Assembly: GCF_039935575.1 (NCBI RefSeq)
Contig: NZ_JBDTKA010000111.1
Location: 903-64,902, forward strand
Origin: Lapillicoccus sp.
Lineage (GTDB): Bacteria > Actinomycetota > Actinomycetes > Actinomycetales > Dermatophilaceae
Reading direction: 5' to 3'
Length of the DNA: 64,000 nt
Each line of letters starts with the position of its first letter. The first letter of the stretch is position 1. Positions 1 through 64,000 of this stretch are shown piece after piece. The position numbers were made by a program, and so were the translations under genes. The notes under the pieces are model-generated. The model worked only from the letters and a program-made list of their open reading frames with translations, made no database searches and had not been told where the DNA came from.

Positions 1-259
1 GATCAAGGTGGACCGACACCAGATCTCCAGAGGCGACCACGTGGTGGATGCGGATGTCCGGATTCCCGAGGTCGTGGTCGAGAACGAGCGCGATCTGCCG
101 CATTCCTGCCCGGCCCTGAGGCGCCGCAGCATGTTGAATGAAATCCTCGGCCACCAGGTCGAAGGCCGCTTCCTCCCGTCGATGAAGGCGGGCGAAATAC
201 TCCTCGACAACGGCCTGTGGGTTGCGGATCTCCGAAGCGGATTCGGTGCTCAGACTCAT
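1..259 (-). CDS. SnoaL-like / ester-cyclase (NTF2-fold) protein, partial (3' end outside window)
   Basis: Minus-strand frame running off the window edge (absent from the ORF track) reads MSLSTESASEIRNPQAVVEEYFARLHRREEAAFDLVAEDFIQHAAAPQGRAGMRQIALVLDHDLGNPDIRIHHVVASGDLVSVHLD. This pattern is typical of SnoaL-like ester cyclases. The ATG (cat on + strand) is at 257-259. Confidence 0.6.
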   Translation of the reverse strand, partial: MSLSTESASEIRNPQAVVEEYFARLHRREEAAFDLVAEDFIQHAAAPQGRAGMRQIALVLDHDLGNPDIRIHHVVASGDLVSVHLD

Positions 260-498
260 ACAGTCACCTTTTCCATGGATGGGCGAGCAAGAGGGACGCG
301 GTGTCCCCGTTCGGACGGGCCTCGAACGCTATCGGAGGCAATGGCCAGGTAACAGAAGTTCGTCATCTGCCGCTCAACCCGCCGACGTGCCCTGCCCGAC
401 ACGGTCAGTGCCACCCCCCCGTCGCATGGGCCGAGTCTGGAAAATGTTCAGTGCCAGCGCTCAGGTTCGGGGAACGACCGATCCCTAGTTTCGTTGGT

Positions 499-1476
499 AT
501 GACAACGAACCTGCAGCGCATCGCCTTCGTCAGCATGGGCCTGGTCGCCGCCGGATCGCTCACCGGGTGCGGCGGCGGATCCGGTGCGACGCCTGCGGGG
601 ACCTCCACCATCGCAGTCGGCGTGCCGTCCCCGGCCAGTCAGCAGATCCCGACCCCGATGCCTGGAGTCACCCCGTCGTCGTCCAGCACAGCAGCGGCGA
701 TCGCGCAGTCGGTCACTCTCGACGCGACCGGTTGGCTCGCCGGGTTCAAGGTGACGGTGAAGGTGGCGAGCCTCGACCCGAGGTCCAACCTCATCACCGT
801 CGGGGTCACGCTGACGAACACCTCTCAGGTCGACCAGCGGCTCGGCCAGGTCGACCAGGAGATCAGCATCGACCCAGGAGACGGGTCCGGGCTGGTCCCG
901 ATCCAGCTGGTGACCCCCAATGCTCAGGTCGTCGCCGGAACCACGGCCACCTCGACCCTTTCCTTCGCGGCCCCGTCCAGAGCCTCACTGGGCAACGCGG
1001 TCCTCGTGCTCGGTAAGTCGGCGAACCACCAGTGGCTCATCCCGCTCCGGGCGGGCGCGTCCGGGTCGGGCGAGAGCCCCGTCACGCTGACGCCGCCCGT
1101 TCGGCTGACGACTCCCGGTCACGCCTATTACGAGATCACCTCGGCTCAGCTGCTGCCGTGGTCGTGCTCGGGTGTCCCAACGTTGACGGCCTTCATCCCG
1201 TCGGCGAAGTCGACCTCGGTCATCGCCGTGAACGGGACGGCAGGCGCCGGGTCGGTGGTCGCGGGCGGCAACACCATCGAGCAGCTGAGCATCACCGCCC
1301 CCGACGGCACGACGGCAGCGGTCATCACCCCGCCCCTCAGGGTCTGGCACACCGACCAGTCCACCGCGAACGAGCTGATGTGCGTACCGGTGCCCACGGG
1401 CCTCCCGGGGCGCTACCGTCTCGAGATCACCGACGCCCTCCGCACCTCCGCCACGGCAATGATCACCGTCCCGTGA
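499..1476 (+). CDS. secreted lipoprotein, unknown function
   Basis: Internal ATG of ORF 217-1476, in frame. MTTNLQRIAFVSMGLVAAGSLTGC is a signal peptide plus lipobox (LTGC). The mature part is Ser/Thr/Pro/Ala-rich with no catalytic motif recognised. Confidence 0.6.
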   Translation: MTTNLQRIAFVSMGLVAAGSLTGCGGGSGATPAGTSTIAVGVPSPASQQIPTPMPGVTPSSSSTAAAIAQSVTLDATGWLAGFKVTVKVASLDPRSNLITVGVTLTNTSQVDQRLGQVDQEISIDPGDGSGLVPIQLVTPNAQVVAGTTATSTLSFAAPSRASLGNAVLVLGKSANHQWLIPLRAGASGSGESPVTLTPPVRLTTPGHAYYEITSAQLLPWSCSGVPTLTAFIPSAKSTSVIAVNGTAGAGSVVAGGNTIEQLSITAPDGTTAAVITPPLRVWHTDQSTANELMCVPVPTGLPGRYRLEITDALRTSATAMITVP

Positions 1477-1544
1477 CCACCCGCACCGCGCTTCCGGGAC
1501 GCACCAGCACACACGAGACGTCCGAAGCAGAAGGAGGTGCAGGT

Positions 1545-3335
1545 ATGCGTCGTCTTCTGGACACCCGCCGGAACCCCGCCCTGCTCCCCGCACTGGCGGT
1601 CGTCGCAGTCGCCCTGATCGTCACCGGAACCGTTCTCATCGAGCGAAACTGGATGCGCGGCGCCACCTGGGAGGGCTACGACGCAGCCCTCGTCATCGTG
1701 CGTATGGTCGGCGGGGCTCTCGGACTTGGTGTCGGCTGGTGGTGGTGGTGGCGCGCTCCGGCCAACCCGACCGGCCGCCTGCTCTACCTGGCGGCCGCGT
1801 CGGACTGGCTCTTCCTCATCGGCTACTGCTGGCCGGGATCGCGCTGGGCCAACGACCTCACGTGGGTCTCCTTCCTCACCGAGCCCCTCGTCGCCGTCAT
1901 CGTCCTCAGCTGGCCAACCGGGCGCCCGAGCCGACGCCTCGTGCGCATCGTGACCTGGTGGACCGTGGCCGGCGCCGTGCTCGTCCTCGTGGTGAAAGTC
2001 TTCAGCCGGCAACCGAACCCATCCGCGGACTGGCCAGGCCCGTTCGAGGCCCTCTTCGCCATCCCGACGGTGTGGCACGTCCTCGACCCCGTCCAGGCAC
2101 TGGCCACCCAGGCTCTTCCGGCCGCCATCGTCCTGGTCGTCCTGGTGCGCCGGCGCCGGGCCGTGCCTCCCGCCGTCCGGCCGCTGATCACGCCCATCAC
2201 GACGTCCGGCGTGCTCATCTGCGGTTCGCTGCTCATCGTGCACCTCGGCTTCCAGGTTTTCGGCGCCCTGCTCCGCTACGGTCCCGCCCTGACCGTGTGG
2301 CCGTTCCTCACACTCCTCGGCGGCTACTTCATGATCGGGTTCGTCGCGCTCGGGGTGCTGGTCGGGGCGCGTCGTCGACGCCGAGCCGTCTCCATGGGTC
2401 GTCAGCACCGCGAGGTGGATCTGCGGTCCGCACCGGCCGTCATCACTCCTTCCGCGGCTGCAGCGGCCATTACCGGCGATCCGACGGCGCTGGTCCGCTA
2501 CCGGCGCCCGGACGGCACCTGGATCGATGCGGCGGGCGTCACCTTGCCCGAGGCCGCCGCCAGCCGCCGACTCCTGCCCGTCCTGGACGAGACGGGTTCG
2601 ACGACGGCCGCGCTGGAGGTCGCCGCGTCAACACCGCTGTCGCCGTTACTCGCCGACCTGGCGGTCAGTCTCATCGCCGCGCGGTCAGCCAACGAGCGGG
2701 CCACCGCATTCGCGGACGCGCGGCGAGCCGAGGTACGGTCCCGTTCTCGTGAGCTGGTTGCGGCAACCGACAGCGGCCGACGCCAGCTGGAGCGCGACCT
2801 CCATGACGGGGCTCAGCAGCTGCTCGTCGGGCTCGCGCTGGTGGCGGGGCTGTCGGTCCGACGTCGTGCGCCCGGGGCGGACACACTCATCGATCAGATC
2901 GCTGGGGTGCGTCGCGAGATCCTCGCCCTCGTGGACCGGGCCACACCAGCGGCACTGGCGGACGGGCTCGCCGGCGCGCTGCACGCCCTCGCCGCGGTCT
3001 GCCCGATCCCCGTCCTCGTTGACGCCGATGGTGACCTGCCGGCCGATGACCCACTCGCGCTGACCCTCTACCTCGCCGCCGGCGAGGCGATCACGAACGC
3101 GGTCAAGCACTCCGGGGCGGGCTTGATCCGGGTACACCTGGGCATCTACGCGGGGGACGCAGACCTGCGCGTCAGCGATGACGGCATCGGTGATGTCGCC
3201 GACGTGCCTCCCAGCATCGCGAGCCGGTTGGCTGCCGTCGACGGCTCCGTCCGCGTAACGAGCCCACCCCTTGGCGGCACGGTGCTGGACATCCATATGC
3301 GTCGGTCGACCGATCCCGCGGCGGTCACGGCATGA
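1545..3335 (+). CDS. membrane sensor histidine kinase (HisKA_3 / HATPase_c, NarL-type)
   Basis: Internal ATG of ORF 1032-3335, preceded by gaaggagg. Polytopic hydrophobic N-terminal half. H-box LERDLHDGAQQLLVGL, N-box EAITNAVKHSGA, G-boxes DDGIG and GGT. Confidence 0.8.
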   Translation: MRRLLDTRRNPALLPALAVVAVALIVTGTVLIERNWMRGATWEGYDAALVIVRMVGGALGLGVGWWWWWRAPANPTGRLLYLAAASDWLFLIGYCWPGSRWANDLTWVSFLTEPLVAVIVLSWPTGRPSRRLVRIVTWWTVAGAVLVLVVKVFSRQPNPSADWPGPFEALFAIPTVWHVLDPVQALATQALPAAIVLVVLVRRRRAVPPAVRPLITPITTSGVLICGSLLIVHLGFQVFGALLRYGPALTVWPFLTLLGGYFMIGFVALGVLVGARRRRRAVSMGRQHREVDLRSAPAVITPSAAAAAITGDPTALVRYRRPDGTWIDAAGVTLPEAAASRRLLPVLDETGSTTAALEVAASTPLSPLLADLAVSLIAARSANERATAFADARRAEVRSRSRELVAATDSGRRQLERDLHDGAQQLLVGLALVAGLSVRRRAPGADTLIDQIAGVRREILALVDRATPAALADGLAGALHALAAVCPIPVLVDADGDLPADDPLALTLYLAAGEAITNAVKHSGAGLIRVHLGIYAGDADLRVSDDGIGDVADVPPSIASRLAAVDGSVRVTSPPLGGTVLDIHMRRSTDPAAVTA

Positions 3336-4963
3336 TTCGCCGACGCCTCGAAGTAGCAGCGCTGTGGGTCGGCGCCGTCATGGCCGTCAGTGCAGGCTGG
3401 TCCGGGATCGTCACGCGCGTCGGCATCGACCGGATCGACGGTGGGCAAGCGGTCTTCCTATCCCTGTGCGCTCTCGCCGCCCCCGCGCTGGCCACGGCCC
3501 TGGTGGTCCGGCATCCCGATGAGCCCATCGGTCTGCTGCTCGGCCTCACCGTACTCGCCACGATGCTCGCCGCCTGCCGCACCACGGACCTCGGGCCGGT
3601 GGCACCGATCGCCGGCTGCACCGCTCTTCTGACGGCGCCACTGCCAGCGGTCGTCGTATCCCGCTACTCCGCACTGACCTTCCCCCCGCGCGCCGTGCGC
3701 CTCGTGTCCCGCTGCTTCTGGGCATCGGCATCGCTCGGGGTCGTGCTGGTCCTCGTACTGGTCCTCGGAGGGTCCGTCCCGACCGCGCAGTGGTTCACGA
3801 CGTCGCCCGGCCCCGTTGGAGGTCCGACGACGGTCCTGCTCGTCGTTCAAGCAGCACTGGTGTGCACGGGACCGCTCGTGCTCGCCGGCACCTCCGTGAT
3901 CCGCCGGATGCCACGAGCCTCGAGAGTCGCGGCGCGCCCCATCATGTGGCCCGTCGCCTGTTGGGCACTCACCCTCACCGCCAGCGAGGTCTGGGGGGTC
4001 GCCAGCACCGTGGGTTCACCGACACGCGACCTGTCCGACGGCCTCGACGCAACGCTCTTCGTCATCCTGCCCGCCTTCCTGGTCGGGGCTCTCGCCGCTG
4101 GCATCGGCTGGATCGACCTGACCGTTCGCATACCGACGTCACCGTCCGGCACTCCCGCCCCCCGCACGACGACCATCGACGTTGAGCAGTACCTCTCACG
4201 GGCGCTCGCCGACCCGTCGATCCGGGTCCGCTATCCGGTCGACGGCGCGCAGAGCTGGGTGAGCGCCGCCGGTAGACGGGCCTCTCGCGAGACCGGAATC
4301 GTCGACCGCGCCACCACGGTCATCGTCCGCGGATCGCGAGTCATCGGACTCATCGACCAGGACGCAGCCAGCACCGCTCACCCCGACGCCGTCGAGCTCA
4401 TTGCGACCGGCGCGGGGCTCATCATGGAGACCGAGCGCCTGCGGGCATCCGCCGCCAGCGACCTCGAACAGGCCCGGATACTGGCGGAGCGGCTGCTCGT
4501 CGCCTCGGACGAACCGCGATCGGACCTGCGCACGACGCTCGTGAACGGCCCGTTGGCCGAGCTCGACTCGATCGCACATGCCCTGGCGCGTGGTACGCCC
4601 GTTGCGGACGTCGTGGCGCGGCTCACCGCTGTCGCCGCCGAGGTGAGAGCCCTCTCGCACGGGGTTCTTTCCGCGTCCCTGGCGACCGGTGGGCTGCGCG
4701 CTTCGCTGGGCGGCCACCTGGTGCCGGATCGTCGCTACGCTCCGGTCATCGAGATGACGACCTATCTGGCAGCGCAGGCTGACCCGGCCTCGACGGTCGA
4801 GGAGACGATGGGTGACGATGGACCGTGTCTGGTGATCTCCACCGGCCCCGCGCCCGCTGCTGACGTGCGTGACCGCGTGACGGCCCTCGGTGGCACGGTG
4901 TCAAGCCAGGACGGTCGCTGGATCATCCGCGTCCCCCTCGGAGCCGGGCCGGACCACCCATGA
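3332..4963 (+). CDS. membrane histidine-kinase-like paralogue with degenerate catalytic motifs (probable pseudokinase)
   Basis: ATGA overlap with the upstream kinase stop. Polytopic N-terminus. The C-terminus resembles the dimerisation/ATPase region, but the H-box position reads SDLRTTLVNGPLAEL (no His) and no E..TNA.KH N-box is visible. Confidence 0.6.
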   Translation: MIRRRLEVAALWVGAVMAVSAGWSGIVTRVGIDRIDGGQAVFLSLCALAAPALATALVVRHPDEPIGLLLGLTVLATMLAACRTTDLGPVAPIAGCTALLTAPLPAVVVSRYSALTFPPRAVRLVSRCFWASASLGVVLVLVLVLGGSVPTAQWFTTSPGPVGGPTTVLLVVQAALVCTGPLVLAGTSVIRRMPRASRVAARPIMWPVACWALTLTASEVWGVASTVGSPTRDLSDGLDATLFVILPAFLVGALAAGIGWIDLTVRIPTSPSGTPAPRTTTIDVEQYLSRALADPSIRVRYPVDGAQSWVSAAGRRASRETGIVDRATTVIVRGSRVIGLIDQDAASTAHPDAVELIATGAGLIMETERLRASAASDLEQARILAERLLVASDEPRSDLRTTLVNGPLAELDSIAHALARGTPVADVVARLTAVAAEVRALSHGVLSASLATGGLRASLGGHLVPDRRYAPVIEMTTYLAAQADPASTVEETMGDDGPCLVISTGPAPAADVRDRVTALGGTVSSQDGRWIIRVPLGAGPDHP

Positions 4964-6042
4964 CGACGACGACCCTGCTGGCCTGGCCACGCGTCGCTCC
5001 CGGGCCGACACCGGCTGTACGCGCGCGGGTCGAGGAGCACGGCGGTCGGTTCCCGCACCGGGCCGGGCTGGCCCTGTTCACCGGGACGGCGGACGCCGTG
5101 GCGACGGCCATCGACTGGCAGCAGGCCGAGCAGGACCAGCCCGCGACATCGCTCGCGCTCCACGTGGCCGAGGTGACCTACCGGGCCGATGCCCCAGAAC
5201 CCGCGTGTGTCGGGCTGGTTCGCGCGCTCGCCGAGCGCGGGCACCCGGGGGACATCCTGGCCACCGAGGTCGTCCGGATGCTCCTGCCAGCGCCGACCCC
5301 TGCCCACTGGTCGGACGATCTGGCCACGTCGATCGGGGAGCCCGCTCAGCTGGTCCATGCCATCAGGTGGCCGCGGAACGCCGATGCCGCGCCCATCACG
5401 GTCGTCGTCGCGGAAGACGTGGCGCTCATCCGTGCCGGACTGGTCAGCCTGCTGCGCGACGACGGATTCAGCGTCGTCGGTGAGGCCGGTGACTACGACT
5501 CGGTGCTGGCCACCGTGCGGGCCACGCGCCCGCGCCTGCTCATCACCGACGTCCGGATGCCACCCGAGCAGGGCGACGAGGGACTGCGCGCGGCGTCGTT
5601 GCTGCGGACCGAGCAACCAGGGCTGGCCGTGCTCGTGCTCAGTCAGTCGGTGCGGGCCAGCGCCGCCGCCAACCTGCTGACCGAACAGACCTCGGGCCTG
5701 GGGTACCTGCTCAAGGAGAGGGTCACAGCACTGGACGAGTTCCTCGACGCCGCCCGGGCGGTGGCCGCCGGTGGGACGGTCATCGACCCGCTCATTACCG
5801 ACGAGCTCCTGGCCCGCCACCGCAACTGCGACCAGCTCGCTGCCCTCGCCGACCGGGAACGGTCCGTCCTGGAGCTCATGGCACAGGGGCTGTCCAACAG
5901 CGCGATCGCCGACCGGCTCACCCTGTCGGCGCGCACGGTGGAGTCCCACGTTCGCTCCATCATGACCAAGCTCGACCTCTGGGAGGACCCGGCCGGCAAT
6001 CGCCGCGTCCAGGCGGTCATCCGGTGGCTTGACCAGTCCTGA
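4960..6042 (+). CDS. LuxR/NarL-family response regulator with ~130-aa N-terminal extension
   Basis: ATGA overlap with the upstream gene. REC domain (ITVVVAEDVALIRAGL...LLITDVRMPP...VLVLSQS) and LuxR HTH (LSNSAIADRLTLSARTVESHVRSIMTKL). An extra N-terminal region precedes the REC domain. Confidence 0.85.
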   Translation: MTTTTLLAWPRVAPGPTPAVRARVEEHGGRFPHRAGLALFTGTADAVATAIDWQQAEQDQPATSLALHVAEVTYRADAPEPACVGLVRALAERGHPGDILATEVVRMLLPAPTPAHWSDDLATSIGEPAQLVHAIRWPRNADAAPITVVVAEDVALIRAGLVSLLRDDGFSVVGEAGDYDSVLATVRATRPRLLITDVRMPPEQGDEGLRAASLLRTEQPGLAVLVLSQSVRASAAANLLTEQTSGLGYLLKERVTALDEFLDAARAVAAGGTVIDPLITDELLARHRNCDQLAALADRERSVLELMAQGLSNSAIADRLTLSARTVESHVRSIMTKLDLWEDPAGNRRVQAVIRWLDQS

Positions 6043-6180
6043 GCCGCATCTCACGCTCCCAAGTGCGTGTGAACGTTCCGCCTCAATGTCTAACGGGTTC
6101 ACAGTGGTGTAGCACCCAGTGCTGACGACTTCCACGGTCAGCGCGCACCATCACCGAGACGGCGCCCGGGACACCGAAAA

Positions 6181-6203
6181 GCCCGGTCCCACCGGGACCG
6201 GGC
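6181..6203. terminator. GC-rich hairpin (10-bp stem, 3-nt loop) with A4 upstream / T4 downstream on the minus strand
   Basis: gcccggtccc-acc-gggaccgggc, with aaaa at 6177-6180. It lies 139 nt after the LuxR regulator stop. On the minus strand it has the classic hairpin plus T-run form. Confidence 0.35.
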
Positions 6204-6407
6204 GTGGTGGCGGTTCACGTACCACAACGGGCCAACCGCCAAAGTTTTCGGGTGAAGCACTCCAGTTCGCGTCTTCAGTTCAAAGGAGCAACTTCAGTCT
6301 GAGGTGATACGTCGCCGCAGCGCGCGAGGATTGGCGCAACACGCCGCAGATATTGCGAAATTGTGACAACGCCGTGACTTCGGGGCGTCAGGCGTGGACC
6401 TTCTAGC

Positions 6408-7433
6408 ATGGGCGACGTGACCGACACCGCCATCTCCATCGCTCTCCGCGGCCGGTCGTTCCTAAGGGAGCTGGACTTCACCCCACCGGAATGGGCCCAC
6501 CTGGTCGACCTGACCCTGGACCTCAAGGCAGCCAAGCGGGAGCGCCGCGAGGAGCAGCGGCTGGTGGGCAGGTCGATCGTGCTGATCTTCGAGAAGACGT
6601 CGACCCGGACCCGATGCGCCTTCGAGGTGGCCGCCTACGACCAGGGTGCCCACGTCACGGTCCTCGACCCGTCGGGTAGCCAGATGGGGCACAAGGAGTC
6701 GATCGCCGACACGGCGCGCGTCCTCGGCCGGTTCTATGACGGCATCGAGTACCGCGGGGCCGACCAGTCGACGGTGGACACCCTCGCCGCGTATGCCGGG
6801 GTGCCGGTCTGGAACGGTCTCACCGACGACTGGCACCCGACCCAGGCGCTCTGCGACGCCGCGACGATGGTCGAGCACTGCGGGAAACTCGCACCGGAGA
6901 TCTCCTTCGCCTACGTGGGGGACGCCCGGTTCAACGTGGGCAACTCGCTGCTCGCGCTCGGAGCGCTGATGGGCATGGACGTGCGGATCGTCGCCCCGGC
7001 GGCGCTGCAGCCGCGACCGGAGGTGGTCGCCGAGGCGCGCGCCGTCGCGGCCACGACCGGGGCCCGGGTGAGCGTCACCGACGATATCGACTCCGGTGTG
7101 CAGGGGGTCGACTTCGTCCACACCGACGTCTGGGTCTCGATGGGGGAGCCCAAGCAGGTTTGGGCCGAACGCATCACCCAGCTGTCGGCATACCAGGTCA
7201 ACGCGGAGCTGTTGCGCCGCACGGGAAACCCGGATGTGCGGTTCATGCACTGCCTGCCTGCCTACCACGACCTCGGCACCCAAATCGGCCGCGACGTGTA
7301 TGCGGCGCACGGGCTCACGGCGCTGGAGGTGACCGACGAGGCCTTCGAGGGCCCAGCATCGATCGTCTTCGACCAGGCCGAGAACCGGCTGCACAGCATC
7401 AAGGCGGTCCTCGTGGCGACCCTCGCCGACTGA
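6408..7433 (+). CDS. argF: ornithine carbamoyltransferase
   Basis: [13 protein letters not shown] (STRTR carbamoyl-phosphate motif), HPTQ and HCLPA motifs. 341 aa, typical OTC length. Confidence 0.9.
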
Positions 7434-7486
7434 CCCGTCGCAACGCCCACATGTGAGGTTGTCGAGGCCCGCGGAACGGGCGTACC

Positions 7487-8215
7487 TCAGAGCTGGGTGC
7501 CTACCAGTGCGCCGATGGCGTAGGTCACGACCATGGCGAGCATCCCGCCGGCGACGTTGCGCGCCACCTGTCGTCCGGGTGTCGTCCCTCCGAGCCGAGC
7601 GCTGAGCAGGCCGGTGAGCGTCAGCGCGATGACCACGAAGAGGACGATCACCGGCACATGCCAGCTCGGCGAGCTGATCAGGGCGGCGACAAGCGGTAAG
7701 AGCGCGCCGACGAAGAAGGACCCCGTCGAGGCGAAGGCCGCATGCCACGGGCTGGTCAGGTTGTCGGGGTCGATCTGCAGCTCGATCTCGGCGTGTGCGG
7801 CGAGCGCGTCCTTGGCGCTCAGCTGCACCGCCACCTCGTGGGCCAGCTCCGGGTCGAGACCTCTGTTGCGGTAGAACCCGGCGAGCTCGGCCAGCTCGAG
7901 CTCCGGTGTCTCGGCGAGCTCCCGGCGCTCCTTGTCGAGCAGCGCCTTCTCGGTGTCGCGCTGGGTGCTCACGGAGACGTACTCGCCGACTCCCATGCTC
8001 AGGGCGCCGGCGACGAGGGCGGCGATGCCCGCTGTCAAGATGGCCCCAGGGGCGGTGGTCGCGCCGGCCACGCCCACGATCACGCCCGCTGTGGAGACGA
8101 CGCCGTCGTTCGCGCCGAGCACACCGGCACGAAGCCAGTTCAGCCGAGCGCCCGAGTCGCCATGGGGCTCGTGCTGCGCCGCGATCTCCGCGAGGTCGGG
8201 GGTGTCGCCGTCCAT
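7487..8215 (-). CDS. VIT1/CCC1-family membrane protein (iron/manganese transporter-like)
   Basis: Internal ATG (MDGDTPDL) of ORF 7487-8431. NWLRAGVLGANDGVVSTAGVIVGVAGA motif and hydrophobic C-terminal helices. Confidence 0.8.
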   Translation of the reverse strand: MDGDTPDLAEIAAQHEPHGDSGARLNWLRAGVLGANDGVVSTAGVIVGVAGATTAPGAILTAGIAALVAGALSMGVGEYVSVSTQRDTEKALLDKERRELAETPELELAELAGFYRNRGLDPELAHEVAVQLSAKDALAAHAEIELQIDPDNLTSPWHAAFASTGSFFVGALLPLVAALISSPSWHVPVIVLFVVIALTLTGLLSARLGGTTPGRQVARNVAGGMLAMVVTYAIGALVGTQL

Positions 8216-8279
8216 GACCTCACTGTGGCGGTCCGACGGGGGATTGTCATCGAAGGACAGGCTCACCAAACCGCATACG

Positions 8280-8741
8280 GTGCAAGGCGTGCCTTTCGAA
8301 CCCGAGCCGCGGCCGGTACGCGTGGTGGCGGCGGCGATCGTCGACGACCTTGCGCACCCGATCCGGCTGCTCGCCGCGAGGCGCACCGAACCGCCGACGC
8401 TCGCGGGCGGGTGGGAGTTCCCCGGCGGCAAGGTCGACCCGGGCGAGACCCGCGTGGACGCACTGCACCGCGAGATCCACGAGGAGCTCGGGGTGACGGT
8501 GGTGCTCGGCGACCCGATCCCGGCCGAGAGCGACGACGGGAGCTGGCCGCTCGGCGACCGCTACCGCATGGACATCTGGTTCGCCGTGGTGACGGAGGGC
8601 ACACCACGGCCCCTCGAGGACCACGACGAGCTGCGTTGGCTGCAGGCCGGCGACCTGTATGCCGTCGGCTGGCTCGCCGCGGACCTGCCGATCGTGCGTC
8701 TGCTGGAGCGCCGGATGGTCGGGGACCGCCCGAAACCCTGA
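8280..8741 (+). CDS. NUDIX hydrolase (MutT-like)
   Basis: C-terminal part of ORF 7932-8741. Nudix box GGWEFPGGKVDPGETRVDALHREIHEELGV. The in-frame GTG 8280 is chosen as start; the exact start is uncertain. Confidence 0.7.
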   Translation: MQGVPFEPEPRPVRVVAAAIVDDLAHPIRLLAARRTEPPTLAGGWEFPGGKVDPGETRVDALHREIHEELGVTVVLGDPIPAESDDGSWPLGDRYRMDIWFAVVTEGTPRPLEDHDELRWLQAGDLYAVGWLAADLPIVRLLERRMVGDRPKP

Positions 8742-8753
8742 GAGAATTAGGGC

Positions 8754-10664
8754 ATGGCTCCACGCACTCGCGACGACATCAGGAACGTCGCCATCATCGC
8801 GCACGTCGACCACGGCAAGACCACCCTGGTCGACAAGATGCTGTGGCAGTCGGGGGCGTTCGGCGAGCACCAGCACGTCGACGAACGCGCCATGGACTCC
8901 GGTGACCTCGAGCGTGAAAAGGGCATCACGATCCTCGCGAAGAACACCGCCGTCCACTACCAGGGCAAGGCGGCGGCCGACGCGGGTCTCGCCAGTGGCG
9001 TGACGATCAACATCATCGACACCCCCGGCCACGCCGACTTCGGTGGCGAGGTCGAGCGCGGGCTCTCCATGGTCGACGGGGTCGTGCTACTCGTGGACGC
9101 GTCCGAGGGGCCGCTGCCCCAGACTCGTTTCGTCCTGCGCAAGGCGCTCGCGGCGCACCTGCCGGTGATCCTGTGCATCAACAAGGTCGACCGTCCCGAC
9201 TCCCGCATCGCCGAGGTCGTCGACGAGACCTATGAGCTCTTCCTCGACCTCGACGCCGACGAGCACCAGATCGAGTTTCCCATCGTCTACACGTCCGCCA
9301 GGGCCGGCCGTGCGTCGACGAACCGCCCGGAGAACGGCGAGATGCCGGACCAGCCTGATCTCGAATTGCTTTTCTCGACCATCCTCGACACCATCCCGGC
9401 GCCGGTCTACGACGACGAGCTCCCCCTGCAGGCGCACGTCACCAACCTCGACTCCTCCAACTTCCTCGGCCGCCTCGCGCTGCTGCGGGTGTTCAACGGC
9501 ACGATCTCCAAGGGCCAGCAGGTCACCTGGTGCCGTCACGACGGCAGCCAGCAGAAGGTCAAGATCACCGAGCTGCTGATGACCGAGGCCCTGGAGCGCA
9601 AGCCGGCCGAGAGCGCCGGTCCCGGCGACATCATCGCGGTCGCCGGTATCCCGGAGATCACCATCGGCGAGACCCTGGCCGACGCCGACAACCCGGTCCC
9701 GCTGCCGCTGATCACCGTGGACGAGCCGGCCATCTCGATGACGATCGGCACCAACACCAGCCCCATGGTCGGTCGCGTCCGCGGTGCCAAGGTCACGGCC
9801 AGGATGGTCAAGGACCGGCTCGACCGCGAGCTCGTCGGCAACGTGTCCTTGAGGATCCTCACGACCGAGCGCCCCGACACCTGGGAGGTCCAGGGGCGCG
9901 GGGAGCTGGCCCTCGCGATCCTCGTGGAGCAGATGCGCCGCGAGGGCCACGAGCTGACCGTCGGCAAGCCGCAGGTGGTCACCCGGGAGGTCGACGGCAA
10001 GGTCGAGGAGCCAGTCGAGCGCCTCACCATCGACACCCCGGAGGAGTTCCTCGGGCCGATCACCCAGATCCTCGCGGCCCGCAAGGGTCGATTGGAGCAG
10101 ATGACCAACCACGGCACCGGTTGGATCCGGATGGAGTTCCTCGTGCCGTCTCGCGGGCTGATCGGCTTCCGCACCGAGTTCCTCACCGAGACAAGGGGGA
10201 CCGGCATCGCCCACCACGTCTTCGAGGACTACGAGCCCTGGTACGGCGCCATCACCACCCGGACCAGCGGCTCGCTCGTGTCCGACCGCAAGGGGGTGGT
10301 GACCGCCTACGCGATGGTCAACCTCCAGGAGCGCGGCACGTTGTTCACCGAGCCGACGACCGAGGTCTACGAGGGCATGATCGTGGGCGAGAACTCCCGG
10401 GCCGACGATATGGACGTCAACATCACCAAGGAGAAGAAGCTCACCAACGTGCGTGCCTCCTCCTCGGACAACTTCGAGAAGATCGTGCCGCCGCGCAACC
10501 TCAGCCTCGAGCAGTCGCTGGAGTTCTGCCGGGAGGACGAGTGCGTCGAGGTCACGCCCGAGGCGGTGCGGATCCGCAAGGTCGTCCTGGACGCCACCGA
10601 GCGTGCGCGCACAGCCGCCCGGGCGCGGTCGGCGGCGAAGTCCGAGCTGGCCGCGCGAGTCTGA
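8754..10664 (+). CDS. typA: translational GTPase TypA/BipA
   Basis: [33 protein letters not shown] and NKVD G-motifs. 636 aa with an EF-G-like domain order. Confidence 0.95.
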
Positions 10665-10683
10665 GCGCGCCGGGTTGGCTCTG

Positions 10684-12393
10684 ATGTCGCGGTCCAGAGC
10701 TCTGCGAGCGGATGGGGCGGCCGCCACCGCTCTCCTGCTCTGCGTCAGCTTCTTTCTCACCGGGTGCTCCACCAAACAGCTGGCCTCCACCTCGCCCACG
10801 GCGCGCGGCGGGACCCTCCACCTGCTGCTGGACCAGGACGTGGGCGCCTGGGACCCACAACGCATCGGCTCTGGCCCCGAGGGCTCGTTCGCGATCCGCA
10901 CCTACCTGCGCACCCTGACGACCCACGCCCCGGCCGGGGTGGGGTTCCTCCCAGGACTCGTCGGAGACCTGGCGACGACCACCGGGACAGTTCAGGACGA
11001 CGGGCGCACCTGGTCCTTCCCCATCGTTTCGGACGCCACCTGGCAGGACGGGCGGTTCGTCACCTGTGCCGACGTGAAGTACGGGGTGTCCCGCAGCTTT
11101 GCCAGGGACCGGATGACGGGTGGTTCGACGCAGGCCGTCCAGCTGCTCGACATCTCTGCGACGACCGCGTCCGACGGGACCCGCGTATCGGCATACCAGG
11201 GTCCCTGGTCGGGGGTCGGCCAGGACCTCTACGACAAGGCGGTCACCTGCACCGCTCAACAGATCACGTTCCACCTCAACAGCCCTCGGTACGACTTCGA
11301 CGAGATCGTCTCGCTGCCCGCCTTCGGTCCGGTGCGCAAGGACCAGGACACCGACCGCTCGGACCGCTTTTCGGTGTTCTCCAACGGGCCGTACATGCTC
11401 GAAGGCGTCTGGCACCCGGGGGAGGGGGGCCGGTTCGTGCGCAACCGCAAGTGGGTCGGCCGCGACGACCCGGTCCGGTTGGCCTGGCCGGACGTCATCG
11501 AGGTCGAGGTCCTGCCCGCCGGCACGTCCGTCGTGCAGCAGATCGTCGACGACACCGGAGACGCGCATACGGCGGTCACCTGGGTGGAGGTGCCACCGGC
11601 GGTCTACCCGCAGCTCGAGGAGCCGAGCCTCGCCGCCCGGACCACGCGACCCGACTCCGGAGAGGTGGACGCGCTGCTGCCCAACCCTGCGTCTCCGGTG
11701 GGCTCGAACCCCCAGGTACGCCGGGCGCTGGCCCTGTCGACCGACCGGCAGGCCTATGTCGCCGCCGACGGGTCGGCCATGCAGCCGGTCACCTCCGCGC
11801 TCCCGCGCAGCGTCCCGGGACGGGCCGAAGACGGTTCGGTCGACGTGCCGACCTCCCCCGACGCCGCAGCCGCGAAGTCCGTGCTGCAGGCAGCCGGGCT
11901 GACCCTCCCAGTCCCTTTGCGGGTCGCCTATCCCGCGTCGGGAGCCACCGACCGGGCCGTACGCGCGCTCGCCACGACGTGGGCCAAGGCCGGCTTCGTC
12001 GTCTCACTCGTCCCAGTGGGGGCTGGAGTCACACCCGCAGCTACAGGGACGAGCAGCTACGACCTCACCTGGACCAGTCTGAGTGCCGCGTGGCCGAGCG
12101 GTGGAGCCGTGTTGCCGGAGATGGTCACGCGAGACGCGGCACCCGGTCGCGGTCCGGACCCCGCGCTCGTCGCCGAGGCGGCGGCCGCCGCAGGGACGCC
12201 GGACCTGGTCGCCCGCAACACGGCCTGGTCCGCGCTCGACATGCGGCTGGTGGCCGCCGGCGACGTCCTGCCGCTCGCGGCCCGCCAGCGGGTGCTCGTG
12301 CACGGGTCCGGCGTGGACGCGTATCAGGACAACGTGCTGCTCGGCGGCCGCGTCGACCTCGCCGCCATCCAGGTCGAGCACGGCGGGGACTGA
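10684..12393 (+). CDS. family-5 (peptide/nickel type) solute-binding lipoprotein, LpqW-like position after typA
   Basis: Internal ATG of ORF 10453-12393. Signal plus lipobox (LLLCVSFFLTGC). Conserved blocks shared with the second SBP (RTYLRTLTT, TWQDGRFVTCADVKYGVSRSF). Confidence 0.8.
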   Translation: MSRSRALRADGAAATALLLCVSFFLTGCSTKQLASTSPTARGGTLHLLLDQDVGAWDPQRIGSGPEGSFAIRTYLRTLTTHAPAGVGFLPGLVGDLATTTGTVQDDGRTWSFPIVSDATWQDGRFVTCADVKYGVSRSFARDRMTGGSTQAVQLLDISATTASDGTRVSAYQGPWSGVGQDLYDKAVTCTAQQITFHLNSPRYDFDEIVSLPAFGPVRKDQDTDRSDRFSVFSNGPYMLEGVWHPGEGGRFVRNRKWVGRDDPVRLAWPDVIEVEVLPAGTSVVQQIVDDTGDAHTAVTWVEVPPAVYPQLEEPSLAARTTRPDSGEVDALLPNPASPVGSNPQVRRALALSTDRQAYVAADGSAMQPVTSALPRSVPGRAEDGSVDVPTSPDAAAAKSVLQAAGLTLPVPLRVAYPASGATDRAVRALATTWAKAGFVVSLVPVGAGVTPAATGTSSYDLTWTSLSAAWPSGGAVLPEMVTRDAAPGRGPDPALVAEAAAAAGTPDLVARNTAWSALDMRLVAAGDVLPLAARQRVLVHGSGVDAYQDNVLLGGRVDLAAIQVEHGGD

Positions 12394-12572
12394 ACCGGGT
12401 TCAAGACCGAGAGACTTTTCACAGAGATGTCTCAGGACAGAGATGCTTCGGTCACGATCCGGCGACGTATCCGATACCGCGTCCACGCACTGGCGCCGCT
12501 GGTCTATGGTTTCGACGTTCGGGCACGGTGCGGGACCGTCCCACTCCACACTCAGGTGAGGTTGGTCGACGT

Positions 12573-13589
12573 ATGACGGTTGCCCCCGGTCAAGAGGACC
12601 TCATCGAGGGGGTTCCCCTCGACCTCTCGGCCACGGATGGCGCGGTGGCCATCAAGGGGCGTTCACCGTGGCAGATCTTCGGGGCGCGGCTGCGGCGCGA
12701 CAAGGTGACGATGATCGCGCTCGTGCTGTCGATCCTGTTTCTCGTCGTCGGAGCCATCTCCCCTCTGCTCGTGCGGTGGGGTCTTCTCAAGCCCGACGAC
12801 CAGCACCCCGACCTCGTGCAGGACCTGGGCTCGATCCCTGGTGGTTTCGCTGGCGGGATGAGCGGGTCCCACCCGCTCGGTGTCGAGCCGGGAACCGGAC
12901 GCGACCTGTTCTCCCGGATCATCACGGGAATGACGACGTCACTGTTGGTGGCCGTCCTCGCCACGTTGTTCGCGATCATCCTCGGCACGGCGATAGGGTT
13001 GATCTCCGGCTTCAGCGGCGGGGTTGTCGACACGATCCTCAGCCGCTTCATGGACCTCGTCCTCAGTTTTCCCAGCACCTTGATGCTGCTGTCGCTGCAG
13101 GCCGTCCTCGTGCACCGCATCGCGGTCGTCATGGGACAGGCGGACAGCGCGCCGGGCCCCAAGATCGCCTTCATGATCATCGTACTTGGCTTCTTCGGGT
13201 GGCCGTTCTTCGCCCGCATCATCCGTGGTCAGGTGCTGTCGCTGCGAGAACGCGAGTTCGTCGAGGCGGCCCGGTCGCTCGGCGCCCGTCGCGGACGGAT
13301 CTATGTCAAGGAGCTGCTACCGCACCTCTGGGCGCCCATCCTGGTCTACACGACGCTGATCATGCCTCAGTTCATCTCGGCCGAGGCGGCCCTGGGTTTC
13401 CTTGGTGTCGGGATCAACCCGCCGACCGCGTCCCTGGGCGCGATCCTCAACGACTCGGTCAGCTACGCCTTGGCCGACCCTGCCTACTTCCTCTTCCCGG
13501 GCCTCACCGTTGTCATCCTGGTGCTGGCCTTCAACCTGCTCGGTGACGGCCTGCGCGACGCCCTCGACCCCAAGTCGGGTCGTTCATGA
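12573..13589 (+). CDS. ABC transporter permease (DppC/OppC-like)
   Basis: Internal ATG of the 941-aa read-through ORF 10764-13589. Hydrophobic. EAA-loop region EFVEAARSLGARRGRIYVKELLPH. Confidence 0.85.
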   Translation: MTVAPGQEDLIEGVPLDLSATDGAVAIKGRSPWQIFGARLRRDKVTMIALVLSILFLVVGAISPLLVRWGLLKPDDQHPDLVQDLGSIPGGFAGGMSGSHPLGVEPGTGRDLFSRIITGMTTSLLVAVLATLFAIILGTAIGLISGFSGGVVDTILSRFMDLVLSFPSTLMLLSLQAVLVHRIAVVMGQADSAPGPKIAFMIIVLGFFGWPFFARIIRGQVLSLREREFVEAARSLGARRGRIYVKELLPHLWAPILVYTTLIMPQFISAEAALGFLGVGINPPTASLGAILNDSVSYALADPAYFLFPGLTVVILVLAFNLLGDGLRDALDPKSGRS

Positions 13590-13722
13590 TCAGCGTCCAG
13601 GCATCCCGGTCAGCCCCCCAGCCCGACGTCGCCGAACCCGGCTACGTCGTCACCTCCGCAGCAATCGCTGCGGGAATCACTGCCGCGTTGCTCGTGGTGG
13701 TCAGTGCATACAAGGAGAACGC

Positions 13723-15462
13723 ATGATGCGCACGAAGAAGGGGGCGACAGCCGTCGCTCTCGGCGCCGTTGTGGCTGTTACTGCGGCTGCGTGCAGCAGC
13801 AGCGGCGGCGGCTCGACCACCTCGCCGAGCTCGGCTGCTGAAGGGGCCAAGGGCGGGACCTTGACCATGCTCAACCTCGGTCCCACCGAGCACCTGGACC
13901 CACAGCGGGTCTACATCGGCGCGGACATCCAGTTCGCCAGCCGCACCTACGCGCGCACCCTGACGACGTACTCGCCCGGTAAGGACGCGAAGCTGGTCCC
14001 CGACCTGGCGACCGACATGGGCACCATGTCCGACCAGGGCAAGACCTGGAAGTTCACCCTCGGCGACACCGCGAAGTGGCAGGACGGAAAGCCGGTCACC
14101 TGCGCGGACCTCAAGTACGGGGTGTCGCGAACGTTCGCCCAGGACGTCATCACTGGCGGCCCGAACTACATGATCACCTTCTTGGACATCCCCACCAAAA
14201 AGGACGACAAGGGCAACGACGTCTCTGCCTACGCCGGGCCTTACACCAAGGATGGTCAGGACCTGTTCGACAAGGCGGTGACCTGCGACGGTCAGACCAT
14301 CACCTTCAAGTTCAGCAAGCCATGGGCGGACTTCAACGTCCAGACGGCTGCGCTGCTTGCGGTTGCCCCCTTCCGCCAGGACCAGGACAAGGGTGACAAG
14401 AGCGACTTCACGCCGTTCTCCGACGGTCCGTACATGCTCGAGGGCACCTATGACCCCAACAAGGGCGGCAAGTGGGTGCGCAACCCGAACTGGGACGCCG
14501 GCAGCGACAAGGTCCGCAAGGCCCTGCCGGACATCATTCAGTACACCAACGGCGTGCAGACGGAAACGATCTTCCAGCGCCTGATCGCCAACTCGGGCGA
14601 CGACAAGAATGCGATCAGCGCTATCCAGGCGACTCCCTCCACGCTCCCACAGCTGGCCGGCAGCCCCGACGCGGTCAAGCGGTCCGCTACCGTCCCTGCC
14701 CCGTACACGGACTACGTCCAGCCCAACTTCAAGTCCAAGGTCATGTCCAACGAGAAGGTCCGTCAGGCGTTCGCCATGTCGACCAACCGCGATGCCTACG
14801 TCACCGCGTACGGCGGCTCGCAGGCCGAGACCCCGACCTATGCGATGTGCAACCCGACGCTGAAGTGCTTCAAGAAGTTCAACCCGTTCAACGCCCCGAC
14901 AGCCGGAGACCCGGATGCGGCCAAGAAGGTCCTGGCGGACGCCGGCGTGGCCACCCCGGTCGCCATCACGGTTGCTTACCGGAAGCGGCCCACCGCGGAC
15001 AAGGCGTTCGCGGCGATGAAGGAGACCTGGGACAAGGCCGGCTTCAACGTGACGCTCGAGGGCATCACCGACAAGTACTACGCGACGATCCAGGGCCCGG
15101 CCTATGCCACCAGGGACGTCTTCTGGGCTGGCTGGGGTGCTGACTGGCCGTCCGGATCTGCCGTGCTGCCCCCGCTGTTCGACGGCCGGGTCAACATCAG
15201 CGCGGGTGGCTCCGGTCAGGACTACGGGTACTTCAACGACGACGAGGTCAACAAGGCGATCGACGCTGCCTACCTCATCGCCGACGCCGATGCCCGTGAG
15301 AAGGCCTGGGGTGACATCGACGAGATGATCAGCAAGAAGGGCGGCGTGATCCCGCTCATCAACCAGAAGTTCACCTTCGCCTGGGGTTCGAATGTCAAGA
15401 ACTTCGAGACCAACCCCCTCATGGGTGGCTACGTCGACCTGGCCAACATCTCGGTCAAGTAG
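13723..15462 (+). CDS. family-5 solute-binding lipoprotein (peptide/oligopeptide type)
   Basis: Internal ATG after aaggag (13712-13717). MMRTKKGATAVALGAVVAVTAAAC has a lipobox. Paralogous to 10684-12393. Confidence 0.85.
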   Translation: MMRTKKGATAVALGAVVAVTAAACSSSGGGSTTSPSSAAEGAKGGTLTMLNLGPTEHLDPQRVYIGADIQFASRTYARTLTTYSPGKDAKLVPDLATDMGTMSDQGKTWKFTLGDTAKWQDGKPVTCADLKYGVSRTFAQDVITGGPNYMITFLDIPTKKDDKGNDVSAYAGPYTKDGQDLFDKAVTCDGQTITFKFSKPWADFNVQTAALLAVAPFRQDQDKGDKSDFTPFSDGPYMLEGTYDPNKGGKWVRNPNWDAGSDKVRKALPDIIQYTNGVQTETIFQRLIANSGDDKNAISAIQATPSTLPQLAGSPDAVKRSATVPAPYTDYVQPNFKSKVMSNEKVRQAFAMSTNRDAYVTAYGGSQAETPTYAMCNPTLKCFKKFNPFNAPTAGDPDAAKKVLADAGVATPVAITVAYRKRPTADKAFAAMKETWDKAGFNVTLEGITDKYYATIQGPAYATRDVFWAGWGADWPSGSAVLPPLFDGRVNISAGGSGQDYGYFNDDEVNKAIDAAYLIADADAREKAWGDIDEMISKKGGVIPLINQKFTFAWGSNVKNFETNPLMGGYVDLANISVK

Positions 15463-15520
15463 TCCGGTAGCTCATAGGTAGCTCATAGGTAGTGCGGTAG
15501 CTCAGCGCAGGACGACCGTC

Positions 15521-15564
15521 GGCTGGTGCCGGGCGGGGAGGCAAATCCCCGTCCGGCACCAGCC
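15521..15564 (+). terminator. long stem-loop between the SBP and permease genes (intra-operon attenuator or mRNA-stabilising hairpin)
   Basis: ggctggtgccgggcgggga-ggcaaa-tccccgtccggcaccagcc gives about 19 paired positions with one bulge. No T-run follows. Confidence 0.45.
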
Positions 15565-15612
15565 GCACACCCCTGATCGAGAGGTAGGTGAAGCACCGAC
15601 TGGTGCGAGCAC

Positions 15613-16626
15613 ATGTTCTTCTACATCGTCCGGCGGCTGATCTCCGTGGTGATCATGCTGATCGTCATCAGCATCACCACCTTTCTCATCTTCTTCGCCT
15701 CACCGGAGGACCCGGCGCGGCTCACCTGCGCGAAGAACTGCACGCCGGCTGTCATCGAAGGCAACCGCAAGGCCCTCGGCTTCGACAAACCCATCACCGT
15801 GCAGTACGCGTCCTTCATCAAGGGCCTTTTCGTCCCGCGCGACTTCCCCGACGACCCCGCTCTCAAAGCGTCCAACCCCGAGCTCGTCGTCACCTGCTCC
15901 GCCCCCTGCCTCGGCTACTCGAGGTTCAAGAACCAGTTCGTCACCGACATCATCAAGACCGGCCTTCCCGTCACCGCCTCGATCGCGCTCGGAGCCTTCG
16001 TGCTGTGGATGGTGTTCGGCATCGCGGGTGGCATCGTGGCCGCTCTGCGACGCGGCACGTGGGCCGACCGGCTCATCGTCGGGCTCGCGCTGATCGGGTT
16101 CTCGTTGCCGAGCTTTTTCATCGGGCAGATCCTGCTGTCCTTCGTCGCCATCAAGTGGCAGTTCGTCCCCGTGCCGGAGTTCACCGCGCTGACCGATAAC
16201 CCGTTGCTCTGGGCCCAGGGGATATTCCTGCCCTCAGTGACCCTCGCCGTGATCTTCATGGCCAGCTATGTCCGCCTGACGCGCGCCTACATGCTCGAGA
16301 CGATGGCGGAGGACTACATCCGCACGGCCCGCGCCAAGGGGGTGAAGAACTTCACCGTGATCCGCCGCCATGGTCTGCGAGCGGCGCTGACCCCGATCGT
16401 CACAGCCGCGGGCCTCGACCTCGGCGGTCTGCTCGGAGGCGCCATCATCAGCGAGCAGGTCTTCAACTTCCAAGGCCTGGGCTGGACCGCCATCCGGGCC
16501 ATCACCGACACAGACCTACCGGTGATCGTGGGGATCGTCATTGTGGCGTCGTTCTTCATCGTGGTCGCCAACCTCATCGTCGACGTCCTCTACGGTGTCA
16601 TCGATCCTCGGGTTCGCCTGAGCTGA
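15613..16626 (+). CDS. ABC transporter permease (DppB/OppB-like)
   Basis: MFFYIVRRLISVVIMLIVISITTFLIFF is the characteristic N-terminus. EAA loop YIRTARAKGVKNFTVIRRHGLR. Confidence 0.9.
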   Translation: MFFYIVRRLISVVIMLIVISITTFLIFFASPEDPARLTCAKNCTPAVIEGNRKALGFDKPITVQYASFIKGLFVPRDFPDDPALKASNPELVVTCSAPCLGYSRFKNQFVTDIIKTGLPVTASIALGAFVLWMVFGIAGGIVAALRRGTWADRLIVGLALIGFSLPSFFIGQILLSFVAIKWQFVPVPEFTALTDNPLLWAQGIFLPSVTLAVIFMASYVRLTRAYMLETMAEDYIRTARAKGVKNFTVIRRHGLRAALTPIVTAAGLDLGGLLGGAIISEQVFNFQGLGWTAIRAITDTDLPVIVGIVIVASFFIVVANLIVDVLYGVIDPRVRLS

Positions 16627-16645
16627 GCGTGGAGGAGAACACCAG

Positions 16646-17740
16646 ATGACGCCATTGCGAACGCGCAGCGGGCACACGCAGGTTGCCCAGGAGGTCGCTG
16701 CGCCCGGCGATACCCAGGGCAGCTATCTGCGGGTCGTCGACCTGAAGGTGCACTTCCCCACGGACGACGGTCTGGTCAAGGCCGTCGACGGGTTGACCTT
16801 CGACCTGGAAAAGGGGCAGACGATCGGAATCGTCGGCGAGTCCGGGTCCGGGAAGTCGGTGACCAGCCAGGCGATTCTCGGCCTGCACCGCAACACGAGG
16901 GCGCGTACCTCCGGCTCGATCTTCCTCGACGGGGAAGACCTCATGGGGGTGAGCAACGAACGGATCCGCACGCTGCGCGGCAACAAGATGGCGATGATCT
17001 TCCAGGATCCCCTCTCCGCGCTGCACCCCTATTACACCGTCGGCGCCCAGATCGTCGAGGGCATCAGGGTCCATCACAGCGATATGTCCAAGGCGGCGGC
17101 CAAGTCACGAACGGTCGACCTGCTCGGCCGGGTCGGGATACCCAACCCGAAGAAGCGTGCCGACCAGTACCCGCACGAGTTCTCTGGTGGCATGAGGCAA
17201 CGCGCCATGATCGCCATGGCGCTGGCCAACGACCCCTCGCTACTGATTGCCGACGAGCCGACCACGGCGCTCGACGTCACGGTGCAAGCCCAGATCCTCG
17301 ATCTCATGCGTGATCTGCAGGCCGAGTTCGGCTCGGCGATCATCATGATCACCCACGACCTCGGCGTAGTTGCCGAGATGGCCAACGAGATCCTGGTGAT
17401 GTACGCCGGGAAGGCCGTCGAGCACGGCCAGGTCAACGACGTCTTCTACCAACCCGAGCATCCGTATGCGTGGGGCCTGCTCTCGTCGATGCCCCGGCTC
17501 GACCGGGTCCGGCAGAGCCGGCTGGACCCCGTGCCCGGCAACCCTCCCTCGCTGATCAACGTGCCGTCCGGTTGTGCGTTCCACCCGCGCTGTGCCTTCC
17601 GGGCCGAGGTGCCCGGTGACGCCTGCAAAACGGTCGTCCCCGGCCTGGAAGAAGCAAGACCAGGGCATCTGGCGAGGTGCCACATCCCCACTGAGCGCCG
17701 TGCGGAGCTCTTCGAGACCGTCGTCAAACCCCGGCTGTGA
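16646..17740 (+). CDS. ABC transporter ATP-binding protein (DppD/OppD-like)
   Basis: Walker A GESGSGKS, signature FSGGMRQR, Walker B LLIADEPTTALD. The C-terminal oligopeptide-type extension has a Cys motif. Confidence 0.9.
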   Translation: MTPLRTRSGHTQVAQEVAAPGDTQGSYLRVVDLKVHFPTDDGLVKAVDGLTFDLEKGQTIGIVGESGSGKSVTSQAILGLHRNTRARTSGSIFLDGEDLMGVSNERIRTLRGNKMAMIFQDPLSALHPYYTVGAQIVEGIRVHHSDMSKAAAKSRTVDLLGRVGIPNPKKRADQYPHEFSGGMRQRAMIAMALANDPSLLIADEPTTALDVTVQAQILDLMRDLQAEFGSAIIMITHDLGVVAEMANEILVMYAGKAVEHGQVNDVFYQPEHPYAWGLLSSMPRLDRVRQSRLDPVPGNPPSLINVPSGCAFHPRCAFRAEVPGDACKTVVPGLEEARPGHLARCHIPTERRAELFETVVKPRL

Positions 17741-17756
17741 GAAGAGAGTCAACGCC

Positions 17757-19010
17757 ATGACAGACCGTCCCTACTCCGACGGGCCGATCATCGGGCCCCA
17801 GTCAGGTCCGATCGACCGGGGCAACAACGAGTTCCGCGGACCCGGCGAGCAGGCCGAACGCCTCGTTGAGAACTCCAACGAGATTTCTGTGGATCTGACA
17901 GAACCCACGGCTCCAGTGTCCGGTTCGCAGGGCGGTGGCGCGACTGTGACACGGCCCGTCGCCTCCACCCGCCAAGACGGAAGCGTGGCCGGGGAGCTTC
18001 GCGACTCGCCGTTGCGGACAGGAACGCCGCTGCTGCGCCTGACCGGTCTGGAGAAGTACTTCCCGCAGTGGCGGCAGACACTGGTGCGGCGAGCGGAAGC
18101 GCCGGTTAAGGCCGTGGACGGGATCTCGTTCGAACTGTACCCGGGGGAGACAGTCGGTCTCGTGGGTGAGTCCGGGTGTGGCAAGTCCACGGCCGGGCGT
18201 ACCCTGCTGCGCCTCCTGGAGCCGACGGGTGGGACGATCGAGTTCGCCGGCAACGACATCACCAAGGTCAGCGGTCCCGATCTGCGCCGGCTGCGCCGGG
18301 AGATGCAGATGGTCTTCCAGGACCCCTACGGATCGCTGAACCCGCGGCAGACCATCGGGTCCATCATCGCTGCCCCGTTCGATATTCAGCGTATCCACCC
18401 GGAGGGCGGGACGCGCAAGACAGTGCAGGGCCTGATGGAGCGGGTCGGCCTCAATCCGGAGCACTACAACCGCTACCCTCACGAGTTCTCCGGGGGTCAG
18501 CGACAGCGCATCGGGGTGGCCCGGGCCATCGCGCTCAAGCCGCAGCTGGTCGTCTGCGACGAGCCAGTCTCCGCGCTCGACGTCTCCATCCAGGCGCAGG
18601 TCATCAACCTGCTGGAGGACATCCAGGACGAGCAGAACCTCGCCTACGTCTTCATCGCGCACGACCTCTCGGTCGTGCGTCACATCTCCGACCGCGTCGT
18701 GGTGATGTATCTCGGTAAGCTCATGGAGGAGGCTCCGCGCGACACCCTCTACGAGCACCCACTGCACCCCTACACGCACGCGCTACTCTCGGCGGTGCCG
18801 ACTCCCGATCCGAGGAAGGAGGCGAAGAAGAACCGAATCCTGCTCAAGGGTGACCTCCCCTCGCCGCAGAACCCCCCGAGCGGGTGCGTCTTCCGCACCC
18901 GGTGCCCGAAGGCCCAGCAGCGGTGCGCCGACGAGATACCCCTGCCGCTCGAAGTCGCACCCGGCCACCGGGTGGCCTGCCACTTCCCTGAGGAGCGCCA
19001 GGTCATCTGA
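17757..19010 (+). CDS. ABC transporter ATP-binding protein (DppF/OppF-like) with ~100-aa low-complexity N-terminal extension
   Basis: Internal ATG of ORF 17574-19010. Walker A GESGCGKST, signature FSGGQRQR, Walker B LVVCDEPVSALD. Confidence 0.85.
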   Translation: MTDRPYSDGPIIGPQSGPIDRGNNEFRGPGEQAERLVENSNEISVDLTEPTAPVSGSQGGGATVTRPVASTRQDGSVAGELRDSPLRTGTPLLRLTGLEKYFPQWRQTLVRRAEAPVKAVDGISFELYPGETVGLVGESGCGKSTAGRTLLRLLEPTGGTIEFAGNDITKVSGPDLRRLRREMQMVFQDPYGSLNPRQTIGSIIAAPFDIQRIHPEGGTRKTVQGLMERVGLNPEHYNRYPHEFSGGQRQRIGVARAIALKPQLVVCDEPVSALDVSIQAQVINLLEDIQDEQNLAYVFIAHDLSVVRHISDRVVVMYLGKLMEEAPRDTLYEHPLHPYTHALLSAVPTPDPRKEAKKNRILLKGDLPSPQNPPSGCVFRTRCPKAQQRCADEIPLPLEVAPGHRVACHFPEERQVI

Positions 19011-19891
19011 TGGCCCGGCTGCTCTTCGTCCACGCACACCCGGACGACGAGACGCTCACCTGCGGCATCACCATGGCGCACCACGTCGCGATTGGTGACG
19101 ACGTGCATACCCTCACCTGCACGCTCGGTGAGGAGGGCGAAGTCGTCCCGCCGGAGCTCGCCCACCTGCAGGGCGCCGAGGGCGACCCGCTCGGGCCGTG
19201 GCGCCGCGAGGAGCTGCGCACAGCGATGGACCGGCTCGGTGTGCAGCACGGGGTGCTCGGCGAGGAGCGGGCCGACGGGGGCGACGGCGGCGGCACCTGG
19301 CGAGACAGTGGGATGGCCGGTATGCCGTCGTGGAACCATCCGCGAGCGTTCGCCCGGGCGGACGTCGAACGGGTCGGGTTCCAGGTGGCGGAGCACCTGC
19401 GCCGGCTTCGGCCCGACGTCGTCGTCACCTATGACGCCACCGGGGGGTACGAGCACCCCGACCACATCCAGACCCACCGGGTGACCATGGCTGCGCTGCG
19501 CCAGCTCGGGCCTGAGGAGCGGCCCGCCTCCACCTTCCACATCCACACCCCGCGGTCCTGGGTCGCCCAGGACCGGGCCTGGCTGCGCGACCACGTGCCC
19601 GAGAACCTGGGCATCGCCGTCCCGGCTGCCGACGACCCGCTGATCGCCTCGACGGTGGACGACGACGTGGTCACGCACGCGGTCGACGACCCGGTGCATG
19701 TTCCCACCCAGATCGCGGCGCTCGACGCCCACCGCACCCAGCTGCGGGTCTGGGACGGCTGGTACTACGCCCTGACCAACGACGTCGCCGCACGGCTCGC
19801 CGGTCGCGAGGCGTTCGTGCGCGTCGACCCTCTCACGGGCGCTCGCGCGCACACCGGCCCCCTGGCCTACGAGCTGATGTCGCGTAGTTAG
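19010..19891 (+). CDS. mshB: PIG-L family deacetylase, MshB-like (mycothiol biosynthesis)
   Basis: TGATG overlap with the upstream stop. LLFVHAHPDDETL, TCTLGEEGEV, WRDSGMAG and GGYEHPDHIQTH motifs. Confidence 0.8.
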   Translation: MARLLFVHAHPDDETLTCGITMAHHVAIGDDVHTLTCTLGEEGEVVPPELAHLQGAEGDPLGPWRREELRTAMDRLGVQHGVLGEERADGGDGGGTWRDSGMAGMPSWNHPRAFARADVERVGFQVAEHLRRLRPDVVVTYDATGGYEHPDHIQTHRVTMAALRQLGPEERPASTFHIHTPRSWVAQDRAWLRDHVPENLGIAVPAADDPLIASTVDDDVVTHAVDDPVHVPTQIAALDAHRTQLRVWDGWYYALTNDVAARLAGREAFVRVDPLTGARAHTGPLAYELMSRS

Positions 19892-19985
19892 GCTCGACGG
19901 TCGTGCATGACTATCCCGAGCTGAGGCTGAGGCTGAACGGTGATCTCGACGTGGGCTCTGGGACGGCGCTCGAGCAGGTCGCCGC

Positions 19986-20510
19986 GTGACCTTCGACGAT
20001 GCGGACTCCTTCGGGTCCCTCGCGCTGCCCACGTCCGACGAGTACCGGCAGGCCATGGGGCGTCTGGTGAGCGGCGTGACCATCGTGACCACCAGAGCGG
20101 GCGGCCTCGACCATGCGATGACCGCCAACGCCGTGACCTCGGTGTCCCTCGAACCCCTGCTGCTGTTGGTCTGCGTCGAGCGCGAGGCCCGCTTCCACGA
20201 CGCGATCATCGAGTCGGGCGTGTGGGCCGTGAACATCCTGCCCGGTTCGGCTCGGCCCGCGGCCGACTGGCTGGCCACCCGAGGCCGACCGCTGCATGGG
20301 CAGCTGGACCGCGTGGCCCATCACGCCGGCCCGCGCACCGGCGTACCCCTTCTCGACGTCGTCCTCTCGACCGTCGAGTGCCGAACCACCGAGCTGATAG
20401 TGGCGGGCGACCATACGATCGTCGTGGGGGAGGTCCTGTCGGTGGACCTCGCCGAGCACCCGGGAGATGCGCTCGTGTACTACCGCGGCAGGTACGACAC
20501 TCTCTCGTGA
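19986..20510 (+). CDS. flavin reductase family protein
   Basis: VTIVTTRAGGLDHAMTANAVTSVSLEPLLLLVCV is typical of the HpaC-like flavin reductase domain. Confidence 0.8.
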   Translation: MTFDDADSFGSLALPTSDEYRQAMGRLVSGVTIVTTRAGGLDHAMTANAVTSVSLEPLLLLVCVEREARFHDAIIESGVWAVNILPGSARPAADWLATRGRPLHGQLDRVAHHAGPRTGVPLLDVVLSTVECRTTELIVAGDHTIVVGEVLSVDLAEHPGDALVYYRGRYDTLS

Positions 20511-21367
20511 ACCGGCTGGGTGTGCAGGTACCCGAGTGTCTGACGCTGCCGGTGCCGTATGACGCGGCCTGGATGCGCTGGTACCTCGAGGCACACGCGG
20601 TGCCAGGCGTCGAACGGTACGACGCGGACGGCTACACCCGCACCGTGCTGCTGACCGGTGGCCCGGCCCTGGTGTCCCTGCGTCTCGGCGATGACGTCGG
20701 GGTGGGGCTGCGGTTGACGCAGCAGACCGACCGCGCCGAGGCGATCGCCACCGTTCGGCGACTGCTCGACCTCGACAGTGACGGCCGGGCCGCAGACCTC
20801 GCCCTCGGTGCCGACCCAGCTCTGGCCGTGACGGTCGCGCAGGCGCCGGGAGTTCGGGTCCCGGGTGTCGTCGACGGGTGGGAGCTGCTGCTGCGCACGA
20901 TGGTGGGCCAGCAGATCTCCCTGGCGGCGGTGCGTACCCACCTCGGCCGGCTGGTGGTTTCGCTCGGACGGGCCGTCGGTGACCCCGCCGAGGGGTGGCG
21001 GCTGATGCCGACCGCGGAGGCGGTGGCCGAGCACGGCGCAGAGGTGCTGACGGGGCCGGGGCGCCGGGTGGCGGCGGTGGTTGGGGCCGCGGCGGCCGTG
21101 GCTGGAGAAGACCTCGTCCTCGAGCCTGACAGCGACCCGGTTGCGTTGCGGCGCAGCCTGATCGCGCTGCCCGGGATCGGACCGTGGACGGCCGACTACG
21201 TCGTCATGCGCCTCTGCCGAGACCCCGACGTCCTACTGTCGAGCGACCTCGTGGCTCGGCAGGGCGCCGCGGTGCTGGGAGTCGATCTGGCGGCGTCCGC
21301 CCGGTGGTCGCCGCACCGGTCGGTGGCGACGATGCACCTGTGGCGGGCGGCGCTCGCAGCCCGCTGA
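20507..21367 (+). CDS. alkA: DNA-3-methyladenine glycosylase II family (AlkA-like, HhH-GPD)
   Basis: GTGA overlap with the upstream stop (in-frame GTG of ORF 19940-21367). LLLRTMVGQQISLAAVRTHLGRLV and LPGIGPWTADYVVMR match the HhH-GPD pattern. Confidence 0.75.
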   Translation: MNRLGVQVPECLTLPVPYDAAWMRWYLEAHAVPGVERYDADGYTRTVLLTGGPALVSLRLGDDVGVGLRLTQQTDRAEAIATVRRLLDLDSDGRAADLALGADPALAVTVAQAPGVRVPGVVDGWELLLRTMVGQQISLAAVRTHLGRLVVSLGRAVGDPAEGWRLMPTAEAVAEHGAEVLTGPGRRVAAVVGAAAAVAGEDLVLEPDSDPVALRRSLIALPGIGPWTADYVVMRLCRDPDVLLSSDLVARQGAAVLGVDLAASARWSPHRSVATMHLWRAALAAR

Positions 21368-21392
21368 ACCGCGGTCGCCTTGTGCACCGCCC

Positions 21393-21518
21393 GGGGTTGC
21401 GTCCGACCAAGTGGTGGCCAGGGCGACCGAAACGTCGGACGCAGCGCGCGCCTTCGGGGTTGCGTCCGACCAAGTGGTGGCCAGGGCGACCGAAACGTCG
21501 GACGCAACGCGCGCCTTC
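21393..21518 (+). repeat. tandem duplication of a 63-bp palindrome-containing element (2 copies, 1 mismatch)
   Basis: Unit is ggggttgcgtccgaccaagtggtggccagggcgaccgaaacgtcggacgca(a/g)cgcgcgccttc. Each unit has 12-nt inverted arms, gttgcgtccgac / gtcggacgcaac (perfect in unit 2, one mismatch in unit 1), around a 26-nt loop. Confidence 0.9.
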
Positions 21519-21544
21519 AACAGCGGCAACGCGCCTCTGCAGCA

Positions 21545-22489
21545 CTACCGATCGCGTACGCCTGACCATCCTCGTGCTCGCAGGACGGCACCGACCCGGG
21601 CCATCGCTTCGTCGGGCCGAGCCCTCAGCGTGAGCACCGAGAGCTCGATGACCGTCTCGCCACGCAGCTGCAGGTCGATCGCGCGGAAGTTGTCCTTGAG
21701 GATCTGTTCCACTCGTCCGTGGCCGATCCCGTTGACCTCGAGGGCCACGCCGTACCGATCCCACGAGACGTCGAGATAGCACCGCCCCTCGGGCGTGCGG
21801 GCCACCAGCTGCCGAGTGGGCTCCGGCAGTCCGTGTGATCGGCACAGCGCGGCGAAGTCGAGCTCGTTGAGCGACTGTGCGCCGTCGATCACATCGCCCA
21901 GTGCTGCTCGAAGAACGGCCGCGTACCGGTGACGCTTCACGCGGCTCAGCTCGACTGCGACATCGGCGGCTCGGGCGATGCGCTGCTGGACGGGCATGAC
22001 CAAAGCGAGTACCGCCTGTCGGGGGGTGGACGCCCACAAAGCCGCCTGGATGGTGGCAACCGAAGACGTCGACCTGCGAATGCCCGCCGGCATCACGTCG
22101 ACCTCGTTCCACCGCCGCGTCTCGTGGACGACGATCCCGTTGGTCCGAACGACCCTGGACGACTTGCGAACCCAGATGTGCATCCGCTCCTCGCAGTACC
22201 CCTCCAACCCTGCTGCGTGCAGCGCCGTGATCCCTCCCAGTGCGGCATCGGTCCCGCTCACCGCGACGGCGGACCACCATCGCGAAAGCTGTTCGTCGTC
22301 GTGGGCCAGGAGCACACCCCGGTATGGCACGCAAGACCAGCGCCCGCCGGCCACCTGCGCGCGCTGACGACCTCGCGAGACGCCGAGCTCGCGTAGCTGG
22401 GCTACCCGGACCAGGCCTCCCTGTATATCGGCGAGTTCGGACACGGCTGAGTCGCGTCGCCGCTGACTCGCTTCTTTTCGTTGACCCAT
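21545..22489 (-). CDS. DUF559 / restriction-endonuclease-fold protein with N-terminal AbiEi-like HTH region
   Basis: GLVRVAQLRELGVSRGRQRAQVAGGRW at the N-terminus. C-terminal DVSWDRYGVALEVNGIGHGRVEQILKDNFRAIDLQLRGETVIEL matches the DUF559 pattern common in Actinobacteria. Confidence 0.7.
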   Translation of the reverse strand: MGQRKEASQRRRDSAVSELADIQGGLVRVAQLRELGVSRGRQRAQVAGGRWSCVPYRGVLLAHDDEQLSRWWSAVAVSGTDAALGGITALHAAGLEGYCEERMHIWVRKSSRVVRTNGIVVHETRRWNEVDVMPAGIRRSTSSVATIQAALWASTPRQAVLALVMPVQQRIARAADVAVELSRVKRHRYAAVLRAALGDVIDGAQSLNELDFAALCRSHGLPEPTRQLVARTPEGRCYLDVSWDRYGVALEVNGIGHGRVEQILKDNFRAIDLQLRGETVIELSVLTLRARPDEAMARVGAVLRARGWSGVRDR

Positions 22490-22585
22490 GAGGGCGATCG
22501 TGCTGGTTCATCGAGAGCGGCGCGGGTGGCGTCGTCGGCGCTGTGGACTGTGGGACAAACGCGTTGTGGGATGTGGAAAACGACC

Positions 22586-22696
22586 GCGTCCGGCAAAGTG
22601 GTGGCCAGGACTACCGAAACGTCGGACGCAACGCACCGACCGTTGGGTTGCGTCCGACGAAGTGGCGGCCAGGGCTACCGAAACGTCGGACGCAAC
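22586..22696 (+). repeat. two further copies (one imperfect, one perfect) of the same palindromic element
   Basis: gcgtccggcaaagtggtggccaggactaccgaaacgtcggacgcaac, then gttgcgtccgacgaagtggcggccagggctaccgaaacgtcggacgcaac. Same orientation as the copies at 21393-21518. Confidence 0.85.
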
Positions 22697-22734
22697 AGGC
22701 GCGCTCGTGGGGCCTCCGCGCGGAGACGTGGGCC

Positions 22735-23769
22735 TCAGCGCGACAGGTAGACGTACGTGTGGTGGGTCGTGAACCCCACCGAGCGGTACAGCGCGATGGC
22801 CGCGTCGTTGTCCTGCTCTACCTGGAGGAACATCGACGGCATCCGGTTGTCCCGGGCCAGGGCCGCCAGGGCCTGGACCAGGGTCCGTCCCGTGCCGCGG
22901 CCCCGCCGATCCGGGTCGACCCACAGTGCCTGGAGGCCGCCCCAGCCGGGGTGCACCGACATCCTGGCGACGGCGACGACGCGCCCACCCTTGGCGGTGA
23001 CCGACGCGAACAGCTGGCCGGCCGAGCTCGTGAGCAGCTGCTCCGTCACGCCCGGCACGATCGTTCGCTGCCGCGCGTATGCCTCGAGCCAGGGCATCGT
23101 CAGGCTCGCGTCGACGGTCACGAGGACGGACGACTCCGTCAGCGCGGTCACGTCGGAGCTTGCGCCGGTCATGACGAGGGTGGGCAGCCGGACGGTGTAA
23201 CCGCGGCTCATCAGCTGCGCGCCCAGCGCCCCCTCTGCGGCCTCGCCACCGGCCGGGAGGGGCAACTGCCACTTCGGGGGAAGATCGCGGGCAGCATACC
23301 AGCGCTCGGCCGAACTGATCGCGGCGTCGAGGGTGCCGCCTGGCTCACCCAGGGACAGAACCGAGTTGCCGCGGTGCGTGAACCCGCTGGACGCGCGCAG
23401 CAGCCAGCCTCCCTGCCACTCCTCCTCGACCGCGCGCCACCCGTCGGACATCACGCGTTCGAGGTCGGTGGCCCCGATCGCCTGGTGCGGCCGCCCGCGT
23501 CGGACTGGAGCGGGCGGCACCGCCTTGACGGCGACGAAGTCGGCCCGGGCGACCACCACCTCGCCTCTCACGGTGGCGACCGTCACCGAGATGTCGTCGA
23601 GCGCAACGACCGTGCCGACGACGTCGGTCAGCGGGGGATGCGACCCGGCGGGTCGGCGGTGTCGGACGACCACCCGCTGGCCCACCCGCAGCGGGTTGTC
23701 CGAAGCGACGTGGCGGCCGCGCGAAGGGCCGTAGCGGTCCGCCGGGCCGCCGGTCGGTGGGGTGCTCAT
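22735..23769 (-). CDS. GNAT-family N-acetyltransferase
   Basis: Internal ATG (MSTPPTG) of ORF 22735-23868. C-terminal acetyl-CoA motif RRGRGTGRTLVQAL...IALYRSVGF. Confidence 0.7.
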   Translation of the reverse strand: MSTPPTGGPADRYGPSRGRHVASDNPLRVGQRVVVRHRRPAGSHPPLTDVVGTVVALDDISVTVATVRGEVVVARADFVAVKAVPPAPVRRGRPHQAIGATDLERVMSDGWRAVEEEWQGGWLLRASSGFTHRGNSVLSLGEPGGTLDAAISSAERWYAARDLPPKWQLPLPAGGEAAEGALGAQLMSRGYTVRLPTLVMTGASSDVTALTESSVLVTVDASLTMPWLEAYARQRTIVPGVTEQLLTSSAGQLFASVTAKGGRVVAVARMSVHPGWGGLQALWVDPDRRGRGTGRTLVQALAALARDNRMPSMFLQVEQDNDAAIALYRSVGFTTHHTYVYLSR

Positions 23770-23897
23770 CGACGCTCCAGGTGGGGTCGGGAAGGCGGGG
23801 GACGACGCCCGCCGAAGCGGCCCCGCCCGCCGCGGACAGCGACGAGTCGGCATACTAGGTGGTGACACCGATCGCCCGGCAGGAGGACCACCGTTCC

Positions 23898-24221
23898 ATG
23901 ACCTACGTCATCGCCCAACCGTGCGTCGACCTCAAGGACAAGGCGTGCATCGACGAGTGCCCGGTCGACTGCATCTACGAAGGTGAGCGCTCGCTCTACA
24001 TCCACCCCGACGAGTGCGTCGACTGTGGTGCCTGCGAACCGGTCTGTCCTGTCGAGGCGATCTACTACGAGGACGACGTCCCCGAGCAGTGGGCCGACTA
24101 CTACAAGGCCAACGTCGAGTTCTTCGACGACCTGGGCAGTCCCGGTGGAGCCGCAAAGATGGGCGTCATCGCCAAGGACCACCCGATCATCGAGGCGCTG
24201 CCGCCGCAGGAGCACGAGTGA
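23898..24221 (+). CDS. fdxA: 7Fe ferredoxin
   Basis: aggagg at 23881-23886. [29 protein letters not shown]...[16 protein letters not shown] carries the [3Fe-4S][4Fe-4S] cysteine pattern. Confidence 0.9.
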
Positions 24222-24242
24222 CCCGATGACCGTGCTCGTCAG

Positions 24243-25340
24243 GTGATCTCGGCCCTTCCTGACTTCCCCTGGGACTCGCTCGCGGCATACAAGCAGATCG
24301 CCTCGCGGCACCCGGGCGGGATCGTGGACCTCTCGGTCGGTACCCCGGTCGACCCCACTCCGCTCGTCGTCCAGGAGGCGCTCGCGGCTGCCTCCGACGC
24401 GCCCGGCTACCCCCAGACCTGGGGTACGCCGACGCTCCGTGAGGCTGTCGCCGCCTGGTTCGCCCGGCGGCGCGGGGTGCCCGACGTCGACCCGGACGGG
24501 GTGCTGCCGACGATCGGCAGCAAGGAGCTCGTGGCGTGGCTGCCGACGTTGCTGGGGCTGGGTTCCGGTGACGTGGTGGGCATTCCCGCGGTGGCGTACC
24601 CGACCTACGACGTCGGCGCACGCCTCGCCGGGGCGCGGCCGGTCGTGGTCGATGGGTTCGCGGCATACGGTCCGCAGACCACGGCCACCCGTCCTCGGCT
24701 GCTTTGGGTCAACAGCCCGAGCAACCCCACCGGTCAGGTGCTCGGTGTCGCGCACCTCGCCAAGGTGGTCGCCTGGGCACGCCAGAACGGCGTCGTGGTC
24801 GCGTCCGACGAGTGTTACGCCGAGCTCGGCTGGGACGGCGAACCCGTCCCAAGCATCCTCGACCCGCGCGTCTGCGGCGGGAGCCACGAAGGGCTGCTCG
24901 CGGTCTACTCGCTGTCCAAACAGTCCAACCTCGCGGGTTACCGGGCAGCGTTCGCCGCCGGCGACCCTGCCCTGGTGGCCCGCCTGCTCGAGGTCCGCAG
25001 GCACGCGGGGATGATCGTCCCCTGGCCGGTGCAGTGCGCGATGGTCGCGGCGCTGGGCGACGACGGGCACGTGGTCGAACAACGGACCCGGTATGCGTCG
25101 CGGCGCGAGATCCTGCGAGATGCGTTGCAGCGCGCGGGCTTTCGGATCGACCTGTCGAGTGCCGGTCTCTACCTGTGGGCGACGCAGGGGGATGGCTGTT
25201 GGGAGAGTCTTGCCTGGCTCGCCGACCGCGGTGTGCTCGTGGCTCCCGGTTCGTTCTACGGCGCCCGAGGGGAGCGCCACGTCCGGGTGGCCCTCACAGC
25301 GACCGACGAGCGCGTCGCGTCGGCGGCGCAGCGCTGGTGA
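24243..25340 (+). CDS. dapC: succinyldiaminopimelate aminotransferase (class I PLP aminotransferase)
   Basis: LPDFPWDSLAAYK...DLSVGTPVDPTP, NSPSNPTG and YSLSKQSNLAGYRA (PLP lysine motif). Follows fdxA, as is typical in Actinobacteria. Confidence 0.8.
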   Translation: MISALPDFPWDSLAAYKQIASRHPGGIVDLSVGTPVDPTPLVVQEALAAASDAPGYPQTWGTPTLREAVAAWFARRRGVPDVDPDGVLPTIGSKELVAWLPTLLGLGSGDVVGIPAVAYPTYDVGARLAGARPVVVDGFAAYGPQTTATRPRLLWVNSPSNPTGQVLGVAHLAKVVAWARQNGVVVASDECYAELGWDGEPVPSILDPRVCGGSHEGLLAVYSLSKQSNLAGYRAAFAAGDPALVARLLEVRRHAGMIVPWPVQCAMVAALGDDGHVVEQRTRYASRREILRDALQRAGFRIDLSSAGLYLWATQGDGCWESLAWLADRGVLVAPGSFYGARGERHVRVALTATDERVASAAQRW

Positions 25341-25434
25341 CGGACTCCACATACTGCGGATACCTACTCTGGGGTAGCGTCGGGTCCGCGTCTGGCACTG
25401 TCGAAGTCGCCGGGCACCAAGGAGGAAGCCACCG

Positions 25435-26730
<1,296 letters not shown>

Positions 26731-26743
26731 CGCTCGCCACCCG

Positions 26744-27682
26744 TCAGGGCTGGACGCCGCCGAGCCGGATCGTCACCGTCGTGGCGGTGCCGCCCGCCGA
26801 CATCGGCGCGCCGGACGTCCAGGTCCCCGGATCGTCGAGCCGGGACCACACCCGGTCACCCACCTGAACCCGGTCGACGCCGTAGGAGTCGGCCCGCGCG
26901 ACTGCCCACTGCGCGGCGCCCCAGGCCTGTTCTGCTGAGGCCGCGGTCACGGTGAGAACGGCTCCGTCGACGGTCGAGGCGATGCCGTACTGGTTGCTCA
27001 GGTCGGCGGCCACCGCCGCCGAGTCGGACCCGGACTCGATGGCCCCCGGGTCGCAGACGAGTCCGGCGGGGGAGTGTCCGCGCAGTGTCGAGGCCAGGAT
27101 CCGCCCCTCCTGCTCGTGGTCGGCATACGCGAGGGGGTAGGCAGATCTCTGGACTGCCTGCGCGACCTTGGTGATCTCCATCGACTCGTAGCCCTCGATC
27201 TTCACCAGCGCGTCGTAGAACTTGTTGGTCGAGTAGACCGGGTCGAGGACCTGGTCGCGGGTGCCCCAGCCCATGCTCGGGCGCTGCTGGAAGAGTCCGA
27301 CCGAGTCGCGGTCGCCGAAGGTCAGGTTGCGCAGCTTCGACTCCTGGATGGCCGTCGCGATGGCGATCGTCGCCGCCCGCGCCGGCAGGCCGCGCTTCTC
27401 CGAGACGGCCGCGATGAGCGCGGCGTTAGCGGTCTGCTCGGTGCTGAACCGCACGGTCGCGCCAGCCGCCGTGGCCGAGCACGTGGACCCGCTCGCGCTC
27501 CGGCCCAAGGCGTTCACCGCCCAATAACCGGCCGCGCCGACCCCGGCGACGACCGCGAGGATCACCGCAACGCCCACCCAGCCACCGCGTCGGCGGCGAC
27601 GGCGCGGCTGCCGTTCAGGGGAAGCAGGTTTGGGCACGGGAACGTCGGAGGGCAGGTTCCCGCGGTCCTCAGACGTTCGCAT
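26744..27682 (-). CDS. membrane-anchored conserved actinobacterial protein, unknown function
   Basis: Arg-rich N-terminus, one TM helix ([22 protein letters not shown]), and the conserved block [30 protein letters not shown]. Confidence 0.6.
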
Positions 27683-28637
27683 GGAGAGCGTCGTTCAAGG
27701 TAATCCCCGCGCCCGACCGGTCGCGCACCTCGACGGTCCCCGTGACCGAGTTGCGGATGAAGAGCAGGTTGTCGCGCCCGGACAGCTCCTTGGCCTTGGC
27801 CACCGAACCGTCCGGGAGGGTGACCTTGGTGCCCGCCGTGACGTAGAGACCCGCCTCGACGACACAGTCGTCGCCCAGCGCGATCCCGAGACCCGACTGG
27901 GCCCCGAGCAGACAGCGCTTGCCGACGCGGACCCGATCGGTCCCGCCTCCGGACAGCGTGCCCATGATGGACGCGCCACCGCCGATGTCGGAGCCGTCGT
28001 CGACGACCACGCCCTGCACGATCCGGCCCTCGACCATCGAGGCGCCGAGGGTTCCCGCGTTGTAGTTGCAGAAACCCTCGTGCATGACCGTAGTCCCGGG
28101 CGCGAGATGGGCGCCCAGCCGGACGCGAGCGGCGTCGGCGATCCGCACCCCGCTCGGCACCACGTAGTCGGTCATCCGCGGGAACTTGTCGACCGAGAGC
28201 ACCTGGACCGGACCCCGACGGCGCAGCCGCATCCGGGTCTGCTCGAACCCCTCGACCGCACACGGCCCGACGTTGGTCCACACCACGTTGGGGAGCACGC
28301 CGAAAATCCCGTCGAGGTTGATCGTGTTGGGCTGCACGAGACGGTGCGAGAGCAGGTGCAGGCGCAGGTATGCGTCGACCGCACTCTGGGGCGCGGTGTC
28401 CAGGTCGATCTCGACGGTCACGGTCACGACGCGAACCCCTCGGTCGTCGTCGCGGGACTCCATCGCTCTCAGCTCTGCGGGCATCAGCCCACGGCCACCA
28501 CCGGCGTCGTCAGTGCCGAGCCGCGGCTCGGGGAACCAGGCGTCCAGGACCCGAGCGGCGGCCCCGGGAGGGACACCGACGACCTGCTCCGTGGCCAGAC
28601 CATGGCCCCAGGCGTGGCGCGGTCCCTCGGATGTCAT
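27669..28637 (-). CDS. dapD: 2,3,4,5-tetrahydropyridine-2,6-dicarboxylate N-succinyltransferase
   Basis: Internal ATG ([11 protein letters not shown]) of ORF 27669-29183. Hexapeptide-repeat C-terminus ([32 protein letters not shown]...). Divergent from dapE. Confidence 0.85.
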
Positions 28638-28733
28638 GCCGGAAAGACTAACGGCGAGCGTCGAAGGTTCCGGCCCATCGGTAACCCCCTTGAGCGACCT
28701 CGGCGCATGCTCGCACCCCGGTAACCTGCGCTC

Positions 28734-29816
28734 ATGCCACACCTCGACCTGGATCTCGACGTCGTCTCCCTGACCGCGGCCCTGTGCGACATCCCCTCGG
28801 TCAGCAGGGACGAGGACGCCGTGGCGACGGCGATCGAGGACGCCCTGGCGACCCTCACCCACCTCACGGTGACCCGGCACGGCAACACCGTGGTCGCCCG
28901 GACCGAGCTCGGGCGCGCCACGCGGGTCGTCCTCGCCGGTCACATCGACACCGTCCCGCTGACCGAGCCGCCCAACCTGCCGACGACGCGGACCACCCGA
29001 ACGACTGTGGAGCCTGCGGAGCTGGTGGGGCGCGGCACCGTCGACATGAAGGGCGGGGTCGCCGTACAGCTGCGGTTGGCCCGACAAGTGACCGACCCGC
29101 ACGTCGACCTCACCTATGTCTTCTACGAGGGTGAGGAGATCGACGGCGAGTTCAACGGGCTGGCCCACCTCGCCGCCGACCACCCCGACCTGATCGCCGG
29201 CGACTTCGCGGTGCTGCTCGAACCGACGAACGGCTCCATCGAGGGCGGCTGCAAGGGCACGCTGCGTGCCGACATCGCCCTGTTAGGTCTCGCCGCCCAC
29301 TCGGCTCGGCCCTGGAACGGGCACAACGCGATCCACGACGCTGCCGTGGTTCTCGACCGCCTCGTCGCCCACCAGGCGCAGACGGTCACGGTCGACGGGC
29401 TCGAGTACCACGAGGCGCTGCAGGCGGTCGGCATCAGCGGAGGGATCGCGGGCAACGTCATCCCCGACCGGTGCGTCGTGACGGTGAACTACCGGTATGC
29501 GCCCGACAAGTCGGGTGCCGACGCCGTCGCCTACGTCCGCGGCGTCTTCGACGGGTTCGACGTGCAGGTGCAGGACAACGCGCCCGGCGCCCGGCCGGGT
29601 TTGGACCTGCCCGCGGCCAAGGCGTTCGTCGAGGCGCTTGGCGTCCCAGTCGGTCCCAAGGAGGGCTGGACCGACGTGGCCCGGTTCTCGGCCCTGGGTG
29701 TCCCGGCTGTGAACTTCGGTCCCGGCGACCCGAACCGGGCCCACGCCGACGACGAACGTGCCCCTCTACAGCAGTTCGTCGACGCCGAGCGGGCGATGCT
29801 GCGGTGGCTCGCGTGA
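28734..29816 (+). CDS. dapE: succinyl-diaminopimelate desuccinylase (M20 peptidase family)
   Basis: [30 protein letters not shown] and EPTN motifs. Confidence 0.85.
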
Positions 29817-30622
29817 GCGAACCAGCCGAGCCCAGCGAGCCGGACGACCGGCGCGAGCGGCAGACGGGCCCGGTCACCCTGCGCGGCGACCAGGTCCCCG
29901 CGACCACGACCGACCAGCGGCTGCTGGACAGTCGCCCGACGGGCCACGGCGCCGACTGGTTGCACACCGATCCCTGGCGGGTGCTGCGCATCCAGTCGGA
30001 GTTCGTCGAGGGTTTTGGCGCCCTTGCCGAGCTGGGGCCGGCCGTCAGCGTCTTCGGCTCCGCGCGGACGCGACCCGGCGATCCGGCATACGAGCTCGGG
30101 GTGCAGGTCGGTCGAGCTCTGGTAGAGGCGGGGTATGCCGTCATCACCGGCGGCGGTCCAGGCTCGATGGAGGCGGCGAACCGCGGCGCGCACGAGGCGG
30201 GCGGGACGTCCGTCGGGCTCGGGATCGAGCTGCCCTACGAGACCGGGCTCAATGAGTACGTCGACCTCGGCGTCAACTTTCGCTATTTCTTCGCCCGCAA
30301 GACGATGTTCGTGAAGTACGCCCAGGGTTTCATCGTGCTGCCCGGTGGGTTCGGCACGCTGGACGAGCTGTTCGAGGCGCTCACCCTGGTGCAGACCCGC
30401 AAGGTGACGTCCTTCCCCGTCGTCCTGATGGGAACGGCCTACTGGGGTGGGCTGGTCGACTGGCTTCGGTCATCCGCCCTCAGCCACGGCACCATCAGCC
30501 CGGCGGACGTGGAGCTGGTGCACGTCACCGACGACGTCGCCGACGCGGTCCGCACCGTGTCGACCTGGGACGACCAGGTCCGGCCATGGAACCCAGCACG
30601 GCGTGGGACCATCGACCGGTGA
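29813..30622 (+). CDS. LOG-family (TIGR00730) nucleotide phosphoribohydrolase
   Basis: GTGA overlap with the dapE stop. VFGSARTRPGDP, ITGGGPGSMEAANRGA and LPGGFGTLDELFE motifs. Confidence 0.85.
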   Translation: MSEPAEPSEPDDRRERQTGPVTLRGDQVPATTTDQRLLDSRPTGHGADWLHTDPWRVLRIQSEFVEGFGALAELGPAVSVFGSARTRPGDPAYELGVQVGRALVEAGYAVITGGGPGSMEAANRGAHEAGGTSVGLGIELPYETGLNEYVDLGVNFRYFFARKTMFVKYAQGFIVLPGGFGTLDELFEALTLVQTRKVTSFPVVLMGTAYWGGLVDWLRSSALSHGTISPADVELVHVTDDVADAVRTVSTWDDQVRPWNPARRGTIDR

Positions 30623-30927
30623 TCTGGCTCGCCCTACTCGTCGCTGTGGTTCTGGTCGTGCTCACCGTCGCTGCCGTGCTCGGCCGCGTCGACGGGTCGC
30701 TCGCCGACGCCACGTCGACCATGAGTCATGTCCCGCTTCCCGATGATCCGTTGACCGTCGCCGACATCGAGGGACTGCGGTTCGACACCGCGTTCCGCGG
30801 CTATCGGATGAGCGAGGTGGACGTGGTCATCGACCGGTTGCGCCGAGAGATCAGCGATCTGTCGGCGTCGCCCGACCGGGTCCGACAGCTGGTCGCCCCA
30901 CCCCTGCCCGAACCCACACAGGACTGA
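30586..30927 (+). CDS. small membrane protein with DivIVA-like motif
   Basis: TM helix VIWLALLVAVVLVVLTVAAVL, then FDTAFRGYRMSEVDVVIDRLRREI. Confidence 0.6.
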   Translation: MEPSTAWDHRPVIWLALLVAVVLVVLTVAAVLGRVDGSLADATSTMSHVPLPDDPLTVADIEGLRFDTAFRGYRMSEVDVVIDRLRREISDLSASPDRVRQLVAPPLPEPTQD

Positions 30928-30932
30928 CCGAG

Positions 30933-31391
30933 ATGTCTGCCGTCCAGATCGAGCGAACCGTCCCGACGCCCGTCGACCGCGTATGGGCGACGCTCACCGA
31001 CTTCGCCGCATACGGGGACTGGATCCCCCTCACGGCCATGCGGGTCGACGCCGCGCCGAAGCGGGTGGGGTGGGGGTTCGCCGGCAAGACCGGCCTCGGC
31101 CCGGTCGGGTTTCTCGACTCCATGCTGGTCACCCGCTGGCAACCGCCCGCCGACGGTGGCCTCGGGCGGTTCGCCGTGCGCAAGACCGGCCGGGTGCTGC
31201 GCGGCTGGGCCGACGTCACAGTCGAACCCGTCGCCAGCCTGACCCGGGTGACCTGGCGCGAGGAGATCGTGCCCCGACCCGAGCTCGTGGGCCGGATGGT
31301 CGCGCGCGTGACGGACCCCGTGACCCACCGGCTGTTCGCGGCCGCGCTGGACAAGATGCTCGTCGCGGCGGCGGACCCGCGGGCTGTATGA
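30933..31391 (+). CDS. SRPBCC-fold (polyketide cyclase/dehydrase-like) protein
   Basis: IERTVPTPVDRVWATLTDFAAYGDWIP is a typical SRPBCC N-terminus. Confidence 0.6.
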   Translation: MSAVQIERTVPTPVDRVWATLTDFAAYGDWIPLTAMRVDAAPKRVGWGFAGKTGLGPVGFLDSMLVTRWQPPADGGLGRFAVRKTGRVLRGWADVTVEPVASLTRVTWREEIVPRPELVGRMVARVTDPVTHRLFAAALDKMLVAAADPRAV

Positions 31392-31978
31392 GCGACGGCC
31401 TCGTCGTCGGAGCCGACGGGTTGGCCCGGTGCGCGTGGGCGGGCTCCACGGCGGACTACCTCGTCTACCACGACGAGGAGTGGGGCCTTCCGGTCCATGG
31501 AGAGTCGGCGCTGTTCGAACGGTTCACTCTCGAGGCGTTCCAGTCGGGGCTGTCCTGGCTGACCATCCTGCGCAAGCGGGACGGGTTCCGGGCCGCCTTC
31601 TCGGGCTTCGGTGCGGACGAGGTCGCAGCCTTCGACGACAGTGACCGGGCGCGGCTGATGGCCGACGTCGCCATCGTGCGCAACTCCCGCAAGATCGACG
31701 CTGCGATCGGCAACGCCCGGGTCGTCGTCACCCTGCGCGACTCTGGCGGCCTCGACGCGCTCGTATGGTCGTTTGCTCCTGCGACGCATACCCCTCCGTG
31801 TGTCCTCGGAGACGTCCGGGCCACGAGCCCCGAGTCCGTCGCGCTCGCCGCCCGGCTCAAGCGGGAGGGTCTCGTCTTCGTCGGGCCGACGACCGCGTAT
31901 GCAGCGATGCAGGCCTGCGGGCTGGTCGACGACCATCTCGCAGGATGCCACCGATCCAGCGTCCGGACGCCGGCGTGA
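31388..31978 (+). CDS. tag: DNA-3-methyladenine glycosylase I
   Basis: ATGA overlap with the upstream stop. CAWAGSTADYLVYHDEEWGLPVHGESALFERFTLEAFQSGLSWLTILRKR. Confidence 0.9.
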   Translation: MSDGLVVGADGLARCAWAGSTADYLVYHDEEWGLPVHGESALFERFTLEAFQSGLSWLTILRKRDGFRAAFSGFGADEVAAFDDSDRARLMADVAIVRNSRKIDAAIGNARVVVTLRDSGGLDALVWSFAPATHTPPCVLGDVRATSPESVALAARLKREGLVFVGPTTAYAAMQACGLVDDHLAGCHRSSVRTPA

Positions 31979-33222
31979 CCGAGATCCGGGAAGAGCGCGA
32001 CGTCGAGCCGACCAGCCCCCTCGGCGTCCTGGGGCTCCAGCGCCTCGGAGGGTTCCTGCCCCGCCTGCTGCTGGCCTACGCCGCGTGTCGGGTGGTCAGT
32101 GGGGTGATCCTCGCGATCGTCGCCACCCGGCAGGTTCCGACCGGGTGGACCGGCCCCGTCGTCAGCTACCTGACCTTCACCGCGCAGTGGGACGGGCAGT
32201 GGTACCAACAGATCGCACTCGGCGGCTACCCGCATCGGCTGCCGGTCGACGGCGCCGGTCTGGTGCAGCAGAACGCCTGGGCGTTCTACCCGCTCTTCCC
32301 GCTGCTCAGCAGGGCGCTGATGGACCTCACCGGGCTCGACTTCTACGTCGTCGGTTCGACGGTGTCGCTGGTCGCCGGGTTCGTCGCCGCGGGGGCGATG
32401 GGGCTGCTGCTCCGACCGCGGCTCGGGGACCGCGCCACCCTCGCCGTCGTCGTCCTCTGGGCGAGCATGCCGGCGGCGGTCGTGCTCCAGGTGGGTTACA
32501 CCGAGGCCCTGGCGATGGCCTTGCTGACCCTGTTCCTGCTTGCCCTGAGCAAGCGCAGCTGGTTGACCGCGACCGGGCTGGCGCTCCTGCTCGGGCTCGC
32601 CCGGCCGATCGCCGTTCCCCTGGCCGCGGTCACGCTCGTCGCCATCTGGCAGCGGTGGCACCGGCGTCGCGACGAGCCGATCGAGCGCAGTGAGGCCCTC
32701 AGCGCGCTGGCGGCGCTCGCCGGCTGCGGTGTCTCCGGGATCCTCTGGCCGGCGATCGCGGGGCTGTCCACGGGCCGGGCCGATGCCTACACGGCGACCA
32801 TGTCGACGTGGCGCGGTAGCCGGGAGATCGTCCCGTTCACACCCTGGTTGGACATGTCGCGGTACTACTTCGGTGCCACCTGGGGCCCGGTGTGGCTGGT
32901 CACCCTGTTCGTCCTCATCGCGATGCTCGCCCTCGGTCCGTGGGCGGCTCGGCTCGGCGCCCAGCTGCGCACCTGGTCGCTGGCCTACCCGGCATACCTG
33001 CTCGTCGTGCTCGACCCCTTTACCTCGATCTTCCGTTACCTCATCCCGCTGTTCCCGCTCGGTGCCGTGCTCATCGGCGTGGGCGGACATCCGAGATGGT
33101 CCGGCTGGCAGCAGTGGGCGCGGGTCCGGTTCTGGGTGCTGCTCGGGGCGTTCGTGATCGGGCAGTGGTACTGGGTCGACGTCCTCTGGCGGTTCGTGCC
33201 GCCGAGCGACTACCCGCCTTAA
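31945..33222 (+). CDS. polytopic membrane protein, GT-C-like (putative mannosyl/glycosyltransferase)
   Basis: Many TM helices. QWDGQWYQQIALGGY...NAWAFYPLFPLL resembles PIG-V/DUF2029-type membrane glycosyltransferases. The start is uncertain (ATG 31945 or GTG 31975). Confidence 0.5.
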   Translation: MPPIQRPDAGVTEIREERDVEPTSPLGVLGLQRLGGFLPRLLLAYAACRVVSGVILAIVATRQVPTGWTGPVVSYLTFTAQWDGQWYQQIALGGYPHRLPVDGAGLVQQNAWAFYPLFPLLSRALMDLTGLDFYVVGSTVSLVAGFVAAGAMGLLLRPRLGDRATLAVVVLWASMPAAVVLQVGYTEALAMALLTLFLLALSKRSWLTATGLALLLGLARPIAVPLAAVTLVAIWQRWHRRRDEPIERSEALSALAALAGCGVSGILWPAIAGLSTGRADAYTATMSTWRGSREIVPFTPWLDMSRYYFGATWGPVWLVTLFVLIAMLALGPWAARLGAQLRTWSLAYPAYLLVVLDPFTSIFRYLIPLFPLGAVLIGVGGHPRWSGWQQWARVRFWVLLGAFVIGQWYWVDVLWRFVPPSDYPP

Positions 33223-33228
33223 CCGACG

Positions 33229-34050
33229 TCAGCGGCCGGCAAACCGGGGGCGCTCCTTGGCGAGGAACGCGTGGACGGCGGCGCGGTGGTCCTCGCTGGC
33301 GCCGGTGGACGTCATCAGCTCGGCCTCGAAGGCCAGCGCGCTCGCGAGCCCGGACCCGGAGCCGTGGGCGACAGCGCGCCGGATCGCGCCGTAGGCCAGC
33401 GTGGGACCTGAGGCCAGCGTGCTTGCCAGCTCGGTGACGGCCGCCTCGAACTCCTGCGCCGGCACCACCCGGCTCACCAGCCCGAGGGCGAGACACTCGT
33501 CGGCCGGGACCGTCCGGGGCATGAGCAGCAGCTCCTTTGCCCGGGCCGTGCCGATGAGCCGGGGCAGCGTCCACGAGGAACCAGAGTCACAGGAGAGCGC
33601 GATGCCCGCGAAGGCGAGGTTGATCCCGGCCCCCGCCACCATCACCCGCAGGTCGGCTGCGAACGCGAACGAGGCGCCGGCGCCTGCGGTGACCCCGTTG
33701 AGCGCGGCGATCACCGGCTTGTCCATGGTAGCCAGCAGCGTGACAATCGGGTTGTAGTGCTCGACGACGGTCCGGCCGAGCCGCTCGTCGCCTCGCTGGA
33801 GCCCTGCTACGTGCTCCTTCAGGTCCTGCCCCACGCAGAAGGCGCGACCGCGGCCGGTCAGCACGACGCAGCGCACGTCCACGTCCTGCGCGACCTTTTG
33901 CAGAGCGGCAAGCAGCTGCTCCTTGAGCGCGAGATCGAGCGCGTTCATCGCCTCCGGGCGGTCGAGTGTCAGCGTGGCAACCCCGTGCTCCACGACGACG
34001 TCCAGCACGCCCCCGCTGGCGTCGGTGCCCTGGTCCGTCTGCGTCGACAT
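33229..34050 (-). CDS. enoyl-CoA hydratase/isomerase (crotonase family)
   Basis: Internal ATG (MSTQTDQG) of ORF 33229-34713. LTLDRPEAMNALD, VVLTGRGRAFCVGQDL and ALNGVTAGAGASFAFAADL motifs. Confidence 0.85.
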   Translation of the reverse strand: MSTQTDQGTDASGGVLDVVVEHGVATLTLDRPEAMNALDLALKEQLLAALQKVAQDVDVRCVVLTGRGRAFCVGQDLKEHVAGLQRGDERLGRTVVEHYNPIVTLLATMDKPVIAALNGVTAGAGASFAFAADLRVMVAGAGINLAFAGIALSCDSGSSWTLPRLIGTARAKELLLMPRTVPADECLALGLVSRVVPAQEFEAAVTELASTLASGPTLAYGAIRRAVAHGSGSGLASALAFEAELMTSTGASEDHRAAVHAFLAKERPRFAGR

Positions 34051-34216
34051 CACGGCTCTCTTTCGCTGGTCTGCGTCGGTGGATGGTGCCCATCGTGCCC
34101 GACCGACGATTTCCCCTCGCCTCCCGGGGCAGGTGATAATGGTCTCCAACACTCGTCTGTCCCGCCGGTCGTCGGGGAAGCCCGGCCCGAGCGCGGATGT
34201 CCAAGGAAGGGAAACC

Positions 34217-34390
34217 ATGGCGGCTATGAAGCCCAGGACGGGAGACGGACCTCTGGAGGTGACGAAGGAGGGTCGGGGGATCGTTCTTCGGATGCCACTG
34301 GAGGGCGGTGGCCGCCTGGTCGTCGAGATGACGCCGGCCGAGGCTGCCAACCTGCGCGACGCCATCGCGGGGTGTGCCGGGGTCTCCTGA
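34217..34390 (+). CDS. small conserved actinobacterial protein (DUF3117-like)
   Basis: MAAMKPRTGDGPLEVTKEGRGIVLRMPLEGGGRLVVEMTPAEAANLRDAI. ggaagggaaacc lies upstream. The position near tag matches mycobacteria. Confidence 0.6.
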   Translation: MAAMKPRTGDGPLEVTKEGRGIVLRMPLEGGGRLVVEMTPAEAANLRDAIAGCAGVS

Positions 34391-34480
34391 CCCGCGCCAG
34401 ACAACCTCATAGCGACGCCCCCGGCCCACTCGGCCGGGGGCGTTTCGCCTCCCGGGCCGTGGCCTTTCGCCGGCCTCGGG

Positions 34481-35113
34481 TCAGCGCTTGACGCAGACCA
34501 GTAACCCATCGCCGACGGGCAGCAACGTCGTAAGGAACCGCTCGTCGTCGCGCAGGCTCTTGCCCAGGTCGCGAAGCACCCGCGTGACGTCGTCCCGCGC
34601 CGCGGGGTCGGCCACCTTGTCGTGCCAGAGCATGTTGTCCACGGCCATCGCCCCACCGGGCCGCAGTAGCCGGGTGGCCTCCTCGACGTAGGCGGGGTAC
34701 TCGCTCTTGTCACCGTCGACGAGGACGATGTCGTAGGCGCCGTCGGTCATCCGGCCGAGAACGTCCAGACCCCGTCCGGTGATCACCCGGGTCCGCTGGT
34801 GGGTGACGCCGGCTGCGGAGTATGCCTCCCTGGCGGCGCGCTGGTGCTCGGCCTCGAGGTCGATGGTCGTCAGGATGCCGTCGGACGGCATACCGGCGAG
34901 CAGCCAGAGCCCGGAAACCCCGGCTCCAGTGCCGACCTCGACCACCGCCTTGGCCGCGAGCGTGGCAGCGAGCATGCGCAGGGCTGCGCCGGTGCCGACG
35001 CCGACCGGCGTACAACCGAGCTCCTGGCCACGGCGGCGGGCCGACTCGATGACCTCGCCCTCGGTCACGAAGTCCTCGGCGTAGCCCCAGCTCGCGGCCT
35101 TCTGTGCGCTCAT
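34481..35113 (-). CDS. class I SAM-dependent O-methyltransferase (caffeoyl-CoA OMT family)
   Basis: VVEVGTGAGVSGLWLL SAM motif and DIVLVDGDKSEYPAY. Located upstream of and divergent from sigE, as in mycobacteria. Confidence 0.85.
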   Translation of the reverse strand: MSAQKAASWGYAEDFVTEGEVIESARRRGQELGCTPVGVGTGAALRMLAATLAAKAVVEVGTGAGVSGLWLLAGMPSDGILTTIDLEAEHQRAAREAYSAAGVTHQRTRVITGRGLDVLGRMTDGAYDIVLVDGDKSEYPAYVEEATRLLRPGGAMAVDNMLWHDKVADPAARDDVTRVLRDLGKSLRDDERFLTTLLPVGDGLLVCVKR

Positions 35114-35224
35114 GACCTCGACCCTACCGGCGGTCGCGTCGGGGGTCCGGTCAGGGAAATATCAGGGGGTCCCCCGATGGTTACCGTAGTGACAGCACGG
35201 GCACAGTAAACTCATCAACTCCTC

Positions 35225-35251
35225 GGGAACTCTGGGGTTGACCGGTTCGTC
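35225..35251 (+). promoter_or_regulatory. candidate ECF-type (SigE-like) promoter: GGGAACT-N16-CGTC
   Basis: gggaact at 35225-35231 and cgtc at 35248-35251, about 34 nt before the sigE start. Resembles the GGAAC-N16/17-(C)GTT ECF consensus. Confidence 0.3.
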
Positions 35252-35284
35252 ATCGAATCGGGATCCTCTCGAAAGGCCTACCTC

Positions 35285-35953
35285 GTGACCGACACCCTGA
35301 CCGCTGGCAGTGCGGTCCATCAGGATGCGGCCCCTTCCACCGACGCCTGGACCCCGCCGTCCTGGGAAGAGATCGTCACCCAGCACTCCGCTCGGGTCTA
35401 CCGGCTTGCCTACCGTCTGACGGGCAACCCGCACGACGCGGAGGACTTGACCCACGACGTGTTCATCCGCGTCTTCCGGTCGCTCAGCTCCTACACGCCG
35501 GGCACCTTCGAGGGCTGGCTGCACCGGATCACCACCAACGTCTTCCTCGACAAGATGCGTCGCAAGCAGCGGATCCGCTTCGACGCGTTGCCCGAGGACG
35601 CGGCCGGCCGGATGGCCAGTGGTGAGGCAGGGCCGGCCCAGACCTACGACGACACCCATTTCGACGATGACGTCCAGCGTGCGCTGGACGCGCTTCCGCC
35701 TGACTTCCGGGCCGCGGTCGTCCTGTGCGACATCGAGGGACTGTCGTACGAGGAGATCGCGACGACGCTAGGTATCAAGCTCGGCACGGTGCGGTCCCGG
35801 ATCCACCGCGGGCGCGCCCTGCTGCGCGAGGCGTTGGCTCACCGGGCGCCGGTGGCTGCCCCGACAAACCAGGCCCCGGCGACCTCGCGGCCGTCCCGTC
35901 CGACCATCCGCCGACCGGCCGGCGCGTTCTCGGGGTTCACGGGAGCGCAGTGA
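35285..35953 (+). CDS. sigE: ECF RNA polymerase sigma factor SigE
   Basis: Region 2 ([28 protein letters not shown]...[12 protein letters not shown]) and region 4 ([33 protein letters not shown]). Followed by rseA, htrA and tatB. Confidence 0.85.
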
Positions 35954-36537
35954 CGAGACACCTGGGTCTGCAGGTCAGCGCGTACGTCGACCGATGTCTC
36001 GACGCGCAGACCCTGCATGCCTTCGACCGGCACCTGGTGGCCTGTCAGGTATGCCGGTATGCCGCACAGGAGGAGTCGCGTCTCCTGGAGTCGCTGCGCA
36101 CGGGATGTACCCCCGCAGTGTCGTCTGACCTGCGGCTGACCCTGCTGGCGCTCGCTCACCCGGCACCGGCCGAGATGCGGGTACCGTCTACCGGTGGAAT
36201 AGCCGGACCCCCACCCATACCGGTGCCCGCCATACCCGTGCGCCACCTGAGGGTGCCGACCGTGGCCCCCGCCGCTCCCGCGATGCACCGGTCGCCGCGA
36301 CGTGCGGCGATGGTCGCGGGCCTCGCCGCGGGGGCTTCTGCTGCGGCAGCCATCGGCCTAGCCGTCGTGGGGCCGGGGACGAGCGCGGCGTCGCCGCTGC
36401 GCCAGCCGGTCACCCGCATCCCCGTCTCGACGAGCCTGACCGCCTTGACGGCATCCTTCTCGGCCTCCTCGACCAGTGCCCTCACGGCGAGCTCGCGTGA
36501 CCTGCTGCGCGACGCGGTGGAGCACCGCGGTCGATGA
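35950..36537 (+). CDS. rseA: zf-HC2 anti-sigma factor (RseA-like)
   Basis: GTGA overlap with the sigE stop. H-x3-C-x2-C motif ([16 protein letters not shown]). Confidence 0.7.
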
Positions 36538-37982
36538 GCGAGACTCCACCGTCCCCGGGCTCCGGGGGCCAGCACCCCTTGCCGCCCGCCTGGCACGAGT
36601 TCGGCGTACCGCACGGTGGTGCACCGGAGCCGCCGGCCTACACGCCGGCGATGCGCGAGCGGACTCAGATGGGATCCCTGGTGACCGAGACGGCAACCCC
36701 TGCGGACACCGGCGTCGAGCAGACCCAGCAGATCCCGACGCAACAGACCGAGCAGATCCCTTGGTGGGGCGCGCCCCAGGCCGAGCCAGCGGCACCCGCT
36801 CCAGCTGCGGTAGCAGACCTGCTTGCGCACCCGGCCCCGACGGGGGAGCCCTACGCGCATCCGTGGGCCTCGGACCATGTTCCTGGCGCCGTGGGCGCCG
36901 TGGGCGCCGTGGGTGCTGGCGCCCGTCGGCTCGCCGGGCTCGCGGGGCTGGCTCTGGTCGCGGCGCTGCTCGGCGGCGGGGTCGTCCTCGCGGGCCAGCA
37001 GCTGCTCGATCGCGGCACCAGCCTCGGCTCCGCCGTGCCGGCTCCCGGCCCGGGGTCGACCTCAAGACCGGACGGCAGCATCGCCAAGATCGCCGCCGAC
37101 GCCCTCCCGAGCGTCGTGACCATCCGGATCAAGACCTCGCAGGGTGAGGGGACCGGGTCAGGTTTTGTCATCGACAAGCAGGGTCACATTCTCACGAACA
37201 ACCACGTCGTGGCCGCTGCCGGCGGGTCTAGCCAGATCAGCGTGGAGCTCAACAACGGCACGACGATCCCGGCGACCGTCGCGGGTGCGGACACGTCCTA
37301 CGACCTCGCGGTCCTCAAGGTCGCCTCGACGGACATCCCCCCGCTCGAGTTCGGGGCCTCCAAGGACGTCGTCGTGGGTGACGGTGTCATCGCCGTGGGT
37401 GCCCCACTCGGGCTCGACGCCACGGTCACCAGCGGCATCGTCTCCGCCCTCAACCGTCCCGTCACCCCCGGCGACAGCAACGACCAGTCCTACATCAACG
37501 CGATCCAGACCGACGCCGCGATCAACCCCGGCAACTCCGGGGGGCCGCTACTCGACATGAACGGTCGCGTCATCGGCATCAACTCCGCCATCGCCCGGAT
37601 CCCGGGCTCCGACTCCACCACCGGCGGCAGCATCGGCGTCGGCTTCGCGATCCCGAGTGACCAGGCGGCCAAGACCGCCCAGCAGCTGATCACCACAGGC
37701 AAGGCGGAGCACCCGGCGCTCGGGGTCCGGGTGGACCGGTCCTACGACGGCGACGGCGCCAAGCTCGCCACCGGGGGCGTCCAGGCCGGCAGCGCCGCCG
37801 ACCAGGCCGGGCTCAAGGACGGCGACATCATCACCGAGTTCGAGGGCAAGAAGGTCACGGACGCCAACGCCCTGATCGTCGCGATCCGCGCGCGCAACGT
37901 CGGTGACACCGTCACGATGACGGTCCAGCGCGGTACCCAGACAGTCAACGCCAAGATGACCCTGCAGGCATCCAGCAGCTGA
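36534..37982 (+). CDS. htrA: HtrA/PepD-family serine protease with PDZ domain
   Basis: ATGA overlap with the upstream stop. Catalytic blocks TNNHVV, DLAVLKV and GNSGGPL. C-terminal PDZ (GLKDGDIITEFEGKKV). Confidence 0.9.
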   Translation: MSETPPSPGSGGQHPLPPAWHEFGVPHGGAPEPPAYTPAMRERTQMGSLVTETATPADTGVEQTQQIPTQQTEQIPWWGAPQAEPAAPAPAAVADLLAHPAPTGEPYAHPWASDHVPGAVGAVGAVGAGARRLAGLAGLALVAALLGGGVVLAGQQLLDRGTSLGSAVPAPGPGSTSRPDGSIAKIAADALPSVVTIRIKTSQGEGTGSGFVIDKQGHILTNNHVVAAAGGSSQISVELNNGTTIPATVAGADTSYDLAVLKVASTDIPPLEFGASKDVVVGDGVIAVGAPLGLDATVTSGIVSALNRPVTPGDSNDQSYINAIQTDAAINPGNSGGPLLDMNGRVIGINSAIARIPGSDSTTGGSIGVGFAIPSDQAAKTAQQLITTGKAEHPALGVRVDRSYDGDGAKLATGGVQAGSAADQAGLKDGDIITEFEGKKVTDANALIVAIRARNVGDTVTMTVQRGTQTVNAKMTLQASSS

Positions 37983-38060
37983 CCGGTTCCGAATAGCATC
38001 TGGCTGACAGGGTCCGGTCTCGCCGGCAGACCAGACAGCAACCAGGCGCGAGGAGGCGAC

Positions 38061-38435
38061 GTGTTCGACATCAACGGCTGGGAAGTCATCGTCCTGGCCA
38101 TCGTGGGCATCCTCGTCCTTGGTCCGGAGCGCCTTCCGGAATATGCCGCCAAGCTCGCCGACCTGGTCCGTCAGGTCCGCGGCCTCGCGCAGAACGCCCG
38201 GACCCAGCTCAAGGAGCAGATGGGCCCCGACTTCGACGACGTCGACTGGAAGCAGTACGACCCGCGCCAGTACGACCCGCGCCGCATCGTGCGAGAGGCC
38301 TTGATGGACGAGCCCAGCCCGTCCGACGAGCCAGTCGAGCCTATGGATAAACCCCAGTCCGGCTCGATGGCCCCGGTGCCCCAGCCCCTCCACGACAGTG
38401 CCAAGCCGACCCCGTGGGACGCCGACGCGACCTGA
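38061..38435 (+). CDS. tatB: Sec-independent (Tat) translocase subunit TatB
   Basis: MFDINGWEVIVLAIVGILVLGPERLPEYAAKLADLVRQVR. Confidence 0.85.
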   Translation: MFDINGWEVIVLAIVGILVLGPERLPEYAAKLADLVRQVRGLAQNARTQLKEQMGPDFDDVDWKQYDPRQYDPRRIVREALMDEPSPSDEPVEPMDKPQSGSMAPVPQPLHDSAKPTPWDADAT

Positions 38436-38474
38436 CCCGGGTGGCAGCGCTGCTGGGGCGTCTCGAGCCCGTAG

Positions 38475-39350
38475 CTAGGCCGATCGGCTGATGAGCTCTT
38501 CGGCGACCCATCGTGCGACCTCGGCGGGGTAGGGCGCCGGGAGCATGAGCACGATGTGGTGGAAGCCGGCCTGGAGCGCCTGGTCGATCGCGGCGCGGGT
38601 GTCGCCGGGCCGATCGTAGGAGACCGGCACGTTGGTCGAGCGGGTGATCGCCAGAGGGTCCCGACCGATCTCGGCGCAGAAGCCGTCCAGTACGGCGCCG
38701 CGACGGAGGCCGTCGGCCATGTCGCCGCCCTGGAAGTTCCACAGGTCGGCGTGCTCGGCCACCACCCGGAGCGTGGGAGTCGAGCCGCCACCGATGAGGA
38801 TCGGCGGACGGGGTCGTTGCACCGGTTTGGGGTTGCAGAACGCTCCGGTCAGGTGGACGAAGTCCCCGTCGAAGTCGAACGGCTCGTCCGACGTCCACAG
38901 CCGCTCGATGACCGTGCAGGCCTCGGCCAACGCCCCGACCGCGTGAGCGGCGTCGTGGAAGGGCAGGCCGTGGGCCTCGTACTCGCGCCTGGCCACGGGG
39001 GCACTCGGACGAGACCCGGCACCGATGCCGAAGTCGAGCCGTCCGTGGGAGACGACGTCCACGGTCGCGGCGATCTTGGCGAGCATGGCGGGCGGGCGGA
39101 ACCGGTTGCTCGTCACCAGCAAACCGAGCCGCAGCCGTTCGGTCTGAGCAGCCAGCGCGGACAACAGCGTCCAGCCTTCGTAGGCCGGCCCGTTCGGGTC
39201 GCCGCCGATCGGCATGAGGTGGTCGAACAACCAGGCATGCTCGATCTGCGGGATCGCGTCGGCCTCGAGCCAGACCCGTTGGACGTCGTCGTAGTCGACC
39301 TGCATCGGCGCGGTCATGATCCCGAAGCTCGGCTGGTGCCCCTGTGTCAC
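38475..39350 (-). CDS. LLM-class (luciferase-like) F420-dependent oxidoreductase
   Basis: WLFDHLMP, LLVTSNRFRPPAMLAKIAATVDVVSHGRLDFGIGAG. Confidence 0.85.
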   Translation of the reverse strand: MTQGHQPSFGIMTAPMQVDYDDVQRVWLEADAIPQIEHAWLFDHLMPIGGDPNGPAYEGWTLLSALAAQTERLRLGLLVTSNRFRPPAMLAKIAATVDVVSHGRLDFGIGAGSRPSAPVARREYEAHGLPFHDAAHAVGALAEACTVIERLWTSDEPFDFDGDFVHLTGAFCNPKPVQRPRPPILIGGGSTPTLRVVAEHADLWNFQGGDMADGLRRGAVLDGFCAEIGRDPLAITRSTNVPVSYDRPGDTRAAIDQALQAGFHHIVLMLPAPYPAEVARWVAEELISRSA

Positions 39351-39856
39351 GCGCCGACCTCATCGTGGCTGTCTACCGTCACCAGGTCGAGGCCTGCGCG
39401 GCAGCCGGCCCGGTACTGTCGGCGAACAGCGACAGCCCGTTCAGTGCGCTGACACGATGGATCGACCTCTTCGTCGACTTCCTGGTCACCAAACACGGCC
39501 TCGCCGCGGTCCTTCAGTCCGGCAACGCCGACTTCGAGACGCTGCACGACTACTTCCTCGACCGGCTGGTCCCGGTGTGCACCCTGCTGGTCGACGCCTC
39601 GGCCGAGGCCGGCGAGATCCGCTCGGACGTGGGCGCATACGAGCTGATGCGCGGGATCGGCAACCTGTGCGTGGGGGCCGACTCACGTGGCGACGACAGC
39701 TCCGAGACCACCGCTCGCTACGACGCGCGCCGCCTGGTCGACCTGCTGGTCGCCGGACTACGCAGCGTCAGGTCAGCGCCCGGTCGGGGTGAGACCGAGG
39801 GAGCGCCCCGCCAGGCCGCGGGCCCGCACGGACAGGGCACGGGCCACACCGCGTAG
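39344..39856 (+). pseudogene. TetR-family regulator remnant lacking the N-terminal HTH
   Basis: The ORF begins at SRADLIVAVYRHQVEA (helix-4-like). No room remains for an HTH, because the LLM gene start (39350) abuts it on the other strand. The 3' end overlaps the mrp 3' end by 84 nt. Confidence 0.5.
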
Positions 39857-40924
39857 CGCCACCGCAGCGGGCGAGTCGGGCACACCGAGCACGACCGGTA
39901 TGCCGCTGTCCCCACCCTCGCGGACGCGCGTGTCGAGCGGGATCTGCCCGAGTAACGGCACCGGCGCGCCGACCGAGCGCGTGAGCGAGTCGGAGACGGC
40001 CTGACCGCCGCCGGAGCCGAAGATCTCGTGCCGCGACCCGTCCGGCATCTCGAGCCAGGACATGTTCTCGACGACCCCGACCAGACGTTGGTGGGTCTGC
40101 AAAGCGATGGCTCCGGCGCGTTCGGCCACCTCGGCGGCCGCTTGTTGCGGGGTGGTGACGACGAGGATCTCGGCCGTGGGGATCAGCTGCGCCACCGAGA
40201 TGGCGATGTCCCCCGTGCCGGGCGGCAGGTCCAGCAGCAGCACGTCGAGGTCACCCCAGAACACGTCGCCGAGGAACTGCTGCAGGGCCCGGTGGAGCAT
40301 CGGTCCGCGCCACACCACCGGCTGGTTCCCGGGGACGAACATCCCGATCGAGATGACCTTCACGTCGTACGAGATGGGGGGCAGGATCATGTCGTCGACC
40401 TGGGTCGGACGCTGCTGCACACCGAGCATCCGCGGCACCGAGAACCCGTAGACGTCGGCGTCGACCACCCCGACCCGCAGCCCCTGGGCGGCCATCGACG
40501 CGGCGAGGTTGACGGTCACCGAGGACTTGCCGACGCCCCCCTTGCCGGAGGCGATGGCATATACGCGGGTGAGCGAGCCCGGTCTGGCGAACGGGATCTC
40601 GCGCTCCGCCTGCCCGCCCCGCAGCTGGGTCTTGAGCGTGGCGCGCTGCTCGTCGCTCATCACGTCGAGGGTGACGTCGACCGTGTCGACGCCCTCGACG
40701 GCGACCAGGGCGGCGGTGATGTCCTTGGTCAGCGTCTCCTTCATCGGGCAGCCGGCCACGGTGAGGAAGATCGTCACGGCTACTCGGCCGGCGTCGTCGA
40801 CCGCGACGGACTTGACCATGCCGAGCTCGGTGATGGGCTTGCGGATCTCGGGGTCGTTCACACGCGAGAGCGCGGAGAGCAGCTCATCCTGGGTGGGCAG
40901 AACGCTGGTAGGCACGTTCTCCAT
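39773..40924 (-). CDS. mrp: Mrp/ApbC-family Fe-S cluster carrier ATPase
   Basis: Internal ATG (MENVPTS) of ORF 39773-40987. N-terminal DUF59-like region (VNDPEIRKPITELGMV) and deviant Walker A ASGKGGVGKSS. Confidence 0.9.
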   Translation of the reverse strand: MENVPTSVLPTQDELLSALSRVNDPEIRKPITELGMVKSVAVDDAGRVAVTIFLTVAGCPMKETLTKDITAALVAVEGVDTVDVTLDVMSDEQRATLKTQLRGGQAEREIPFARPGSLTRVYAIASGKGGVGKSSVTVNLAASMAAQGLRVGVVDADVYGFSVPRMLGVQQRPTQVDDMILPPISYDVKVISIGMFVPGNQPVVWRGPMLHRALQQFLGDVFWGDLDVLLLDLPPGTGDIAISVAQLIPTAEILVVTTPQQAAAEVAERAGAIALQTHQRLVGVVENMSWLEMPDGSRHEIFGSGGGQAVSDSLTRSVGAPVPLLGQIPLDTRVREGGDSGIPVVLGVPDSPAAVALRGVARALSVRARGLAGRSLGLTPTGR

Positions 40925-40990
40925 GCTATGTCGGCTCAGGAGCAGCGGCTGACCCGTCGGCCGGGCTGCGGGTGTGACCCCGCGCACCCA

Positions 40991-42448
40991 TCAGACCATG
41001 AGGTCGTCCATGTCCTCGAGCTCCTTGCCCTTGGTCTCCTTGACCCATCTGACGACGAAGATCAACGACAGCAGCGCCATTACGGCGTAGAAGCCGTACG
41101 AGAGGGAAAGGGAGATGTCCTTCATCGTCGGGAAGCTGACGGTGATCAGCCAGTTGGCCACCCACTGGGCGCCGGCGGCCAGCGAGAGCGCGGCCGCGCG
41201 AATCCGGTTCGGGAAAGACTCGCCAAGCAGAACCCAGACGACTGGGCCCCACGACATACCGAACGCGATGACAAAGACGTTCGCCGCGACCAAGGCGATC
41301 GGACCCTCGGCGCCAGTCAACACGGGGTTCACCGCACCCGCTGCATCCGTGGTGGTCTTGGCGACACCGAAGATCAACGCCATCACGCCGAGGCTCACCG
41401 TCATCCCGATCGAGCCGATGACGAGCAGCGGCTTGCGTCCGACACGGTCGACGGTGGCGATGGCGATCAGGGTCGTCACGATGTTGACGACCGCGGTGAT
41501 GACGGTGATCTTGAAGGAGTCGGCCTCGCTGAACCCGACTGCCTCCCAGAGAATGTTGGAGTAGTAGAAGATCACGTTGATGCCGACGAACTGCTGGAAG
41601 ACGGACAGCAGTATGCCGATCCAGACGATGGGCAGCAGCCCGCCCTTGGGTGCCCGCAGGTCGGACCAGGACGGTTTGGTGTCGGACTTGAGGGAGTGCT
41701 GGATGCGGGTGACCCGCTCCTCGGTGCCTTTGGAGCCCAGCATCAAGTCGAGCACGCGGCGAGCCTCGGGGATTTGCCGGTTCGCGATCAGGTAGCGCGG
41801 GGACTCGGGGATGAACAGCGACAGGCCCCCGTAGAGGACGGCGGGGACGATCATCGCGAGGAACATCCAGCGCCACGCGTCGAGCCCGAACCAGAACGGG
41901 CTGGAGGAGCTGCCCGCGACCGTCGCGAAGATGTAGTCGACAAGCAGCGAAAGGAAGATGCCCGTGACGATGGCCAGCTGTTGCAGCGAACCCAGCCGGC
42001 CACGCAACCGGGCGGGCGCGATCTCGGCGATGTATGCGGGGGCGATCACCGATGCGATGCCCACGCCGAGACCGCCGATGATGCGGAACACGATGAGCAC
42101 GAGCAGGTCGGGGGCGAAGCCGGACCCGAGGGCGCTGATGAGAAAAAGCACGGCGGCGACCTGCATGACGCGCAGCCGGCCGAACCGGTCGGCAATCCGA
42201 CCCGCCAACACAGCGCCGACGGCGGCGCCGAGCAGCGCGGACGCCACCGCGAACCCCAAGGCGCCGGACTCGACGTCGAACACCTTGCCGATCGCGCTGA
42301 CCGCGCCGTTGATGACGGCGCTGTCGTAGCCGAACAGGAACCCGCCGAGCGCGGCGACCGCGGCGACCTTGATTGCTGGACCGATGGGGGCGTTCTCGTC
42401 GTCCTCGCCGAGTGGGCCTGTGCTGGGGATCGAGCTGGTGTCAGCCAT
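40991..42448 (-). CDS. MFS sugar porter family transporter
   Basis: GGFLFGYDSAVINGAV, GRIADRFGR, PESPRYL and PETKG-like (VKETKGKELEDMD) motifs. 12 TM pattern. Confidence 0.9.
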   Translation of the reverse strand: MADTSSIPSTGPLGEDDENAPIGPAIKVAAVAALGGFLFGYDSAVINGAVSAIGKVFDVESGALGFAVASALLGAAVGAVLAGRIADRFGRLRVMQVAAVLFLISALGSGFAPDLLVLIVFRIIGGLGVGIASVIAPAYIAEIAPARLRGRLGSLQQLAIVTGIFLSLLVDYIFATVAGSSSSPFWFGLDAWRWMFLAMIVPAVLYGGLSLFIPESPRYLIANRQIPEARRVLDLMLGSKGTEERVTRIQHSLKSDTKPSWSDLRAPKGGLLPIVWIGILLSVFQQFVGINVIFYYSNILWEAVGFSEADSFKITVITAVVNIVTTLIAIATVDRVGRKPLLVIGSIGMTVSLGVMALIFGVAKTTTDAAGAVNPVLTGAEGPIALVAANVFVIAFGMSWGPVVWVLLGESFPNRIRAAALSLAAGAQWVANWLITVSFPTMKDISLSLSYGFYAVMALLSLIFVVRWVKETKGKELEDMDDLMV

Positions 42449-42541
42449 CGGAACCGCCTCACGCGTCGTGGTGTTTGCGGTTCATTGTGTACCCGGGGAG
42501 TCGGGCGTGACCGGCACCGGCAGGCACAAAATGCACAAGTC

Positions 42542-43111
42542 TTATCGGCGCGGCTCGTCGTCGACGCTGCCCGACAGACCGCGCTCCTCCATCTCGTCCA
42601 GCAGCTGGCGCAGTTCGGAGCGCACGAAGTCCCGAGTCGCTATGTCTCGCAACGCGATCCGCAACGCCGCGACCTCTCGGGTGAGGAACTCGGTGTCGGC
42701 GAGGTTGCGCTCGTCCCTGGCTCTGTCCTGCTCCAACGCAACGCGGTCGCGGTCGGCCAGGCGGTTCTGGGCTAGCAGGATGAGGGGCGCCGCATAGGAC
42801 GCCTGCAGCGACAGGATGAGCGTGAGCAGGGTGTAGTTCGTCGCGCGCGGGTCGAACTGATGTGCCTCGGGCGCGAAGGTGTTCCACACCAGCCAGGCCC
42901 CGACAAAGACGGTCATGCCGACGATGAACGAGGCGGTTCCCATCCCGCGGGCGAATGCCTCGCTCCACCGTCCGAAGGTCTCCGGTGAGAAGGACGGCGT
43001 GGGGACGAAGCGTCGCCGGAACTCCTGGGGCTGGTCGAGTCGGGGCGCGTCGTCCCGCCTGCGCCCAGACCGAACGACTCGCCGGTCCGCTCGGTCGTTC
43101 CGGTCAGCCAC
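42542..43111 (-). CDS. DUF1003-family membrane protein
   Basis: Two TM helices, then LILSLQASYAAPLILLAQNRLADRDR. Overlaps the upstream MgtE-N gene by 8 nt. Confidence 0.7.
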   Translation of the reverse strand: MADRNDRADRRVVRSGRRRDDAPRLDQPQEFRRRFVPTPSFSPETFGRWSEAFARGMGTASFIVGMTVFVGAWLVWNTFAPEAHQFDPRATNYTLLTLILSLQASYAAPLILLAQNRLADRDRVALEQDRARDERNLADTEFLTREVAALRIALRDIATRDFVRSELRQLLDEMEERGLSGSVDDEPRR

Positions 43112-44396
43112 GGGTCACCTCACGCCCGCTGCGCCGGTCCTCGTGACGGTCCTCCCGCCAGTCCTCCGGGAGGATGTGGTCGAGGACGTCGTCCACGGTG
43201 ACCGCGCCGAGGAAACGCCCGTCCCGGTCGACCACCGGGACGGCGACCAGGTTGTAGGTCGCAAGCATCCGGGTGACCTGCTCGAGCGGAGCGTCGACCG
43301 GCATCGGTTCTATTCCCTTGTCCACCACCGAACCCACTGAGGAGTGCGGCGGTTCGCGCAGCAACCGTTGGATGTGGACGACGCCGATGAACCTCCCCGT
43401 CGGCGTCTCCAGTGGTGGCCGGCATACGAAGATCGTGGAGGCGAGGGCGGGAGCCAGCTCTTCGCGGCGGACGACCGCCAGCGCCTCGGCGATCGTGGCC
43501 TCAGGGCCGAGGATGACGGGCTCGGTGGTCATCAGGCCACCAGCGGTCTTCTCGTCGTAAGCCAGCAATCGGCGCAGGGGCGCGGCCTCGTCCGGTTCCA
43601 TCAGCTGCAGAAGCTGCTCCTGTTGGTCCGTCGACAGCTCGGCCAGCAGGTCGGCCGCGTCATCGGGCTGCATGGCTTCGAGGATGTCGGCGGCGCGTTC
43701 GGTGTCGAGCCCCGCGAGGATCTCGACCTGGTCGTCCTCGGGTAGCTCCTCGAGGATGTCGGCGAGCCGCTCGTCGTCGAGCTCGGCGGCGACCTGGGCA
43801 CGCCGCTGCGGGCTGAGGTCGTGGATCATGTTGGCGAGGTCAGCGACCCGAAGGTCGTCGTAGCTCTCGAGGAGCTTGGCCGCGCTCTGGTCGCCCGAGC
43901 GGATCCGCAGGCCCTCGACGTCCTCGATGTCCACGAGCACGGTCTCGCCGCGCCTACGCAGCGTCAGTCCGCGGCCCTGGGAGCCACCATCCTTGCGACA
44001 GAACACCTTGGTGACGTTCCAGTTGCGACCGCGCGCCTCCATGGCGACGTCCTCGACAGTGCCGGGAAACGAGCCGTCGGGGGAGGTCACGGTGACGCTG
44101 CGCTCCAAGAGCTCGGCGAGGACGAGTGTCTCGTTGGTGCGCGACTCGAACCGGCGCATGTTGACCAGGCCGGTGGTGATGACCTGACCGGCGTCGAGCG
44201 AGGTGACCCTCGTCATCGGCACGAACACCCGGCGCCGTCCGGGCACCTCCACGACCAGACCGATGACGCGTGGCCGAGCCACCGTGCTGCTGAACGCCAC
44301 GACGACATCGCGAACCCGACCGACCGGGTCGCCCAACGGGTCGAAGACGCGCAGGCCGGCGAGGCGCGCGACGAAGACACGGGAGGCGGGGCTCAC
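43104..44396 (-). CDS. MgtE N-terminal domain + CBS-pair protein (no transporter TM domain)
   Basis: AQVAAELDDERLADILEELPEDDQVEIL...AADILEAMQPDDAADLL (MgtE_N), then tandem CBS motifs. Confidence 0.8.
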   Translation of the reverse strand: MSPASRVFVARLAGLRVFDPLGDPVGRVRDVVVAFSSTVARPRVIGLVVEVPGRRRVFVPMTRVTSLDAGQVITTGLVNMRRFESRTNETLVLAELLERSVTVTSPDGSFPGTVEDVAMEARGRNWNVTKVFCRKDGGSQGRGLTLRRRGETVLVDIEDVEGLRIRSGDQSAAKLLESYDDLRVADLANMIHDLSPQRRAQVAAELDDERLADILEELPEDDQVEILAGLDTERAADILEAMQPDDAADLLAELSTDQQEQLLQLMEPDEAAPLRRLLAYDEKTAGGLMTTEPVILGPEATIAEALAVVRREELAPALASTIFVCRPPLETPTGRFIGVVHIQRLLREPPHSSVGSVVDKGIEPMPVDAPLEQVTRMLATYNLVAVPVVDRDGRFLGAVTVDDVLDHILPEDWREDRHEDRRSGREVTRG

Positions 44397-44472
44397 GGGG
44401 CAAGGTTAGCCGCAGCGGTATGCGTCGCCCGGCCGCCGCGGCAGGTTCACCGGAACGGCTTTTCGGAACGGG

Positions 44473-45012
44473 TCAGCGAGTGCCGCGGCGCCGTTTGGGC
44501 CGCCCGAACAGGTGCCACGGACGCCACCGGCTGGTGGTGGCGCGGGATGCCGGGGGGGTCGCGGCGCCCGACCCGTCCGTGTAGCTGCCCGGACCTTCTA
44601 CCGGGTTGCCGTACGGGGTCAGGGCCGTCACCGCGCACTCGTAACGCCAGCGGTCGAGGGCACCGGGCGGCGCGTTGAGTCGTCCTGCTGACAAGGCGGT
44701 GGTGGCGGTCTCCCACTGCGGTTCGGTGTCGGCGAGGACGCGGGTTCTGGCCCGCACGCGCAGGAGTCGGCCGCCGGTGTCCTGGCTGCGCAGCACGAGG
44801 ACGACCTCCTCCGGTAGCCACGGCAGATGCTGCTCCCCGGGGCCGTTGACCACGTAGGCGGTCGGCGCGACCCAGGCGTGCCAGACCGGCCAGGCCCGGT
44901 CGCCCGGGACCTCGACCCAGATGATCCCCGACTTGGTCATCGCCTCGCCGACCAGGGCCGTGATGTTGGCGCCCTGGGCGGCGTCGACCTCCGGAGCGGG
45001 CTGCTCGGTCAC
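44473..45012 (-). CDS. conserved hypothetical protein
   Basis: 179-aa ORF with normal codon bias, 22 nt downstream of the esterase gene. No motif recognised. Confidence 0.45.
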   Translation of the reverse strand: MTEQPAPEVDAAQGANITALVGEAMTKSGIIWVEVPGDRAWPVWHAWVAPTAYVVNGPGEQHLPWLPEEVVLVLRSQDTGGRLLRVRARTRVLADTEPQWETATTALSAGRLNAPPGALDRWRYECAVTALTPYGNPVEGPGSYTDGSGAATPPASRATTSRWRPWHLFGRPKRRRGTR

Positions 45013-45033
45013 GGTGCCGAGCGTAGGCGATGG

Positions 45034-45852
45034 TCAACCAGCCAGGTGTCGCGAGGCGAACGCGATCTGCGCCGGCACCGTGGTCCGCCAGTAGTCGTCG
45101 GTGTGGCCACCGGTGGCGAAGGTTCCCTCGGGCGGCTCGACGAAGCCCGTCACGAACGCCCGGTTGGCGACGATGAAGGGATCGGACGTCCCGCAGTCGA
45201 CCCGCAGCGGGACTGCTCCGATGACGGTGCGCAAACCGAACACGTCGTGGTCCCGGAAGTCCTGGGCGTCGTCGAACGCACCCGGCGCACTCAACCCCGG
45301 TTGCTGCCACAGGGCGGCGCTCATCGTCGAGACCGCCCGGACCCGGCCTTTCAGGGTCGTCGCGCAGAGCAGCAGCGCGCCGTACCCGCCCATCGACCAC
45401 CCCATCAGGGCCAGCCGGGAGGTGTCGAGACCGCGGGCCGCGAGCAGCGGGACCAGCTCGTCCGTCACCATGGCGCCGACATCGGTGCCGTCCTTGCGTC
45501 GGTGGTAGTAGCTGTCACCGCCGTCGACGCCCACCACGGCCAACGGCGCCACCATCGTCCCGGAGCGCATCAGGGCGCCGAGGTCGACAAGACCTTCGAC
45601 GTCGCGGTGGCTCCCGCCCTTGCCGTGCAGGGCGACGACCACGGGCAGCGACGCATCGGTAGGGGAGTCGGGCGGGTAGAGCACGGCATACCCGGTGTCG
45701 ACCCCGCCGCGCGCAGACGACCGGAACGACCCCTCGACCAGTCCTGGCGAGGGCGGCCGCAGCAGCGAGCACCCGGCGACGCTGCTCACGGCACCAGCGC
45801 CGGCCAGTCCCAGCGCACCCCGCAACACGGTGCGACGGCCGATGGTACCCAC
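45034..45852 (-). CDS. secreted esterase-family alpha/beta hydrolase (Tat signal + lipobox)
   Basis: MGTIGRRTVLRGALGLAGAGAVSSVAGC has a twin-arginine and a lipobox. Nucleophile elbow GWSMGGYGAL. Confidence 0.75.
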   Translation of the reverse strand: MGTIGRRTVLRGALGLAGAGAVSSVAGCSLLRPPSPGLVEGSFRSSARGGVDTGYAVLYPPDSPTDASLPVVVALHGKGGSHRDVEGLVDLGALMRSGTMVAPLAVVGVDGGDSYYHRRKDGTDVGAMVTDELVPLLAARGLDTSRLALMGWSMGGYGALLLCATTLKGRVRAVSTMSAALWQQPGLSAPGAFDDAQDFRDHDVFGLRTVIGAVPLRVDCGTSDPFIVANRAFVTGFVEPPEGTFATGGHTDDYWRTTVPAQIAFASRHLAG

Positions 45853-45897
45853 CGGGCGACCGTAGCGCGACTGACGGCGAACCCAGGCCGGATCCGG

Positions 45898-46116
45898 CTA
45901 CTCGCCCGTCTCGCCGTCGATCGACTCCCGGACGAGGTCGGCGTGACCCGCGTGCCGGGCCGTCTCCTCGATCATGTGGAGAACGACCCAGCGCAACGAG
46001 ACGTGCGAGCCGTTGCGCAGCGTCCCGACGGACAGGACCGCGAGGTCACCCGTCGCAGCCACGACCGCGCGGCTGCGCGCGCAGGCGTCGAGGTACGCCT
46101 GTTTCAGCTCGTCCGG
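45898..46116 (-). pseudogene. C-terminal remnant of a DinB/DUF664-family gene
   Basis: Minus frame reads [72 protein letters not shown]-stop (72 codons). It is bounded upstream by an in-frame TAG at 46117-46119, with no N-terminal half. Confidence 0.55.
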
Positions 46117-46160
46117 CTAGGGGTCCGATGGCTCCTCCTGGCCTGGCTGTCGGTCATCGG

Positions 46161-47009
46161 TCACCACCTCGACGTCGCTGCCGCCATCAGGTCCCCGAAG
46201 AGCTCGCCGTCGTCGACGGGATATCCCCGCCGAGTGAACCAGTCGGCCATGTTCTTCGCGTCGCGCTCCAGGAACTCCGGTCCGTGCGGGTTGCCGATGA
46301 TGTCGACGATCTGCGGCCAGTCGATCACCACGAGCCGCTCACCGTCGAGCAGCACGTTGTAGGGCGAGAGGTCCCCGTGCGCCCACCCACGCAACGCGAG
46401 CGTCGTCATGGTCTCGCGCAGCTGCTCGAACAGCTCGGGCAGCAGGTCGGCGGGGGGTCTGGTCTGGACCAGTCGAGGGGCTGCCTCGCCGTCCTGACCG
46501 ATGAGCTCCATCAGCATCTCGGTGTCGCCCAGCTGGACGGGATAGGGCACGGGCAGCCCCATCTCCCAGAGCTTTCCGAGCGCGTCGAACTCGGCCATGG
46601 CCCACTGTCCAGTGATGAGGGCCTTGCCGAACTCGGTGCGACGTCCCATGGCCCGCATCTCGCGACTGCGCCGCACCCGTCGGCCTTCGAGATAGCCGGT
46701 GTCTCGGTGGAACATCCGGTGTTCGGCGCCGCGGAACCGTTTGGCGGCCATCAGGACGTCCTGGCCCGGCTGGTCGGGAACCCAGCGGCGCACGATGTGG
46801 ACCTCCGCCTCCTTGCCGGACTTGAGCACGCCGAGGTCGGCATCGACCGCGCCGAGGGCGGTGACGACCCAGTCGGGTCGAGGTTTCGGGCCGTGCATCG
46901 ACCCGTCCCACGAGGACCACTGGTCTCCTGCGGGCGGTCCGTCGGGCTTGCTGTCAAGCGCGAACGACGCGATGTCCCAGTCGTCGGCGGATGGTGTTGC
47001 AGGTGTCAC
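46161..47009 (-). CDS. RIO1-family atypical serine protein kinase
   Basis: LKSGKEAEVHIV (ATP-binding loop/Lys region), MELIG hinge-like segment, catalytic HGDLSPYNVL and metal-binding VVIDWPQ motifs. Confidence 0.8.
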   Translation of the reverse strand: MTPATPSADDWDIASFALDSKPDGPPAGDQWSSWDGSMHGPKPRPDWVVTALGAVDADLGVLKSGKEAEVHIVRRWVPDQPGQDVLMAAKRFRGAEHRMFHRDTGYLEGRRVRRSREMRAMGRRTEFGKALITGQWAMAEFDALGKLWEMGLPVPYPVQLGDTEMLMELIGQDGEAAPRLVQTRPPADLLPELFEQLRETMTTLALRGWAHGDLSPYNVLLDGERLVVIDWPQIVDIIGNPHGPEFLERDAKNMADWFTRRGYPVDDGELFGDLMAAATSRW

Positions 47010-47276
47010 TGTGGATCTCCAGAGCTAAGAGGAACGCGGGGCAGAACACACCCAGGACAGTCGTCGACATGTCACTCCTCCTCGGATCGATCGCAGCAGG
47101 GCTCGAGCGTCTCGGATCGCAGCTCTGGCGCGCAACCGCTTTTCCCAACCTGTGTATCCGCGTCTGAGCTACGACCTCCTTGTGACGAACCGGTTTTGCG
47201 CAATGTGCCGCTCTACACGCCGGTGAGGTGCACGCTAGGTGTCCTCACTGGCCTTCACCCCGGCAGGAGGCGACAG

Positions 47277-50200
47277 GTGGCGACGACGTCGTTCGCTCGC
47301 GGGCGGTTGCGTGTCACGCACCCGGTGACCTACCGCGCCACGAGCGTGCGCACGCGAAGCCGAGGGATCGACGGGACTACTCCCCAGGACGTCGATACGG
47401 TGGTCGTGAACACGTTGCGGGACAACGGGTTCAACCAGGTGCAGCGGGTCGCCATCACGTCGGGCACTGGTCGTGGTCTCGGTGACCGAGGGCTGCGGGC
47501 TCGTCCGCGCCCGGCCGCCGTCACGATCGCTCTGGACGTGGCCGATGACGAGGATGCCGTGGTCCTGCTCGAGACCGGTGGCTGTTACTCGTGGGTCCTC
47601 CCGACGCACGAACCGCGGCCCCGCAGCCGCGGCACGGACCGGGCGTTGTCCGGCCGGGTGGCGCGGTTCGACATCAGCATCGCACCGACCTCCGGGGCAG
47701 CCGAACGCACGCGAGTCCGTGACCTCGGCTGGCCGACCAGCAGTGCCGGAGCCCGTGCAACCGTGCTGTCGTTCGCGGCCGGCGCCCTCGGCGACGCCGC
47801 GATACGCCTGCTGGAGAGTCGGGTGGAGCCGGGGTTCGTGCACGTGACCTCCGCCGATCCGAGCGGGTGGACGCGCGTCGACGACCTCGCGGCCGTGGGT
47901 CTCGACGCCGCCCGCCCCAACCGCGTTCTGCTCCTGGTCCACGGAACGTTCGACTCGACCCTCGGCGCCTTCTCCGGCCTGGCCGCCACCGCAGAGGGGC
48001 GTGCCTTCCTCGAGGCGGCGGTCGAGGCATACGACGCGGTCGTCGGTTTCGACCACCGCACCCTCAGCGTCGACCCTTTGGCCAATGCCACCGACCTTGG
48101 GCAGCGACTCGTCGCCCTGGTCGCCACGGCGCCGGTGACGCTCGATGTGTTGTGCCACAGCCGCGGTGGGCTCACGGCACGAAGCTTCGCCGAGTCGGTG
48201 CTGCCGGGCCTGGCCTGGCGGGGTCGGGTGGACCGGGCAGTGTTCGTGGCTGCGACGAACGCCGGGACGCACTTCGCCGACGCAGATCGGTGGAAGGACC
48301 TCGCCGACCTCTACACCAACCTCGTCTCGGCGCACGCCCGAGCGCTCGCCGCCGTTCCCGGGGGCGGAGTGCTCGCCGACGCGGCCGTGTCGGCGATCAG
48401 GGGCATCGGCGCTCTCGTCAGCTGGCTCGCGTCCTACGCGACAGCGAGTGGGAGCGTCCCCGGCCTGGCGGCGATGAACCCCGACGGCGCGTTCGTCGAG
48501 ACGATCAACCAGGACCAGCCTGGGCAGCCGCGTCCCGGCACCCCGTGGTTCGTCGTCTCGTCGGACTTCCATGCCACGACCGCCACCAGGCCCGAGGAGA
48601 TCCCCGCCGAGGTTTTCAGCCGCCTCGTCGAGGGGGTCGTCGACAAGGTGTTCGACGGTCCGAACGACCTGGTCGTCGACGATGCGTCGATGAGCGCCAT
48701 CGACCTGCCGCACGGTGGGGGATATGTGCGCGATACCCTCGCATTGGGAACGAATGCTGTTGTCTACCACACCAACTACTTCTCACAACCGGTTGTGGCC
48801 AAGGCCCTCCAGTCCTGGCTCGTCGACCGGCTCGACAGCCTCGACAGCCTCGACAGCCTTGACACAGCCTCGGCTGGGCCGCCTCCGAACCGTGTCGAAC
48901 CACCTCTGGTCCCGCCTGAGCAACCGCACCAACGGGGGCCGGTCGCGGTCGAGGAGCGACTGCCGGACGGCTGGCAGCCCTCGTTCCCCACGAACGCCGA
49001 GCCGCCGGACGAGTCCGCGACGCCGACGGTCCGGGCGCGGCTGCGGGCCGAGATGCCCCTTCATCCGACGGTCGGCCTCAGCGTCTCGGTCCGGGTCCGG
49101 CTGTCACGCGGCCCACTCGACGCCGCCACAGGAACGGCCTCGCGGCAGACGGTGCTGACCATCCGGCCCGAGATCCCGGTGTCGATCCAGCTGGTGCCGT
49201 CGACGAACGCCGTCCTCGAGGACGAGGACCTGCGGCTGGTCCTGCTCCAGCCAGGCATCGCCTCGTCGGACGTCACTTTTGCGGTGCACGCAGTCGCGGT
49301 CGGGCCGGTACGCGTACGCGTTCTCGCCCGACAGGGAGCGGAGCTGCTCGGGACGCTCGAGCTGGCCACCGAGGCGGTCTCTGCTGCGGTCGCCGCGGCC
49401 GCCTCCGACGCACCGGGGGGACGACAAGCGGTGACCCGCGGTCAGGTCGAGATCGCGAGTAGCACCTCGCCAGTGCTGGCCGACACACCGTGGCTCGAGA
49501 TCTCGCAGATCCAACGCGGTGGCCAGACCCACTTCCAGTACGAGCTGCGCATGCCCGGCGCCGACCTCTCTTCCACCGACCATCGGCTCACATACGAGTC
49601 CGCGGACATCGGTGACCCCGAGGCGTTCGTCTCGAACCGGATCAAGGAGGTGATGGCGCTGTGGTTCGACTACTCGACGGCACCGCGGACCTACCTCGCC
49701 AAGCTGCAGGACCTCGGCGCCGCCCTGTTCGAGCAGCTCTTCCCCCAGGAGATGCAGCGGTTCCTCTGGACGAACCGAGGCAGGCTCGAGGGCCTGTTCC
49801 TCCTCACCGACGAGCCGTTCATCCCCTGGGAGCTCGTGCATCTGAAGCCCGCCACCGGCCCACGCCAGAAGGCGCCGAGGTTCCTCGGCCAGCTCGGGCT
49901 TGTCCGGTGGCAGTTCACGCCTTTTCCGGCGACGGCGACCCTGCGGGCCCGGCCCGGGGAGGTCTTCGCAGTCTGTCCGGACTACGCCGACGACCGGAAC
50001 GACCTGGACCAGGCCGGGCTGGAGAGGGCCTTCCTCACCGCCACCCTCGGCGCGACCGAGGTCACGGCGACCGAGGCCAAGGTCCGCGCGCTGCTGCGGC
50101 GCCGGGGGAGCTTCGACCTGTTGCACTTCAGCGGTCACGGCGAGGCCGACGCCACCAACATTGCCGACGCGCGGATTCTGTTGGCCGGACGCCGGGTCGG

Positions 50201-50585
50201 GGACGCCCTGGTGGCCGACTACCTGTCGTCGACGACCGTCGCGGAGAACGCCCGCTTGTCCAGACGCGACGGTCCTGGACCGCTGGTCGTCCTCAACGCC
50301 TGTCAGGTGGGCCGTTCGGGGGAGGAGCTGACCTCCCTCGGCGGGTTCGCACGTGCCTTCCTGGAGGCGGGGGCCTCCGCGTTCGTCTCCTGCCTGTGGT
50401 CGGTCAACCAGGTGCCGGCACAGGCCTTCGCCGAGACCTTCTACCGTCAGCTCCTCGACGGACGGACGGTCGCCGAGGCGGCCCTCGCCGCACGCAGCGC
50501 TGCCCGGAACGGCGACCGCGGCGACGCGACCTGGCTGGCCTACGTCGTCTACGCGCGCCCCGACGCTGTTCTCGTCCGGGACTGA
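47277..50585 (+). CDS. 1102-aa multidomain protein: unassigned N-terminus, alpha/beta-hydrolase (lipase/PGAP1-like), Pro-rich linker, beta-rich middle region, C-terminal CHAT (caspase-fold) protease
   Basis: In-frame GTG 47277 of ORF 46128-50585, with aggagg ending 6 nt upstream; the upstream part of the ORF is antisense to the RIO kinase. LLLVHGTFDS and LCHSRGG (Ser295). CHAT dyad LLHFSGHGEAD (His954) and VVLNACQVG (Cys1009). Confidence 0.8.
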   Translation: MATTSFARGRLRVTHPVTYRATSVRTRSRGIDGTTPQDVDTVVVNTLRDNGFNQVQRVAITSGTGRGLGDRGLRARPRPAAVTIALDVADDEDAVVLLETGGCYSWVLPTHEPRPRSRGTDRALSGRVARFDISIAPTSGAAERTRVRDLGWPTSSAGARATVLSFAAGALGDAAIRLLESRVEPGFVHVTSADPSGWTRVDDLAAVGLDAARPNRVLLLVHGTFDSTLGAFSGLAATAEGRAFLEAAVEAYDAVVGFDHRTLSVDPLANATDLGQRLVALVATAPVTLDVLCHSRGGLTARSFAESVLPGLAWRGRVDRAVFVAATNAGTHFADADRWKDLADLYTNLVSAHARALAAVPGGGVLADAAVSAIRGIGALVSWLASYATASGSVPGLAAMNPDGAFVETINQDQPGQPRPGTPWFVVSSDFHATTATRPEEIPAEVFSRLVEGVVDKVFDGPNDLVVDDASMSAIDLPHGGGYVRDTLALGTNAVVYHTNYFSQPVVAKALQSWLVDRLDSLDSLDSLDTASAGPPPNRVEPPLVPPEQPHQRGPVAVEERLPDGWQPSFPTNAEPPDESATPTVRARLRAEMPLHPTVGLSVSVRVRLSRGPLDAATGTASRQTVLTIRPEIPVSIQLVPSTNAVLEDEDLRLVLLQPGIASSDVTFAVHAVAVGPVRVRVLARQGAELLGTLELATEAVSAAVAAAASDAPGGRQAVTRGQVEIASSTSPVLADTPWLEISQIQRGGQTHFQYELRMPGADLSSTDHRLTYESADIGDPEAFVSNRIKEVMALWFDYSTAPRTYLAKLQDLGAALFEQLFPQEMQRFLWTNRGRLEGLFLLTDEPFIPWELVHLKPATGPRQKAPRFLGQLGLVRWQFTPFPATATLRARPGEVFAVCPDYADDRNDLDQAGLERAFLTATLGATEVTATEAKVRALLRRRGSFDLLHFSGHGEADATNIADARILLAGRRVGDALVADYLSSTTVAENARLSRRDGPGPLVVLNACQVGRSGEELTSLGGFARAFLEAGASAFVSCLWSVNQVPAQAFAETFYRQLLDGRTVAEAALAARSAARNGDRGDATWLAYVVYARPDAVLVRD
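48831..48863 (+). repeat. in-frame 9-bp tandem repeat (ctcgacagc x3 plus partial) encoding LDSLDSLDSLD
   Basis: Direct reading of 48831-48863, inside the linker after the hydrolase domain. Confidence 0.85.
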
Positions 50586-50672
50586 CCTCGGCAAAACCAC
50601 TGCACCACACAGCTGTTCAAAAACTCAGTCATTCGGCTGCTCAGAAGCACGACTACACCGGAAGGACCCATC

Positions 50673-51524
50673 ATGACTGCTCGCGCCCTCTGTGTCGGGA
50701 TCAACGAGTTCGCCCACCTGCCCACCTCGAGCTGGCTGAACGGGTGCGTCAACGACGCGAACGACATGTCCGCGCTGCTGCTCACCCAGCCGGGCTTCAC
50801 CCGCCGCAACGTCACCGTGCTGGCGGATGCCGCGGCCACCAAGGCCAACGTCATGACGGCGCTGACCGACATGGTCGGCAAGGCCAAGGCCGGCGCCCTG
50901 GACCACGTCGTCTTCTCCTTCTCCAGCCACGGAACGCAGGTGCCCGACACCAACGGCGACGAGAAGGTCGACCACGTCGACGAGGCGTTCGCCTGCCACG
51001 ACATCGCCCAGAAGGGTGACGACTGGGACCGCGACACCGTGATCGTCGACGACGAGCTGAACGTCCTCCTCCAGGACATTCCCAAAGGCGTGCTCGTCGA
51101 GGTGGTCCTCGACACCTGCCACAGCGGGACGGGCCTGCGCGACATCGACCTGCTGTCGGGGCGGCGCCCTCGGTTCCTTCCTCCGCCCACCCGCAAAGGC
51201 ATCCTGCGTCTGGCCCCGAAGTCGGACCCCAAGGGCCTGCAGGAGCTGGTCAGGTCGACGCCCGCGGCCACGAGGGCGGTCCTGTATGCCGCCTGTCGCG
51301 CGGACCAGACCTCGGCCGACGCCTACTTCGACGGACGTTACAACGGCGCGTTCACGTACTACTTTCTCGAGGCGGTCAAGGGCGGCGGCTATCCGTCCCG
51401 GTCTGCTCTGATGACCGCCGTCAGCCAGGCGCTGCGCACCGGTGACTTCGAACAGCGCGCCCAGCTCGAGGCGTCTCAGAGGGCCAAGCGGTCCGCTTTC
51501 GGTGCACTGCCGGACGGGTCGTGA
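50673..51524 (+). CDS. caspase-like cysteine peptidase (Peptidase C14 / metacaspase-like), stand-alone
   Basis: ALCVGINEF...GCVNDANDM, FSFSSHGTQ (His86) and VVLDTCHSGTG (Cys149). ggaagga lies before the ATG. Confidence 0.85.
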   Translation: MTARALCVGINEFAHLPTSSWLNGCVNDANDMSALLLTQPGFTRRNVTVLADAAATKANVMTALTDMVGKAKAGALDHVVFSFSSHGTQVPDTNGDEKVDHVDEAFACHDIAQKGDDWDRDTVIVDDELNVLLQDIPKGVLVEVVLDTCHSGTGLRDIDLLSGRRPRFLPPPTRKGILRLAPKSDPKGLQELVRSTPAATRAVLYAACRADQTSADAYFDGRYNGAFTYYFLEAVKGGGYPSRSALMTAVSQALRTGDFEQRAQLEASQRAKRSAFGALPDGS

Positions 51525-51528
51525 CCCG

Positions 51529-52380
51529 ATGCCGCTCCTGAAGCACGCGTTCTGCCCGGGGTACCCGCCACCGTTCGACTCCCTCGTTGCGGACTACCCG
51601 GGTGAAGACGTATACCCGCAGAAGGACTTCCGCACCGAGTGGGGCCCGATCTTCCACCGGGGCCGTCTCGACGGCTCCGCCGTGGTGCTGGTCCTCGGGC
51701 AGGACCCCGCGACGCACGAGAGCGTCAGTCGCCGCATCCTCGTGGGTGAGGCGGGACAACGCGTGCAGGGGCTGCTCGCGAAGCTGGGGGTCGCCCACTC
51801 CTACACGATGGTGAATACGTTCCTCTACAGCGTCTACGGTCAGGGTGGCGGCAGCCGGCACGAGCACGACGAGCACATCGCGGACTACCGGAACCGTTGG
51901 CTCGACGCGCTTCTGGACGGCACCCGCGTGACGACCGTGATCACCCTGGGCATGCTCGCGGCGTCGGCTTACCAGTCCTGGCTGGGCTCCCGCCCGCAGC
52001 TGGCTGCGGGACTACAGCACACCGCCCTGCGACACCCCACCTATCCCGAGAGCGCTTCGGCCAGTGGCCAGAAGACGCTCGCCGCGGCCACCGAGATCCT
52101 GCTCTCCGACTGGAACGCCCACCTGCCCGAGCTGAGGTCACACGTCCAGCCAGACTTCCCTCCAACTGCGACGGTCTATGGAAACAGCTGGCAGGAGGGC
52201 GATCTCGCCCGGATCCCCCAGGCAGACCTGCCGCCCGGTTCGCCGGACTGGTGGTTCGAGCTGGCGGCGTGGGCCTCACGGACGGGCAAGGACACCCAGC
52301 TGAAACGCGCGACCATCCAGGTGGTCGTCCCCACCCGGGCGCGCACCTGGCCCGTCCTCACCCCGACCGGCGGGAGCTGA
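51529..52380 (+). CDS. uracil-DNA-glycosylase-superfamily (UDG-fold) protein of unclear family
   Basis: Internal ATG of ORF 51442-52380, 4 nt after the caspase stop. VLVLGQDPATHES (motif A position; Asp59) and ALRHPTYP (motif B position; His169). No Fe-S cysteine cluster. Confidence 0.6.
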   Translation: MPLLKHAFCPGYPPPFDSLVADYPGEDVYPQKDFRTEWGPIFHRGRLDGSAVVLVLGQDPATHESVSRRILVGEAGQRVQGLLAKLGVAHSYTMVNTFLYSVYGQGGGSRHEHDEHIADYRNRWLDALLDGTRVTTVITLGMLAASAYQSWLGSRPQLAAGLQHTALRHPTYPESASASGQKTLAAATEILLSDWNAHLPELRSHVQPDFPPTATVYGNSWQEGDLARIPQADLPPGSPDWWFELAAWASRTGKDTQLKRATIQVVVPTRARTWPVLTPTGGS

Positions 52381-52384
52381 CGCG

Positions 52385-53755
52385 ATGGCTTCCACCGGAA
52401 CGTTCGAACGCGCATACAAGCGCGGCGTGACGCGGCGGCAGGAACCTGCGCCGCGCCGCCCCCGGGCCTTGCCCCCTGCTCCGTTCTGCCTGCACGGCGC
52501 GGTGATCACGCCCGATGAGGCGTGGCCGAGCGGTTACGTCACCGTCGAGAACGGGGTCATTGCGACCGTCGGGAAACGCAAGCCGACCGGTGTCACGGTC
52601 ACCGAGACCGACGGCGTGATCCTGCCCGGGCTGCTCGACCTGCACGGACACCCGGAGTTCAACGTCTTCGCGGCCTGGGAGCCACCGAGGCTTTATGCCA
52701 ACCGGTACCGCTGGCGCGCAAGCACCCCGTATCGCGTCCTGGTCCGGGACCCGCAGAACACCATTCTCAGTACCCTGCCCCCGCAGACCCAGAGCCGGTA
52801 TGCCGAGATCCGCGCCTTGACCGCCGGCGTGACGGCGATCCAAGGGGCCTCAGGAGCCAGCACCGCTACGGCAGAACCGTTGGTACGCAACGTGGATCTC
52901 TTCGTGTTCGGTGACCACCGTGCCCGGGCCATGATCGACCTGCCCACGGGTTCGAGCCGCGACATGCCTCGGCTCAAGAAGATCGTGGCCGACATCGGCA
53001 CCGGTGATGTCGACGCCTTCTACCTGCACCTGTGCGAAGGCGTCCCGGGCGACGAACGCAGCGCCACGGAGTTCGCGAGCTTCCTGCACGCGGGCGCAGC
53101 CACCCCAGCGACCAACGTCATCCACGGTTCGGCGTTGTCCGAGACCGACCTGCACACGCTCGCCGACGCGGGGTGCCGGCTGGTCTGGTCGCCGCAGTCC
53201 AACCTGCGGCTCTACGGCGCGACGACATCCGCGGGCGTTGCGCGGCAGGCCGGTATGCAGGTGGCGCTCGGAGCCGACTGGTTGCCGTCGGGGTCGACCA
53301 GCCTGCTCGCCGAGATGAAGGTGGCGCGACGCCAGCTCGCCCTCCAGGGCCACCCGGTCACCGCGGCCGAGCTCGTAGCGATGGTCACCTCGGTGGCGGC
53401 GTCGGTCGCGGGCCTGTCAGCACATCTGGGAGCGGTTGCAGTGGGCCGGCCGGCGGACTTGTTGGTGCTCGAGCGCCATCACGCCGACCCCTACGAGAAC
53501 GTCTGCCTGGCGGACCCGTCGTGGGTGGAGCTCGTCTGCATCGGCGGCGACATCACCTACGCGCGGCAGGACTGGTTCGAGCGGCTGTCCGGCAACGCGC
53601 AGAGCGACACGATCGAGTCGCTGCTCGCATGGGGAAAGCCGATGCGGCTCGACAACGGCTATGGGTCGGGCCACCAGTCGCCGACCCCGTCGCTGTCGCA
53701 GATCCGGACCTTGCTCACGACCACCTACCCGCAGGTAGGTCCGATCTACGCCTGA
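52385..53755 (+). CDS. amidohydrolase-superfamily enzyme with deaminase-type motif set
   Basis: 4 nt after the upstream stop. LDLHGHPE (His87/His89), YLHLCEG (His215/Glu218), VIHGS (His247) and LGADW (Asp298). Confidence 0.8.
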   Translation: MASTGTFERAYKRGVTRRQEPAPRRPRALPPAPFCLHGAVITPDEAWPSGYVTVENGVIATVGKRKPTGVTVTETDGVILPGLLDLHGHPEFNVFAAWEPPRLYANRYRWRASTPYRVLVRDPQNTILSTLPPQTQSRYAEIRALTAGVTAIQGASGASTATAEPLVRNVDLFVFGDHRARAMIDLPTGSSRDMPRLKKIVADIGTGDVDAFYLHLCEGVPGDERSATEFASFLHAGAATPATNVIHGSALSETDLHTLADAGCRLVWSPQSNLRLYGATTSAGVARQAGMQVALGADWLPSGSTSLLAEMKVARRQLALQGHPVTAAELVAMVTSVAASVAGLSAHLGAVAVGRPADLLVLERHHADPYENVCLADPSWVELVCIGGDITYARQDWFERLSGNAQSDTIESLLAWGKPMRLDNGYGSGHQSPTPSLSQIRTLLTTTYPQVGPIYA

Positions 53756-53851
53756 CCTCTCTCACCACAGCACGCCTGATCGGGACGGAACCGTGACCTG
53801 GGGGCCGGGTCCGCGTCGCCGCCGCTGCGGGTGAGTCTGAGACAATCAGGC

Positions 53852-54427
53852 ATGAGCACGCAACCGAACGGTCTCCGCACGGTCCGATCCCGCCTCGCGC
53901 TCGAGTACCCGATGTCGCTGGGTATCTTCGAGAAGTACGAGGAGGCCCAGAAGACGGTGGACACCCTCTCCGACGCGGAGTTCCCCGTGCAGAACTGCCT
54001 CATCGTCGGCACCGAGCTCAAACAGCTCGAGCGGGTCACCGGACGGCTCACCTGGGGGCGCGTGCTGCTCGGTGGCGCGCTCTCCGGCATCTGGCTCGGT
54101 CTGTTCATCGGCCTGATCTTCGCGCTGTTCACCTCGCAGGGCAGCCCGGTCGGGATCGTCGTCGCGACGGTGCTCTTCGGCGCCCTCTTCGGTGTCATCT
54201 GGGGCGCCATCACCTACTCCCTCACCGGCGGTCGGCGCGACTTCAGCTCGGTGAGCCTCACCGTACCGAGCAAGTACGAGGTGCTCGTGGAGCACAAGCA
54301 CGCCCAGCGGGCCCGCGAGATCCTCGGCGCCGGCGGCCTCGGCGGGGCGTCTGCCTATGCCGCGCAGCAGGTCACGACGCCGGCCGCGGCTCCCGAGCAG
54401 GTGCCCCCGCCCGCCGGCTCGATCTGA
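53852..54427 (+). CDS. membrane protein with general-stress-protein-17M-like N-terminal domain
   Basis: LGIFEKYEEAQKTVDTLSDAEFPVQNCLIVGTELKQLERVTG, then two TM helices. ATG 53852 is chosen within ORF 53831-54427. Confidence 0.6.
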   Translation: MSTQPNGLRTVRSRLALEYPMSLGIFEKYEEAQKTVDTLSDAEFPVQNCLIVGTELKQLERVTGRLTWGRVLLGGALSGIWLGLFIGLIFALFTSQGSPVGIVVATVLFGALFGVIWGAITYSLTGGRRDFSSVSLTVPSKYEVLVEHKHAQRAREILGAGGLGGASAYAAQQVTTPAAAPEQVPPPAGSI

Positions 54428-54437
54428 GCGAAAGGGC

Positions 54438-55973
54438 TCAGCGGCCCCAGATCCGGGCGATCCAGGCCTCGACGTCGTCAGCCGTGCGAGGCATACCGGC
54501 TGAGAGGTTCTCGAACCCGTCGGCGGTGATGAGGACGTCGTCCTCGATCCGCACGCCCGTCCCGCGGAACGCCTCGGGGACCAGCTGGTCGTCGGCCTTG
54601 AAGTAGAGACCGGGCTCGACGGTCAGGATCATCCCCGCCTCGAGCACGCCGTCCTTGTACTCCTCACGCGTCGCCTGGGCGCAGTCGTGCACGTCCAGGC
54701 CCAGGTGATGGCTTGTGCCGTGCACCATCCAACGGCGGAACTGCTGGCCGTGCTCGGTGTCGAGGGCTGCCTCGACGTCGACGCCTTCGGGGAGAAACCC
54801 CCACTCGTGCAGGTGCTCGGCGATCACCCGGATCGCGGTGTCGTGGATCTCGCTGTACTTCACGCCCGGCCGCATCACCTGCATCGCCGCCTGCTGGGCC
54901 GCGTAGACGGCGTCGTAGATGGTGCGCTGCGTCTCGGTGAAGGTCCCGTCGATCGGAAGCGTGCGGGTGATGTCGGCGGTGAAGAGGGAGTCCACCTCCA
55001 CGCCGGCGTCGAGCAGCAGCAGGTCACCCTCCAGCACGTCACCGGTGTTCTTGACCCAGTGCAGCGTGGTCGCGTGGTCACCGCTGGCGCAGATGGATTC
55101 GTATCCGATGCCGTTGCCACTGTGCCGGGCGTGCAGGCCGAAGACACCTTCGACCCAGCGCTCACCACGACCGCGGGCCAGGGCCTCGCGCAGCTCGGCG
55201 ATGACCGCCTCGAAGCCTTCCTGGGTAGCGGCCACGGCCTGACGCATCTGCTCGATCTCGTACTCGTCCTTGACGAGCCGCAGGCTGGACAGGGCCGAGG
55301 CGAGCGCATCGTCCGCCTCGACGCGGGTCTGCTCTGCCGCCTCGACGGACTCCTCCGACTCCTCCGTCGCGGTGCTGCGGACCTCGTCGAGGGTCGCGGT
55401 GAGGTCCCGGTCGGCGTCCCGGACGACGCGAACAACGAGGTGTCCGGCGTCCTTGGCGACCGCGTCGGAGAAGTCGTCGATGTGGCGTGCGGTGATGCCG
55501 AACTCGGCCTCGATGTCCTCGAGCGTCGGCCTCGGACCGACCCAGAACTCCCCGTAACGCGAGTCGCTGAAGAACTCGTCCGTGTCGCGACCGCCCCAGG
55601 GCCGGAAGTAGAGGACGGCGTCGTGACCGCCCTCCTCGCGGGGTTCGAGGACGAGGACGGCGTCGGGTTCCTGGTCACCGCCGAACCCGGTCAGGTGAGC
55701 GAACGCGCTGTGCGGTCGGAACACGTAGTCGCAGTCGTTGCTGCGCACCTTCAGGCCCCCGGCGGGGATGACGAGGCGGTCACCGGGGAACCTGGCGCTG
55801 ATCGCCTCCCGACGGGTGGCCGCATACGAGGCGACCTCGGCCCGCTCCGGAAGCGTGGTCGAGCGCGGCGACCAGCCTGACGAGACGAAGGACCGCAGCT
55901 CGTCGGTGGTCGGACGGGCTCCGTTGAGGCTCTTCTTCTGTTCTTCGCTCACGGTCTCCATGGTGCCACTCAA
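54438..55973 (-). CDS. pepP: Xaa-Pro aminopeptidase (M24B, aminopeptidase P family)
   Basis: LLLDAGVEVDSLFTADITRT, HGTSHHLGLDVHD and GMILTVEPGLY...GVRIEDD metal-ligand blocks. Confidence 0.9.
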   Translation of the reverse strand: MSGTMETVSEEQKKSLNGARPTTDELRSFVSSGWSPRSTTLPERAEVASYAATRREAISARFPGDRLVIPAGGLKVRSNDCDYVFRPHSAFAHLTGFGGDQEPDAVLVLEPREEGGHDAVLYFRPWGGRDTDEFFSDSRYGEFWVGPRPTLEDIEAEFGITARHIDDFSDAVAKDAGHLVVRVVRDADRDLTATLDEVRSTATEESEESVEAAEQTRVEADDALASALSSLRLVKDEYEIEQMRQAVAATQEGFEAVIAELREALARGRGERWVEGVFGLHARHSGNGIGYESICASGDHATTLHWVKNTGDVLEGDLLLLDAGVEVDSLFTADITRTLPIDGTFTETQRTIYDAVYAAQQAAMQVMRPGVKYSEIHDTAIRVIAEHLHEWGFLPEGVDVEAALDTEHGQQFRRWMVHGTSHHLGLDVHDCAQATREEYKDGVLEAGMILTVEPGLYFKADDQLVPEAFRGTGVRIEDDVLITADGFENLSAGMPRTADDVEAWIARIWGR

Positions 55974-57754
55974 CCACCGCCGGCGGTGATGACGACGGCT
56001 TGGCGCACGGTCCGACCGCCCGCCTCAGGGCCGGCCAGCACCGTCGTCCGACCGGAGCCGAGGTCCTCGGTCACCAGCCGGTCGCCGTCATCGGCGCAGC
56101 GCGTCCCGCCGTAGGAGGCGACCCCGTCGACGACGGTGTTGAGCACGAGGCCTGCGGCAACCGGTGGCAGCGTAGCCGAGCGAACCGTCCCGTCCGGGCC
56201 GATGTCCGTCAGGCTCGTCGAGCACGCGTCGCCACCGCGCAGGACCGTGGTACCGATCGGTGAGGGCCACGCGTCGGAGAAACCGGCGCCGCCCACGGGT
56301 CGGGCGGCGGACCCGTCCAGGGGGCTGACGAACAGACGCCCGCCCGCCGACCTGCAGGCCAGCAGGACCTCGCCCCGGGACCACGAGGAGCGCGGCGTGC
56401 ACCCTGATGCGCCGGCGGGCGGAGGCAGGGTGGCCACCGCGTCGGTATGCAGGTCGACGAGCTTGATCTGGTCGTCGATCGTGGACACGACGGCCGTGTC
56501 CGTGGCGCGGTCGACGGCCAGTCCGGGCGTGCCGGGGCTGCCGGCCACGGGAGGCAAGGTGAACGGGTAGGTGGCCAGGAGCCGGCCATCCCTGCTCCGG
56601 TGGTCCAGCTGGACCGCCGCGTTCGAGTCCGTCCAGAGCATGAGGTAGCCGCTGTCCGGTGTGCCCGCATACCTCATCGTCTTCCAGCCGTAGGAGACGC
56701 CCAGAGGTCGCGAGGTGCCGGCGACCAGGTCCCACTCCTGCGGTTGGGCGCCCACCGAGAGCAGGACCCGGTGCCCGTCGCGGCTGACGTCCTGGATCAC
56801 GATCCCGTCGGCGGCGGTGCTGATCGGGTACCGGGTCCCGTTCGGGGCGGCGAGCAGCACCGTGGTCGTGATCCCGATGGCCGTGGCGGCGGTGGTCAGG
56901 ACGGTCCACCCCGGACCGACCTGGTCCCAGGGGATCGCCGAGCGCGGCTTCTCGTCCCGGGCCAGCGCCGGCGAGGACAACGGTTCAATGGGGGCCGTCG
57001 TCTCGATCGGGGGAGGTGGCGTGGCCGCAGGGGTACGCCGGCCGATGGCCGTAGTCACGGCTGCGACCAGGGCCACGACGACCAGTGTCGCGACCAGGGT
57101 GAGCCCCCGGCGTCGATGGGTCACCGTGATCCTGGCGTCCTCGGCCAGCACGTCGGCGAACGTGCTCCGCAGGTCGGTCGCGGCGACGGACTCGGCCCAG
57201 CGGTGGAGCGCCTCGTCGACTCGTTCGAGGGTCCGATCAAGGGTGGGGTCGTGTGCAGCGCTGTCGGGTGCAGACGGCCCGGTGGTGTGGAGGGTCGCCA
57301 GGGCGCGGTGAGTCGCCGCGGTGACCGCGGACTCGCGAACCCCGAGGATGACCGCCGCCTGACGGTCGTTCCGGGCCGCCCACAGCGTCAGGACCAGGGC
57401 CTCCCGCTGCGCCCGCGGCAGGGCGATGACCCGGTCCATCGTCGTCGGTGCGGCAGTCGGTGACGGCTCGGGTCGGGATCGCCTGTCGAGGCTGTGGGAT
57501 CGAGCGAGTCGACGTGACCCCGCGACGACGACGGCCTGGAGGGAGGCCAGCGCCGCACCAGGGTCGTCTCGGCCACCACCGCGCTGCAGCTGCAGGAAGG
57601 CGTCCTGGACGACCTGTTCGGCGCCGGCCCGGCTCTGGTCGGGAGGCAGGAGAAGCACCGCCAGGCGGACGAGCGAAAGTCGGTGGGCGCCATAGAGAGA
57701 CGCGACGTCGGTGCCGGCGATAGAGCGGGCTCGCATCACATGACCTCCCGCCAC
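55970..57754 (-). CDS. ECF sigma-factor domain fused in one ORF to a TM helix and a beta-propeller-like extracytoplasmic domain
   Basis: The N-terminal ~175 aa are paralogous to the sigma at 59424-60017 (LYGAHRLSLVRLAVLLL..VVQDAFLQL; region 4 LPRAQREALVLTLW...). TM helix GLTLVATLVVVALVAAVTTAIG. The C-terminus is paralogous to 58045-59427. Alternative start ATG 57736. Confidence 0.7.
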   Translation of the reverse strand: MAGGHVMRARSIAGTDVASLYGAHRLSLVRLAVLLLPPDQSRAGAEQVVQDAFLQLQRGGGRDDPGAALASLQAVVVAGSRRLARSHSLDRRSRPEPSPTAAPTTMDRVIALPRAQREALVLTLWAARNDRQAAVILGVRESAVTAATHRALATLHTTGPSAPDSAAHDPTLDRTLERVDEALHRWAESVAATDLRSTFADVLAEDARITVTHRRRGLTLVATLVVVALVAAVTTAIGRRTPAATPPPPIETTAPIEPLSSPALARDEKPRSAIPWDQVGPGWTVLTTAATAIGITTTVLLAAPNGTRYPISTAADGIVIQDVSRDGHRVLLSVGAQPQEWDLVAGTSRPLGVSYGWKTMRYAGTPDSGYLMLWTDSNAAVQLDHRSRDGRLLATYPFTLPPVAGSPGTPGLAVDRATDTAVVSTIDDQIKLVDLHTDAVATLPPPAGASGCTPRSSWSRGEVLLACRSAGGRLFVSPLDGSAARPVGGAGFSDAWPSPIGTTVLRGGDACSTSLTDIGPDGTVRSATLPPVAAGLVLNTVVDGVASYGGTRCADDGDRLVTEDLGSGRTTVLAGPEAGGRTVRQAVVITAGGG

Positions 57755-57851
57755 CCCCGCCCCGTCGTCGACCGGGCTTCCCTCATCGTCGCATCCCGTT
57801 CCGGCGAGTGCCCGAGTTCGAGGAGAGCCGGCCGGTAAGGATCGGCAGGGA

Positions 57852-57998
57852 TCAGGGGGTGATCGTCACCCAGCCGAGTGCGGTGCCGCCGTTCGCACCG
57901 GGGCCGATCAGGTCGTGGAACGCGCTCGATCCCAACGTGGTCACCACCAGAGACTGTGTGGCAGGGCTCGAACACCCCTCCACGCACAGGTATGCCTC
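57852..57998 (-). pseudogene. C-terminal fragment of a third paralogue of the beta-propeller anti-sigma-like proteins
   Basis: ...CVEGCSSPATQSLVVTTLGSSAFHDLIGPGANGGTALGWVTITP-stop aligns with the C-termini ...GGCVGGDGIGLVNVLTGASGMLLGPQANGGTVAQFAVIDPSR and ...RLVTEDLGSGRTTVLAGPEAGGRTVRQAVVITAGGG. No matching upstream part. Confidence 0.4.
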
Positions 57999-58044
57999 CG
58001 CGCCGATGACGGCGCGGATGTCGGGTCCGCCATCGCGCGGCCCC

Positions 58045-59427
58045 TCATCGCGACGGGTCGATGACGGCGAACTGGGCAACCGTGCCGCCGTTGGCCTGTG
58101 GGCCCAGCAGCATGCCCGAAGCGCCCGTGAGCACGTTGACGAGACCGATGCCGTCGCCCCCGACGCAGCCTCCTCTGGACGTGCTGTCGCTCGCCACGAG
58201 CACGTACGCCGAGTCGTTCACCACCGCCACGGGGTCGGTCCCGGCCAGCGCGTTGCCCACTCCCTTGAGCTCGGGACCAAGCGACCGAGGGGCGGAACTC
58301 CCGATCTGGATGTCGAGCGGCCCGTAGCCGCAGGCCGGAGCCTGCACGAGCAGGACGCCGCTGCTCAGCTGCCACGCGTCGACGTAGCCGCGCTGCGCGA
58401 GGGGGCTGGCCTGGGTGAGCTGCGCCGGCGGGCCGCCGGACACGGGATACAGCCAGACGTTGCTGACGTCGGTGCCGTCGCTCCTGGAACAGTAGACGAC
58501 GGCGCGCCCGTCACCCCACCATGACATCGGGAAGCAGCTGCCATAGCCACTCGGCGCCGGGAGAGAGCGCACGACGGCGCCGGTGGCGTTGCCCCAGACC
58601 GCGAGCCCCGCTTTGCCGTGCGCCACAACGAAAAGGCCGTCAGGGGTTTCGATTCCGGCGGCGCTACCGACGGGGAAGGTGAGCTGAAGGCTCCCGTCGA
58701 GGCCGCGTCGCTCCAGATGCCCTTGCAGCGAGTCGCCGCTCGTGTCGACCGAGTCGAGGAGCGCCTTCGCGGTTGGCTTCGAGTACCGGACTATGCCGGA
58801 GACCTGGGGAACCACGCGGGACGTGCCACTGGTGAGGTCCCACTCGGAGACGGCACGCGAGGCGTCGGGGGACTGGGTGAGAGCACGCCGACCGTCGGGG
58901 CTTACGTCGAGGAGCGCGACGTTGGTGGGGATCGAGGCGATGGCATACCGGGTGGCCGTCGGGCTCACGAGATAAAGCGTTCCGGTCTGGGCCGCTCGAC
59001 TCGATCCCCAGACGGCTGCGACCCAGCCGGGACCGACCTGCGGCCATGGGATCGACGAACGGGGCTGTTCCTGCGCGGCAATCGGGCCCGATGCAGTCGC
59101 GCCCCTCGTGCCGTTCGGCGTCGGCTGAGCTGAGGCCGGTGGCGTACCCGTCGGGTCCGGCGAGACGGTGACGATCTGCGTGGCGACGGGTGCGGGCGTC
59201 ACGTCGCCGTGCCGGCTGACCACCCCGATGCCCACGGCTGCCGCGGCGATCACGACAGCTGCGGCGGCCGCACCCATCCACGATCGCCTCGGGCCTCGAC
59301 CCGCTTCCCGCGCTGATCGCTGCAGCTCGTCGAAGGAGCGGGTCAGATCGTCCTCACGCACCTCGCTGGCGCGCTGGCCGAGGGCGCCGCGCAGGCGGCG
59401 CTCCCTGTCGTCGCCCGACGTCGTCAT
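58045..59427 (-). CDS. anti-sigma-like membrane protein with beta-propeller-like extracytoplasmic domain
   Basis: ATGA overlap with the upstream sigma gene. One TM helix (WMGAAAAAVVIAAAAVGIGVV). SSIPWPQVGPGWVAA...LLDVSPDGRRAL resembles TolB-like repeats. Confidence 0.7.
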   Translation of the reverse strand: MTTSGDDRERRLRGALGQRASEVREDDLTRSFDELQRSAREAGRGPRRSWMGAAAAAVVIAAAAVGIGVVSRHGDVTPAPVATQIVTVSPDPTGTPPASAQPTPNGTRGATASGPIAAQEQPRSSIPWPQVGPGWVAAVWGSSRAAQTGTLYLVSPTATRYAIASIPTNVALLDVSPDGRRALTQSPDASRAVSEWDLTSGTSRVVPQVSGIVRYSKPTAKALLDSVDTSGDSLQGHLERRGLDGSLQLTFPVGSAAGIETPDGLFVVAHGKAGLAVWGNATGAVVRSLPAPSGYGSCFPMSWWGDGRAVVYCSRSDGTDVSNVWLYPVSGGPPAQLTQASPLAQRGYVDAWQLSSGVLLVQAPACGYGPLDIQIGSSAPRSLGPELKGVGNALAGTDPVAVVNDSAYVLVASDSTSRGGCVGGDGIGLVNVLTGASGMLLGPQANGGTVAQFAVIDPSR

Positions 59428-60017
59428 CGCTGCTCCTCCAACAACCGCTCGAGCGCGTCCAATGCCCGGCTCGCTGTCGACTTGACGGTCCCCTCGGTGA
59501 TCCCCATGGCCTCGGCGATCTGTCGCTCGCTGAGGTCGCCCCAGTAGCGCAGCACCAAGACCTCTCGCTGTCTGGGCGGCAACCGGCGCACCGCCTCGAG
59601 CGTGGCGTCACGGGACTCGCCCAGGAGCACCTCGTGGTCAGCCGCCGCCACCTCGTCCGGTGCGCTCGCTCGGGCGAGGAAGCGCCGGACGGTGCCGCGC
59701 CGGCGCAACGTACTCCGCGCTCCGTTGACCACGGACACCCGCAGGTATGCCAGTGCCGCACCGGGGTCGTCCAGCCGGCCGGACCGCCGGTGCAGTCCGA
59801 CGAAGGCGTCCTGGACCACGTCCTCCGCGAGGGAGAGCTCGTCGACCAGCAGCACCGCGAGGCGCACGAGCGAAAGCCGGTGGGCGGCATACAAGGTGGC
59901 CAGGTCCACACCCGTGCGAGGCGCCGCGTCCACCGTTGTCCTCCCGCCGGTTGCCAACTGGGTGTGCGCCGCGCCGCTCTGCGTGGCGTGGAGGGCCCTC
60001 ATGCCTTCAAGACGCAT
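59424..60017 (-). CDS. ECF (group 4) RNA polymerase sigma factor
   Basis: Region 2 LYAAHRLSLVRLAVLLVDELSLAEDVVQDAFVGL and region 4 LPPRQREVLVLRYWGDLSERQIAEAMGITEGTVKSTASRAL. Confidence 0.85.
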   Translation of the reverse strand: MRLEGMRALHATQSGAAHTQLATGGRTTVDAAPRTGVDLATLYAAHRLSLVRLAVLLVDELSLAEDVVQDAFVGLHRRSGRLDDPGAALAYLRVSVVNGARSTLRRRGTVRRFLARASAPDEVAAADHEVLLGESRDATLEAVRRLPPRQREVLVLRYWGDLSERQIAEAMGITEGTVKSTASRALDALERLLEEQR

Positions 60018-60200
60018 GGACGCTACCGAGGTTGCCTCCGATGTCCCTGAACATCTCCCGGCGCGGGCAGCGGTCGAGGTTCAGCGGTCGCGCAGCCTGA
60101 TGTCTCCCGAACCGGTCTGGCCGACGAACGGGCGTCATGGCGTTATGAGGTGAGCCGCCGCTCTCCTGCTGATTCAGCTCGCACGACGTATCGTCGGTCA

Positions 60201-60404
60201 ATGGCGATTCGCGCGGGGAGCAAGGTCTCCTGGAACACGTCGCAGGGCACCACACACGGCAAGGCCGTCGAACGGCGCACGTCGGAGTTCACCTTCGACG
60301 AGCAGAAGTTCAATGCCAGCGAGGACGATCCGTACTGGATCGTCGAGTCCGCGAAGACCGGCGCCCAGGCGGCGCACAAGGCGTCCTCGCTGACCCCGTC
60401 CTGA
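60201..60404 (+). CDS. DUF2945-like small protein
   Basis: Internal ATG of ORF 60150-60404. GSKVSWNTSQGTTHGKAVERRTSEFTFDEQKFNASEDDPYWIVES. Confidence 0.6.
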   Translation: MAIRAGSKVSWNTSQGTTHGKAVERRTSEFTFDEQKFNASEDDPYWIVESAKTGAQAAHKASSLTPS

Positions 60405-60434
60405 CTTCCTCGACCACACCGGCGGCGTCGATGG

Positions 60435-62141
60435 TCAGCCGTTGATGTCGGGTGCGGCGAGGCGTGCGGCGTCGGCTGCCTCGTCGTCGGGCATCGTCTG
60501 GGAGATCCGCTCGGCCTCGACCCGCCTCGACCAGTGCTCGACCTCGTTGTCCATCATCGCGGCGTCCCAGCCCAGGATCGGGGCGACGATCTCGGCGGCC
60601 GGCCGGGCCGCTCCCACCGCCCGGTCCCAGGTTTCGATCGAGAGCCGCGTGCGTCGCGCCAGGATGTCGTCGAGGTGGAGCGCGCCCTCGTGCGACGCGG
60701 CGTACGAGATCTCCGCGCGCAGGTAGTCCTCCCCACCGGGGAGCGGCTCGCCGAGCGAGGGGTCGCCCGCGACGAGGTCGAGGATCTCGGTGATGAGGAT
60801 GCCGTGCCGCATCAGCATCTTCTCGATCCGTTCGACGTGCAGCCCGGACTCCTTGGCGAGCGCGGCGCGTCGGTTCCACATCGCGTGGTACCCGACTGCG
60901 CCGACCAGAGGGATGTCCTGCGTGGTGGACTCAGGGATATCACCGCCGAGGGTGCGCGCGGTCTCGTCGATCGCGTCCTTGGCCATGATCCGGTATGTCG
61001 TGTACTTGCCGCCGGCGACGACGACCAGACCCGGCGTGGGGTGGGCGACGACGTGCTCCCGGGACAGCTTGGAGGTCTGCTCGCTCTCCCCCGCGAGCAG
61101 CGGCCGCAGACCGGCATACACGCCCTCGACGTCGGCCTGGGTGAGCCGCGTCGTCAGGAACTCGTTGACGTGGTCGAGGAGGTAGGCGATGTCTGCGGAC
61201 GTCGCCGCAGGGTGCGCCTTGTCGAGACTCCACTCGGTATCGGTTGTCCCGATGATCCAGTGCCGGCCCCACGGGATGACGAACAGGACCGACGTCTCCG
61301 TGCGCAGGATGATCCCCGAGGTCGAGTGGATCCGGTCACGGGGGACGACGAGGTGGATGCCCTTGGACGCCCGCACGTGGAACTGGCCGCGCTCGCCGAC
61401 CATCGCCTGTGTCTCGTCGGTCCAGACGCCGGTCGCGTTGACGACCTGGCGCGCGTGGACGTCGAACTCGCGGCCGGTGAGCTTGTCGAGGGCCTGGATC
61501 CCGGTGACGCGTTCGCCCTGCCGCACGAACCCCACTGCCGCAACGCGGGATGCGACATGGGCGCCGTAGGTGGCCGCAGTGCGGGCCAGCTCCATGGTGT
61601 GGCGGGCGTCGTCGACCTTGGCGTCGTAGTACTGGACCGCTCCGGTCAGCGCGGACTTCTTCAGGGCGGGGGCGATGCGCAGCGTCTGTCGCCGGGTCAG
61701 GTGCTTGTGCCACGGGAGCCCGGCGGAGTTGCCGGACCCACGCGCCATCGAGTCGTACATCGTCAGGCCCGCCTCGACGTAGGGCCGCTCCCAGCCGAGG
61801 TGCGTCAAGGGGTAGAGGAACGGCACCGGACGCACGAGGTGCGGCGCGAGCCGGGTGAGCATCAGCCCCCGTTCCTGCAGCGCCTCGTGGACGAGACGGA
61901 AGTCAAGCATCTCGAGGTAGCGCAGTCCCCCGTGCACGAGCTTGCTCGACCGGCTGGAGGTGCCGGACGCGAAGTCGCGGGCCTCGACCAGCCCGGTGGT
62001 CAGGCCCCTGGTCACGGCGTCGAGGGCGCAGCCGGTGCCGACGACCCCACCGCCCACGACCAGGACGTCGAGCTCGCCACCGTCGGCGAGGCGTTCGATC
62101 GCGGCGCGGCGCGAGTCGACAGACAGGGCAACGGGATTCAC
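60435..62141 (-). CDS. glpD: FAD-dependent glycerol-3-phosphate dehydrogenase
   Basis: GTG start overlapping the glpK stop (GTGA). [26 protein letters not shown] motif and [15 protein letters not shown]. Confidence 0.9.
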
Positions 62142-63670
62142 TGGACCTCCACCCAGTCGAAGGTACGTTCGACAGCCTTGCGCCAGCCGGCGTACGCGCT
62201 CTCGCGCCGGTCCTCGCTCCACGTCGGCGTCCAGCGCTTGTCCTCGCGCCAGTTGGCGCGCAGCTCGTCCGTGCTGCTCCAGAACCCGGTCGCCAGGCCG
62301 GCCGCGTATGCCGCGCCGAGGGCGGTCGTCTCGCTCACCTCGGGACGGCTGACCTCGACACCGAGGACGTCGGCCTGGATCTGCATGCACAGGTCGTTGG
62401 CGGTGACGCCTCCGTCGACCTTGAGGACGCTCAGGTCGAGCGCGCTCGCCGCTCCAGCGCTGTCCTCGACCATCGCGTCGGCGACGTCGCGGGTCTGGAA
62501 ACAGATCGACTCCAGCGTCGCGCGGGCGATGTGGGCTGCGGTGTTGTAGCGGGACAGCCCGAGGATGGCTCCACGGGCGTCGGCCCGCCAGTAGGGCGCG
62601 AACAGGCCGGAGAACGCGGGCACGAGGTAGACGCCGCCGGTGTCCTCGACCTGACGGGCGAGGCTCTCGACGTCCGCCGCGCTGCGGATCAGCCCCAGCT
62701 GGTCGCGCAGCCACTGGACCGCGGAGCCGGTGACCGCGATCGAGCCCTCGAGCGCATACACCGGCTCGGCGCTGCCGAGCTGGTAGGCCACGGTCGTCAG
62801 CAGGCCGTGCTGCGAGCGGACCAGCTCCTCACCGGTGTTGAGCAGCATGAAGTTGCCCGTCCCGTAGGTGTTCTTGGCCTCGCCGGGGGCGAAGCAGACC
62901 TGCCCGACCGTCGCGGCGTGCTGGTCGCCCAGTGCCCCGGCGATCGGGATCTCGCCACCCCAGGACTCGCGGGGCACCGTGTTGCCGTAGAGGTCGGGGT
63001 CACTCGACGGCCTGATCTCGGGGAGCATCGCGCGCGGGACCCCGAAGAAGCCGAGCAGCTCGTCGTCCCAGTCGAGGGTCTCGAGGTCCATCAGCATGGT
63101 GCGGCTGGCGTTGGTCACGTCGGTGACGTGTCGGCCCCCGCGAGGGCCACCGGTGAGGTTCCAGACGACCCAGCTGTCGGTGGTTCCGAACAGCGCGTCA
63201 CCGGCCTCGGCTGACTGCCGAAGCCCGTCGACGTTCTCCAGCAGCCACTGCAGCTTGCCGCCGGAGAAGTAGGGCGCGGGGACGAGCCCGGCTCGATGCC
63301 GGATGACGTCGCCGCGCCCGTCGGCGTCGAGAGCCTTGGCGATGGAGTCGGTACGCGTGTCCTGCCAGACGATCGCGTTGTGCAGGGGACGGCCGTTATG
63401 CCGGTCCCAGACCACCGTGGTCTCGCGCTGGTTCGTGATCCCGATGCTGTCGAGGTCGTCGCCGCTCAGGTGCAGCTGCGACAGCCCCGAGCCGATCACC
63501 GTCTCGGTCCGCTCCCAGATCTCGACGGGGTCGTGCTCGACCCAGCCGGCCCGGGGGAGGATCTGCTGGTGCTCGAGCTGATGTCGGCCGACCTCTCGCC
63601 CGTCGTGGTCGAACACCATGAAACGGGTACTCGTCGTGCCCTGGTCGACTGCTCCGACGAAGTCCGCCAT
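62138..63670 (-). CDS. glpK: glycerol kinase
   Basis: Internal ATG ([21 protein letters not shown]) of ORF 62138-63973. [23 protein letters not shown] and [17 protein letters not shown]. Confidence 0.95.
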
Positions 63671-63809
63671 GGGCCCAAGATTGGCATACCTCGCAGTGAG
63701 GCCGTACCGGGCGTGTGCCTCGCAGGTGCAAGAGTGGAGCGTGCCCGACGACCTCCCACCCCGCACGCCCCGGTCACGACGGTCGCGGCACCGCCCCCGC
63801 TCGATCCGG

Positions 63810-64000
63810 GTGGCGGGCGGCGGTCTGGGAGCCGGCACGCGACGGGTCGTCCAGGCGACCGAGCCGCCGACCGACTCGATCCCGGTATGGACGCAGCCCG
63901 ACGGTGTCGAGCTCACAACCGGACGTGCGGTGGTCGACCTGGCGACGCGTACCGGTGTCGCGCTGATGGCCACCGGTTCGTCCGCCGCCGAAGTGGTCAG
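63810..64000 (+). CDS. possible threonine/serine-exporter (ThrE/DUF1212) family protein, 5' partial
   Basis: The frame open to the window end reads ...[27 protein letters not shown], resembling the ThrE-family N-terminal motif. GTG 63810 is only a guess. Confidence 0.3.

Follow-up and report, generated by a model that had tools for sequence, protein, structure and literature searches.

Bacterial gasdermin operons and type III CRISPR SAVED-CHAT/PCaspase cascades combine a constant non-protease unit with interchangeable proteases of the caspase-like, CHAT or subtilase types. In the MoxR-vWA (VMAP) ternary conflict systems, the partnership of an alpha/beta-hydrolase with caspase-superfamily peptidases is obligatory (Kaur, Burroughs, Iyer, Aravind, eLife 2020, PMC7159879), and the Brig-type genes constitute single-gene systems located near mobile elements, in AT-rich islands (10.1101/2025.10.29.685425). 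Among uracil-DNA glycosylases (UDGs), Blr0248 (BdiUng) of Bradyrhizobium diazoefficiens is reported as a dimeric, Ugi-insensitive enzyme which excises U, xanthine and 5-hmU, a base of some phages, with a preference for ssDNA; it has a pocket open at the C5 of uracil, an ssDNA-binding groove and pNUNN as minimal substrate and does not rescue E. coli ung, the lysate and reversion assays having used E. coli strains that expressed it (Chembazhi et al., NAR 2017, PMC5449639). In a term search of this last paper, neither an amidohydrolase nor gene neighbours proved to be mentioned.

The locus analysed here lies in a stretch of 64,000 nucleotides from Lapillicoccus sp., hereafter the window, and is composed of four co-directional genes of the + strand separated by 87, 4 and 4 nt according to an ORF check. 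They encode an alpha/beta-hydrolase-CHAT multidomain protein of 1102 aa (gene 1, 47277-50585), a metacaspase-like Peptidase_C14 of 283 aa (gene 2, 50673-51524), a BdiUng-family uracil-DNA glycosylase of 283 aa (gene 3, 51529-52380) and a deaminase-type metal-dependent amidohydrolase of 456 aa belonging to the TRZ/ATZ group, COG0402 (gene 4, 52385-53755). A gene for a RIO1-type protein kinase (46161-47009, - strand; Pfam RIO1, 112 bits) is divergent from gene 1. The initial annotation had described these four intact ORFs, their domains, their complete catalytic motif sets and the neighbouring kinase: the coordinates and spacing were reproduced, Pfam searches agreed with the domain calls and recovered the kinase, each motif position was exact on recheck, and alignments of homologues show the catalytic residues to vary little or not at all. 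It had also considered the cluster as a unitary four-gene system, which is contradicted by the widespread occurrence of genes 1-2 and of genes 3-4, each without the other. Comparison of the loci demonstrated a modular architecture and a coupling of the UDG with the amidohydrolase. We propose that two conserved two-gene modules stand side by side in the cluster, and not at random, associating deamination, base excision and proteolysis, an explanation to which we give, taken as a whole, a probability of about 0.5.

Four Pfam domains compose the giant protein encoded by gene 1: DUF7362 (aa 9-149), the alpha/beta-hydrolase-like DUF7379 (aa 218-411), which carries Ser295, DUF7363 (aa 591-696) and a CHAT clan-CD peptidase domain (aa 908-1086, with His954/Cys1009; 87.3 bits vs a gathering threshold of 24). 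Ser295 lies in CHSRGG (293-298), His954 in HFSGHG (950-955) and Cys1009 in LNACQ (1006-1010); HSRGG, HFSGHG and NACQ are nearly invariant, and so are His954 and Cys1009 in 24 homologues. An identical order of the four domains was retrieved in 334 homologues, two of them fused to Peptidase_C14, and a comparison of an AF2 model of aa 1-216 with the PDB gave no significant neighbour. The product of gene 2 matches Peptidase_C14 with 93.1 bits (gathering threshold 21.4), aligns to metacaspase-4 with a dyad carried by SSHGT (His86) and DTCHSG (Cys149), and has metacaspase-4, Mca1 and GSU0716 as its top PDB sequence matches (E about 1e-17). At every locus examined, the C14 gene follows that of the giant protein or is fused to it. 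The first module (47277-51524) is thus a pairing of an alpha/beta-hydrolase with the caspase superfamily, the two occurring together and sometimes fused.

Gene 3 was presented in the initial annotation as an anonymous protein with a UDG fold. The fold stands (Pfam UDG superfamily, 33 bits), but the family is neither anonymous nor uncharacterised, since its enzymology and structure are known from Blr0248 (PDB 5GN2): the family profile matches this structure over residues 3-267 with an E-value of 1.6e-101, and pairwise alignment with Blr0248 gives 51% identity over 264 aa (E 8e-89). The motif A GQDPA (57-61), Asn96 and His169, the latter within RHPT (168-171), are invariant in both actinobacterial and cross-phylum alignments of the family. 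By these sequence comparisons, the product of gene 3 belongs over its full length to the characterised BdiUng family.

The product of gene 4 matches Amidohydro_1 with 51 bits and presents HGH at 87-89 (strand 1), HLCE at 215-218 (strand 5), H247 (strand 6) and D298 (strand 8), the six ligand or catalytic residues H87, H89, H215, E218, H247 and D298 being invariant in 22 sequences from several phyla. The best PDB matches of the family profile are AtzA, MTA/SAH deaminases, guanine deaminase and 8-oxoG deaminase. Its AF2 model (pLDDT 90.1) has a two-domain fold, made of a beta-sandwich and a (beta/alpha)8 barrel, with 4f0s, 4dzh, 4v1x, 6ohb and 2uz9 as best Foldseek matches (probability 1.0, TM 0.60-0.65), and contains no extra nucleic-acid-binding domain. 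Family membership and predicted fold point to deaminase-type enzymes, and the structural neighbours all act on free bases, nucleosides or triazines. Assignment to a known salvage enzyme was not supported by the NCBIfam equivalogs for guanine, cytosine, 8-oxoguanine and MTA deaminases, all scoring far below their cutoffs, the best being guanine deaminase with 61.5 bits vs a cutoff of 375. To our knowledge, no TIM-barrel (amidohydrolase-superfamily) deaminase acts on bases within DNA.

Among 84 loci searched with tblastn, the UDG and amidohydrolase genes are adjacent in nearly all, whereas the giant protein and C14 are present in only about 24, counts that exceed the number of independent events because many class I loci come from related species, ORF calling being moreover crude at high-GC loci. 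The adjacency also holds in most of 80 metagenome loci. It is found in Bradyrhizobium, with overlapping stop and start codons, in Nitrosospira, Kofleriaceae and Burkholderiales, and the pair extends over Actinomycetota, Alpha- and Betaproteobacteria, Myxococcota and unassigned soil contigs, in co-directional as well as divergent arrangements across phyla; in Bradyrhizobium itself, a conserved amidohydrolase gene is located downstream of the BdiUng gene. Two fusions join both enzymes in a single polypeptide, one of 725 aa on 2 contigs (P0365) and one of 828 aa on 5 contigs (P0430), whose UDG part shares 52-56% identity with that of the window, and the UDG clades follow two amidohydrolase types. 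In the window, the amidohydrolase of this second module (51529-53755) is probably translationally coupled to the UDG. Near-obligate neighbourhood in several phyla, and sometimes a single polypeptide, indicate that UDG and amidohydrolase almost certainly work as one unit. No description was found in the literature of this pairing, which occurs across several phyla, repeatedly beside proteases.

The two modules can be dissociated. At the syntenic site of Terrabacter sp. C0L_2, the order is RIO1-giant protein-C14-acylCoA DH-M24, with neither UDG nor amidohydrolase; in Terrabacter and Intrasporangium, the UDG-amidohydrolase pair is located after YCII and an ECF sigma factor. Another site of the giant protein and C14, either as two genes or as a fusion, is between purEK and MFS/MerR. 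Peptidases nevertheless recur beside the UDG-amidohydrolase pair. Where both flanks reach at least 7.9 kb (72 loci), a peptidase match within 5 kb is present at 31, and essentially all matches fall in the 0-4 kb around the UDG, the 4-8 kb range being almost empty of them; since about 57% of these well-flanked loci harbour no peptidase near the pair, proteolysis is not obligatory. Peptidase_C14 and Peptidase_S41 are the commonest Pfam families among the 125 immediate neighbours at 48 non-redundant loci, and the families next to the pair comprise C14, CHAT, C25-like, C1, S41, S8/S53 and S9. Individual loci carry S8 (L090), C14 and S53 (L125), C25-like (L143), S9, CHAT, C14 and a lipase-like hydrolase (L162) or C1 with chagasin (L174), and two Acidimicrobiia MAGs encode the amidohydrolase and S41 as a single ORF. 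Peptidases were recruited in at least eight different architectures, with non-homologous genes. The linkage of the families is also not limited to close relatives: four loci (L039, L162, L091 and L125) contain the alpha/beta-hydrolase, CHAT, C14, BdiUng-type UDG and amidohydrolase classes as separate non-orthologous genes, in other arrangements. The protease pair and the UDG-amidohydrolase pair are therefore separable, yet not independent.

The cluster had been placed in a non-core stretch (44.4-53.8 kb) breaking an otherwise conserved gene order. This was not confirmed: the order is preserved among Dermatophilaceae relatives and the GC content is flat across the locus (0.69-0.72). Identities among relatives at the tblastn loci are 61-85% for C14, UDG and amidohydrolase vs 63-90% for MgtE and M24. 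The locus is thus syntenic and compositionally ordinary, and not a variable island. Pfam searches on the window ORFs between 40 and 58 kb identified MgtE_N/CBS, RIO1, YflT, M24 and a sigma-70 region 4 protein, and no AAA, P-loop or vWA domain; as the initial annotation had noted, no STAND/AAA, TIR, cyclase or cas gene adjoins the cluster in this interval. The RIO1 kinase gene adjoins that of the giant protein in the Dermatophilaceae loci and Terrabacter, and is missing at three loci despite the presence of the four-gene block (L016, L018 and L025) and at two loci of purEK context (L086 and L087). The kinase is a possible regulator of the cluster; that it belongs to the system is doubtful. PADLOC (PADLOC-DB v2) gave no match for genes 3 and 4 and only domain-level matches elsewhere, to BovA and SAVED_CHAT (both limited to the CHAT domain, 20-24 bits) and to caspase, and no NCBIfam model exceeded its own cutoff for the cluster, in agreement with the earlier view that the combination corresponds to no named system. 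Known defence models were not enriched among the 125 neighbours, the proteases themselves aside, and the plasmid, phage and IMG/VR viral-contig collections searched contained no copy. Residence in a defence island or mobile element was not supported, given the uniform GC, the synteny, the unenriched neighbours and the lack of copies in these collections.

Deamination of C, 5-hmC and G yields precisely the bases that BdiUng is reported to excise, namely U, 5-hmU and xanthine. The chemistry of our working model, the order of its steps and its biological role are inferred. On a base, the amidohydrolase would hydrolytically exchange an exocyclic amino group, N-substituted or not, for oxygen, and the glycosylase would next remove the oxo-base; this order would fail if the amidohydrolase acted only on free bases. 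The interchangeable peptidases could handle a protein or peptide moiety carried by this substrate, as in bases adducted to a protein or a peptide. Alternatively, they might switch the UDG-amidohydrolase pair on by cleavage, the cleavage of either enzyme by these proteases being purely hypothetical.

The cluster was initially interpreted as one integrated system of conflict or regulated cell death; such a system would be the bacterial analogue of the APOBEC-UNG axis, with a protease-gated gasdermin logic. In response to a signal, C14, the RIO kinase or the giant protein, by way of its unassigned domains, would activate the UDG-amidohydrolase unit by proteolysis, or act alongside it, and the unit would attack ssDNA by deamination then base excision. 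The domains, the intact motifs, the unnamed combination and the linkage on which this interpretation was based have been verified; the single system, the anonymous UDG and the island are not supported. Alpha/beta-hydrolase-caspase pairs are indeed recurrent effectors of the MoxR-vWA ternary systems, in which DNA glycosylase domains are rare effectors (PMC7159879), and the UDG-fold Brig1 and Brig2 are proven antiphage enzymes (PMC11078745; 10.1101/2025.10.29.685425). At one locus (L002), amidohydrolase and UDG directly adjoin a MoxR-DUF58-VWA-trypsin-C14 cluster, but this is the only locus at which an NTPase core (MoxR-vWA, STAND or GTPase) was seen, and it is unrelated to that of the window. 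The diversity of the proteases beside the pair, among them a papain-like peptidase accompanied by a chagasin-type inhibitor, resembles that of proteases gating other effectors, as in bacterial gasdermin operons, and the distribution is patchy (344 of 185,579 species genomes). However, these traits coexist with a synteny stable over a bacterial family, a housekeeping-like conservation of C14, UDG and amidohydrolase, and the already mentioned lack of adjacent signalling or cas genes, of defence-model enrichment and of mobile copies. Most pairs have no protease or regulator, a situation that a self-toxic effector would hardly tolerate, and BdiUng was expressed in E. coli with no mention of toxicity in the abstract or discussion of the study (PMC5449639). 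We therefore regard an integrated conflict system as a tentative and rather unlikely interpretation.

The adjacency could also be meaningless, a housekeeping BER glycosylase, an unrelated salvage deaminase and an unrelated protease pair having become neighbours by chance in one lineage. Both modules are found apart, Terrabacter and Intrasporangium hold them unlinked within the same species (L030/P0211, L043/P0223, L040/P0191 and L083/P0208) and the other neighbours of the pair are ordinary metabolic genes, but chance accounts poorly for the UDG-amidohydrolase and amidohydrolase-S41 fusions, for the cross-phylum adjacency in both orientations and for peptidases so diverse in architecture and so sharply concentrated beside the pair, making such a coincidence highly improbable. 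We consider just as improbable a small-molecule pathway that would detoxify or break down nucleobases or nucleosides linked to peptides, peptidyl-nucleoside antibiotics for instance, and in which the peptidase would trim the peptide, the amidohydrolase deaminate the base and the UDG-fold enzyme cut the N-glycosidic bond. The three enzyme classes would fit the three bond types of such compounds, and soil bacteria as hosts, the small-molecule substrates of all structural relatives of the amidohydrolase and its fusion to S41 are in line with this role. Conversely, BdiUng is reported as a DNA enzyme, according to its minimal substrate and binding groove (PMC5449639), small-peptide catabolism is not a typical role of caspase-like, CHAT, CPAF-like S41 or subtilase endopeptidases, and the census of 125 neighbours revealed no consistently linked transporter or regulator.

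The preferred explanation, two juxtaposed modules, shares several traits with described systems. As in the MoxR-vWA (VMAP) systems, a hydrolase, here DUF7379 fused to CHAT, is followed by C14, but the window cluster lacks a MoxR, vWA, STAND or GTPase core and its protease pair is stably maintained in the chromosomes of Dermatophilaceae and their relatives, in synteny. By analogy with the gasdermin operons and SAVED-CHAT cascades, the UDG-amidohydrolase pair may represent the constant unit associated with interchangeable proteases, in a context devoid of gasdermin, cas gene, cyclase and SAVED domain. Gene 3 has the UDG superfamily fold of Brig1/Brig2 (PMC11078745; bioRxiv 10.1101/2025.10.29.685425), whereas the BdiUng family is chromosomal, highly conserved, paired with an amidohydrolase and absent from phage, plasmid and viral collections. 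Gene 4 shares the fold and the HxH/HxxE/His/Asp set of the TRZ/ATZ deaminases (guanine, MTA/SAH, 8-oxoguanine and isocytosine deaminases, AtzA, TrzN), but is only 14-19% identical to any solved member, has WSPxSN instead of HCPxSN at strand 7 and is genetically tied to a DNA glycosylase. With BdiUng (Blr0248), gene 3 aligns end to end and shares a GQDPA motif where Ala replaces the family-1 Tyr, the conserved Asn and His, and the C-terminal extension serving dimerisation; published as a stand-alone repair enzyme (PMC5449639), this glycosylase is here provided with an amidohydrolase partner and, often, with flanking peptidases.

The four plus-strand ORFs of the cluster lie at 47277-50585, 50673-51524, 51529-52380 and 52385-53755, with gaps of 87, 4 and 4 nt, exactly as proposed in the initial annotation, and the motif positions reported there are all correct, the residues being invariant or near-invariant in alignments of homologues. 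A divergent RIO1-type kinase gene is likewise confirmed upstream of the cluster, and searching it for promoters and terminators returned nothing exceeding shuffled expectation. PADLOC and NCBIfam gave no system-level or equivalog assignment for the four proteins, in agreement with the earlier statement that they match no named system. Gene 1 encodes a giant protein with the Pfam domains DUF7362, DUF7379, DUF7363 and CHAT, in an order shared by 334 homologues. Its N-terminal DUF7362 (AF2 pLDDT 77) had no Foldseek match below E 0.1 in the PDB and displayed no sign of a DNA-binding or sensor fold in this AF2 and Foldseek comparison; the whole protein had no phmmer match among PDB sequences, and no paper on DUF7379 was found in the literature searched. 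Gene 2 (Pfam Peptidase_C14) is metacaspase-like.

Gene 3 (Pfam UDG superfamily) can no longer be considered an anonymous UDG-fold protein, since a profile of its close homologues matches PDB 5GN2, the Bradyrhizobium glycosylase Blr0248 or BdiUng (E 1.6e-101), to which it is 51% identical end to end. As published (PMC5449639), Blr0248 is a dimeric glycosylase that prefers ssDNA and acts weakly on duplex DNA, excises uracil, 5-hydroxymethyluracil (5-hmU) and xanthine, is insensitive to Ugi and does not complement ung-deficient E. coli; its publication introduced it as a new, orphan family of UDGs. Gene 4 (Pfam Amidohydro_1) has all elements of the HxH/HxxE/His/Asp signature of deaminase-type amidohydrolases in the TRZ/ATZ (COG0402) group. 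Its family profile matches atrazine chlorohydrolase, MTA/SAH deaminases, guanine deaminase and 8-oxoguanine deaminase, and these enzymes are also the full-length structural matches of its AF2 model (pLDDT 90; TM 0.60-0.65). It thus bears the catalytic residues of enzymes that replace, by hydrolysis, the exocyclic amino or alkylamino substituent of a purine, pyrimidine or triazine. Placement of the last two genes in a known salvage pathway, which the initial annotation had envisaged as a counter-explanation, finds no support from gene 4, which falls far under every curated NCBIfam cutoff and is therefore not recognisable as a salvage enzyme. Four relatives of about 35% identity (P0411, P0489, P0490 and P0507) are long and include TSP3 repeats, a lamin-tail domain and bacterial Ig-like domains; they look extracellular, which suggests that the amidohydrolase family serves other functions besides the UDG-linked one.

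The genomic setting is more conserved than previously thought. On long contigs of relatives whose UDGs are 65-76% identical, the gene order is DUF1003, MgtE-like, a conserved 200-aa gene (44479-45030, minus strand, in the window), two HpcH_HpaI genes, RIO1, giant, C14, UDG, amidohydrolase, acyl-CoA dehydrogenase, YflT and M24 peptidase, from which the window differs merely by the absence of the HpcH_HpaI and acyl-CoA dehydrogenase genes. This shared order, together with a G+C content of 0.69-0.72 in the cluster region, equal to that of the remaining window, contradicts the proposed location in a non-core stretch. The supposed pseudogene scar is not supported either, as tblastn detected no remnants of the three absent genes at E 1e-3. 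The two aldolase-family HpcH_HpaI genes of the relatives correspond in position to 45030-46160 and their acyl-CoA dehydrogenase gene, between amidohydrolase and YflT, to 53756-53830; the approximately 1.1 kb between 45.0 and 46.2 kb contain unsupported ORFs only. Further upstream, a 915-aa plus-strand ORF (40028-42775) without Pfam match overlaps the opposite-strand DUF1003 gene (about 42551-43042) and is probably, at least in part, a spurious high-GC ORF. Among relatives, C14, UDG and amidohydrolase are 61-85% identical, about as much as the flanking MgtE-like and M24 products, and the giant protein alone evolves faster (41-64%).

When one genome per species was scanned, 344 species proved to have a UDG relative. 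Throughout the 80 loci retrieved, the UDG almost always adjoins the amidohydrolase, and only about 24 have the giant and C14 genes. Two modules, giant plus C14 (47277-51524) and UDG plus amidohydrolase (51529-53755), are found apart. In Terrabacter and Intrasporangium the UDG-amidohydrolase pair follows genes for YCII and an ECF sigma factor, and at the syntenic site of Terrabacter RIO1, giant and C14 are kept and directly followed by the acyl-CoA dehydrogenase gene. Other actinobacteria have giant and C14 between purEK and MFS/MerR genes, separate in one locus and fused (1463 aa) in another. The four-gene block also occurs in a second flank context (L016, L018 and L025), and L054 and L064 have the UDG gene at its usual place but in the opposite orientation. 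A 460-aa protein, P0400, joins a fragment of the giant's alpha/beta-hydrolase region to an amidohydrolase fragment and probably arose by deletion or frameshift from a class I cluster.

The pairing of glycosylase and amidohydrolase is close and of ancient origin. With the Blr0248 sequence, rebuilt from the PDB alignment, as query, the UDG gene was found directly followed by an amidohydrolase gene in Bradyrhizobium japonicum (with stop/start overlap), Nitrosospira, a Kofleriaceae MAG and a Burkholderiales MAG, and the same adjacency, co-directional or divergent, was retrieved with a cross-phylum profile in most of 80 metagenome loci. The amidohydrolases are of two types, one of roughly 456 aa as in the window and one of roughly 520-545 aa, which are about 30% identical, both have all catalytic residues and track the UDG clades. 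Gene 4 was searched against 1.84 billion representatives, and single-polypeptide fusions of a full BdiUng-type UDG with the amidohydrolase are encoded on two contigs (P0365, 725 aa) and five contigs (P0430, 828 aa). The BdiUng family is hence almost never alone and is coupled to a deaminase-type amidohydrolase up to gene fusion.

Other surroundings of these genes were also recorded. One BdiUng-type clade (L123-L136, e.g. L126 4099-7722) has no amidohydrolase neighbour and shows a conserved ORF of roughly 300 aa upstream and a convergent one of roughly 590 aa downstream of the UDG; these ORFs had no match in Pfam, NCBIfam or PDB and may be spurious. In a metagenome locus (L157 5107-9295) the UDG-adjacent amidohydrolase precedes a cyanophycin synthetase-like gene (956 aa). 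In Nitrosospira sp. NpAV (L089 10440-12822) a UDG-amidohydrolase-S41 triad precedes genes for an AlkA-like glycosylase, an Ogt-type methyltransferase and an AraC/Ada-like regulator, which, with an RNase H and an RNase T-like exonuclease upstream, make this a DNA-repair-flavoured neighbourhood.

Peptidases of several families are also linked to the pair, again up to fusion. A CPAF-like S41 peptidase directly follows the amidohydrolase in 17 or more loci, including Nitrosospira and Cellulomonas, and is fused to it in one ORF of 1203-1223 aa in two Acidimicrobiia MAGs. Elsewhere the pair neighbours an S8 subtilase (L090), a C14 protein with a sedolisin-like S53/S8 peptidase (L125; a homologue of this sedolisin-like peptidase, with 34% identity by tblastn, is present in L161), a C25-like clan-CD protein (L143) or, beside a UDG-amidohydrolase fusion, a papain-family C1 peptidase with a chagasin-type inhibitor (L174 and L175). 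L162 combines S9, CHAT, amidohydrolase, UDG, C14 and a lipase-like alpha/beta-hydrolase; in the L039 group C14 is divergent from S8, alpha/beta-hydrolase and UDG genes with a CHAT protein nearby, and in L091 an alpha/beta-hydrolase-like N-terminus is fused to C14. The alpha/beta-hydrolases of L039 and L091 were rejected as DUF7379 orthologues for want of BLASTP similarity; as they are not detectably homologous to it, they are analogous recruitments of independently recruited enzyme classes. The immediate neighbours, 125 in all from a non-redundant set of 48 loci, have Peptidase_C14 and Peptidase_S41 as their two commonest Pfam families, and 31 of the 72 long-flank loci (about 40%) have a peptidase match within 5 kb, essentially always within 4 kb of the UDG, these counts being rough owing to crude ORF calling in high-GC DNA and the non-independence of related species. 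The two modules are separable, yet their meeting in the window is not accidental.

Taken together, these associations raise the possibility, to which we give a probability of about one in four, that BdiUng-type glycosylase, TIM-barrel amidohydrolase and interchangeable peptidases form a three-activity system on DNA with a new DNA-directed chemistry. Deamination of C, 5-hmC and G yields the bases that BdiUng excises (uracil, 5-hmU and xanthine), so the simplest coupled scheme would place the amidohydrolase first and the glycosylase second, on ssDNA: the former would convert amino or N-adducted bases to oxo-bases, the latter would then excise these, and the peptidases would either remove base-attached protein or activate the pair. 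By stripping covalently attached protein, they might provide a bacterial proteolysis-coupled repair of DNA-protein or DNA-peptide crosslinks; alternatively, they might set the pair free to deaminate bases and excise them as a weapon, in analogy to APOBEC-UNG. The main weakness of the scheme is that, to our knowledge, no amidohydrolase-superfamily deaminase acts on DNA, and the AF2 model of gene 4, which has no extra binding domain, also counts against such an action. In the reverse order, the glycosylase would release a putative amino-bearing base that the amidohydrolase would then deaminate, an alternative that fits the small-molecule relatives of the amidohydrolase but gives no account of the peptidases.

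The interpretation put forward in the initial annotation, a candidate conflict or cell-death system, is partly supported: the observation and the domains stand, but the cluster consists of two separable modules and gene 3 belongs to a known glycosylase family. In favour of a conflict role, alpha/beta-hydrolase-caspase pairings are effectors of MoxR-vWA systems, in which DNA-glycosylase effectors are rare (Kaur et al., PMC7159879), and the UDG-fold enzymes Brig1 and Brig2 are antiphage (PMC11078745; 10.1101/2025.10.29.685425). In L002 (813-8350) a MoxR (AAA_3)-DUF58-VWA-trypsin/PDZ cluster, which is a Kaur-type ternary conflict system, directly adjoins the amidohydrolase-UDG pair, but no other divergent-arrangement locus has one. 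After that cluster come genes for a C14 protein of 710 aa, whose C-terminus is a multi-pass membrane region, and for a 128-aa protein, a couple confined to L002/L003 and therefore rejected as a conserved feature of the divergent arrangement. Against a defence role, the window cluster has no NTPase core beside it, as already noted in the initial annotation, PADLOC families other than proteases are not enriched among the 125 neighbours, and UDG copies are absent from plasmid and phage collections (tblastn) and from IMG/VR (pattern scan). Moreover, synteny is stable, selection looks purifying, and more than half of the pairs in the 72 long-flank loci stand alone, without a peptidase nearby.

No paper describing a UDG, amidohydrolase and peptidase cluster was found in the literature searched, where the system-level association thus appears undescribed. 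If the three-activity system is real, its amidohydrolase would be the first enzyme of its superfamily to act on bases in ssDNA, implying either a new processing of DNA lesions or crosslinks or a new DNA-directed effector, and the coupling gives a testable handle on the role of the BdiUng-type glycosylase, widespread in soil bacteria. The cluster is best described as a glycosylase of known family with a new, near-obligate partner, beside a protease pair of known type; this alpha/beta-hydrolase-CHAT and metacaspase pair constitutes in Dermatophilaceae a stable chromosomal module, detached from the NTPase cores of the described conflict systems.

Follow-up and report, generated by a model that had tools for sequence, protein, structure and literature searches.

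A gene for an 1102-aa protein that joins a lipase-like α/β-hydrolase to a CHAT protease was found directly upstream of a gene for a metacaspase-like Peptidase_C14 in the 64,000 nucleotides of Lapillicoccus sp. DNA that were analysed (the window). The analysis establishes directly which domains are present and that the catalytic residues are intact, along with the caspase linkage, the basic loop motifs and the fast evolution of the non-catalytic domains. Judged from sequence features and from analogy with published systems, the pair may form a two-gene cytoplasmic protease-gated hydrolase module, in which the hydrolase would be kept latent until Arg/Lys-specific proteolysis; we hold this reading with moderate confidence.

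Domain layout and catalytic centres of the 1102-aa protein

The open reading frame, which the sequence-only reading had singled out, is a real gene (Table 1). Its GTG start is preceded by an AGGAGG Shine-Dalgarno sequence, third-position GC climbs to 0.8-0.9 only from ~47300, and 334 or more colinear homologs were found. A start further upstream was rejected, as the in-frame extension to 46128 is the antisense of a RIO1-like kinase gene (46161-47009, minus strand). Four domains score above the Pfam curated cut-offs: DUF7362 (aa 9-149, E 2e-15), DUF7379 (aa 218-411, E 2e-62), DUF7363 (aa 591-696, E 1.5e-17) and CHAT (aa 908-1086, E 2.6e-24). The AF2 model has a mean pLDDT of 80.8, with inter-domain packing that is uncertain (pTM 0.51). 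Every motif quoted from the letters alone lies at its stated residue (NRVLLLVHGTFDS at 215, LCHSRGG at 292, LDSLDSLDSLD at 519, VSVRVRLSRG at 603, VSIQLVPS at 635, VTFAVHAVAVGPVRVRVLA at 666, HFSGHG at 950 and NACQ at 1007). The domain reading built on them, a lipase-like hydrolase followed by a β-rich segment and by CHAT with its dyad intact, was borne out by Pfam, AF2, Foldseek and conservation; the protein was also correctly described as free of a P-loop (GxxxxGK[ST]). The N-terminus had been called unassigned, but Pfam places DUF7362 there. The 1102-aa protein contains no signal peptide, transmembrane segment or recognisable sensor domain; its highest Kyte-Doolittle 19-residue window (1.59) falls within the lipase lid. 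Divergence is faster in the non-catalytic domains than in the catalytic ones (mean pairwise identity 0.445-0.49 versus 0.60-0.61).

Table 1. Features of the 1102-aa protein gene and its neighbourhood (positions in the window; residue numbers refer to the encoded proteins)
Feature	Position	Strand	Evidence or remark
DUF7362-DUF7379(α/β-hydrolase)-linker-DUF7363-CHAT gene, complete, 1102 aa	47277..50585	+	ORF, Shine-Dalgarno, GC3 switch, Pfam, colinear homologs
DUF7362 β-rich N-terminal domain, aa 1-207	47277..47897	+	Pfam E 2e-15; domain model pLDDT 80; proposed prodomain/regulatory domain of hydrolase
Loop 0, aa 63-69, consensus P-R-R-T-R66-D-L-D, candidate Arg-specific cleavage site	47463..47483	+	R/K at 66 in 104/118 homologs
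Loop 1, aa 114-119, consensus R-T-R116-S-L-D, candidate cleavage site	47616..47633	+	R/K at 116 in 115/118 homologs
Loop 2, aa 146-151, consensus T-R148-G-L-L-G, candidate R↓G cleavage site	47712..47729	+	R/K at 148 in 114/118
α/β-hydrolase domain, aa 213-516; helical hydrophobic lid ~aa 336-410	47913..48824	+	DUF7379 E 2e-62; Foldseek; model
H222-G223, putative oxyanion-hole HG, after first core strand	47940..47945	+	118/118 conserved
Ser295, nucleophile, H-S-R-G-G elbow between strand 287-294 and helix 297-311	48159..48161	+	118/118 conserved
Asp464 (N-D-L-V-V), putative triad acid	48666..48668	+	118/118 conserved
His498, putative triad base	48768..48770	+	118/118 conserved
Pro/Glu/Asp-rich disordered linker, aa 517-584, includes LDSLDSLDSLD	48825..49028	+	pLDDT ~30; length and sequence hypervariable
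DUF7363 β-sandwich, aa 585-701	49029..49379	+	Pfam E 1.5e-17; eight β-strands, pLDDT ~90
CHAT/separase-like protease region, aa 735-1102: N-terminal helical/β part, then catalytic core	49479..50582	+	Pfam CHAT; Foldseek; PDB profile
His954, CHAT catalytic (H-F-S-G-H-G)	50136..50138	+	117/117 conserved
Cys1009, CHAT catalytic (N-A-C-Q)	50301..50303	+	117/117 conserved
Partner gene, 283-aa metacaspase-like Peptidase_C14 (His86, Cys149)	50673..51524	+	Pfam Peptidase_C14 E 2.7e-26
C14 residues 156-159, [KR]-D-[LI]-D, seven residues past Cys149	51138..51149	+	basic residue at 156 in 73/73
Possible accessory genes: UDG-superfamily (weakly UdgX-like) protein and amidohydrolase	51442..53755	+	Pfam, NCBIfam

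The order of strands and helices in aa 213-516 of the AF2 model is consistent with an α/β-hydrolase fold, and family I.5 lipases match the domain at E ~5e-6 in Foldseek. These thermoalkalophilic enzymes (Geobacillus L1/T1; 1ku0, 2w22), its best structural matches with a target-normalised TM-score of ~0.47, have the same Ser-Asp-His triad and HG oxyanion motif and likewise a large helical lid. However, identity is only ~15%, a sequence (PDB profile) search yields nothing but 7v3k, a "putative lipase", at E 0.4, and the lipases are secreted and lack prodomains of the DUF7362 kind. The label "PGAP1/DUF676/lipase-like" given at first sight thus holds for the lipase-like fold, whereas the PGAP1, DUF676 and Lipase Pfam models were unmatched and DUF7379 was the only hit. 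The triad is complete in all homologs compared. The domain is among the slowest-evolving parts of the protein (identity 0.611) and, going by these residues, looks catalytically competent.

The CHAT region resembles Csx29/Craspase, separase, SAVED-CHAT and DdvA (Foldseek E 3e-9 to 1e-6), and a PDB profile search retrieves 8rot at E 1e-8. Craspase (the TPR-CHAT protein Csx29 with gRAMP/Cas7-11) and separase are the best structural matches to the segments from ~585 or 735 to 1102. Both are clan CD proteases that stay inactive until licensed, and they share its His/Cys dyad; however, identity is only 10-18%, the protein described here has neither TPR/ARM repeats nor an RNA-guided or securin-type regulator, and the substrates are unrelated. 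The intact dyad, fully conserved among the homologs, agrees with the C-terminal assignment made earlier, and the protease looks active as far as sequence can tell. Cys1009 is followed by a disordered loop (low pLDDT at 1011-1018) with a conserved R1013.

The two catalytic domains are separated by the linker and by DUF7363. The LDSLDSLDSLD stretch, correctly located from aa 519 on, is encoded by a lineage-specific tandem repeat (9 nt x 4.7, 48823-48864), and relatives of 1200-1485 aa carry a TCAD7 domain where the linker stands. The linker would be an obvious place for a cut that releases the effector, but it has no processing site that is conserved across homologs, and the conserved candidates fall in the N-terminal domain. 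The β-rich segment proved to be the DUF7363 β-sandwich in both Pfam and the AF2 model, and it diverges fast (identity 0.451).

Arginine loops of DUF7362 and the caspase partner

DUF7362 is the fastest-diverging folded domain of the protein (mean pairwise identity 0.445), and its domain model had no match in the PDB at E<0.29. In the midst of variable sequence, three disordered loops share the motif [RK]-x-R-[DSG]-L, with a basic residue at positions 66, 116 and 148 in 88-97% of 118 homologs. A low-pLDDT segment adjoins loop 0 (66-73), and others overlap loop 1 (115-123) and loop 2 (147-154). In loop 2, G149 occurs in 96/118 and L150 in 103/118 homologs; the motif of this loop also persists in standalone forms, in the TCAD7 clade and in Ruegeria. 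Across 146 representatives of the wider family, R-G motifs were present in two DUF7362 loops in 60-71%, compared with a chance expectation of ~25%; the Ruegeria homolog has them as well. We thus regard the loops around R66, R116 and R148 as candidate Arg/Lys cleavage sites. Two observations qualify this view. The sequence R-G-L-L-G-D is conserved beyond P1 and could therefore be a structural motif instead of a cleavage site. In addition, the Arg motifs are kept in the TCAD7 clade and in standalone DUF7362-DUF7379 proteins, both without an adjacent C14, so that C14 cannot be the universal processing protease.

The C14 gene, a downstream neighbour that the sequence-only reading had overlooked, starts 87 nt after the large ORF with its own Shine-Dalgarno sequence, and no terminator was predicted in the spacer. 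Its best PDB sequence matches are the metacaspases AtMC4 and Yca1, plus GSU0716; the best solved relatives are Arg/Lys-specific metacaspases. It lies directly downstream in 72 of the 77 loci (72/74 informative): two of the five remaining loci truly lack it, and the others end at contig edges. The linkage recurs in three unrelated genomic contexts, and in two different MAGs (P0053 and P0058) a single fused ORF encodes both proteins. Among 73 C14 sequences, the caspase motifs SSHGTQVP and LDTCHSG are conserved. Its [KR]-D-[LI]-D sequence is the same motif as in the DUF7362 loops and stands at a position equivalent to the L2-loop maturation site; R/K is also found at position 167 in 73/73 sequences, where R167 precedes F-L-P-P-P-T. 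The possible accessory genes accompany the pair in 19 of the 77 loci, the third genomic context included, and are inverted in L049 and L053.

Distribution, genomic setting and alternative readings

The architecture had been called unusual, which is overstated: Pfam already lists the DUFs, proteins of the 1102-aa type occur in at least 256 species genomes, and the N-terminal half matches ~1,950 protein clusters at 50% identity. Our literature search returned no paper that names DUF7362, DUF7379, DUF7363 or the architecture. DUF7379-CHAT fusions also exist in Proteobacteria, where Ruegeria pomeroyi DSS-3 SPO_RS20450 and Paracoccus yeei PYTT13_RS21850 are 29% and 25% identical (E 3e-26 and 5e-14). 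The homology spans the C-terminal half of DUF7362, the hydrolase and CHAT, with a conserved R-R-G-I-V-G-D loop. Unlike the Lapillicoccus protein, these homologs give no DUF7363 match and have no C14 caspase next to them; their genes are on plasmids and either sit beside a SIR2-AAA_21/AAA_15 ATPase gene and an IS element (IS5 in one homolog) or carry a second LCAT/PGAP1-like hydrolase domain.

SAVED-CHAT cleaves and activates the C14 PCaspase of type III-B CRISPR-Cas (Steens et al., 10.1101/2023.06.23.546230; structure 8tl0). The same logic with an exchanged input domain could apply here: the hydrolase, together with DUF7362, would sense a small-molecule or lipid signal and trigger CHAT, then C14 and finally broad protein degradation. 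A CHAT protein encoded with a C14 caspase is the very pairing demonstrated as a cascade, the CHAT fold match is significant with 8tl0 among the top Foldseek matches, PADLOC gave a weak SAVED_CHAT hit, and both systems suggest an initiator and an executioner protease. The fully conserved K/R156 and R167 in the C14 post-Cys loop could be CHAT cleavage sites, and ring-nuclease SAVED/CARF domains have been described as sensors that hydrolyse their own ligand. However, the window holds no SAVED domain, cyclic-oligoadenylate source or CRISPR-Cas locus, and the input region here consists of DUF7362, hydrolase and DUF7363, with a built-in, predicted extra hydrolase activity. Standalone DUF7362-DUF7379 proteins without CHAT or a nearby caspase suggest that the N-terminal half is a functional enzyme unit and not an input module only, and most of the wider family (the TCAD7-clade examples) has no adjacent C14. 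The hydrolase evolves slowly, unlike typical sensors, and caspase-linked α/β-hydrolases in published work are effectors. A sensory role would also leave the conserved Arg loops unexplained; we consider it fairly unlikely.

The genomic setting is what speaks for a domesticated pair, in which the hydrolase would act on a normal cellular substrate, for example in envelope- or storage-lipid turnover, and would be regulated in stress or development of these actinobacteria through limited cleavage by CHAT and the metacaspase. In 51 of the 77 loci the pair is found at one and the same place in the chromosome, with the RIO1-like kinase or MgtE genes on one side and the YflT stress-protein gene on the other; these loci span Intrasporangium, Terrabacter, Humibacillus, Lapillicoccus and Phosphoribacter. 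The rest of the window consists of ordinary chromosomal genes (BipA, Opp transporters, HtrA, Mrp, glycerol kinase). Neither mobile elements nor defence genes were found near the pair there, PADLOC gave only weak CHAT and caspase hits, and no phage or actinobacterial plasmid copies were found. Such housekeeping synteny is atypical for a phage-defence island. Against this, the large protein evolves much faster (42-60% identity to its homologs) than its neighbours in these loci (70-90% for RIO1, MgtE and the amidohydrolase), and the module has changed its genomic context, of which at least three are represented. Members of the wider family are found in variable, island-like settings (integrase and AAA_16; IS5 and SIR2-ATPase; near patatin), some of them carry TCAD7, which was defined from conflict systems, and two caspase-fold proteases with a latent lipase are a hallmark of regulated-death modules. 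We rate a housekeeping function as a shade less probable still.

A secreted or contact-dependent polymorphic toxin, whose lipase would be freed by CHAT autoprocessing to attack competitors, is highly improbable: the protein is long and multi-domain with a flexible linker, and lipase/phospholipase effectors with processing peptidase domains are common in such systems (PMC3482391), but secretion signals, membrane segments and a conserved linker site are missing, no secretion-system, immunity-like or cassette genes adjoin it, and the hydrolase is N-terminal/internal instead of forming a variable C-terminal toxin tip.

Proposed mechanism and published precedents

The linked caspase, the Arg loops and the published precedents favour a protease-gated, lipase-like death effector. 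In the mechanism that we infer, including every cleavage event, the order of the proteases, substrate, toxicity and trigger, DUF7362 would hold the hydrolase of the same protein latent. An Arg/Lys-specific clan CD protease would cut at about R66, R116 and R148, in the loops with the [RK]-x-R-[DSG]-L motif, which would excise one or more β-strands of DUF7362 and unleash the hydrolase. The cutting protease may be the adjacent C14, the fused CHAT, or both as a short cascade, with one protease maturing the other. Trigger sensing would most likely fall to DUF7363 and to the N-terminal portion of the CHAT region. The target is probably an ester or lipid, plausibly a membrane lipid, and the cell would stop growing or die, whether in phage defence or in stress or development.

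The closest precedent is LcCaspase of Lysobacter capsici, which cuts an α/β-hydrolase zymogen at two R↓G sites to yield a toxic product (Evans et al. 2025 preprint, PMC12642450); the pairing of α/β-hydrolase and caspase had been predicted earlier in VMAP ternary systems and recurs as a rule across conflict systems (Kaur et al. 2020, PMC7159879). Compared by layout and motifs, both systems have a gene for a caspase-fold cysteine protease adjoining one for a lipase-like α/β-hydrolase, at least two conserved Arg-(Gly) motifs ~30-45 residues apart and N-terminal to the catalytic core, abundance in Actinobacteria and a latent-effector logic. LcHydrolase, however, is a stand-alone protein of ~33 kDa, whereas the hydrolase described here (~515 aa with its dedicated DUF7362) is fused to its own CHAT and β-sandwich and paired with a free C14. 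The P1' residue is strictly G in LcHydrolase but D, S or G in this clade, and no STAND, WD40 or VMAP/MoxR/vWA sensor is linked.

The zymogen-like design proposed at the outset thus holds in part: it is the best-supported hypothesis, on evidence beyond that of the sequence-only reading, because C14 is linked and at times fused, Arg motifs are conserved in disordered DUF7362 loops, and caspase-hydrolase and CHAT→caspase cases have been published. Bacterial modules in which a protease unlocks a lethal hydrolase were first demonstrated in 2025, and by analogy the 1102-aa protein is most likely an uncharacterised, fused version of them.

The large protein and its family

A longer frame for the large gene, open already from 46128 and giving 1485 aa, was considered and rejected. 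Its first 383 codons are the antisense of the RIO1-like kinase gene on the minus strand and translate into Arg/Pro/Gly-rich nonsense, and the codon-position GC pattern is wrong upstream of 47277, with GC3 reaching 0.81-0.92 beyond about 47300. An AGGAGG lies 6-7 nt ahead of the GTG at 47277, and the DUF7362 match opens 9 aa after this codon. Because of these observations, the start and the length of 1102 aa assigned by the sequence-only reading are correct, and each motif quoted there was found at the residue named for it. The window has a G+C content of about 70%, which is actinobacterium-like. All coordinates are collected in the table.

Coordinates of the genes, domains and other features discussed (nucleotides of the window, or residues, aa, of the large protein)
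Feature	Position	Strand	Details
Second SBP_bac_5 gene	10381-12393		
Oligopeptide-type ABC transporter cluster	13360-19010		SBP_bac_5, permease, two ATPases; lowest G+C of the window, 0.63-0.65 vs ~0.70 elsewhere
tRNA-Arg(tcg) call	19374-19470	+	97 nt (ARAGORN), inside high-GC3 ORF 18992-19891 of the PIG-L/GlcNAc-PI de-N-acetylase family; no Rfam tRNA; probably a false positive
Repeated unit	21392-21518		63-nt unit x2, 98% identity; just past the end of minus-strand ORF 20480-21232
ORF	31645-33222	+	525 aa; GC3 coding-like; no Pfam match
RIO1-like protein kinase, PA4780-family	46161-47009	-	divergent from large gene
Large gene	47277-50585	+	1102 aa
DUF7362	aa 9-149		57.7 bits, gathering cut-off 27.6
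Loop 0 of DUF7362	R66		P-R-R-T-R66-D-L-D; basic residue in 104/118 homologs (88%)
Loop 1 of DUF7362	R116		R-T-R116-S-L-D; basic residue in 115/118 homologs (97%)
Loop 2 of DUF7362	R148		T-R148-G-L-L-G; basic residue in 114/118 homologs (97%); Gly149 in 96/118
DUF7379 (hydrolase)	aa 218-411		211.2 bits, cut-off 33; E 2e-62
Tandem repeat in linker	48823-48864		9-nt unit TCGACAGCC x 4.7, encoding LDSLDSLDSLD
DUF7363	aa 591-696		64.6 bits, cut-off 28.3
CHAT	aa 908-1086		86.6 bits, cut-off 24; E 2.6e-24
Partner caspase gene	50673-51524	+	283 aa, Peptidase_C14 (Pfam)
UDG-superfamily protein, weakly UdgX-like	51442-52380	+	true start probably near 51550
Amidohydrolase	52385-53755	+	after UDG-like gene
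SigE-type protein	55970-57754	-	594 aa; sole match SigE-family sigma factor, aa 15-157; long C-terminal part without match

The four Pfam models match in the order DUF7362-DUF7379-DUF7363-CHAT, all above their curated gathering scores, and the protein is a member of an uncharacterised family that is already catalogued in Pfam. An AlphaFold2 model was built from a 40-sequence alignment (mean pLDDT 80.8). In this model the order of secondary-structure elements in aa 213-516 is consistent with an α/β-hydrolase, a helical hydrophobic lid covers about aa 336-410, and DUF7363 is an eight-strand β-sandwich; aa 66-73, 115-123, 147-154, 527-581 (the Pro-rich linker), 712-725 and 1011-1018 are disordered. 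Foldseek matched the central domain to solved lipases, among them 1ku0 and 2w22 of family I.5 (E about 5e-6) and 2z5g (E 5e-6 to 1e-4 overall, probability 1.00). The sequence-only reading had called this region PGAP1/DUF676/lipase-like, of which the lipase-like fold stands and the family names do not: DUF7379 was the sole HMM match, with no PGAP1, DUF676 or Lipase_2-type match even for the isolated domain at E up to 10, and weak PGAP1, LCAT and Palm_thioest matches are confined to distant relatives. The C-terminal part resembles Csx29 of Craspase, separase, SAVED-CHAT (8tl0) and DdvA (8rot) with E-values of 3e-9 to 1e-6 in Foldseek. A search of PDB sequences with the single protein found no match; the profile search returned CHAT proteins (8rot, E 1e-8) and one non-significant lipase, and DUF7362 modelled alone (pLDDT 80) gave nothing better than E 0.29 in a fold search of the PDB. 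A P-loop had been reported absent and none was found in the 1102 aa, so that an NTPase sensor was dismissed; the protein has no known sensor domain.

The predicted active sites are strictly kept. S295, D464, H498 and H222-G223 are invariant in 118 full-length homologs. The nucleophile elbow H-S295-R-G-G lies between the strand 287-294 and the helix 297-311 and is itself invariant in the 118 sequences, with Cys or Thr instead of Gly at its first ‘small’ position; H222-G223 comes after the first core strand, D464 lies within N-D-L-V-V, and H498 precedes the last helix. S295, D464 and H498 thus occur in the canonical order of a predicted Ser-Asp-His triad, an assignment made from conservation and order. 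D464 and H498 are presumably spaced much as in the Asp-x-I/V-V ... His pattern of LipA-type lipases from Bacillus. In the CHAT domain, each of the 117 homologs that extend this far has H954 and C1009, which together with the Pfam match and the fold matches to clan CD peptidases (caspase-hemoglobinase fold) bears out the intact His/Cys dyad proposed from the sequence.

The architecture had also been described as unusual, which overstates its rarity. There were 334 matches to the large protein in a collection of 5.8 billion proteins. Among the 120 matches listed, nearly all have the same four domains in the precomputed annotation, a few being without DUF7362 or CHAT; about half align at 99-100% query coverage and the rest at 29-49% (best local alignment), with identities of 41-99%. 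Named sources among them are Intrasporangium, Terrabacter, Humibacillus, Lapillicoccus, Marmoricola and Dermatophilaceae. When each species was represented by a single genome, 256 loci were confirmed, and an exhaustive HMMER search with aa 1-520 gave 1,947 clusters (50% identity) at E <= 1e-3, 455 of them at E <= 1e-30.

Related proteins vary in their parts. DUF7362-DUF7379 also occurs by itself, in true stand-alone proteins that are about 515-540 aa long. One of 541 aa (related locus L080, 503-2128) has its stop codon within the contig and no CHAT or caspase gene downstream; therefore, the N-terminal half can be an independent unit. TCAD7 variants of 1200-1485 aa carry TCAD7, a domain defined from ‘ternary’ conflict systems, in place of the Pro-rich linker. 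Three such relatives (proteins P0130, P0147 and P0237; loci L081 and L082) have 1217-1485 aa; the two with genomic context are not followed by a C14 caspase gene. One TCAD7 relative adjoins genes for a phage-type integrase and an AAA_16 ATPase, and some 3-4 kb upstream of another are genes for a patatin and a LysM/VanY peptidase. Proteobacterial DUF7379-CHAT fusions were found on plasmids. On the megaplasmid of Ruegeria pomeroyi DSS-3 (L084, 7389-14193) the fusion gene is followed by genes for a 986-aa SIR2_2-AAA_21/AAA_15 ATPase and a 297-aa orphan, beside an IS5 transposase, and this gene set looks like a defence operon. The Paracoccus yeei plasmid (L083, 7491-12860) encodes a 1789-aa DUF7379-CHAT protein with a second, LCAT/PGAP1-like hydrolase domain.

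The caspase-like partner and its genomic contexts

The caspase gene begins 87 nt 3' of the large gene, with its own Shine-Dalgarno sequence and no terminator predicted in the spacer. By sequence, its nearest solved relatives are the metacaspases AtMC4, AtMC9 and Yca1 and GSU0716 of Geobacter, and 73 sequences keep its catalytic residues His86 (SSHGTQVP) and Cys149 (LDTCHSG). The match to the EACC1-associated caspase (NCBIfam NF047832) stays far below the cut-off (35.1 bits against 140), and the CHAT region reaches 12.1 bits.

The neighbours of the large gene were searched by tblastn in 77 related loci. The caspase is immediately downstream in 72 of them; three of the remaining five end at a contig edge, and two (L025 and L029) are truly without it. 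Every other neighbour is missing from some of the loci: the RIO1-like kinase occurs in 51/77, YflT in 43, MgtE in 34, and the UDG-like gene with the amidohydrolase in 19. The pair is found in three unrelated contexts, namely RIO1/MgtE ... YflT as in the window, purK-purE ... MFS/MerR, and 2-oxoacid dehydrogenase/enoyl-CoA hydratase ... PHP, and it is fused into one ORF in two different MAGs (P0053, 1525 aa; P0058, 1463 aa). Because of this linkage, the three contexts, the two fusions and the conserved caspase dyad, the functional unit is a two-gene module.

The Haliangium CHAT/PCaspase locus has an associated kinase, PCk, and the RIO1-like kinase of the window shows a weak, sub-threshold match to TCAD9, which is kinase-like and known from conflict systems (26 bits, cut-off 40). 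As a system component it was nevertheless ruled out: the pair occurs without it in both of the other contexts, and its presence was therefore judged to reflect synteny. The UDG-like gene and the amidohydrolase gene follow the caspase in the 19 loci and remain with the pair in the 2-oxoacid dehydrogenase/ECH ... PHP context; in L018, L038 and L075 they lie at about 13.9-16.2 kb, and the UDG gene is reversed in L049 and L053. They may be accessory components or mere fellow travellers.

Candidate cleavage loops and a proposed activation

Metacaspases cleave after Arg or Lys. The DUF7362 domain has three low-confidence loops (pLDDT), in which one motif recurs amid otherwise variable sequence (table). 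The loops of the window protein read GTGR↓GLG, RPR↓SRG (with an R↓G two residues further) and RVR↓DLG, arrows marking the putative cuts. Among the homologs, the predicted P1' position holds S or D in loop 1 and G in loop 2. In the wider family (146 representatives), [RK]-G is found at loop 1 in 60% and at loop 2 in 71%, against about 25% expected by chance for such a loop size, and the Ruegeria homolog retains R-R-G-I-V-G-D. From this conservation we infer candidate cleavage sites. Between loops 1 and 2 lies a short piece with the strand 127-135, including the invariant F131, so that cuts at both loops would remove one strand from DUF7362.

The same motif recurs in the partner caspase. Seven residues past the catalytic Cys, the caspase has G-L-[KR]156-D-[LI]-D with a basic residue at 156 in 73/73 sequences, and R167, ahead of F-L-P-P-P-T, is invariantly basic; the post-Cys region is where caspases and metacaspases are matured. 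In the CHAT domain, R1013 is conserved in the disordered loop after C1009. Because the motif is common to the caspase maturation loop and the DUF7362 loops, it suggests that a single specificity would serve both caspase maturation and DUF7362 cutting.

The Pro-rich linker was rejected as a release site. It is hypervariable in both sequence and length among homologs, has no conserved residue, and its LDSLDS repeat is a local, lineage-specific 9-nt expansion that homologs do not have. The zymogen-like design put forward by the sequence-only reading is plausible, with conserved candidate sites in the N-terminal domain and none in the linker; the obligate caspase partner had been missed.

We propose that the large protein is a latent, cytoplasmic, lipase-like effector that would be restrained by DUF7362 as a prodomain, and that the hydrolase would be freed when Arg-specific clan-CD proteases cut the conserved loops. 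CHAT, on the same chain, and its metacaspase-like neighbour would make up a short cascade. We give this reading an even chance of being right. The Arg motifs are kept in relatives without a neighbouring C14 gene; therefore, CHAT or a protease encoded elsewhere would have to suffice in those clades, while in this one the C14 enzyme may serve as amplifier or second executioner. Mean identity is lower in DUF7362 (0.445), DUF7363 (0.451) and CHAT-N (0.49) than in the hydrolase (0.611) and the CHAT core (0.602), and the faster evolution of the non-catalytic domains fits regulatory or sensing roles.

Known systems, alternative readings and significance

In VMAP ternary systems, caspase domains ‘always’ have an α/β-hydrolase gene next to them (Kaur et al., PMC7159879), and such hydrolases are viewed as membrane-lipid effectors in the Kaur 2021 paper (PMC8195603). 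The caspase of Lysobacter capsici (LcCaspase) cuts its partner α/β-hydrolase (LcHydrolase) after R73 and after R117, both of them R↓G sites (Evans et al. 2025 preprint, PMC12642450), and SAVED-CHAT cleaves and activates the C14 ‘PCaspase’, which degrades many proteins (Steens et al., 10.1101/2023.06.23.546230). None of these four papers mentions a hydrolase-CHAT fusion, DUF7362 or DUF7363; our literature search revealed nothing closer and no mention of DUF7362, DUF7363 or DUF7379.

The conserved adjacent caspase-like gene is shared with the Lysobacter module. There, the two cuts surround a small fragment; here, R116 and R148 (and R66) are conserved as candidates. LcHydrolase, of about 33 kDa, is smaller than DUF7362 and the hydrolase taken together (about 56 kDa), and the two are likened here by description. 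With SAVED-CHAT/PCaspase, the module shares the pairing of a CHAT protein and a C14 caspase, but SAVED is absent and the PADLOC SAVED_CHAT match covers the CHAT part alone. A linkage to type III CRISPR-Cas was not seen, as the window has no repeat arrays and the scanned neighbours are housekeeping genes. MoxR AAA+, vWA and VMAP/iSTAND, which characterise the MoxR-vWA ternary systems (Kaur et al. 2020), were not found within about ±8 kb, and the large protein has its linker where relatives carry the TCAD7 domain of such systems. By analogy, the module would work most like protease-activated α/β-hydrolase modules and CHAT→caspase cascades, while it lacks the sensor or context features by which either is defined.

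After the example of SAVED-CHAT/PCaspase, the hydrolase could also be the input domain and CHAT→caspase the output. We consider this unlikely, since stand-alone DUF7362-hydrolase proteins exist and the hydrolase evolves slowly.

The strongest observation against the latent-effector reading is the genomic setting. The window is ordinary chromosome, with genes for BipA, Opp-type ABC transporters, a PIG-L deacetylase, HtrA, Mrp/ParA, an MFS sugar transporter, MgtE, Xaa-Pro aminopeptidase and glycerol kinase. Phage records gave no match to the large protein and plasmid matches are distant proteobacterial homologs, so that a phage or plasmid origin was dismissed. The locus is syntenic in several genera, which suggests long vertical inheritance. 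This would be compatible with a domesticated stress, developmental or housekeeping role. However, the large protein is 42-60% identical in loci where its neighbours are 70-90% identical, and thus diverges much faster; the module has moved at least twice, and relatives occur in island-like settings (integrase with AAA_16, IS5 with a SIR2-AAA_21/AAA_15 ATPase, near patatin). We regard such a role as quite improbable. That the protein is a secreted toxin is very improbable indeed: it has no segment more hydrophobic than the lipase lid, and a transmembrane or secreted protein was ruled out.

A more far-reaching version of the latent-effector reading is put forward tentatively, as rather doubtful in its entirety. 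The pair would be a self-contained regulated-death or stress pathway in which no sensor is recognisable. Its CHAT and metacaspase-like proteases, a minimal cascade of initiator and executioner, would share the motif [KR]-[DSG]-[LI]-[DG], marking the caspase maturation loop and three excision sites in DUF7362, a prodomain fold not recognised before, which would cage the lipase-like executioner. Unlike mobile defence islands, it would be a vertically inherited core chromosomal locus of Intrasporangiaceae/Dermatophilaceae, a domesticated ‘apoptosis-like’ circuit with optional UDG-like and amidohydrolase genes.

Death effectors licensed by proteases (gasdermins, Pepco, EACC1, MBL nucleases, α/β-hydrolases) are an emerging common logic of bacterial and eukaryotic immunity. 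To these the family would add an effector and one protease on one chain that depend on a second caspase as obligate partner. It would also contribute DUF7362 as a new prodomain, in which three loops are candidates for cleavage, and about 2,000 uncharacterised sequence clusters. Host genera include the wastewater phosphate accumulators Phosphoribacter/Tetrasphaera. Because the substrate of the caspase-associated α/β-hydrolases, the Lysobacter enzyme included, is still open (PMC12642450), a larger, lid-bearing, lipase-like relative may be a better handle on it. Since the chromosomal position is conserved across genera, one may ask whether modules of this kind can become domesticated for cell death under stress or in development.

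Follow-up and report, generated by a model that had tools for sequence, protein, structure and literature searches.

The window analysed here, a stretch of 64,000 nucleotides from Lapillicoccus sp. (contig NZ_JBDTKA010000111.1), encodes a protein of the uracil-DNA glycosylase (UDG) fold directly followed by a deaminase-type amidohydrolase, and the question is what two such enzymes do together. A preliminary description of this DNA proposed that they could deaminate a base and then excise the product, causing damage or restricting modified phage DNA, or else form a salvage or repair pair unrelated to the adjacent proteases. Both open reading frames were present on the forward strand at the positions given there, and the junction, read in the sequence, placed the amidohydrolase start 4 nt past the UDG gene, as claimed (Table 1). 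The two genes are translationally coupled in the window. The caspase-like gene upstream is separated from the UDG start codon by 4 nt as well. The start of the large DUF7362/CHAT gene was inferred to be a GTG (position 47277) from the AGGAGG upstream of it and from the N-termini of its homologues. Between positions 46800 and 54600, no promoter-like site was found, and no terminator-like site on the forward strand.

Table 1. Features at the paired locus (positions in the window)
Feature	Positions	Strand	Motifs and residues	Basis
Accessory large protein: DUF7362, DUF7379 (alpha/beta-hydrolase), DUF7363, CHAT protease domain	47277..50585	+	CHSRGG elbow (alpha/beta-hydrolase)	Pfam
Accessory caspase-like Peptidase_C14, 283 aa; recurrent, not obligatory	50673..51524	+	SHG and DTCHSG catalytic motifs	Pfam PF00656, 2.7e-26
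BdiUng-family uracil-DNA-glycosylase-superfamily protein, 283 aa	51529..52380	+	Motif A GQDPATHE 57-64; pocket Asn N96; motif B RHPTYPES 168-175	phmmer, Pfam UDG, AF2/Foldseek
Coupling junction	52372..52387	+	GGGAG Shine-Dalgarno-like 52372-52376; UDG stop TGA 52378-52380; 4 nt; amidohydrolase ATG 52385	Read from sequence
Uncharacterised mononuclear-type amidohydrolase, deaminase/chlorohydrolase (COG0402-like) branch, 456 aa	52385..53755	+	Catalytic H87/H89, H215/E218, H247, D298; family-specific invariant W98, W110, Y116, Y139, Q153, R168, W299	Pfam, profile, AF2/Foldseek

The UDG and amidohydrolase products were 100% identical to two proteins (P0121, 283 aa, and P0001, 456 aa) of a public Actinomycetota MAG. 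Each has thousands of homologues with catalytic residues invariant across phyla, and the pair is therefore real and far beyond chance.

The product of the UDG gene is a clear member of the BdiUng glycosylase family (Blr0248 of Bradyrhizobium diazoefficiens, PDB 5GN2; Chembazhi et al. 2017, PMC5449639). Its residues 8–269 were aligned to residues 5–268 of 5gn2_A by phmmer against the PDB (E=1.5e-79), and the full-length alignment gave 51% identity with BdiUng, so the protein, described earlier as otherwise unlike canonical UNG, is close to a known enzyme. All 11 published active-site residues (PMC5449639; Q56, D57, P58, A59, E62, L69, G71, A73, M92, N94, and catalytic H168 in BdiUng numbering) were identical in the pairwise alignment. 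The Pfam UDG model (PF03167) matched at 33.2 bits (cut-off 24.3). The AF2 model (pLDDT 90.5) was matched by Foldseek to 5gn2_A with TM 0.87/0.90 and rmsd 1.9 Å, and to UdgX and family 4 with TM 0.4–0.6. As in BdiUng, a family 4-like fold is followed by a C-terminal extension, the region that mediates dimerisation in the crystallised enzyme.

The motifs had been read correctly: GQDPATHE (57–64) keeps the catalytic Asp, RHPTYP lies at 168–173, and in the alignment and the AF2/Foldseek comparison the catalytic Asp and His match the crystal structure, so that the motif residues are sited in an active site. Among 40 family members, Q58, D59, P60, E64, N96, H169, and G57 were invariant, and A61 was found in at least 90%. 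Motif B is extended and polar (HPTxPES, as in BdiUng) in place of the HPSPLS Leu loop, RHPTYPESASASG in the UDG protein being aligned to THPTWPESSAHDS in Blr0248. The protein has a single Cys and therefore no 4Fe-4S cluster, as had been noted and as in BdiUng. Assignment to family 1 UNG was rejected, since Ala61 replaces the Tyr (GQDPA in BdiUng too), motif B reads HPTYPES, and Met replaces the stacking Phe; no Ung model was among the NCBIfam matches. Family 4 UDG and UdgX were rejected as well (one Cys vs four ligands; TIGR03914, 24.5 bits vs 189.95; TIGR00758, 17.7 vs 125.3). Judged from its residues, the pocket is of the uracil type and shares Gln, Asn, and His with family 1.

BdiUng excises uracil (U), 5-hydroxymethyluracil (hmU), and xanthine (X) and leaves hypoxanthine and thymine uncut; it is dimeric, prefers single-stranded DNA (ssDNA), has enlarged room at C5 in its pocket, and requires flanking nucleotides (minimum substrate pNUNN) in a narrow ssDNA groove (PMC5449639). 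Its published activity required an approximately 320-fold excess of enzyme and was measured without the amidohydrolase partner, which goes unmentioned in that paper. BdiUng was uninhibited by 200 μM AP-DNA mimic and bound AP-DNA poorly, did not rescue ung, and did not raise the mutation frequency; it was purified from E. coli with no toxicity reported (PMC5449639). Because the activity is feeble, the AP-DNA mimic and ung results are negative, and the partner was absent from the assay, the true substrate is probably still to be found.

The product of the second gene is a mononuclear-type amidohydrolase of the deaminase/chlorohydrolase branch, outside the characterised subfamilies. Pfam Amidohydro_1 matched at 51.1 bits (cut-off 25). 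The motifs HGH (87–89), HLCE (215–218), H247, and D298 are in register with 4f0r/4v1x, and the catalytic HxH, HxxE, H, and D were invariant in a 12-sequence alignment spanning phyla. They fall on strands 1, 5, 6, and 8, respectively, of a (beta/alpha)8 barrel. Profile searches against the PDB returned AtzA (3.9e-26), MTA/SAH deaminase (2.5e-24), guanine deaminase (2e-22), and the isocytosine/8-oxoguanine deaminase 7ww2 (2.6e-21); the same enzymes were the best Foldseek matches of the AF2 model (pLDDT 80; TM ~0.6, 14–18% identity), and the agreement of both searches upholds the earlier assignment to the deaminase branch. CodA was matched by hhalign with a probability of 94% and all four motifs in register. 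A Gln-Gly element near the base-binding PQEG loop of CodA is invariant in the family, but the alignment there is ambiguous, and a mapping of substrate-binding residues through CodA was rejected for that reason.

Subfamily membership was judged by curated equivalog cut-offs for guanine, cytosine, MTA/SAH, 5'-deoxyadenosine, 8-oxoguanine, and aminofutalosine deaminases, AtzA/TrzN, HutI, and SsnA. No characterised deaminase subfamily matched: all 38 NCBIfam matches were far below the cut-offs and covered the C-terminal half only, with the deaminase models at 25–61 bits against cut-offs of 300–780 (best, guanine deaminase TIGR02967, 61.5 vs 375.4). With the COG0402-type enzymes (4F0R/4GBD, MTA/SAH/adenosine deaminases; 6OHB, guanine deaminase; 7WW2, isocytosine/8-oxoguanine deaminase; CodA; AtzA/TrzN), the window protein shares the barrel, a P-x-SN-x-x-L motif, and the metal and proton-shuttle residues HxH, HxxE, H, and D. 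It differs from them in its low identity (14–18%), in its own invariant residues (Table 1) and GxDWxPSG motif, and in the coupling or fusion of its family with a DNA glycosylase, undescribed to our knowledge for any COG0402-type deaminase or chlorohydrolase. All characterised relatives that we know of act on free bases, nucleosides, nucleotides, or xenobiotics, and we know of no amidohydrolase-fold enzyme of this branch that acts on a base within a polynucleotide.

The pairing itself is nearly constant. In loci taken from 80 of 541 matching genomes, many of them related Actinomycetota and with crude calling of locus open reading frames, the amidohydrolase adjoined the UDG in 77 of the 79 informative species genomes (UDG>amidohydrolase in 56, divergent in 14, amidohydrolase>UDG in 7). 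All six distant lineages sampled were paired, including Bradyrhizobium, where the genes overlap by 4 nt and 237 member sequences show the family to be widely kept; adjacency spans five phyla. Among amidohydrolase relatives of at least 45% identity, the count for coupling was 26 vs 3. A second UDG subfamily (ASDPGPTE/PHPS) is likewise paired with an amidohydrolase, the adjacency persists where only the UDG gene has been inverted locally, and the synteny of the pair in Terrabacter/Intrasporangium is stable and of a housekeeping kind. The UDG occurred without the amidohydrolase in two Acidimicrobiia genomes (L065 and L077) and the amidohydrolase without the UDG at three loci (L101, L103, and L113). 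The UDG-less amidohydrolase relatives, mostly of marine origin by assembly, form a separate clade; they carry a Lamin-tail domain, some of them EF-hands as well, are probably secreted, and are uninformative on the paired family.

Natural fusions were recovered by exhaustive profile search. Counted as representatives at 50% identity, nine were UDG-amidohydrolase and one amidohydrolase-UDG, at least nine of the fused protein clusters being independent; whichever domain came first, both kept their catalytic motifs. Of one fusion (P0362), 13 full-length copies were seen, the contigs being independent and drawn from four sources. Divergent UDG-family members are fused to helix-hairpin-helix DNA-binding motifs. 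Apparent in-frame fusions in Terrabacter-type loci were dismissed, as every junction contained stop codons, and a 745-aa candidate (P0037) proved to be a mis-called open reading frame. Near-constant adjacency together with fusions in some lineages points to one two-enzyme system, and with high confidence the pair is a single functional unit; the co-occurrence count, the three arrangements, and the fusions in both orders thereby bear out the module proposed at the outset. It is very improbable that the adjacency has no biochemical meaning and that genes of unrelated function merely travel together: the five loci with one gene only would fit this, but the adjacency persists through three arrangements, the UDG-only inversion, and five phyla, and the fusions retain both active sites. 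Nothing was found in the searchable literature on the UDG-amidohydrolase pairing, blr0249, or DUF7362/7363/7379.

Cytosolic peptidases of unrelated families (C14/CHAT, S8, and S41) were the only neighbours recurring across phyla. They were found at 39 of 113 loci, a count made without a formal null model and with many loci phylogenetically related; about two thirds of the loci had no protease, and no signal peptide was seen by eye in these peptidases. In about 27 related loci a homologue of the window caspase is an immediate neighbour of the pair, in Burkholderiales (L086) this place is taken by a different C14, and in about 20 loci the caspase and the DUF7362/CHAT protein are both present. 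The N-terminus of the Burkholderiales C14 resembles an alpha/beta-hydrolase in its motifs, as judged by eye. An alpha/beta-hydrolase and a caspase-like protease recur together in three arrangements, and one protein (P0385) is a C14-UDG fusion or a merged gene pair. By BLASTP, no similarity indicating a common N-terminal adaptor domain was found among the S41, S8, and C14 proteins. Caspase and CHAT proteases are usually regulatory endopeptidases, not typical catabolic peptidases.

No conserved third gene accompanied the pair besides the peptidases: the 147 non-redundant neighbours contained 140 Pfam families, with no recurrent transporter or further catabolic gene (MFS in 4). No recurrent sensor gene was found near the pair, and the two-gene clusters common to two loci (L050 and L128) were an ordinary histidine kinase and a LuxR regulator. 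DNA-repair neighbours did not recur, AlkA, Ogt, Ada, RecQ, DUF488, and RNase T occurring at one locus each. The view that the pair is unrelated to the proteases thus held insofar as these are dispensable, and failed insofar as peptidases are the only neighbours recurring across phyla. Clustering of the amidohydrolase with a defined metabolic deaminase that has the same neighbour in many genomes lacking proteases had been named as evidence against the module; the pair does occur in many protease-free genomes, but the amidohydrolase clusters with no defined metabolic deaminase.

Context gave no help to a damage or restriction purpose. The UDG was found in none of 2.9 M viral contigs and none of 72,556 plasmids searched, and neither protein matched in PADLOC (2023 library, older than Brig1). 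Approximately 10 of the 147 neighbour representatives matched defence models, a few of them MADS, TIR, or patatin, and no defence-island signal was seen around the pair, which in addition shows the housekeeping synteny described above. In 42.5 kb of upstream sequence, LexA-like sites (≤2 mismatches) were at 4 observed vs 4.08 expected and PafBC (RecA-NDp) promoter motifs at 0 observed vs 0.15 expected; the upstream regions of the window operon contained neither motif. Brig1 was outside the best 50 structural matches of the UDG model in Foldseek.

The explanation that we tentatively favour is a two-enzyme system that converts and then excises aberrant or adducted amino bases in a clean-up or repair role, which we favour over self-inflicted damage. 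Both enzymes would act in succession on the same base. The aminohydrolase would swap the exocyclic amino (or N-substituted amino) group of a cytosine- or guanine-type base for oxygen, and the glycosylase, whose pocket is expected to take 2,4-dioxo bases (uracil, 5-hydroxymethyluracil, and xanthine) with spare room at C5, would cut the resulting oxo base of the U, hmU, or X type from ssDNA, its preferred form of DNA; the abasic site left behind would pass to base-excision repair. In the profile and Foldseek matches, the closest characterised relatives of the amidohydrolase deaminate C/hmC/G-type rings or displace substituents, and deamination of C, hmC, and G yields the bases that BdiUng excises (U, hmU, and X), so deamination followed by excision is coherent. 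To this extent the original proposal stood, its chemistry being consistent with the published excision of U, hmU, and xanthine (PMC5449639); action of the amidohydrolase on DNA or dNTPs gained no support. The pair is co-transcribed with cytosolic peptidases in the window (CHAT and caspase) and in about a third of the lineages, which points to a substrate bearing protein or peptide (base-peptide adducts) or else to gating of the system by a protease. A bolder reading, distinctly unlikely as it stands, has the amidohydrolase act directly on ssDNA bases, or on base-peptide adducts after proteolysis, and hand the oxo base to the glycosylase. Such a bifunctional 'convert-and-excise' machine would serve to repair DNA-protein crosslinks or N-adducted bases, or else, gated by a protease, would destroy DNA as an immune or death effector. 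Confidence in the order of steps and in the repair purpose is much lower than that in the functional unit. Against repair stand the lack of a recurrent DNA-repair neighbour, the background level of LexA and PafBC sites, and the caspase/CHAT-type proteases, which repair does not predict.

The fusions and the adjacency fit the reverse order equally well, in which the glycosylase excises first and the amidohydrolase acts on the released base, or in parallel on the nucleotide pool, thereby blocking salvage or reincorporation. Such a role in pool hygiene is played by 8-oxoguanine deaminase and isoguanine/cytosine deaminase. This order is unlikely, although the characterised amidohydrolase relatives all act on small molecules, the product could be passed on within a fused or operon-coupled pair, and both the 7ww2 match and the Gln-Gly element, at its ambiguously aligned position near the CodA loop, would suit it. 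The difficulty lies in the uracil-type pocket: the known products (U, hmU, and X) lack an exocyclic amine and offer nothing obvious to a deaminase, unless the lesion differs or the ring is opened or a C5 substituent trimmed, and free uracil and xanthine are harmless metabolites. Catabolism or detoxification of soil nucleosides, e.g. peptidyl-nucleoside antibiotics based on cytosine or hydroxymethylcytosine, is quite improbable. Here the peptide would be removed, the base deaminated to the uracil form, and the glycosidic bond cleaved with the help of peptidases or esterases, the DNA activity of BdiUng being a weak side reaction. The lineages are soil-dominated and the locus is chromosomal and stable, the weak DNA activity and poor AP-DNA binding agree with small-molecule substrates such as those of the amidohydrolase relatives, and the peptidase and alpha/beta-hydrolase association would be explained without regulators. 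The need of BdiUng for flanking nucleotides (pNUNN) and its narrow ssDNA groove speak against this reading, as do the helix-hairpin-helix fusions; recurrent transporters or catabolic genes are lacking (MFS in 4 of 147), and caspase/CHAT proteases would be unusual in such a pathway.

It is also improbable that the pair is an immune or programmed-death effector, attacking either the DNA of its own cell or that of phages in which C, G, or T is modified. Deamination and excision would then yield abasic sites, or an excised foreign base would serve as a signal, with the peptidases and alpha/beta-hydrolases gating the pair or acting alongside it. The recurrence of cytosolic peptidases across phyla (39 of 113 loci), the alpha/beta-hydrolase and caspase-like arrangements, P0385, and the few MADS, TIR, or patatin neighbours would fit, as would the existence of UDG-fold defence glycosylases (Brig1, PMC11078745; Brig2, 10.1101/2025.10.29.685425), the enlarged C5 pocket of BdiUng, and the action of the amidohydrolase-fold deaminases of RADAR on nucleotides (PMC9994260). 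Against it are the protease-free two thirds of loci and the lack of a recurrent sensor gene, the absence of the family from viral contigs and plasmids, the missing PADLOC match with few defence-like neighbours, the stable synteny and the wide retention in Bradyrhizobium, the rank of Brig1 outside the best 50 structural matches, and the purification of BdiUng from E. coli with neither reported toxicity nor a raised mutation frequency.

AID/APOBEC proteins, which in vertebrates serve antibody diversification and antiviral restriction, are zinc enzymes of the cytidine-deaminase fold; they act on ssDNA and are encoded separately from UNG. The logic of AID/APOBEC plus UNG would be the same as that proposed here, by analogy: a base is generated by deamination and then removed by a glycosylase of the UDG superfamily, leaving an abasic site. 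The putative deaminase of the present pair differs in being an amidohydrolase TIM-barrel that is coupled or fused to the glycosylase. Bacterial effectors such as gasdermins are encoded beside activating caspase-like, CHAT, or subtilase proteases, and the pair resembles them as a conserved cargo flanked by interchangeable protease families (C14, CHAT, and S8). It departs from them in that most pair loci are protease-free, no cleavable inhibitory segment was identified, and the cargo consists of two nucleobase enzymes in place of a pore former. Brig1 (PMC11078745) and Brig2 (bioRxiv 10.1101/2025.10.29.685425) are anti-phage glycosylases of the UDG fold that have widened pockets and remove modified pyrimidines. 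The targets of Brig2 are phages containing 5-substituted uracils, close chemical relatives of the hmU accepted by BdiUng. Each Brig protein forms a system of one gene, enriched in the vicinity of mobile elements and in defence islands, whereas the BdiUng family is chromosomal and amidohydrolase-paired, without phage or plasmid carriage.

BdiUng was already known as a new, crystallised UDG class (2017) with feeble activity and no in vivo phenotype, published as a stand-alone repair glycosylase. What is new is that its family is almost never alone but is joined, in a conserved operon or by fusion, to an uncharacterised deaminase-type amidohydrolase, in Bradyrhizobium too, and that in the window it is in addition co-transcribed with two proteases. 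The orphan BdiUng thus becomes half of a defined two-component system. The link to caspase-like, CHAT, S8, and S41 peptidases may mean that protein-DNA adducts are repaired or that DNA damage is under protease control. If the amidohydrolase does act on DNA, it would be the first deaminase or dealkylaminase of the TIM-barrel amidohydrolase fold to work on DNA and would give the BdiUng family a real function; as a new fold for nucleic-acid base editing, it would bear on DNA repair, on phage-host conflict, and possibly on base-editing tools.

The window has a G+C content of ~70%. Its four-gene region consists of co-oriented genes on the + strand that code for a DUF/CHAT protein, a caspase, a UDG-superfamily protein (UDG), and an amidohydrolase. 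Gaps of 4 nt separate the caspase gene from the UDG gene and the UDG gene from the amidohydrolase gene; the second spacing, as already given in the preliminary description, was read at the junction. GGGAG lies just 5′ of the amidohydrolase ATG. No promoter-like site and no + strand terminator-like site were found across this region. The UDG and the amidohydrolase were each 100% identical to called proteins of a public Actinomycetota MAG. The motifs described earlier were located as quoted: GQDPATHE at residues 57–64 and RHPTYP at 168–173 of the UDG, and HGH (87–89), HLCE (215–218), H247, and D298 in the amidohydrolase. The UDG has one cysteine in the whole protein, in line with the described lack of an Fe-S cysteine cluster. 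The sequence observation on the two genes is thus confirmed.

Features of the window around the UDG-amidohydrolase pair
Feature	Position	Strand	Basis or remark
Large protein, DUF7362 + DUF7379 + DUF7363 + CHAT domains	ends 50585	+	Pfam
Peptidase_C14 caspase	50673-51524	+	
UDG-superfamily gene	51529-52380	+	
Amidohydrolase gene	52385-53755	+	
YflT-domain stress protein	53831-54427	+	downstream of amidohydrolase
Long ORF, putative PepP	54438-55973	-	label only; downstream of amidohydrolase
Long ORF	55970-57754	-	translation; N-terminus resembles ECF-type sigma factors
Long ORF	58045-59427	-	translation
Long ORF	59424-60017	-	translation; N-terminus resembles ECF-type sigma factors

The YflT gene and the putative PepP ORF were syntenic with the pair in the closest relatives only (about 10 loci). 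The three further opposite-strand ORFs are known from translations alone, and the 4-nt overlap of the last two suggests that they may form a sigma-factor/partner pair.

The preliminary description had called the UDG otherwise unlike canonical UNG, but the protein is not an orphan: it matched Blr0248 of Bradyrhizobium diazoefficiens (BdiUng, PDB 5GN2) over nearly its full length (phmmer, PDB sequences, E = 1.5e-79). BdiUng, which carries a GQDPA motif, was assigned to a new class of UDG in its 2017 description (PMC5449639). Its pocket and catalytic residues (Q56, D57, P58, A59, E62, L69, G71, A73, M92, N94, and H168; PMC5449639) were all identical in the window UDG (11/11, phmmer alignment), and the key residues among them were invariant in 40 family members, the Ala nearly so. 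The AlphaFold model (pLDDT 90.5) was superimposed on 5gn2_A with a TM of 0.87–0.90 and an rmsd of 1.9 Å, and UdgX and family 4 were the next-best matches (TM 0.4–0.6). Family 1 was ruled out by the missing Tyr and Leu loop and family 4 by the missing Fe-S cysteines, and model scores were far under the cut-off. The window UDG is a new member of the known BdiUng family. Tandem UDG-UDG proteins, an architecture consistent with BdiUng being a dimer, were found among divergent family members (database proteins P0397, P0419, P0422, P0437, P0438, P0462, and P0455), some of which are fused to an HHH_3 helix-hairpin-helix or a Lamin-tail domain.

The amidohydrolase passed the Pfam Amidohydro_1 threshold. 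All 38 NCBIfam matches, which included guanine deaminase, TRZ/ATZ, MTA/SAH deaminase, 8-oxoguanine deaminase, and HutI, spanned its C-terminal half only and scored 25–61 bits against cut-offs of 300–780. In an alignment covering four phyla, H87, H89, H215, E218, H247, and D298 were invariant, as was a family-specific set (W98, W110, Y116, Y139, Q153, R168, W268-S-P-x-S-N, and G-x-D-W-x-P-x-G). The profile built from this alignment matched AtzA (3.9e-26), MTA/SAH deaminase (2.5e-24), guanine deaminase (2e-22), and isocytosine/8-oxoguanine deaminase (2.6e-21) in the PDB. The AlphaFold model (pLDDT 80, pTM 0.83) resembled the same enzymes with a TM of ~0.6 at 14–18% identity, and E. coli CodA was aligned with 94% probability and 4/4 catalytic elements in register. 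These results therefore place the enzyme in the deaminase/chlorohydrolase branch, as an uncharacterized subfamily, in line with its earlier placement there. Relatives at 33–37% identity (loci L139–L168), many from marine assemblies, formed their own clade with no UDG neighbor (e.g., L148:3359-6112, L159:3296-6322, and L150:3437-5797). They are proteins of 790–1020 aa, carry a Lamin-tail domain at the N terminus and in some cases EF-hands at the C terminus, and are probably secreted; their neighbors were CysS, thioredoxin, and S15 peptidase.

Coupling of the two genes was assessed by a UDG-anchored scan with one genome per species: 541 genomes had a UDG relative, and the top 80 loci were examined. 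Of these loci, 79 were informative, and in 77 the amidohydrolase adjoined the UDG, arranged as UDG>amidohydrolase (56), divergent (14), or amidohydrolase>UDG (7); two Acidimicrobiia genomes were true exceptions, having a UDG with no adjacent amidohydrolase. Two loci, L053 (6541-13317) and L069, shared the whole neighborhood of the pair in the window (PepP, YflT, acyl-CoA dehydrogenase, caspase, and CHAT in common) in which the UDG gene alone was inverted, giving a divergent pair with adjacency kept. The pair was also present in 6/6 distant-lineage look-ups (Bradyrhizobium japonicum, Nitrosospira, Burkholderiales, Kofleriaceae, Thermoanaerobaculia, and one metagenome contig); the B. japonicum UDG, 91% identical to BdiUng, has a 4-nt overlap with the amidohydrolase. 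Amidohydrolase-anchored metagenome loci (at least 45% identity to the window protein) contained a UDG in 26 cases and informatively lacked it in three, and the flanks of 21 more were too short to judge. Some of these UDG partners belonged to a second subfamily with ASDPGPTE as motif A and the classical PHPS as motif B, which retains the pocket Asn.

When 1.84 billion representative sequences were searched exhaustively with a profile, 963 UDG-family members were recovered, 242 of them at E ≤ 1e-30. The best 150 of the 963 included 19 long proteins. Of these 19, nine fuse a UDG to an amidohydrolase in that order (the amidohydrolase domain of one is partial), and a further one has the reverse order. 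One fusion (P0362) occurred in full length 13 times, on independent contigs drawn from four sources, another (P0364) on four contigs, and a third (P0373) is an NCBI protein from a Phycisphaerales MAG. The UDG motifs, LHxH, HLxEG, and WSPxSN were retained in all fusions, and GxDWxPSG (strict pattern) in 6/8 full fusions checked; the linkers were about 20–45 residues long and Ala/Pro-rich. The 745-aa database protein P0037, which resembles such a fusion, was rejected as a mis-called ORF that joins the C-terminal part of a UDG to the amidohydrolase and to sequence downstream, so protein length by itself is no proof of fusion. P0385 carries C14 and UDG domains in a single protein and, being a singleton, may represent two merged adjacent genes.

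Besides the pair, neighbors were heterogeneous (140 Pfam families over 147 non-redundant clusters); the loci of Terrabacter and Intrasporangium show the pair embedded in stable synteny of a housekeeping kind. Across phyla, peptidases alone recurred beside it, within 4 kb in 39/113 loci as a raw count in which many loci are related. C14/CHAT was found in ~27 Actinomycetota loci and also in Burkholderiales, where C14 is apparently fused to an alpha/beta-hydrolase with an AHSLGS elbow (L086:6061-7908, motifs judged by eye). An S8 peptidase starts 2 nt 3′ of the amidohydrolase stop in Kofleriaceae; in a second actinobacterial arrangement, S8 with alpha/beta-hydrolase, C14, an HExxH protein, and patatin are separate genes (L001:3409-9112). 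In Nitrosospira, Cellulomonas, two actinobacterial MAGs, and a metagenome contig, the gene directly 3′ of the pair codes for an S41 peptidase, and these copies are 39–48% identical. No signal peptide was seen by eye in these pair-adjacent peptidases. The resulting three-gene UDG-amidohydrolase-S41 cassette (L084:8001-12349, L073:1107-5479, L078, L079:8001-~12000, and L128:4001-8569) is thus shared by these sources, of which Nitrosospira belongs to the Betaproteobacteria; in L128 the order is amidohydrolase-UDG-S41 and the UDG is of the ASDPGPTE/PHPS subfamily. An alpha/beta-hydrolase and a caspase-like protease accompany the pair in three arrangements: L001, L086, and the window (47277-51524), where DUF7379 and CHAT in one protein precede the C14 gene.

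Deamination of C, hmC, and G yields U, hmU, and xanthine, and the nearest characterized relatives of the amidohydrolase deaminate such rings or displace their substituents. BdiUng excises these three bases and not hypoxanthine or T (PMC5449639). From its accepted bases and the chemistry of the amidohydrolase relatives, we tentatively infer a sequence in which the amidohydrolase would first convert a base and the UDG would then excise the product. BdiUng prefers ssDNA with pNUNN as the minimal substrate, was assayed at ~320-fold excess over substrate, was not inhibited by an AP-DNA mimic at 200 μM, and failed to rescue an E. coli ung mutant (PMC5449639). Since its assays were run without the amidohydrolase partner (PMC5449639), its true substrate is probably still to be found. 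The reverse order, with the UDG excising first and the amidohydrolase acting after, is unlikely; a protease-gated immune or death effector is rather improbable, and small-molecule catabolism is improbable as well. Mere coincidence of the pairing is nearly excluded by the fusions.

Regarding purpose, PADLOC gave no match for either protein, the UDG was absent from the viral contigs and plasmids searched, and only ~10/147 neighbors matched any defence model. No recurrent DNA-repair gene was found near the pair, and LexA and PafBC motifs there were at background level, with no enrichment. Genomic context gives positive support to neither a defence nor a repair purpose. Neighbors related to nucleic acids, each at a single locus, were AlkA, Ogt, and an Ada-like regulator directly after the Nitrosospira cassette (L084:12440-14833), a DUF488-N3a protein directly after the amidohydrolase in Thermoanaerobaculia (L087:6631-7017), and RecQ 5.6 kb from the pair in Bradyrhizobium (L083:522-2387).

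The BdiUng paper makes no mention of any neighboring gene (PMC5449639), and no paper linking the two families was found in the searchable literature. No earlier report of the conserved, sometimes fused pair and its recurring peptidase neighbors seems to exist, and the system is directly testable.
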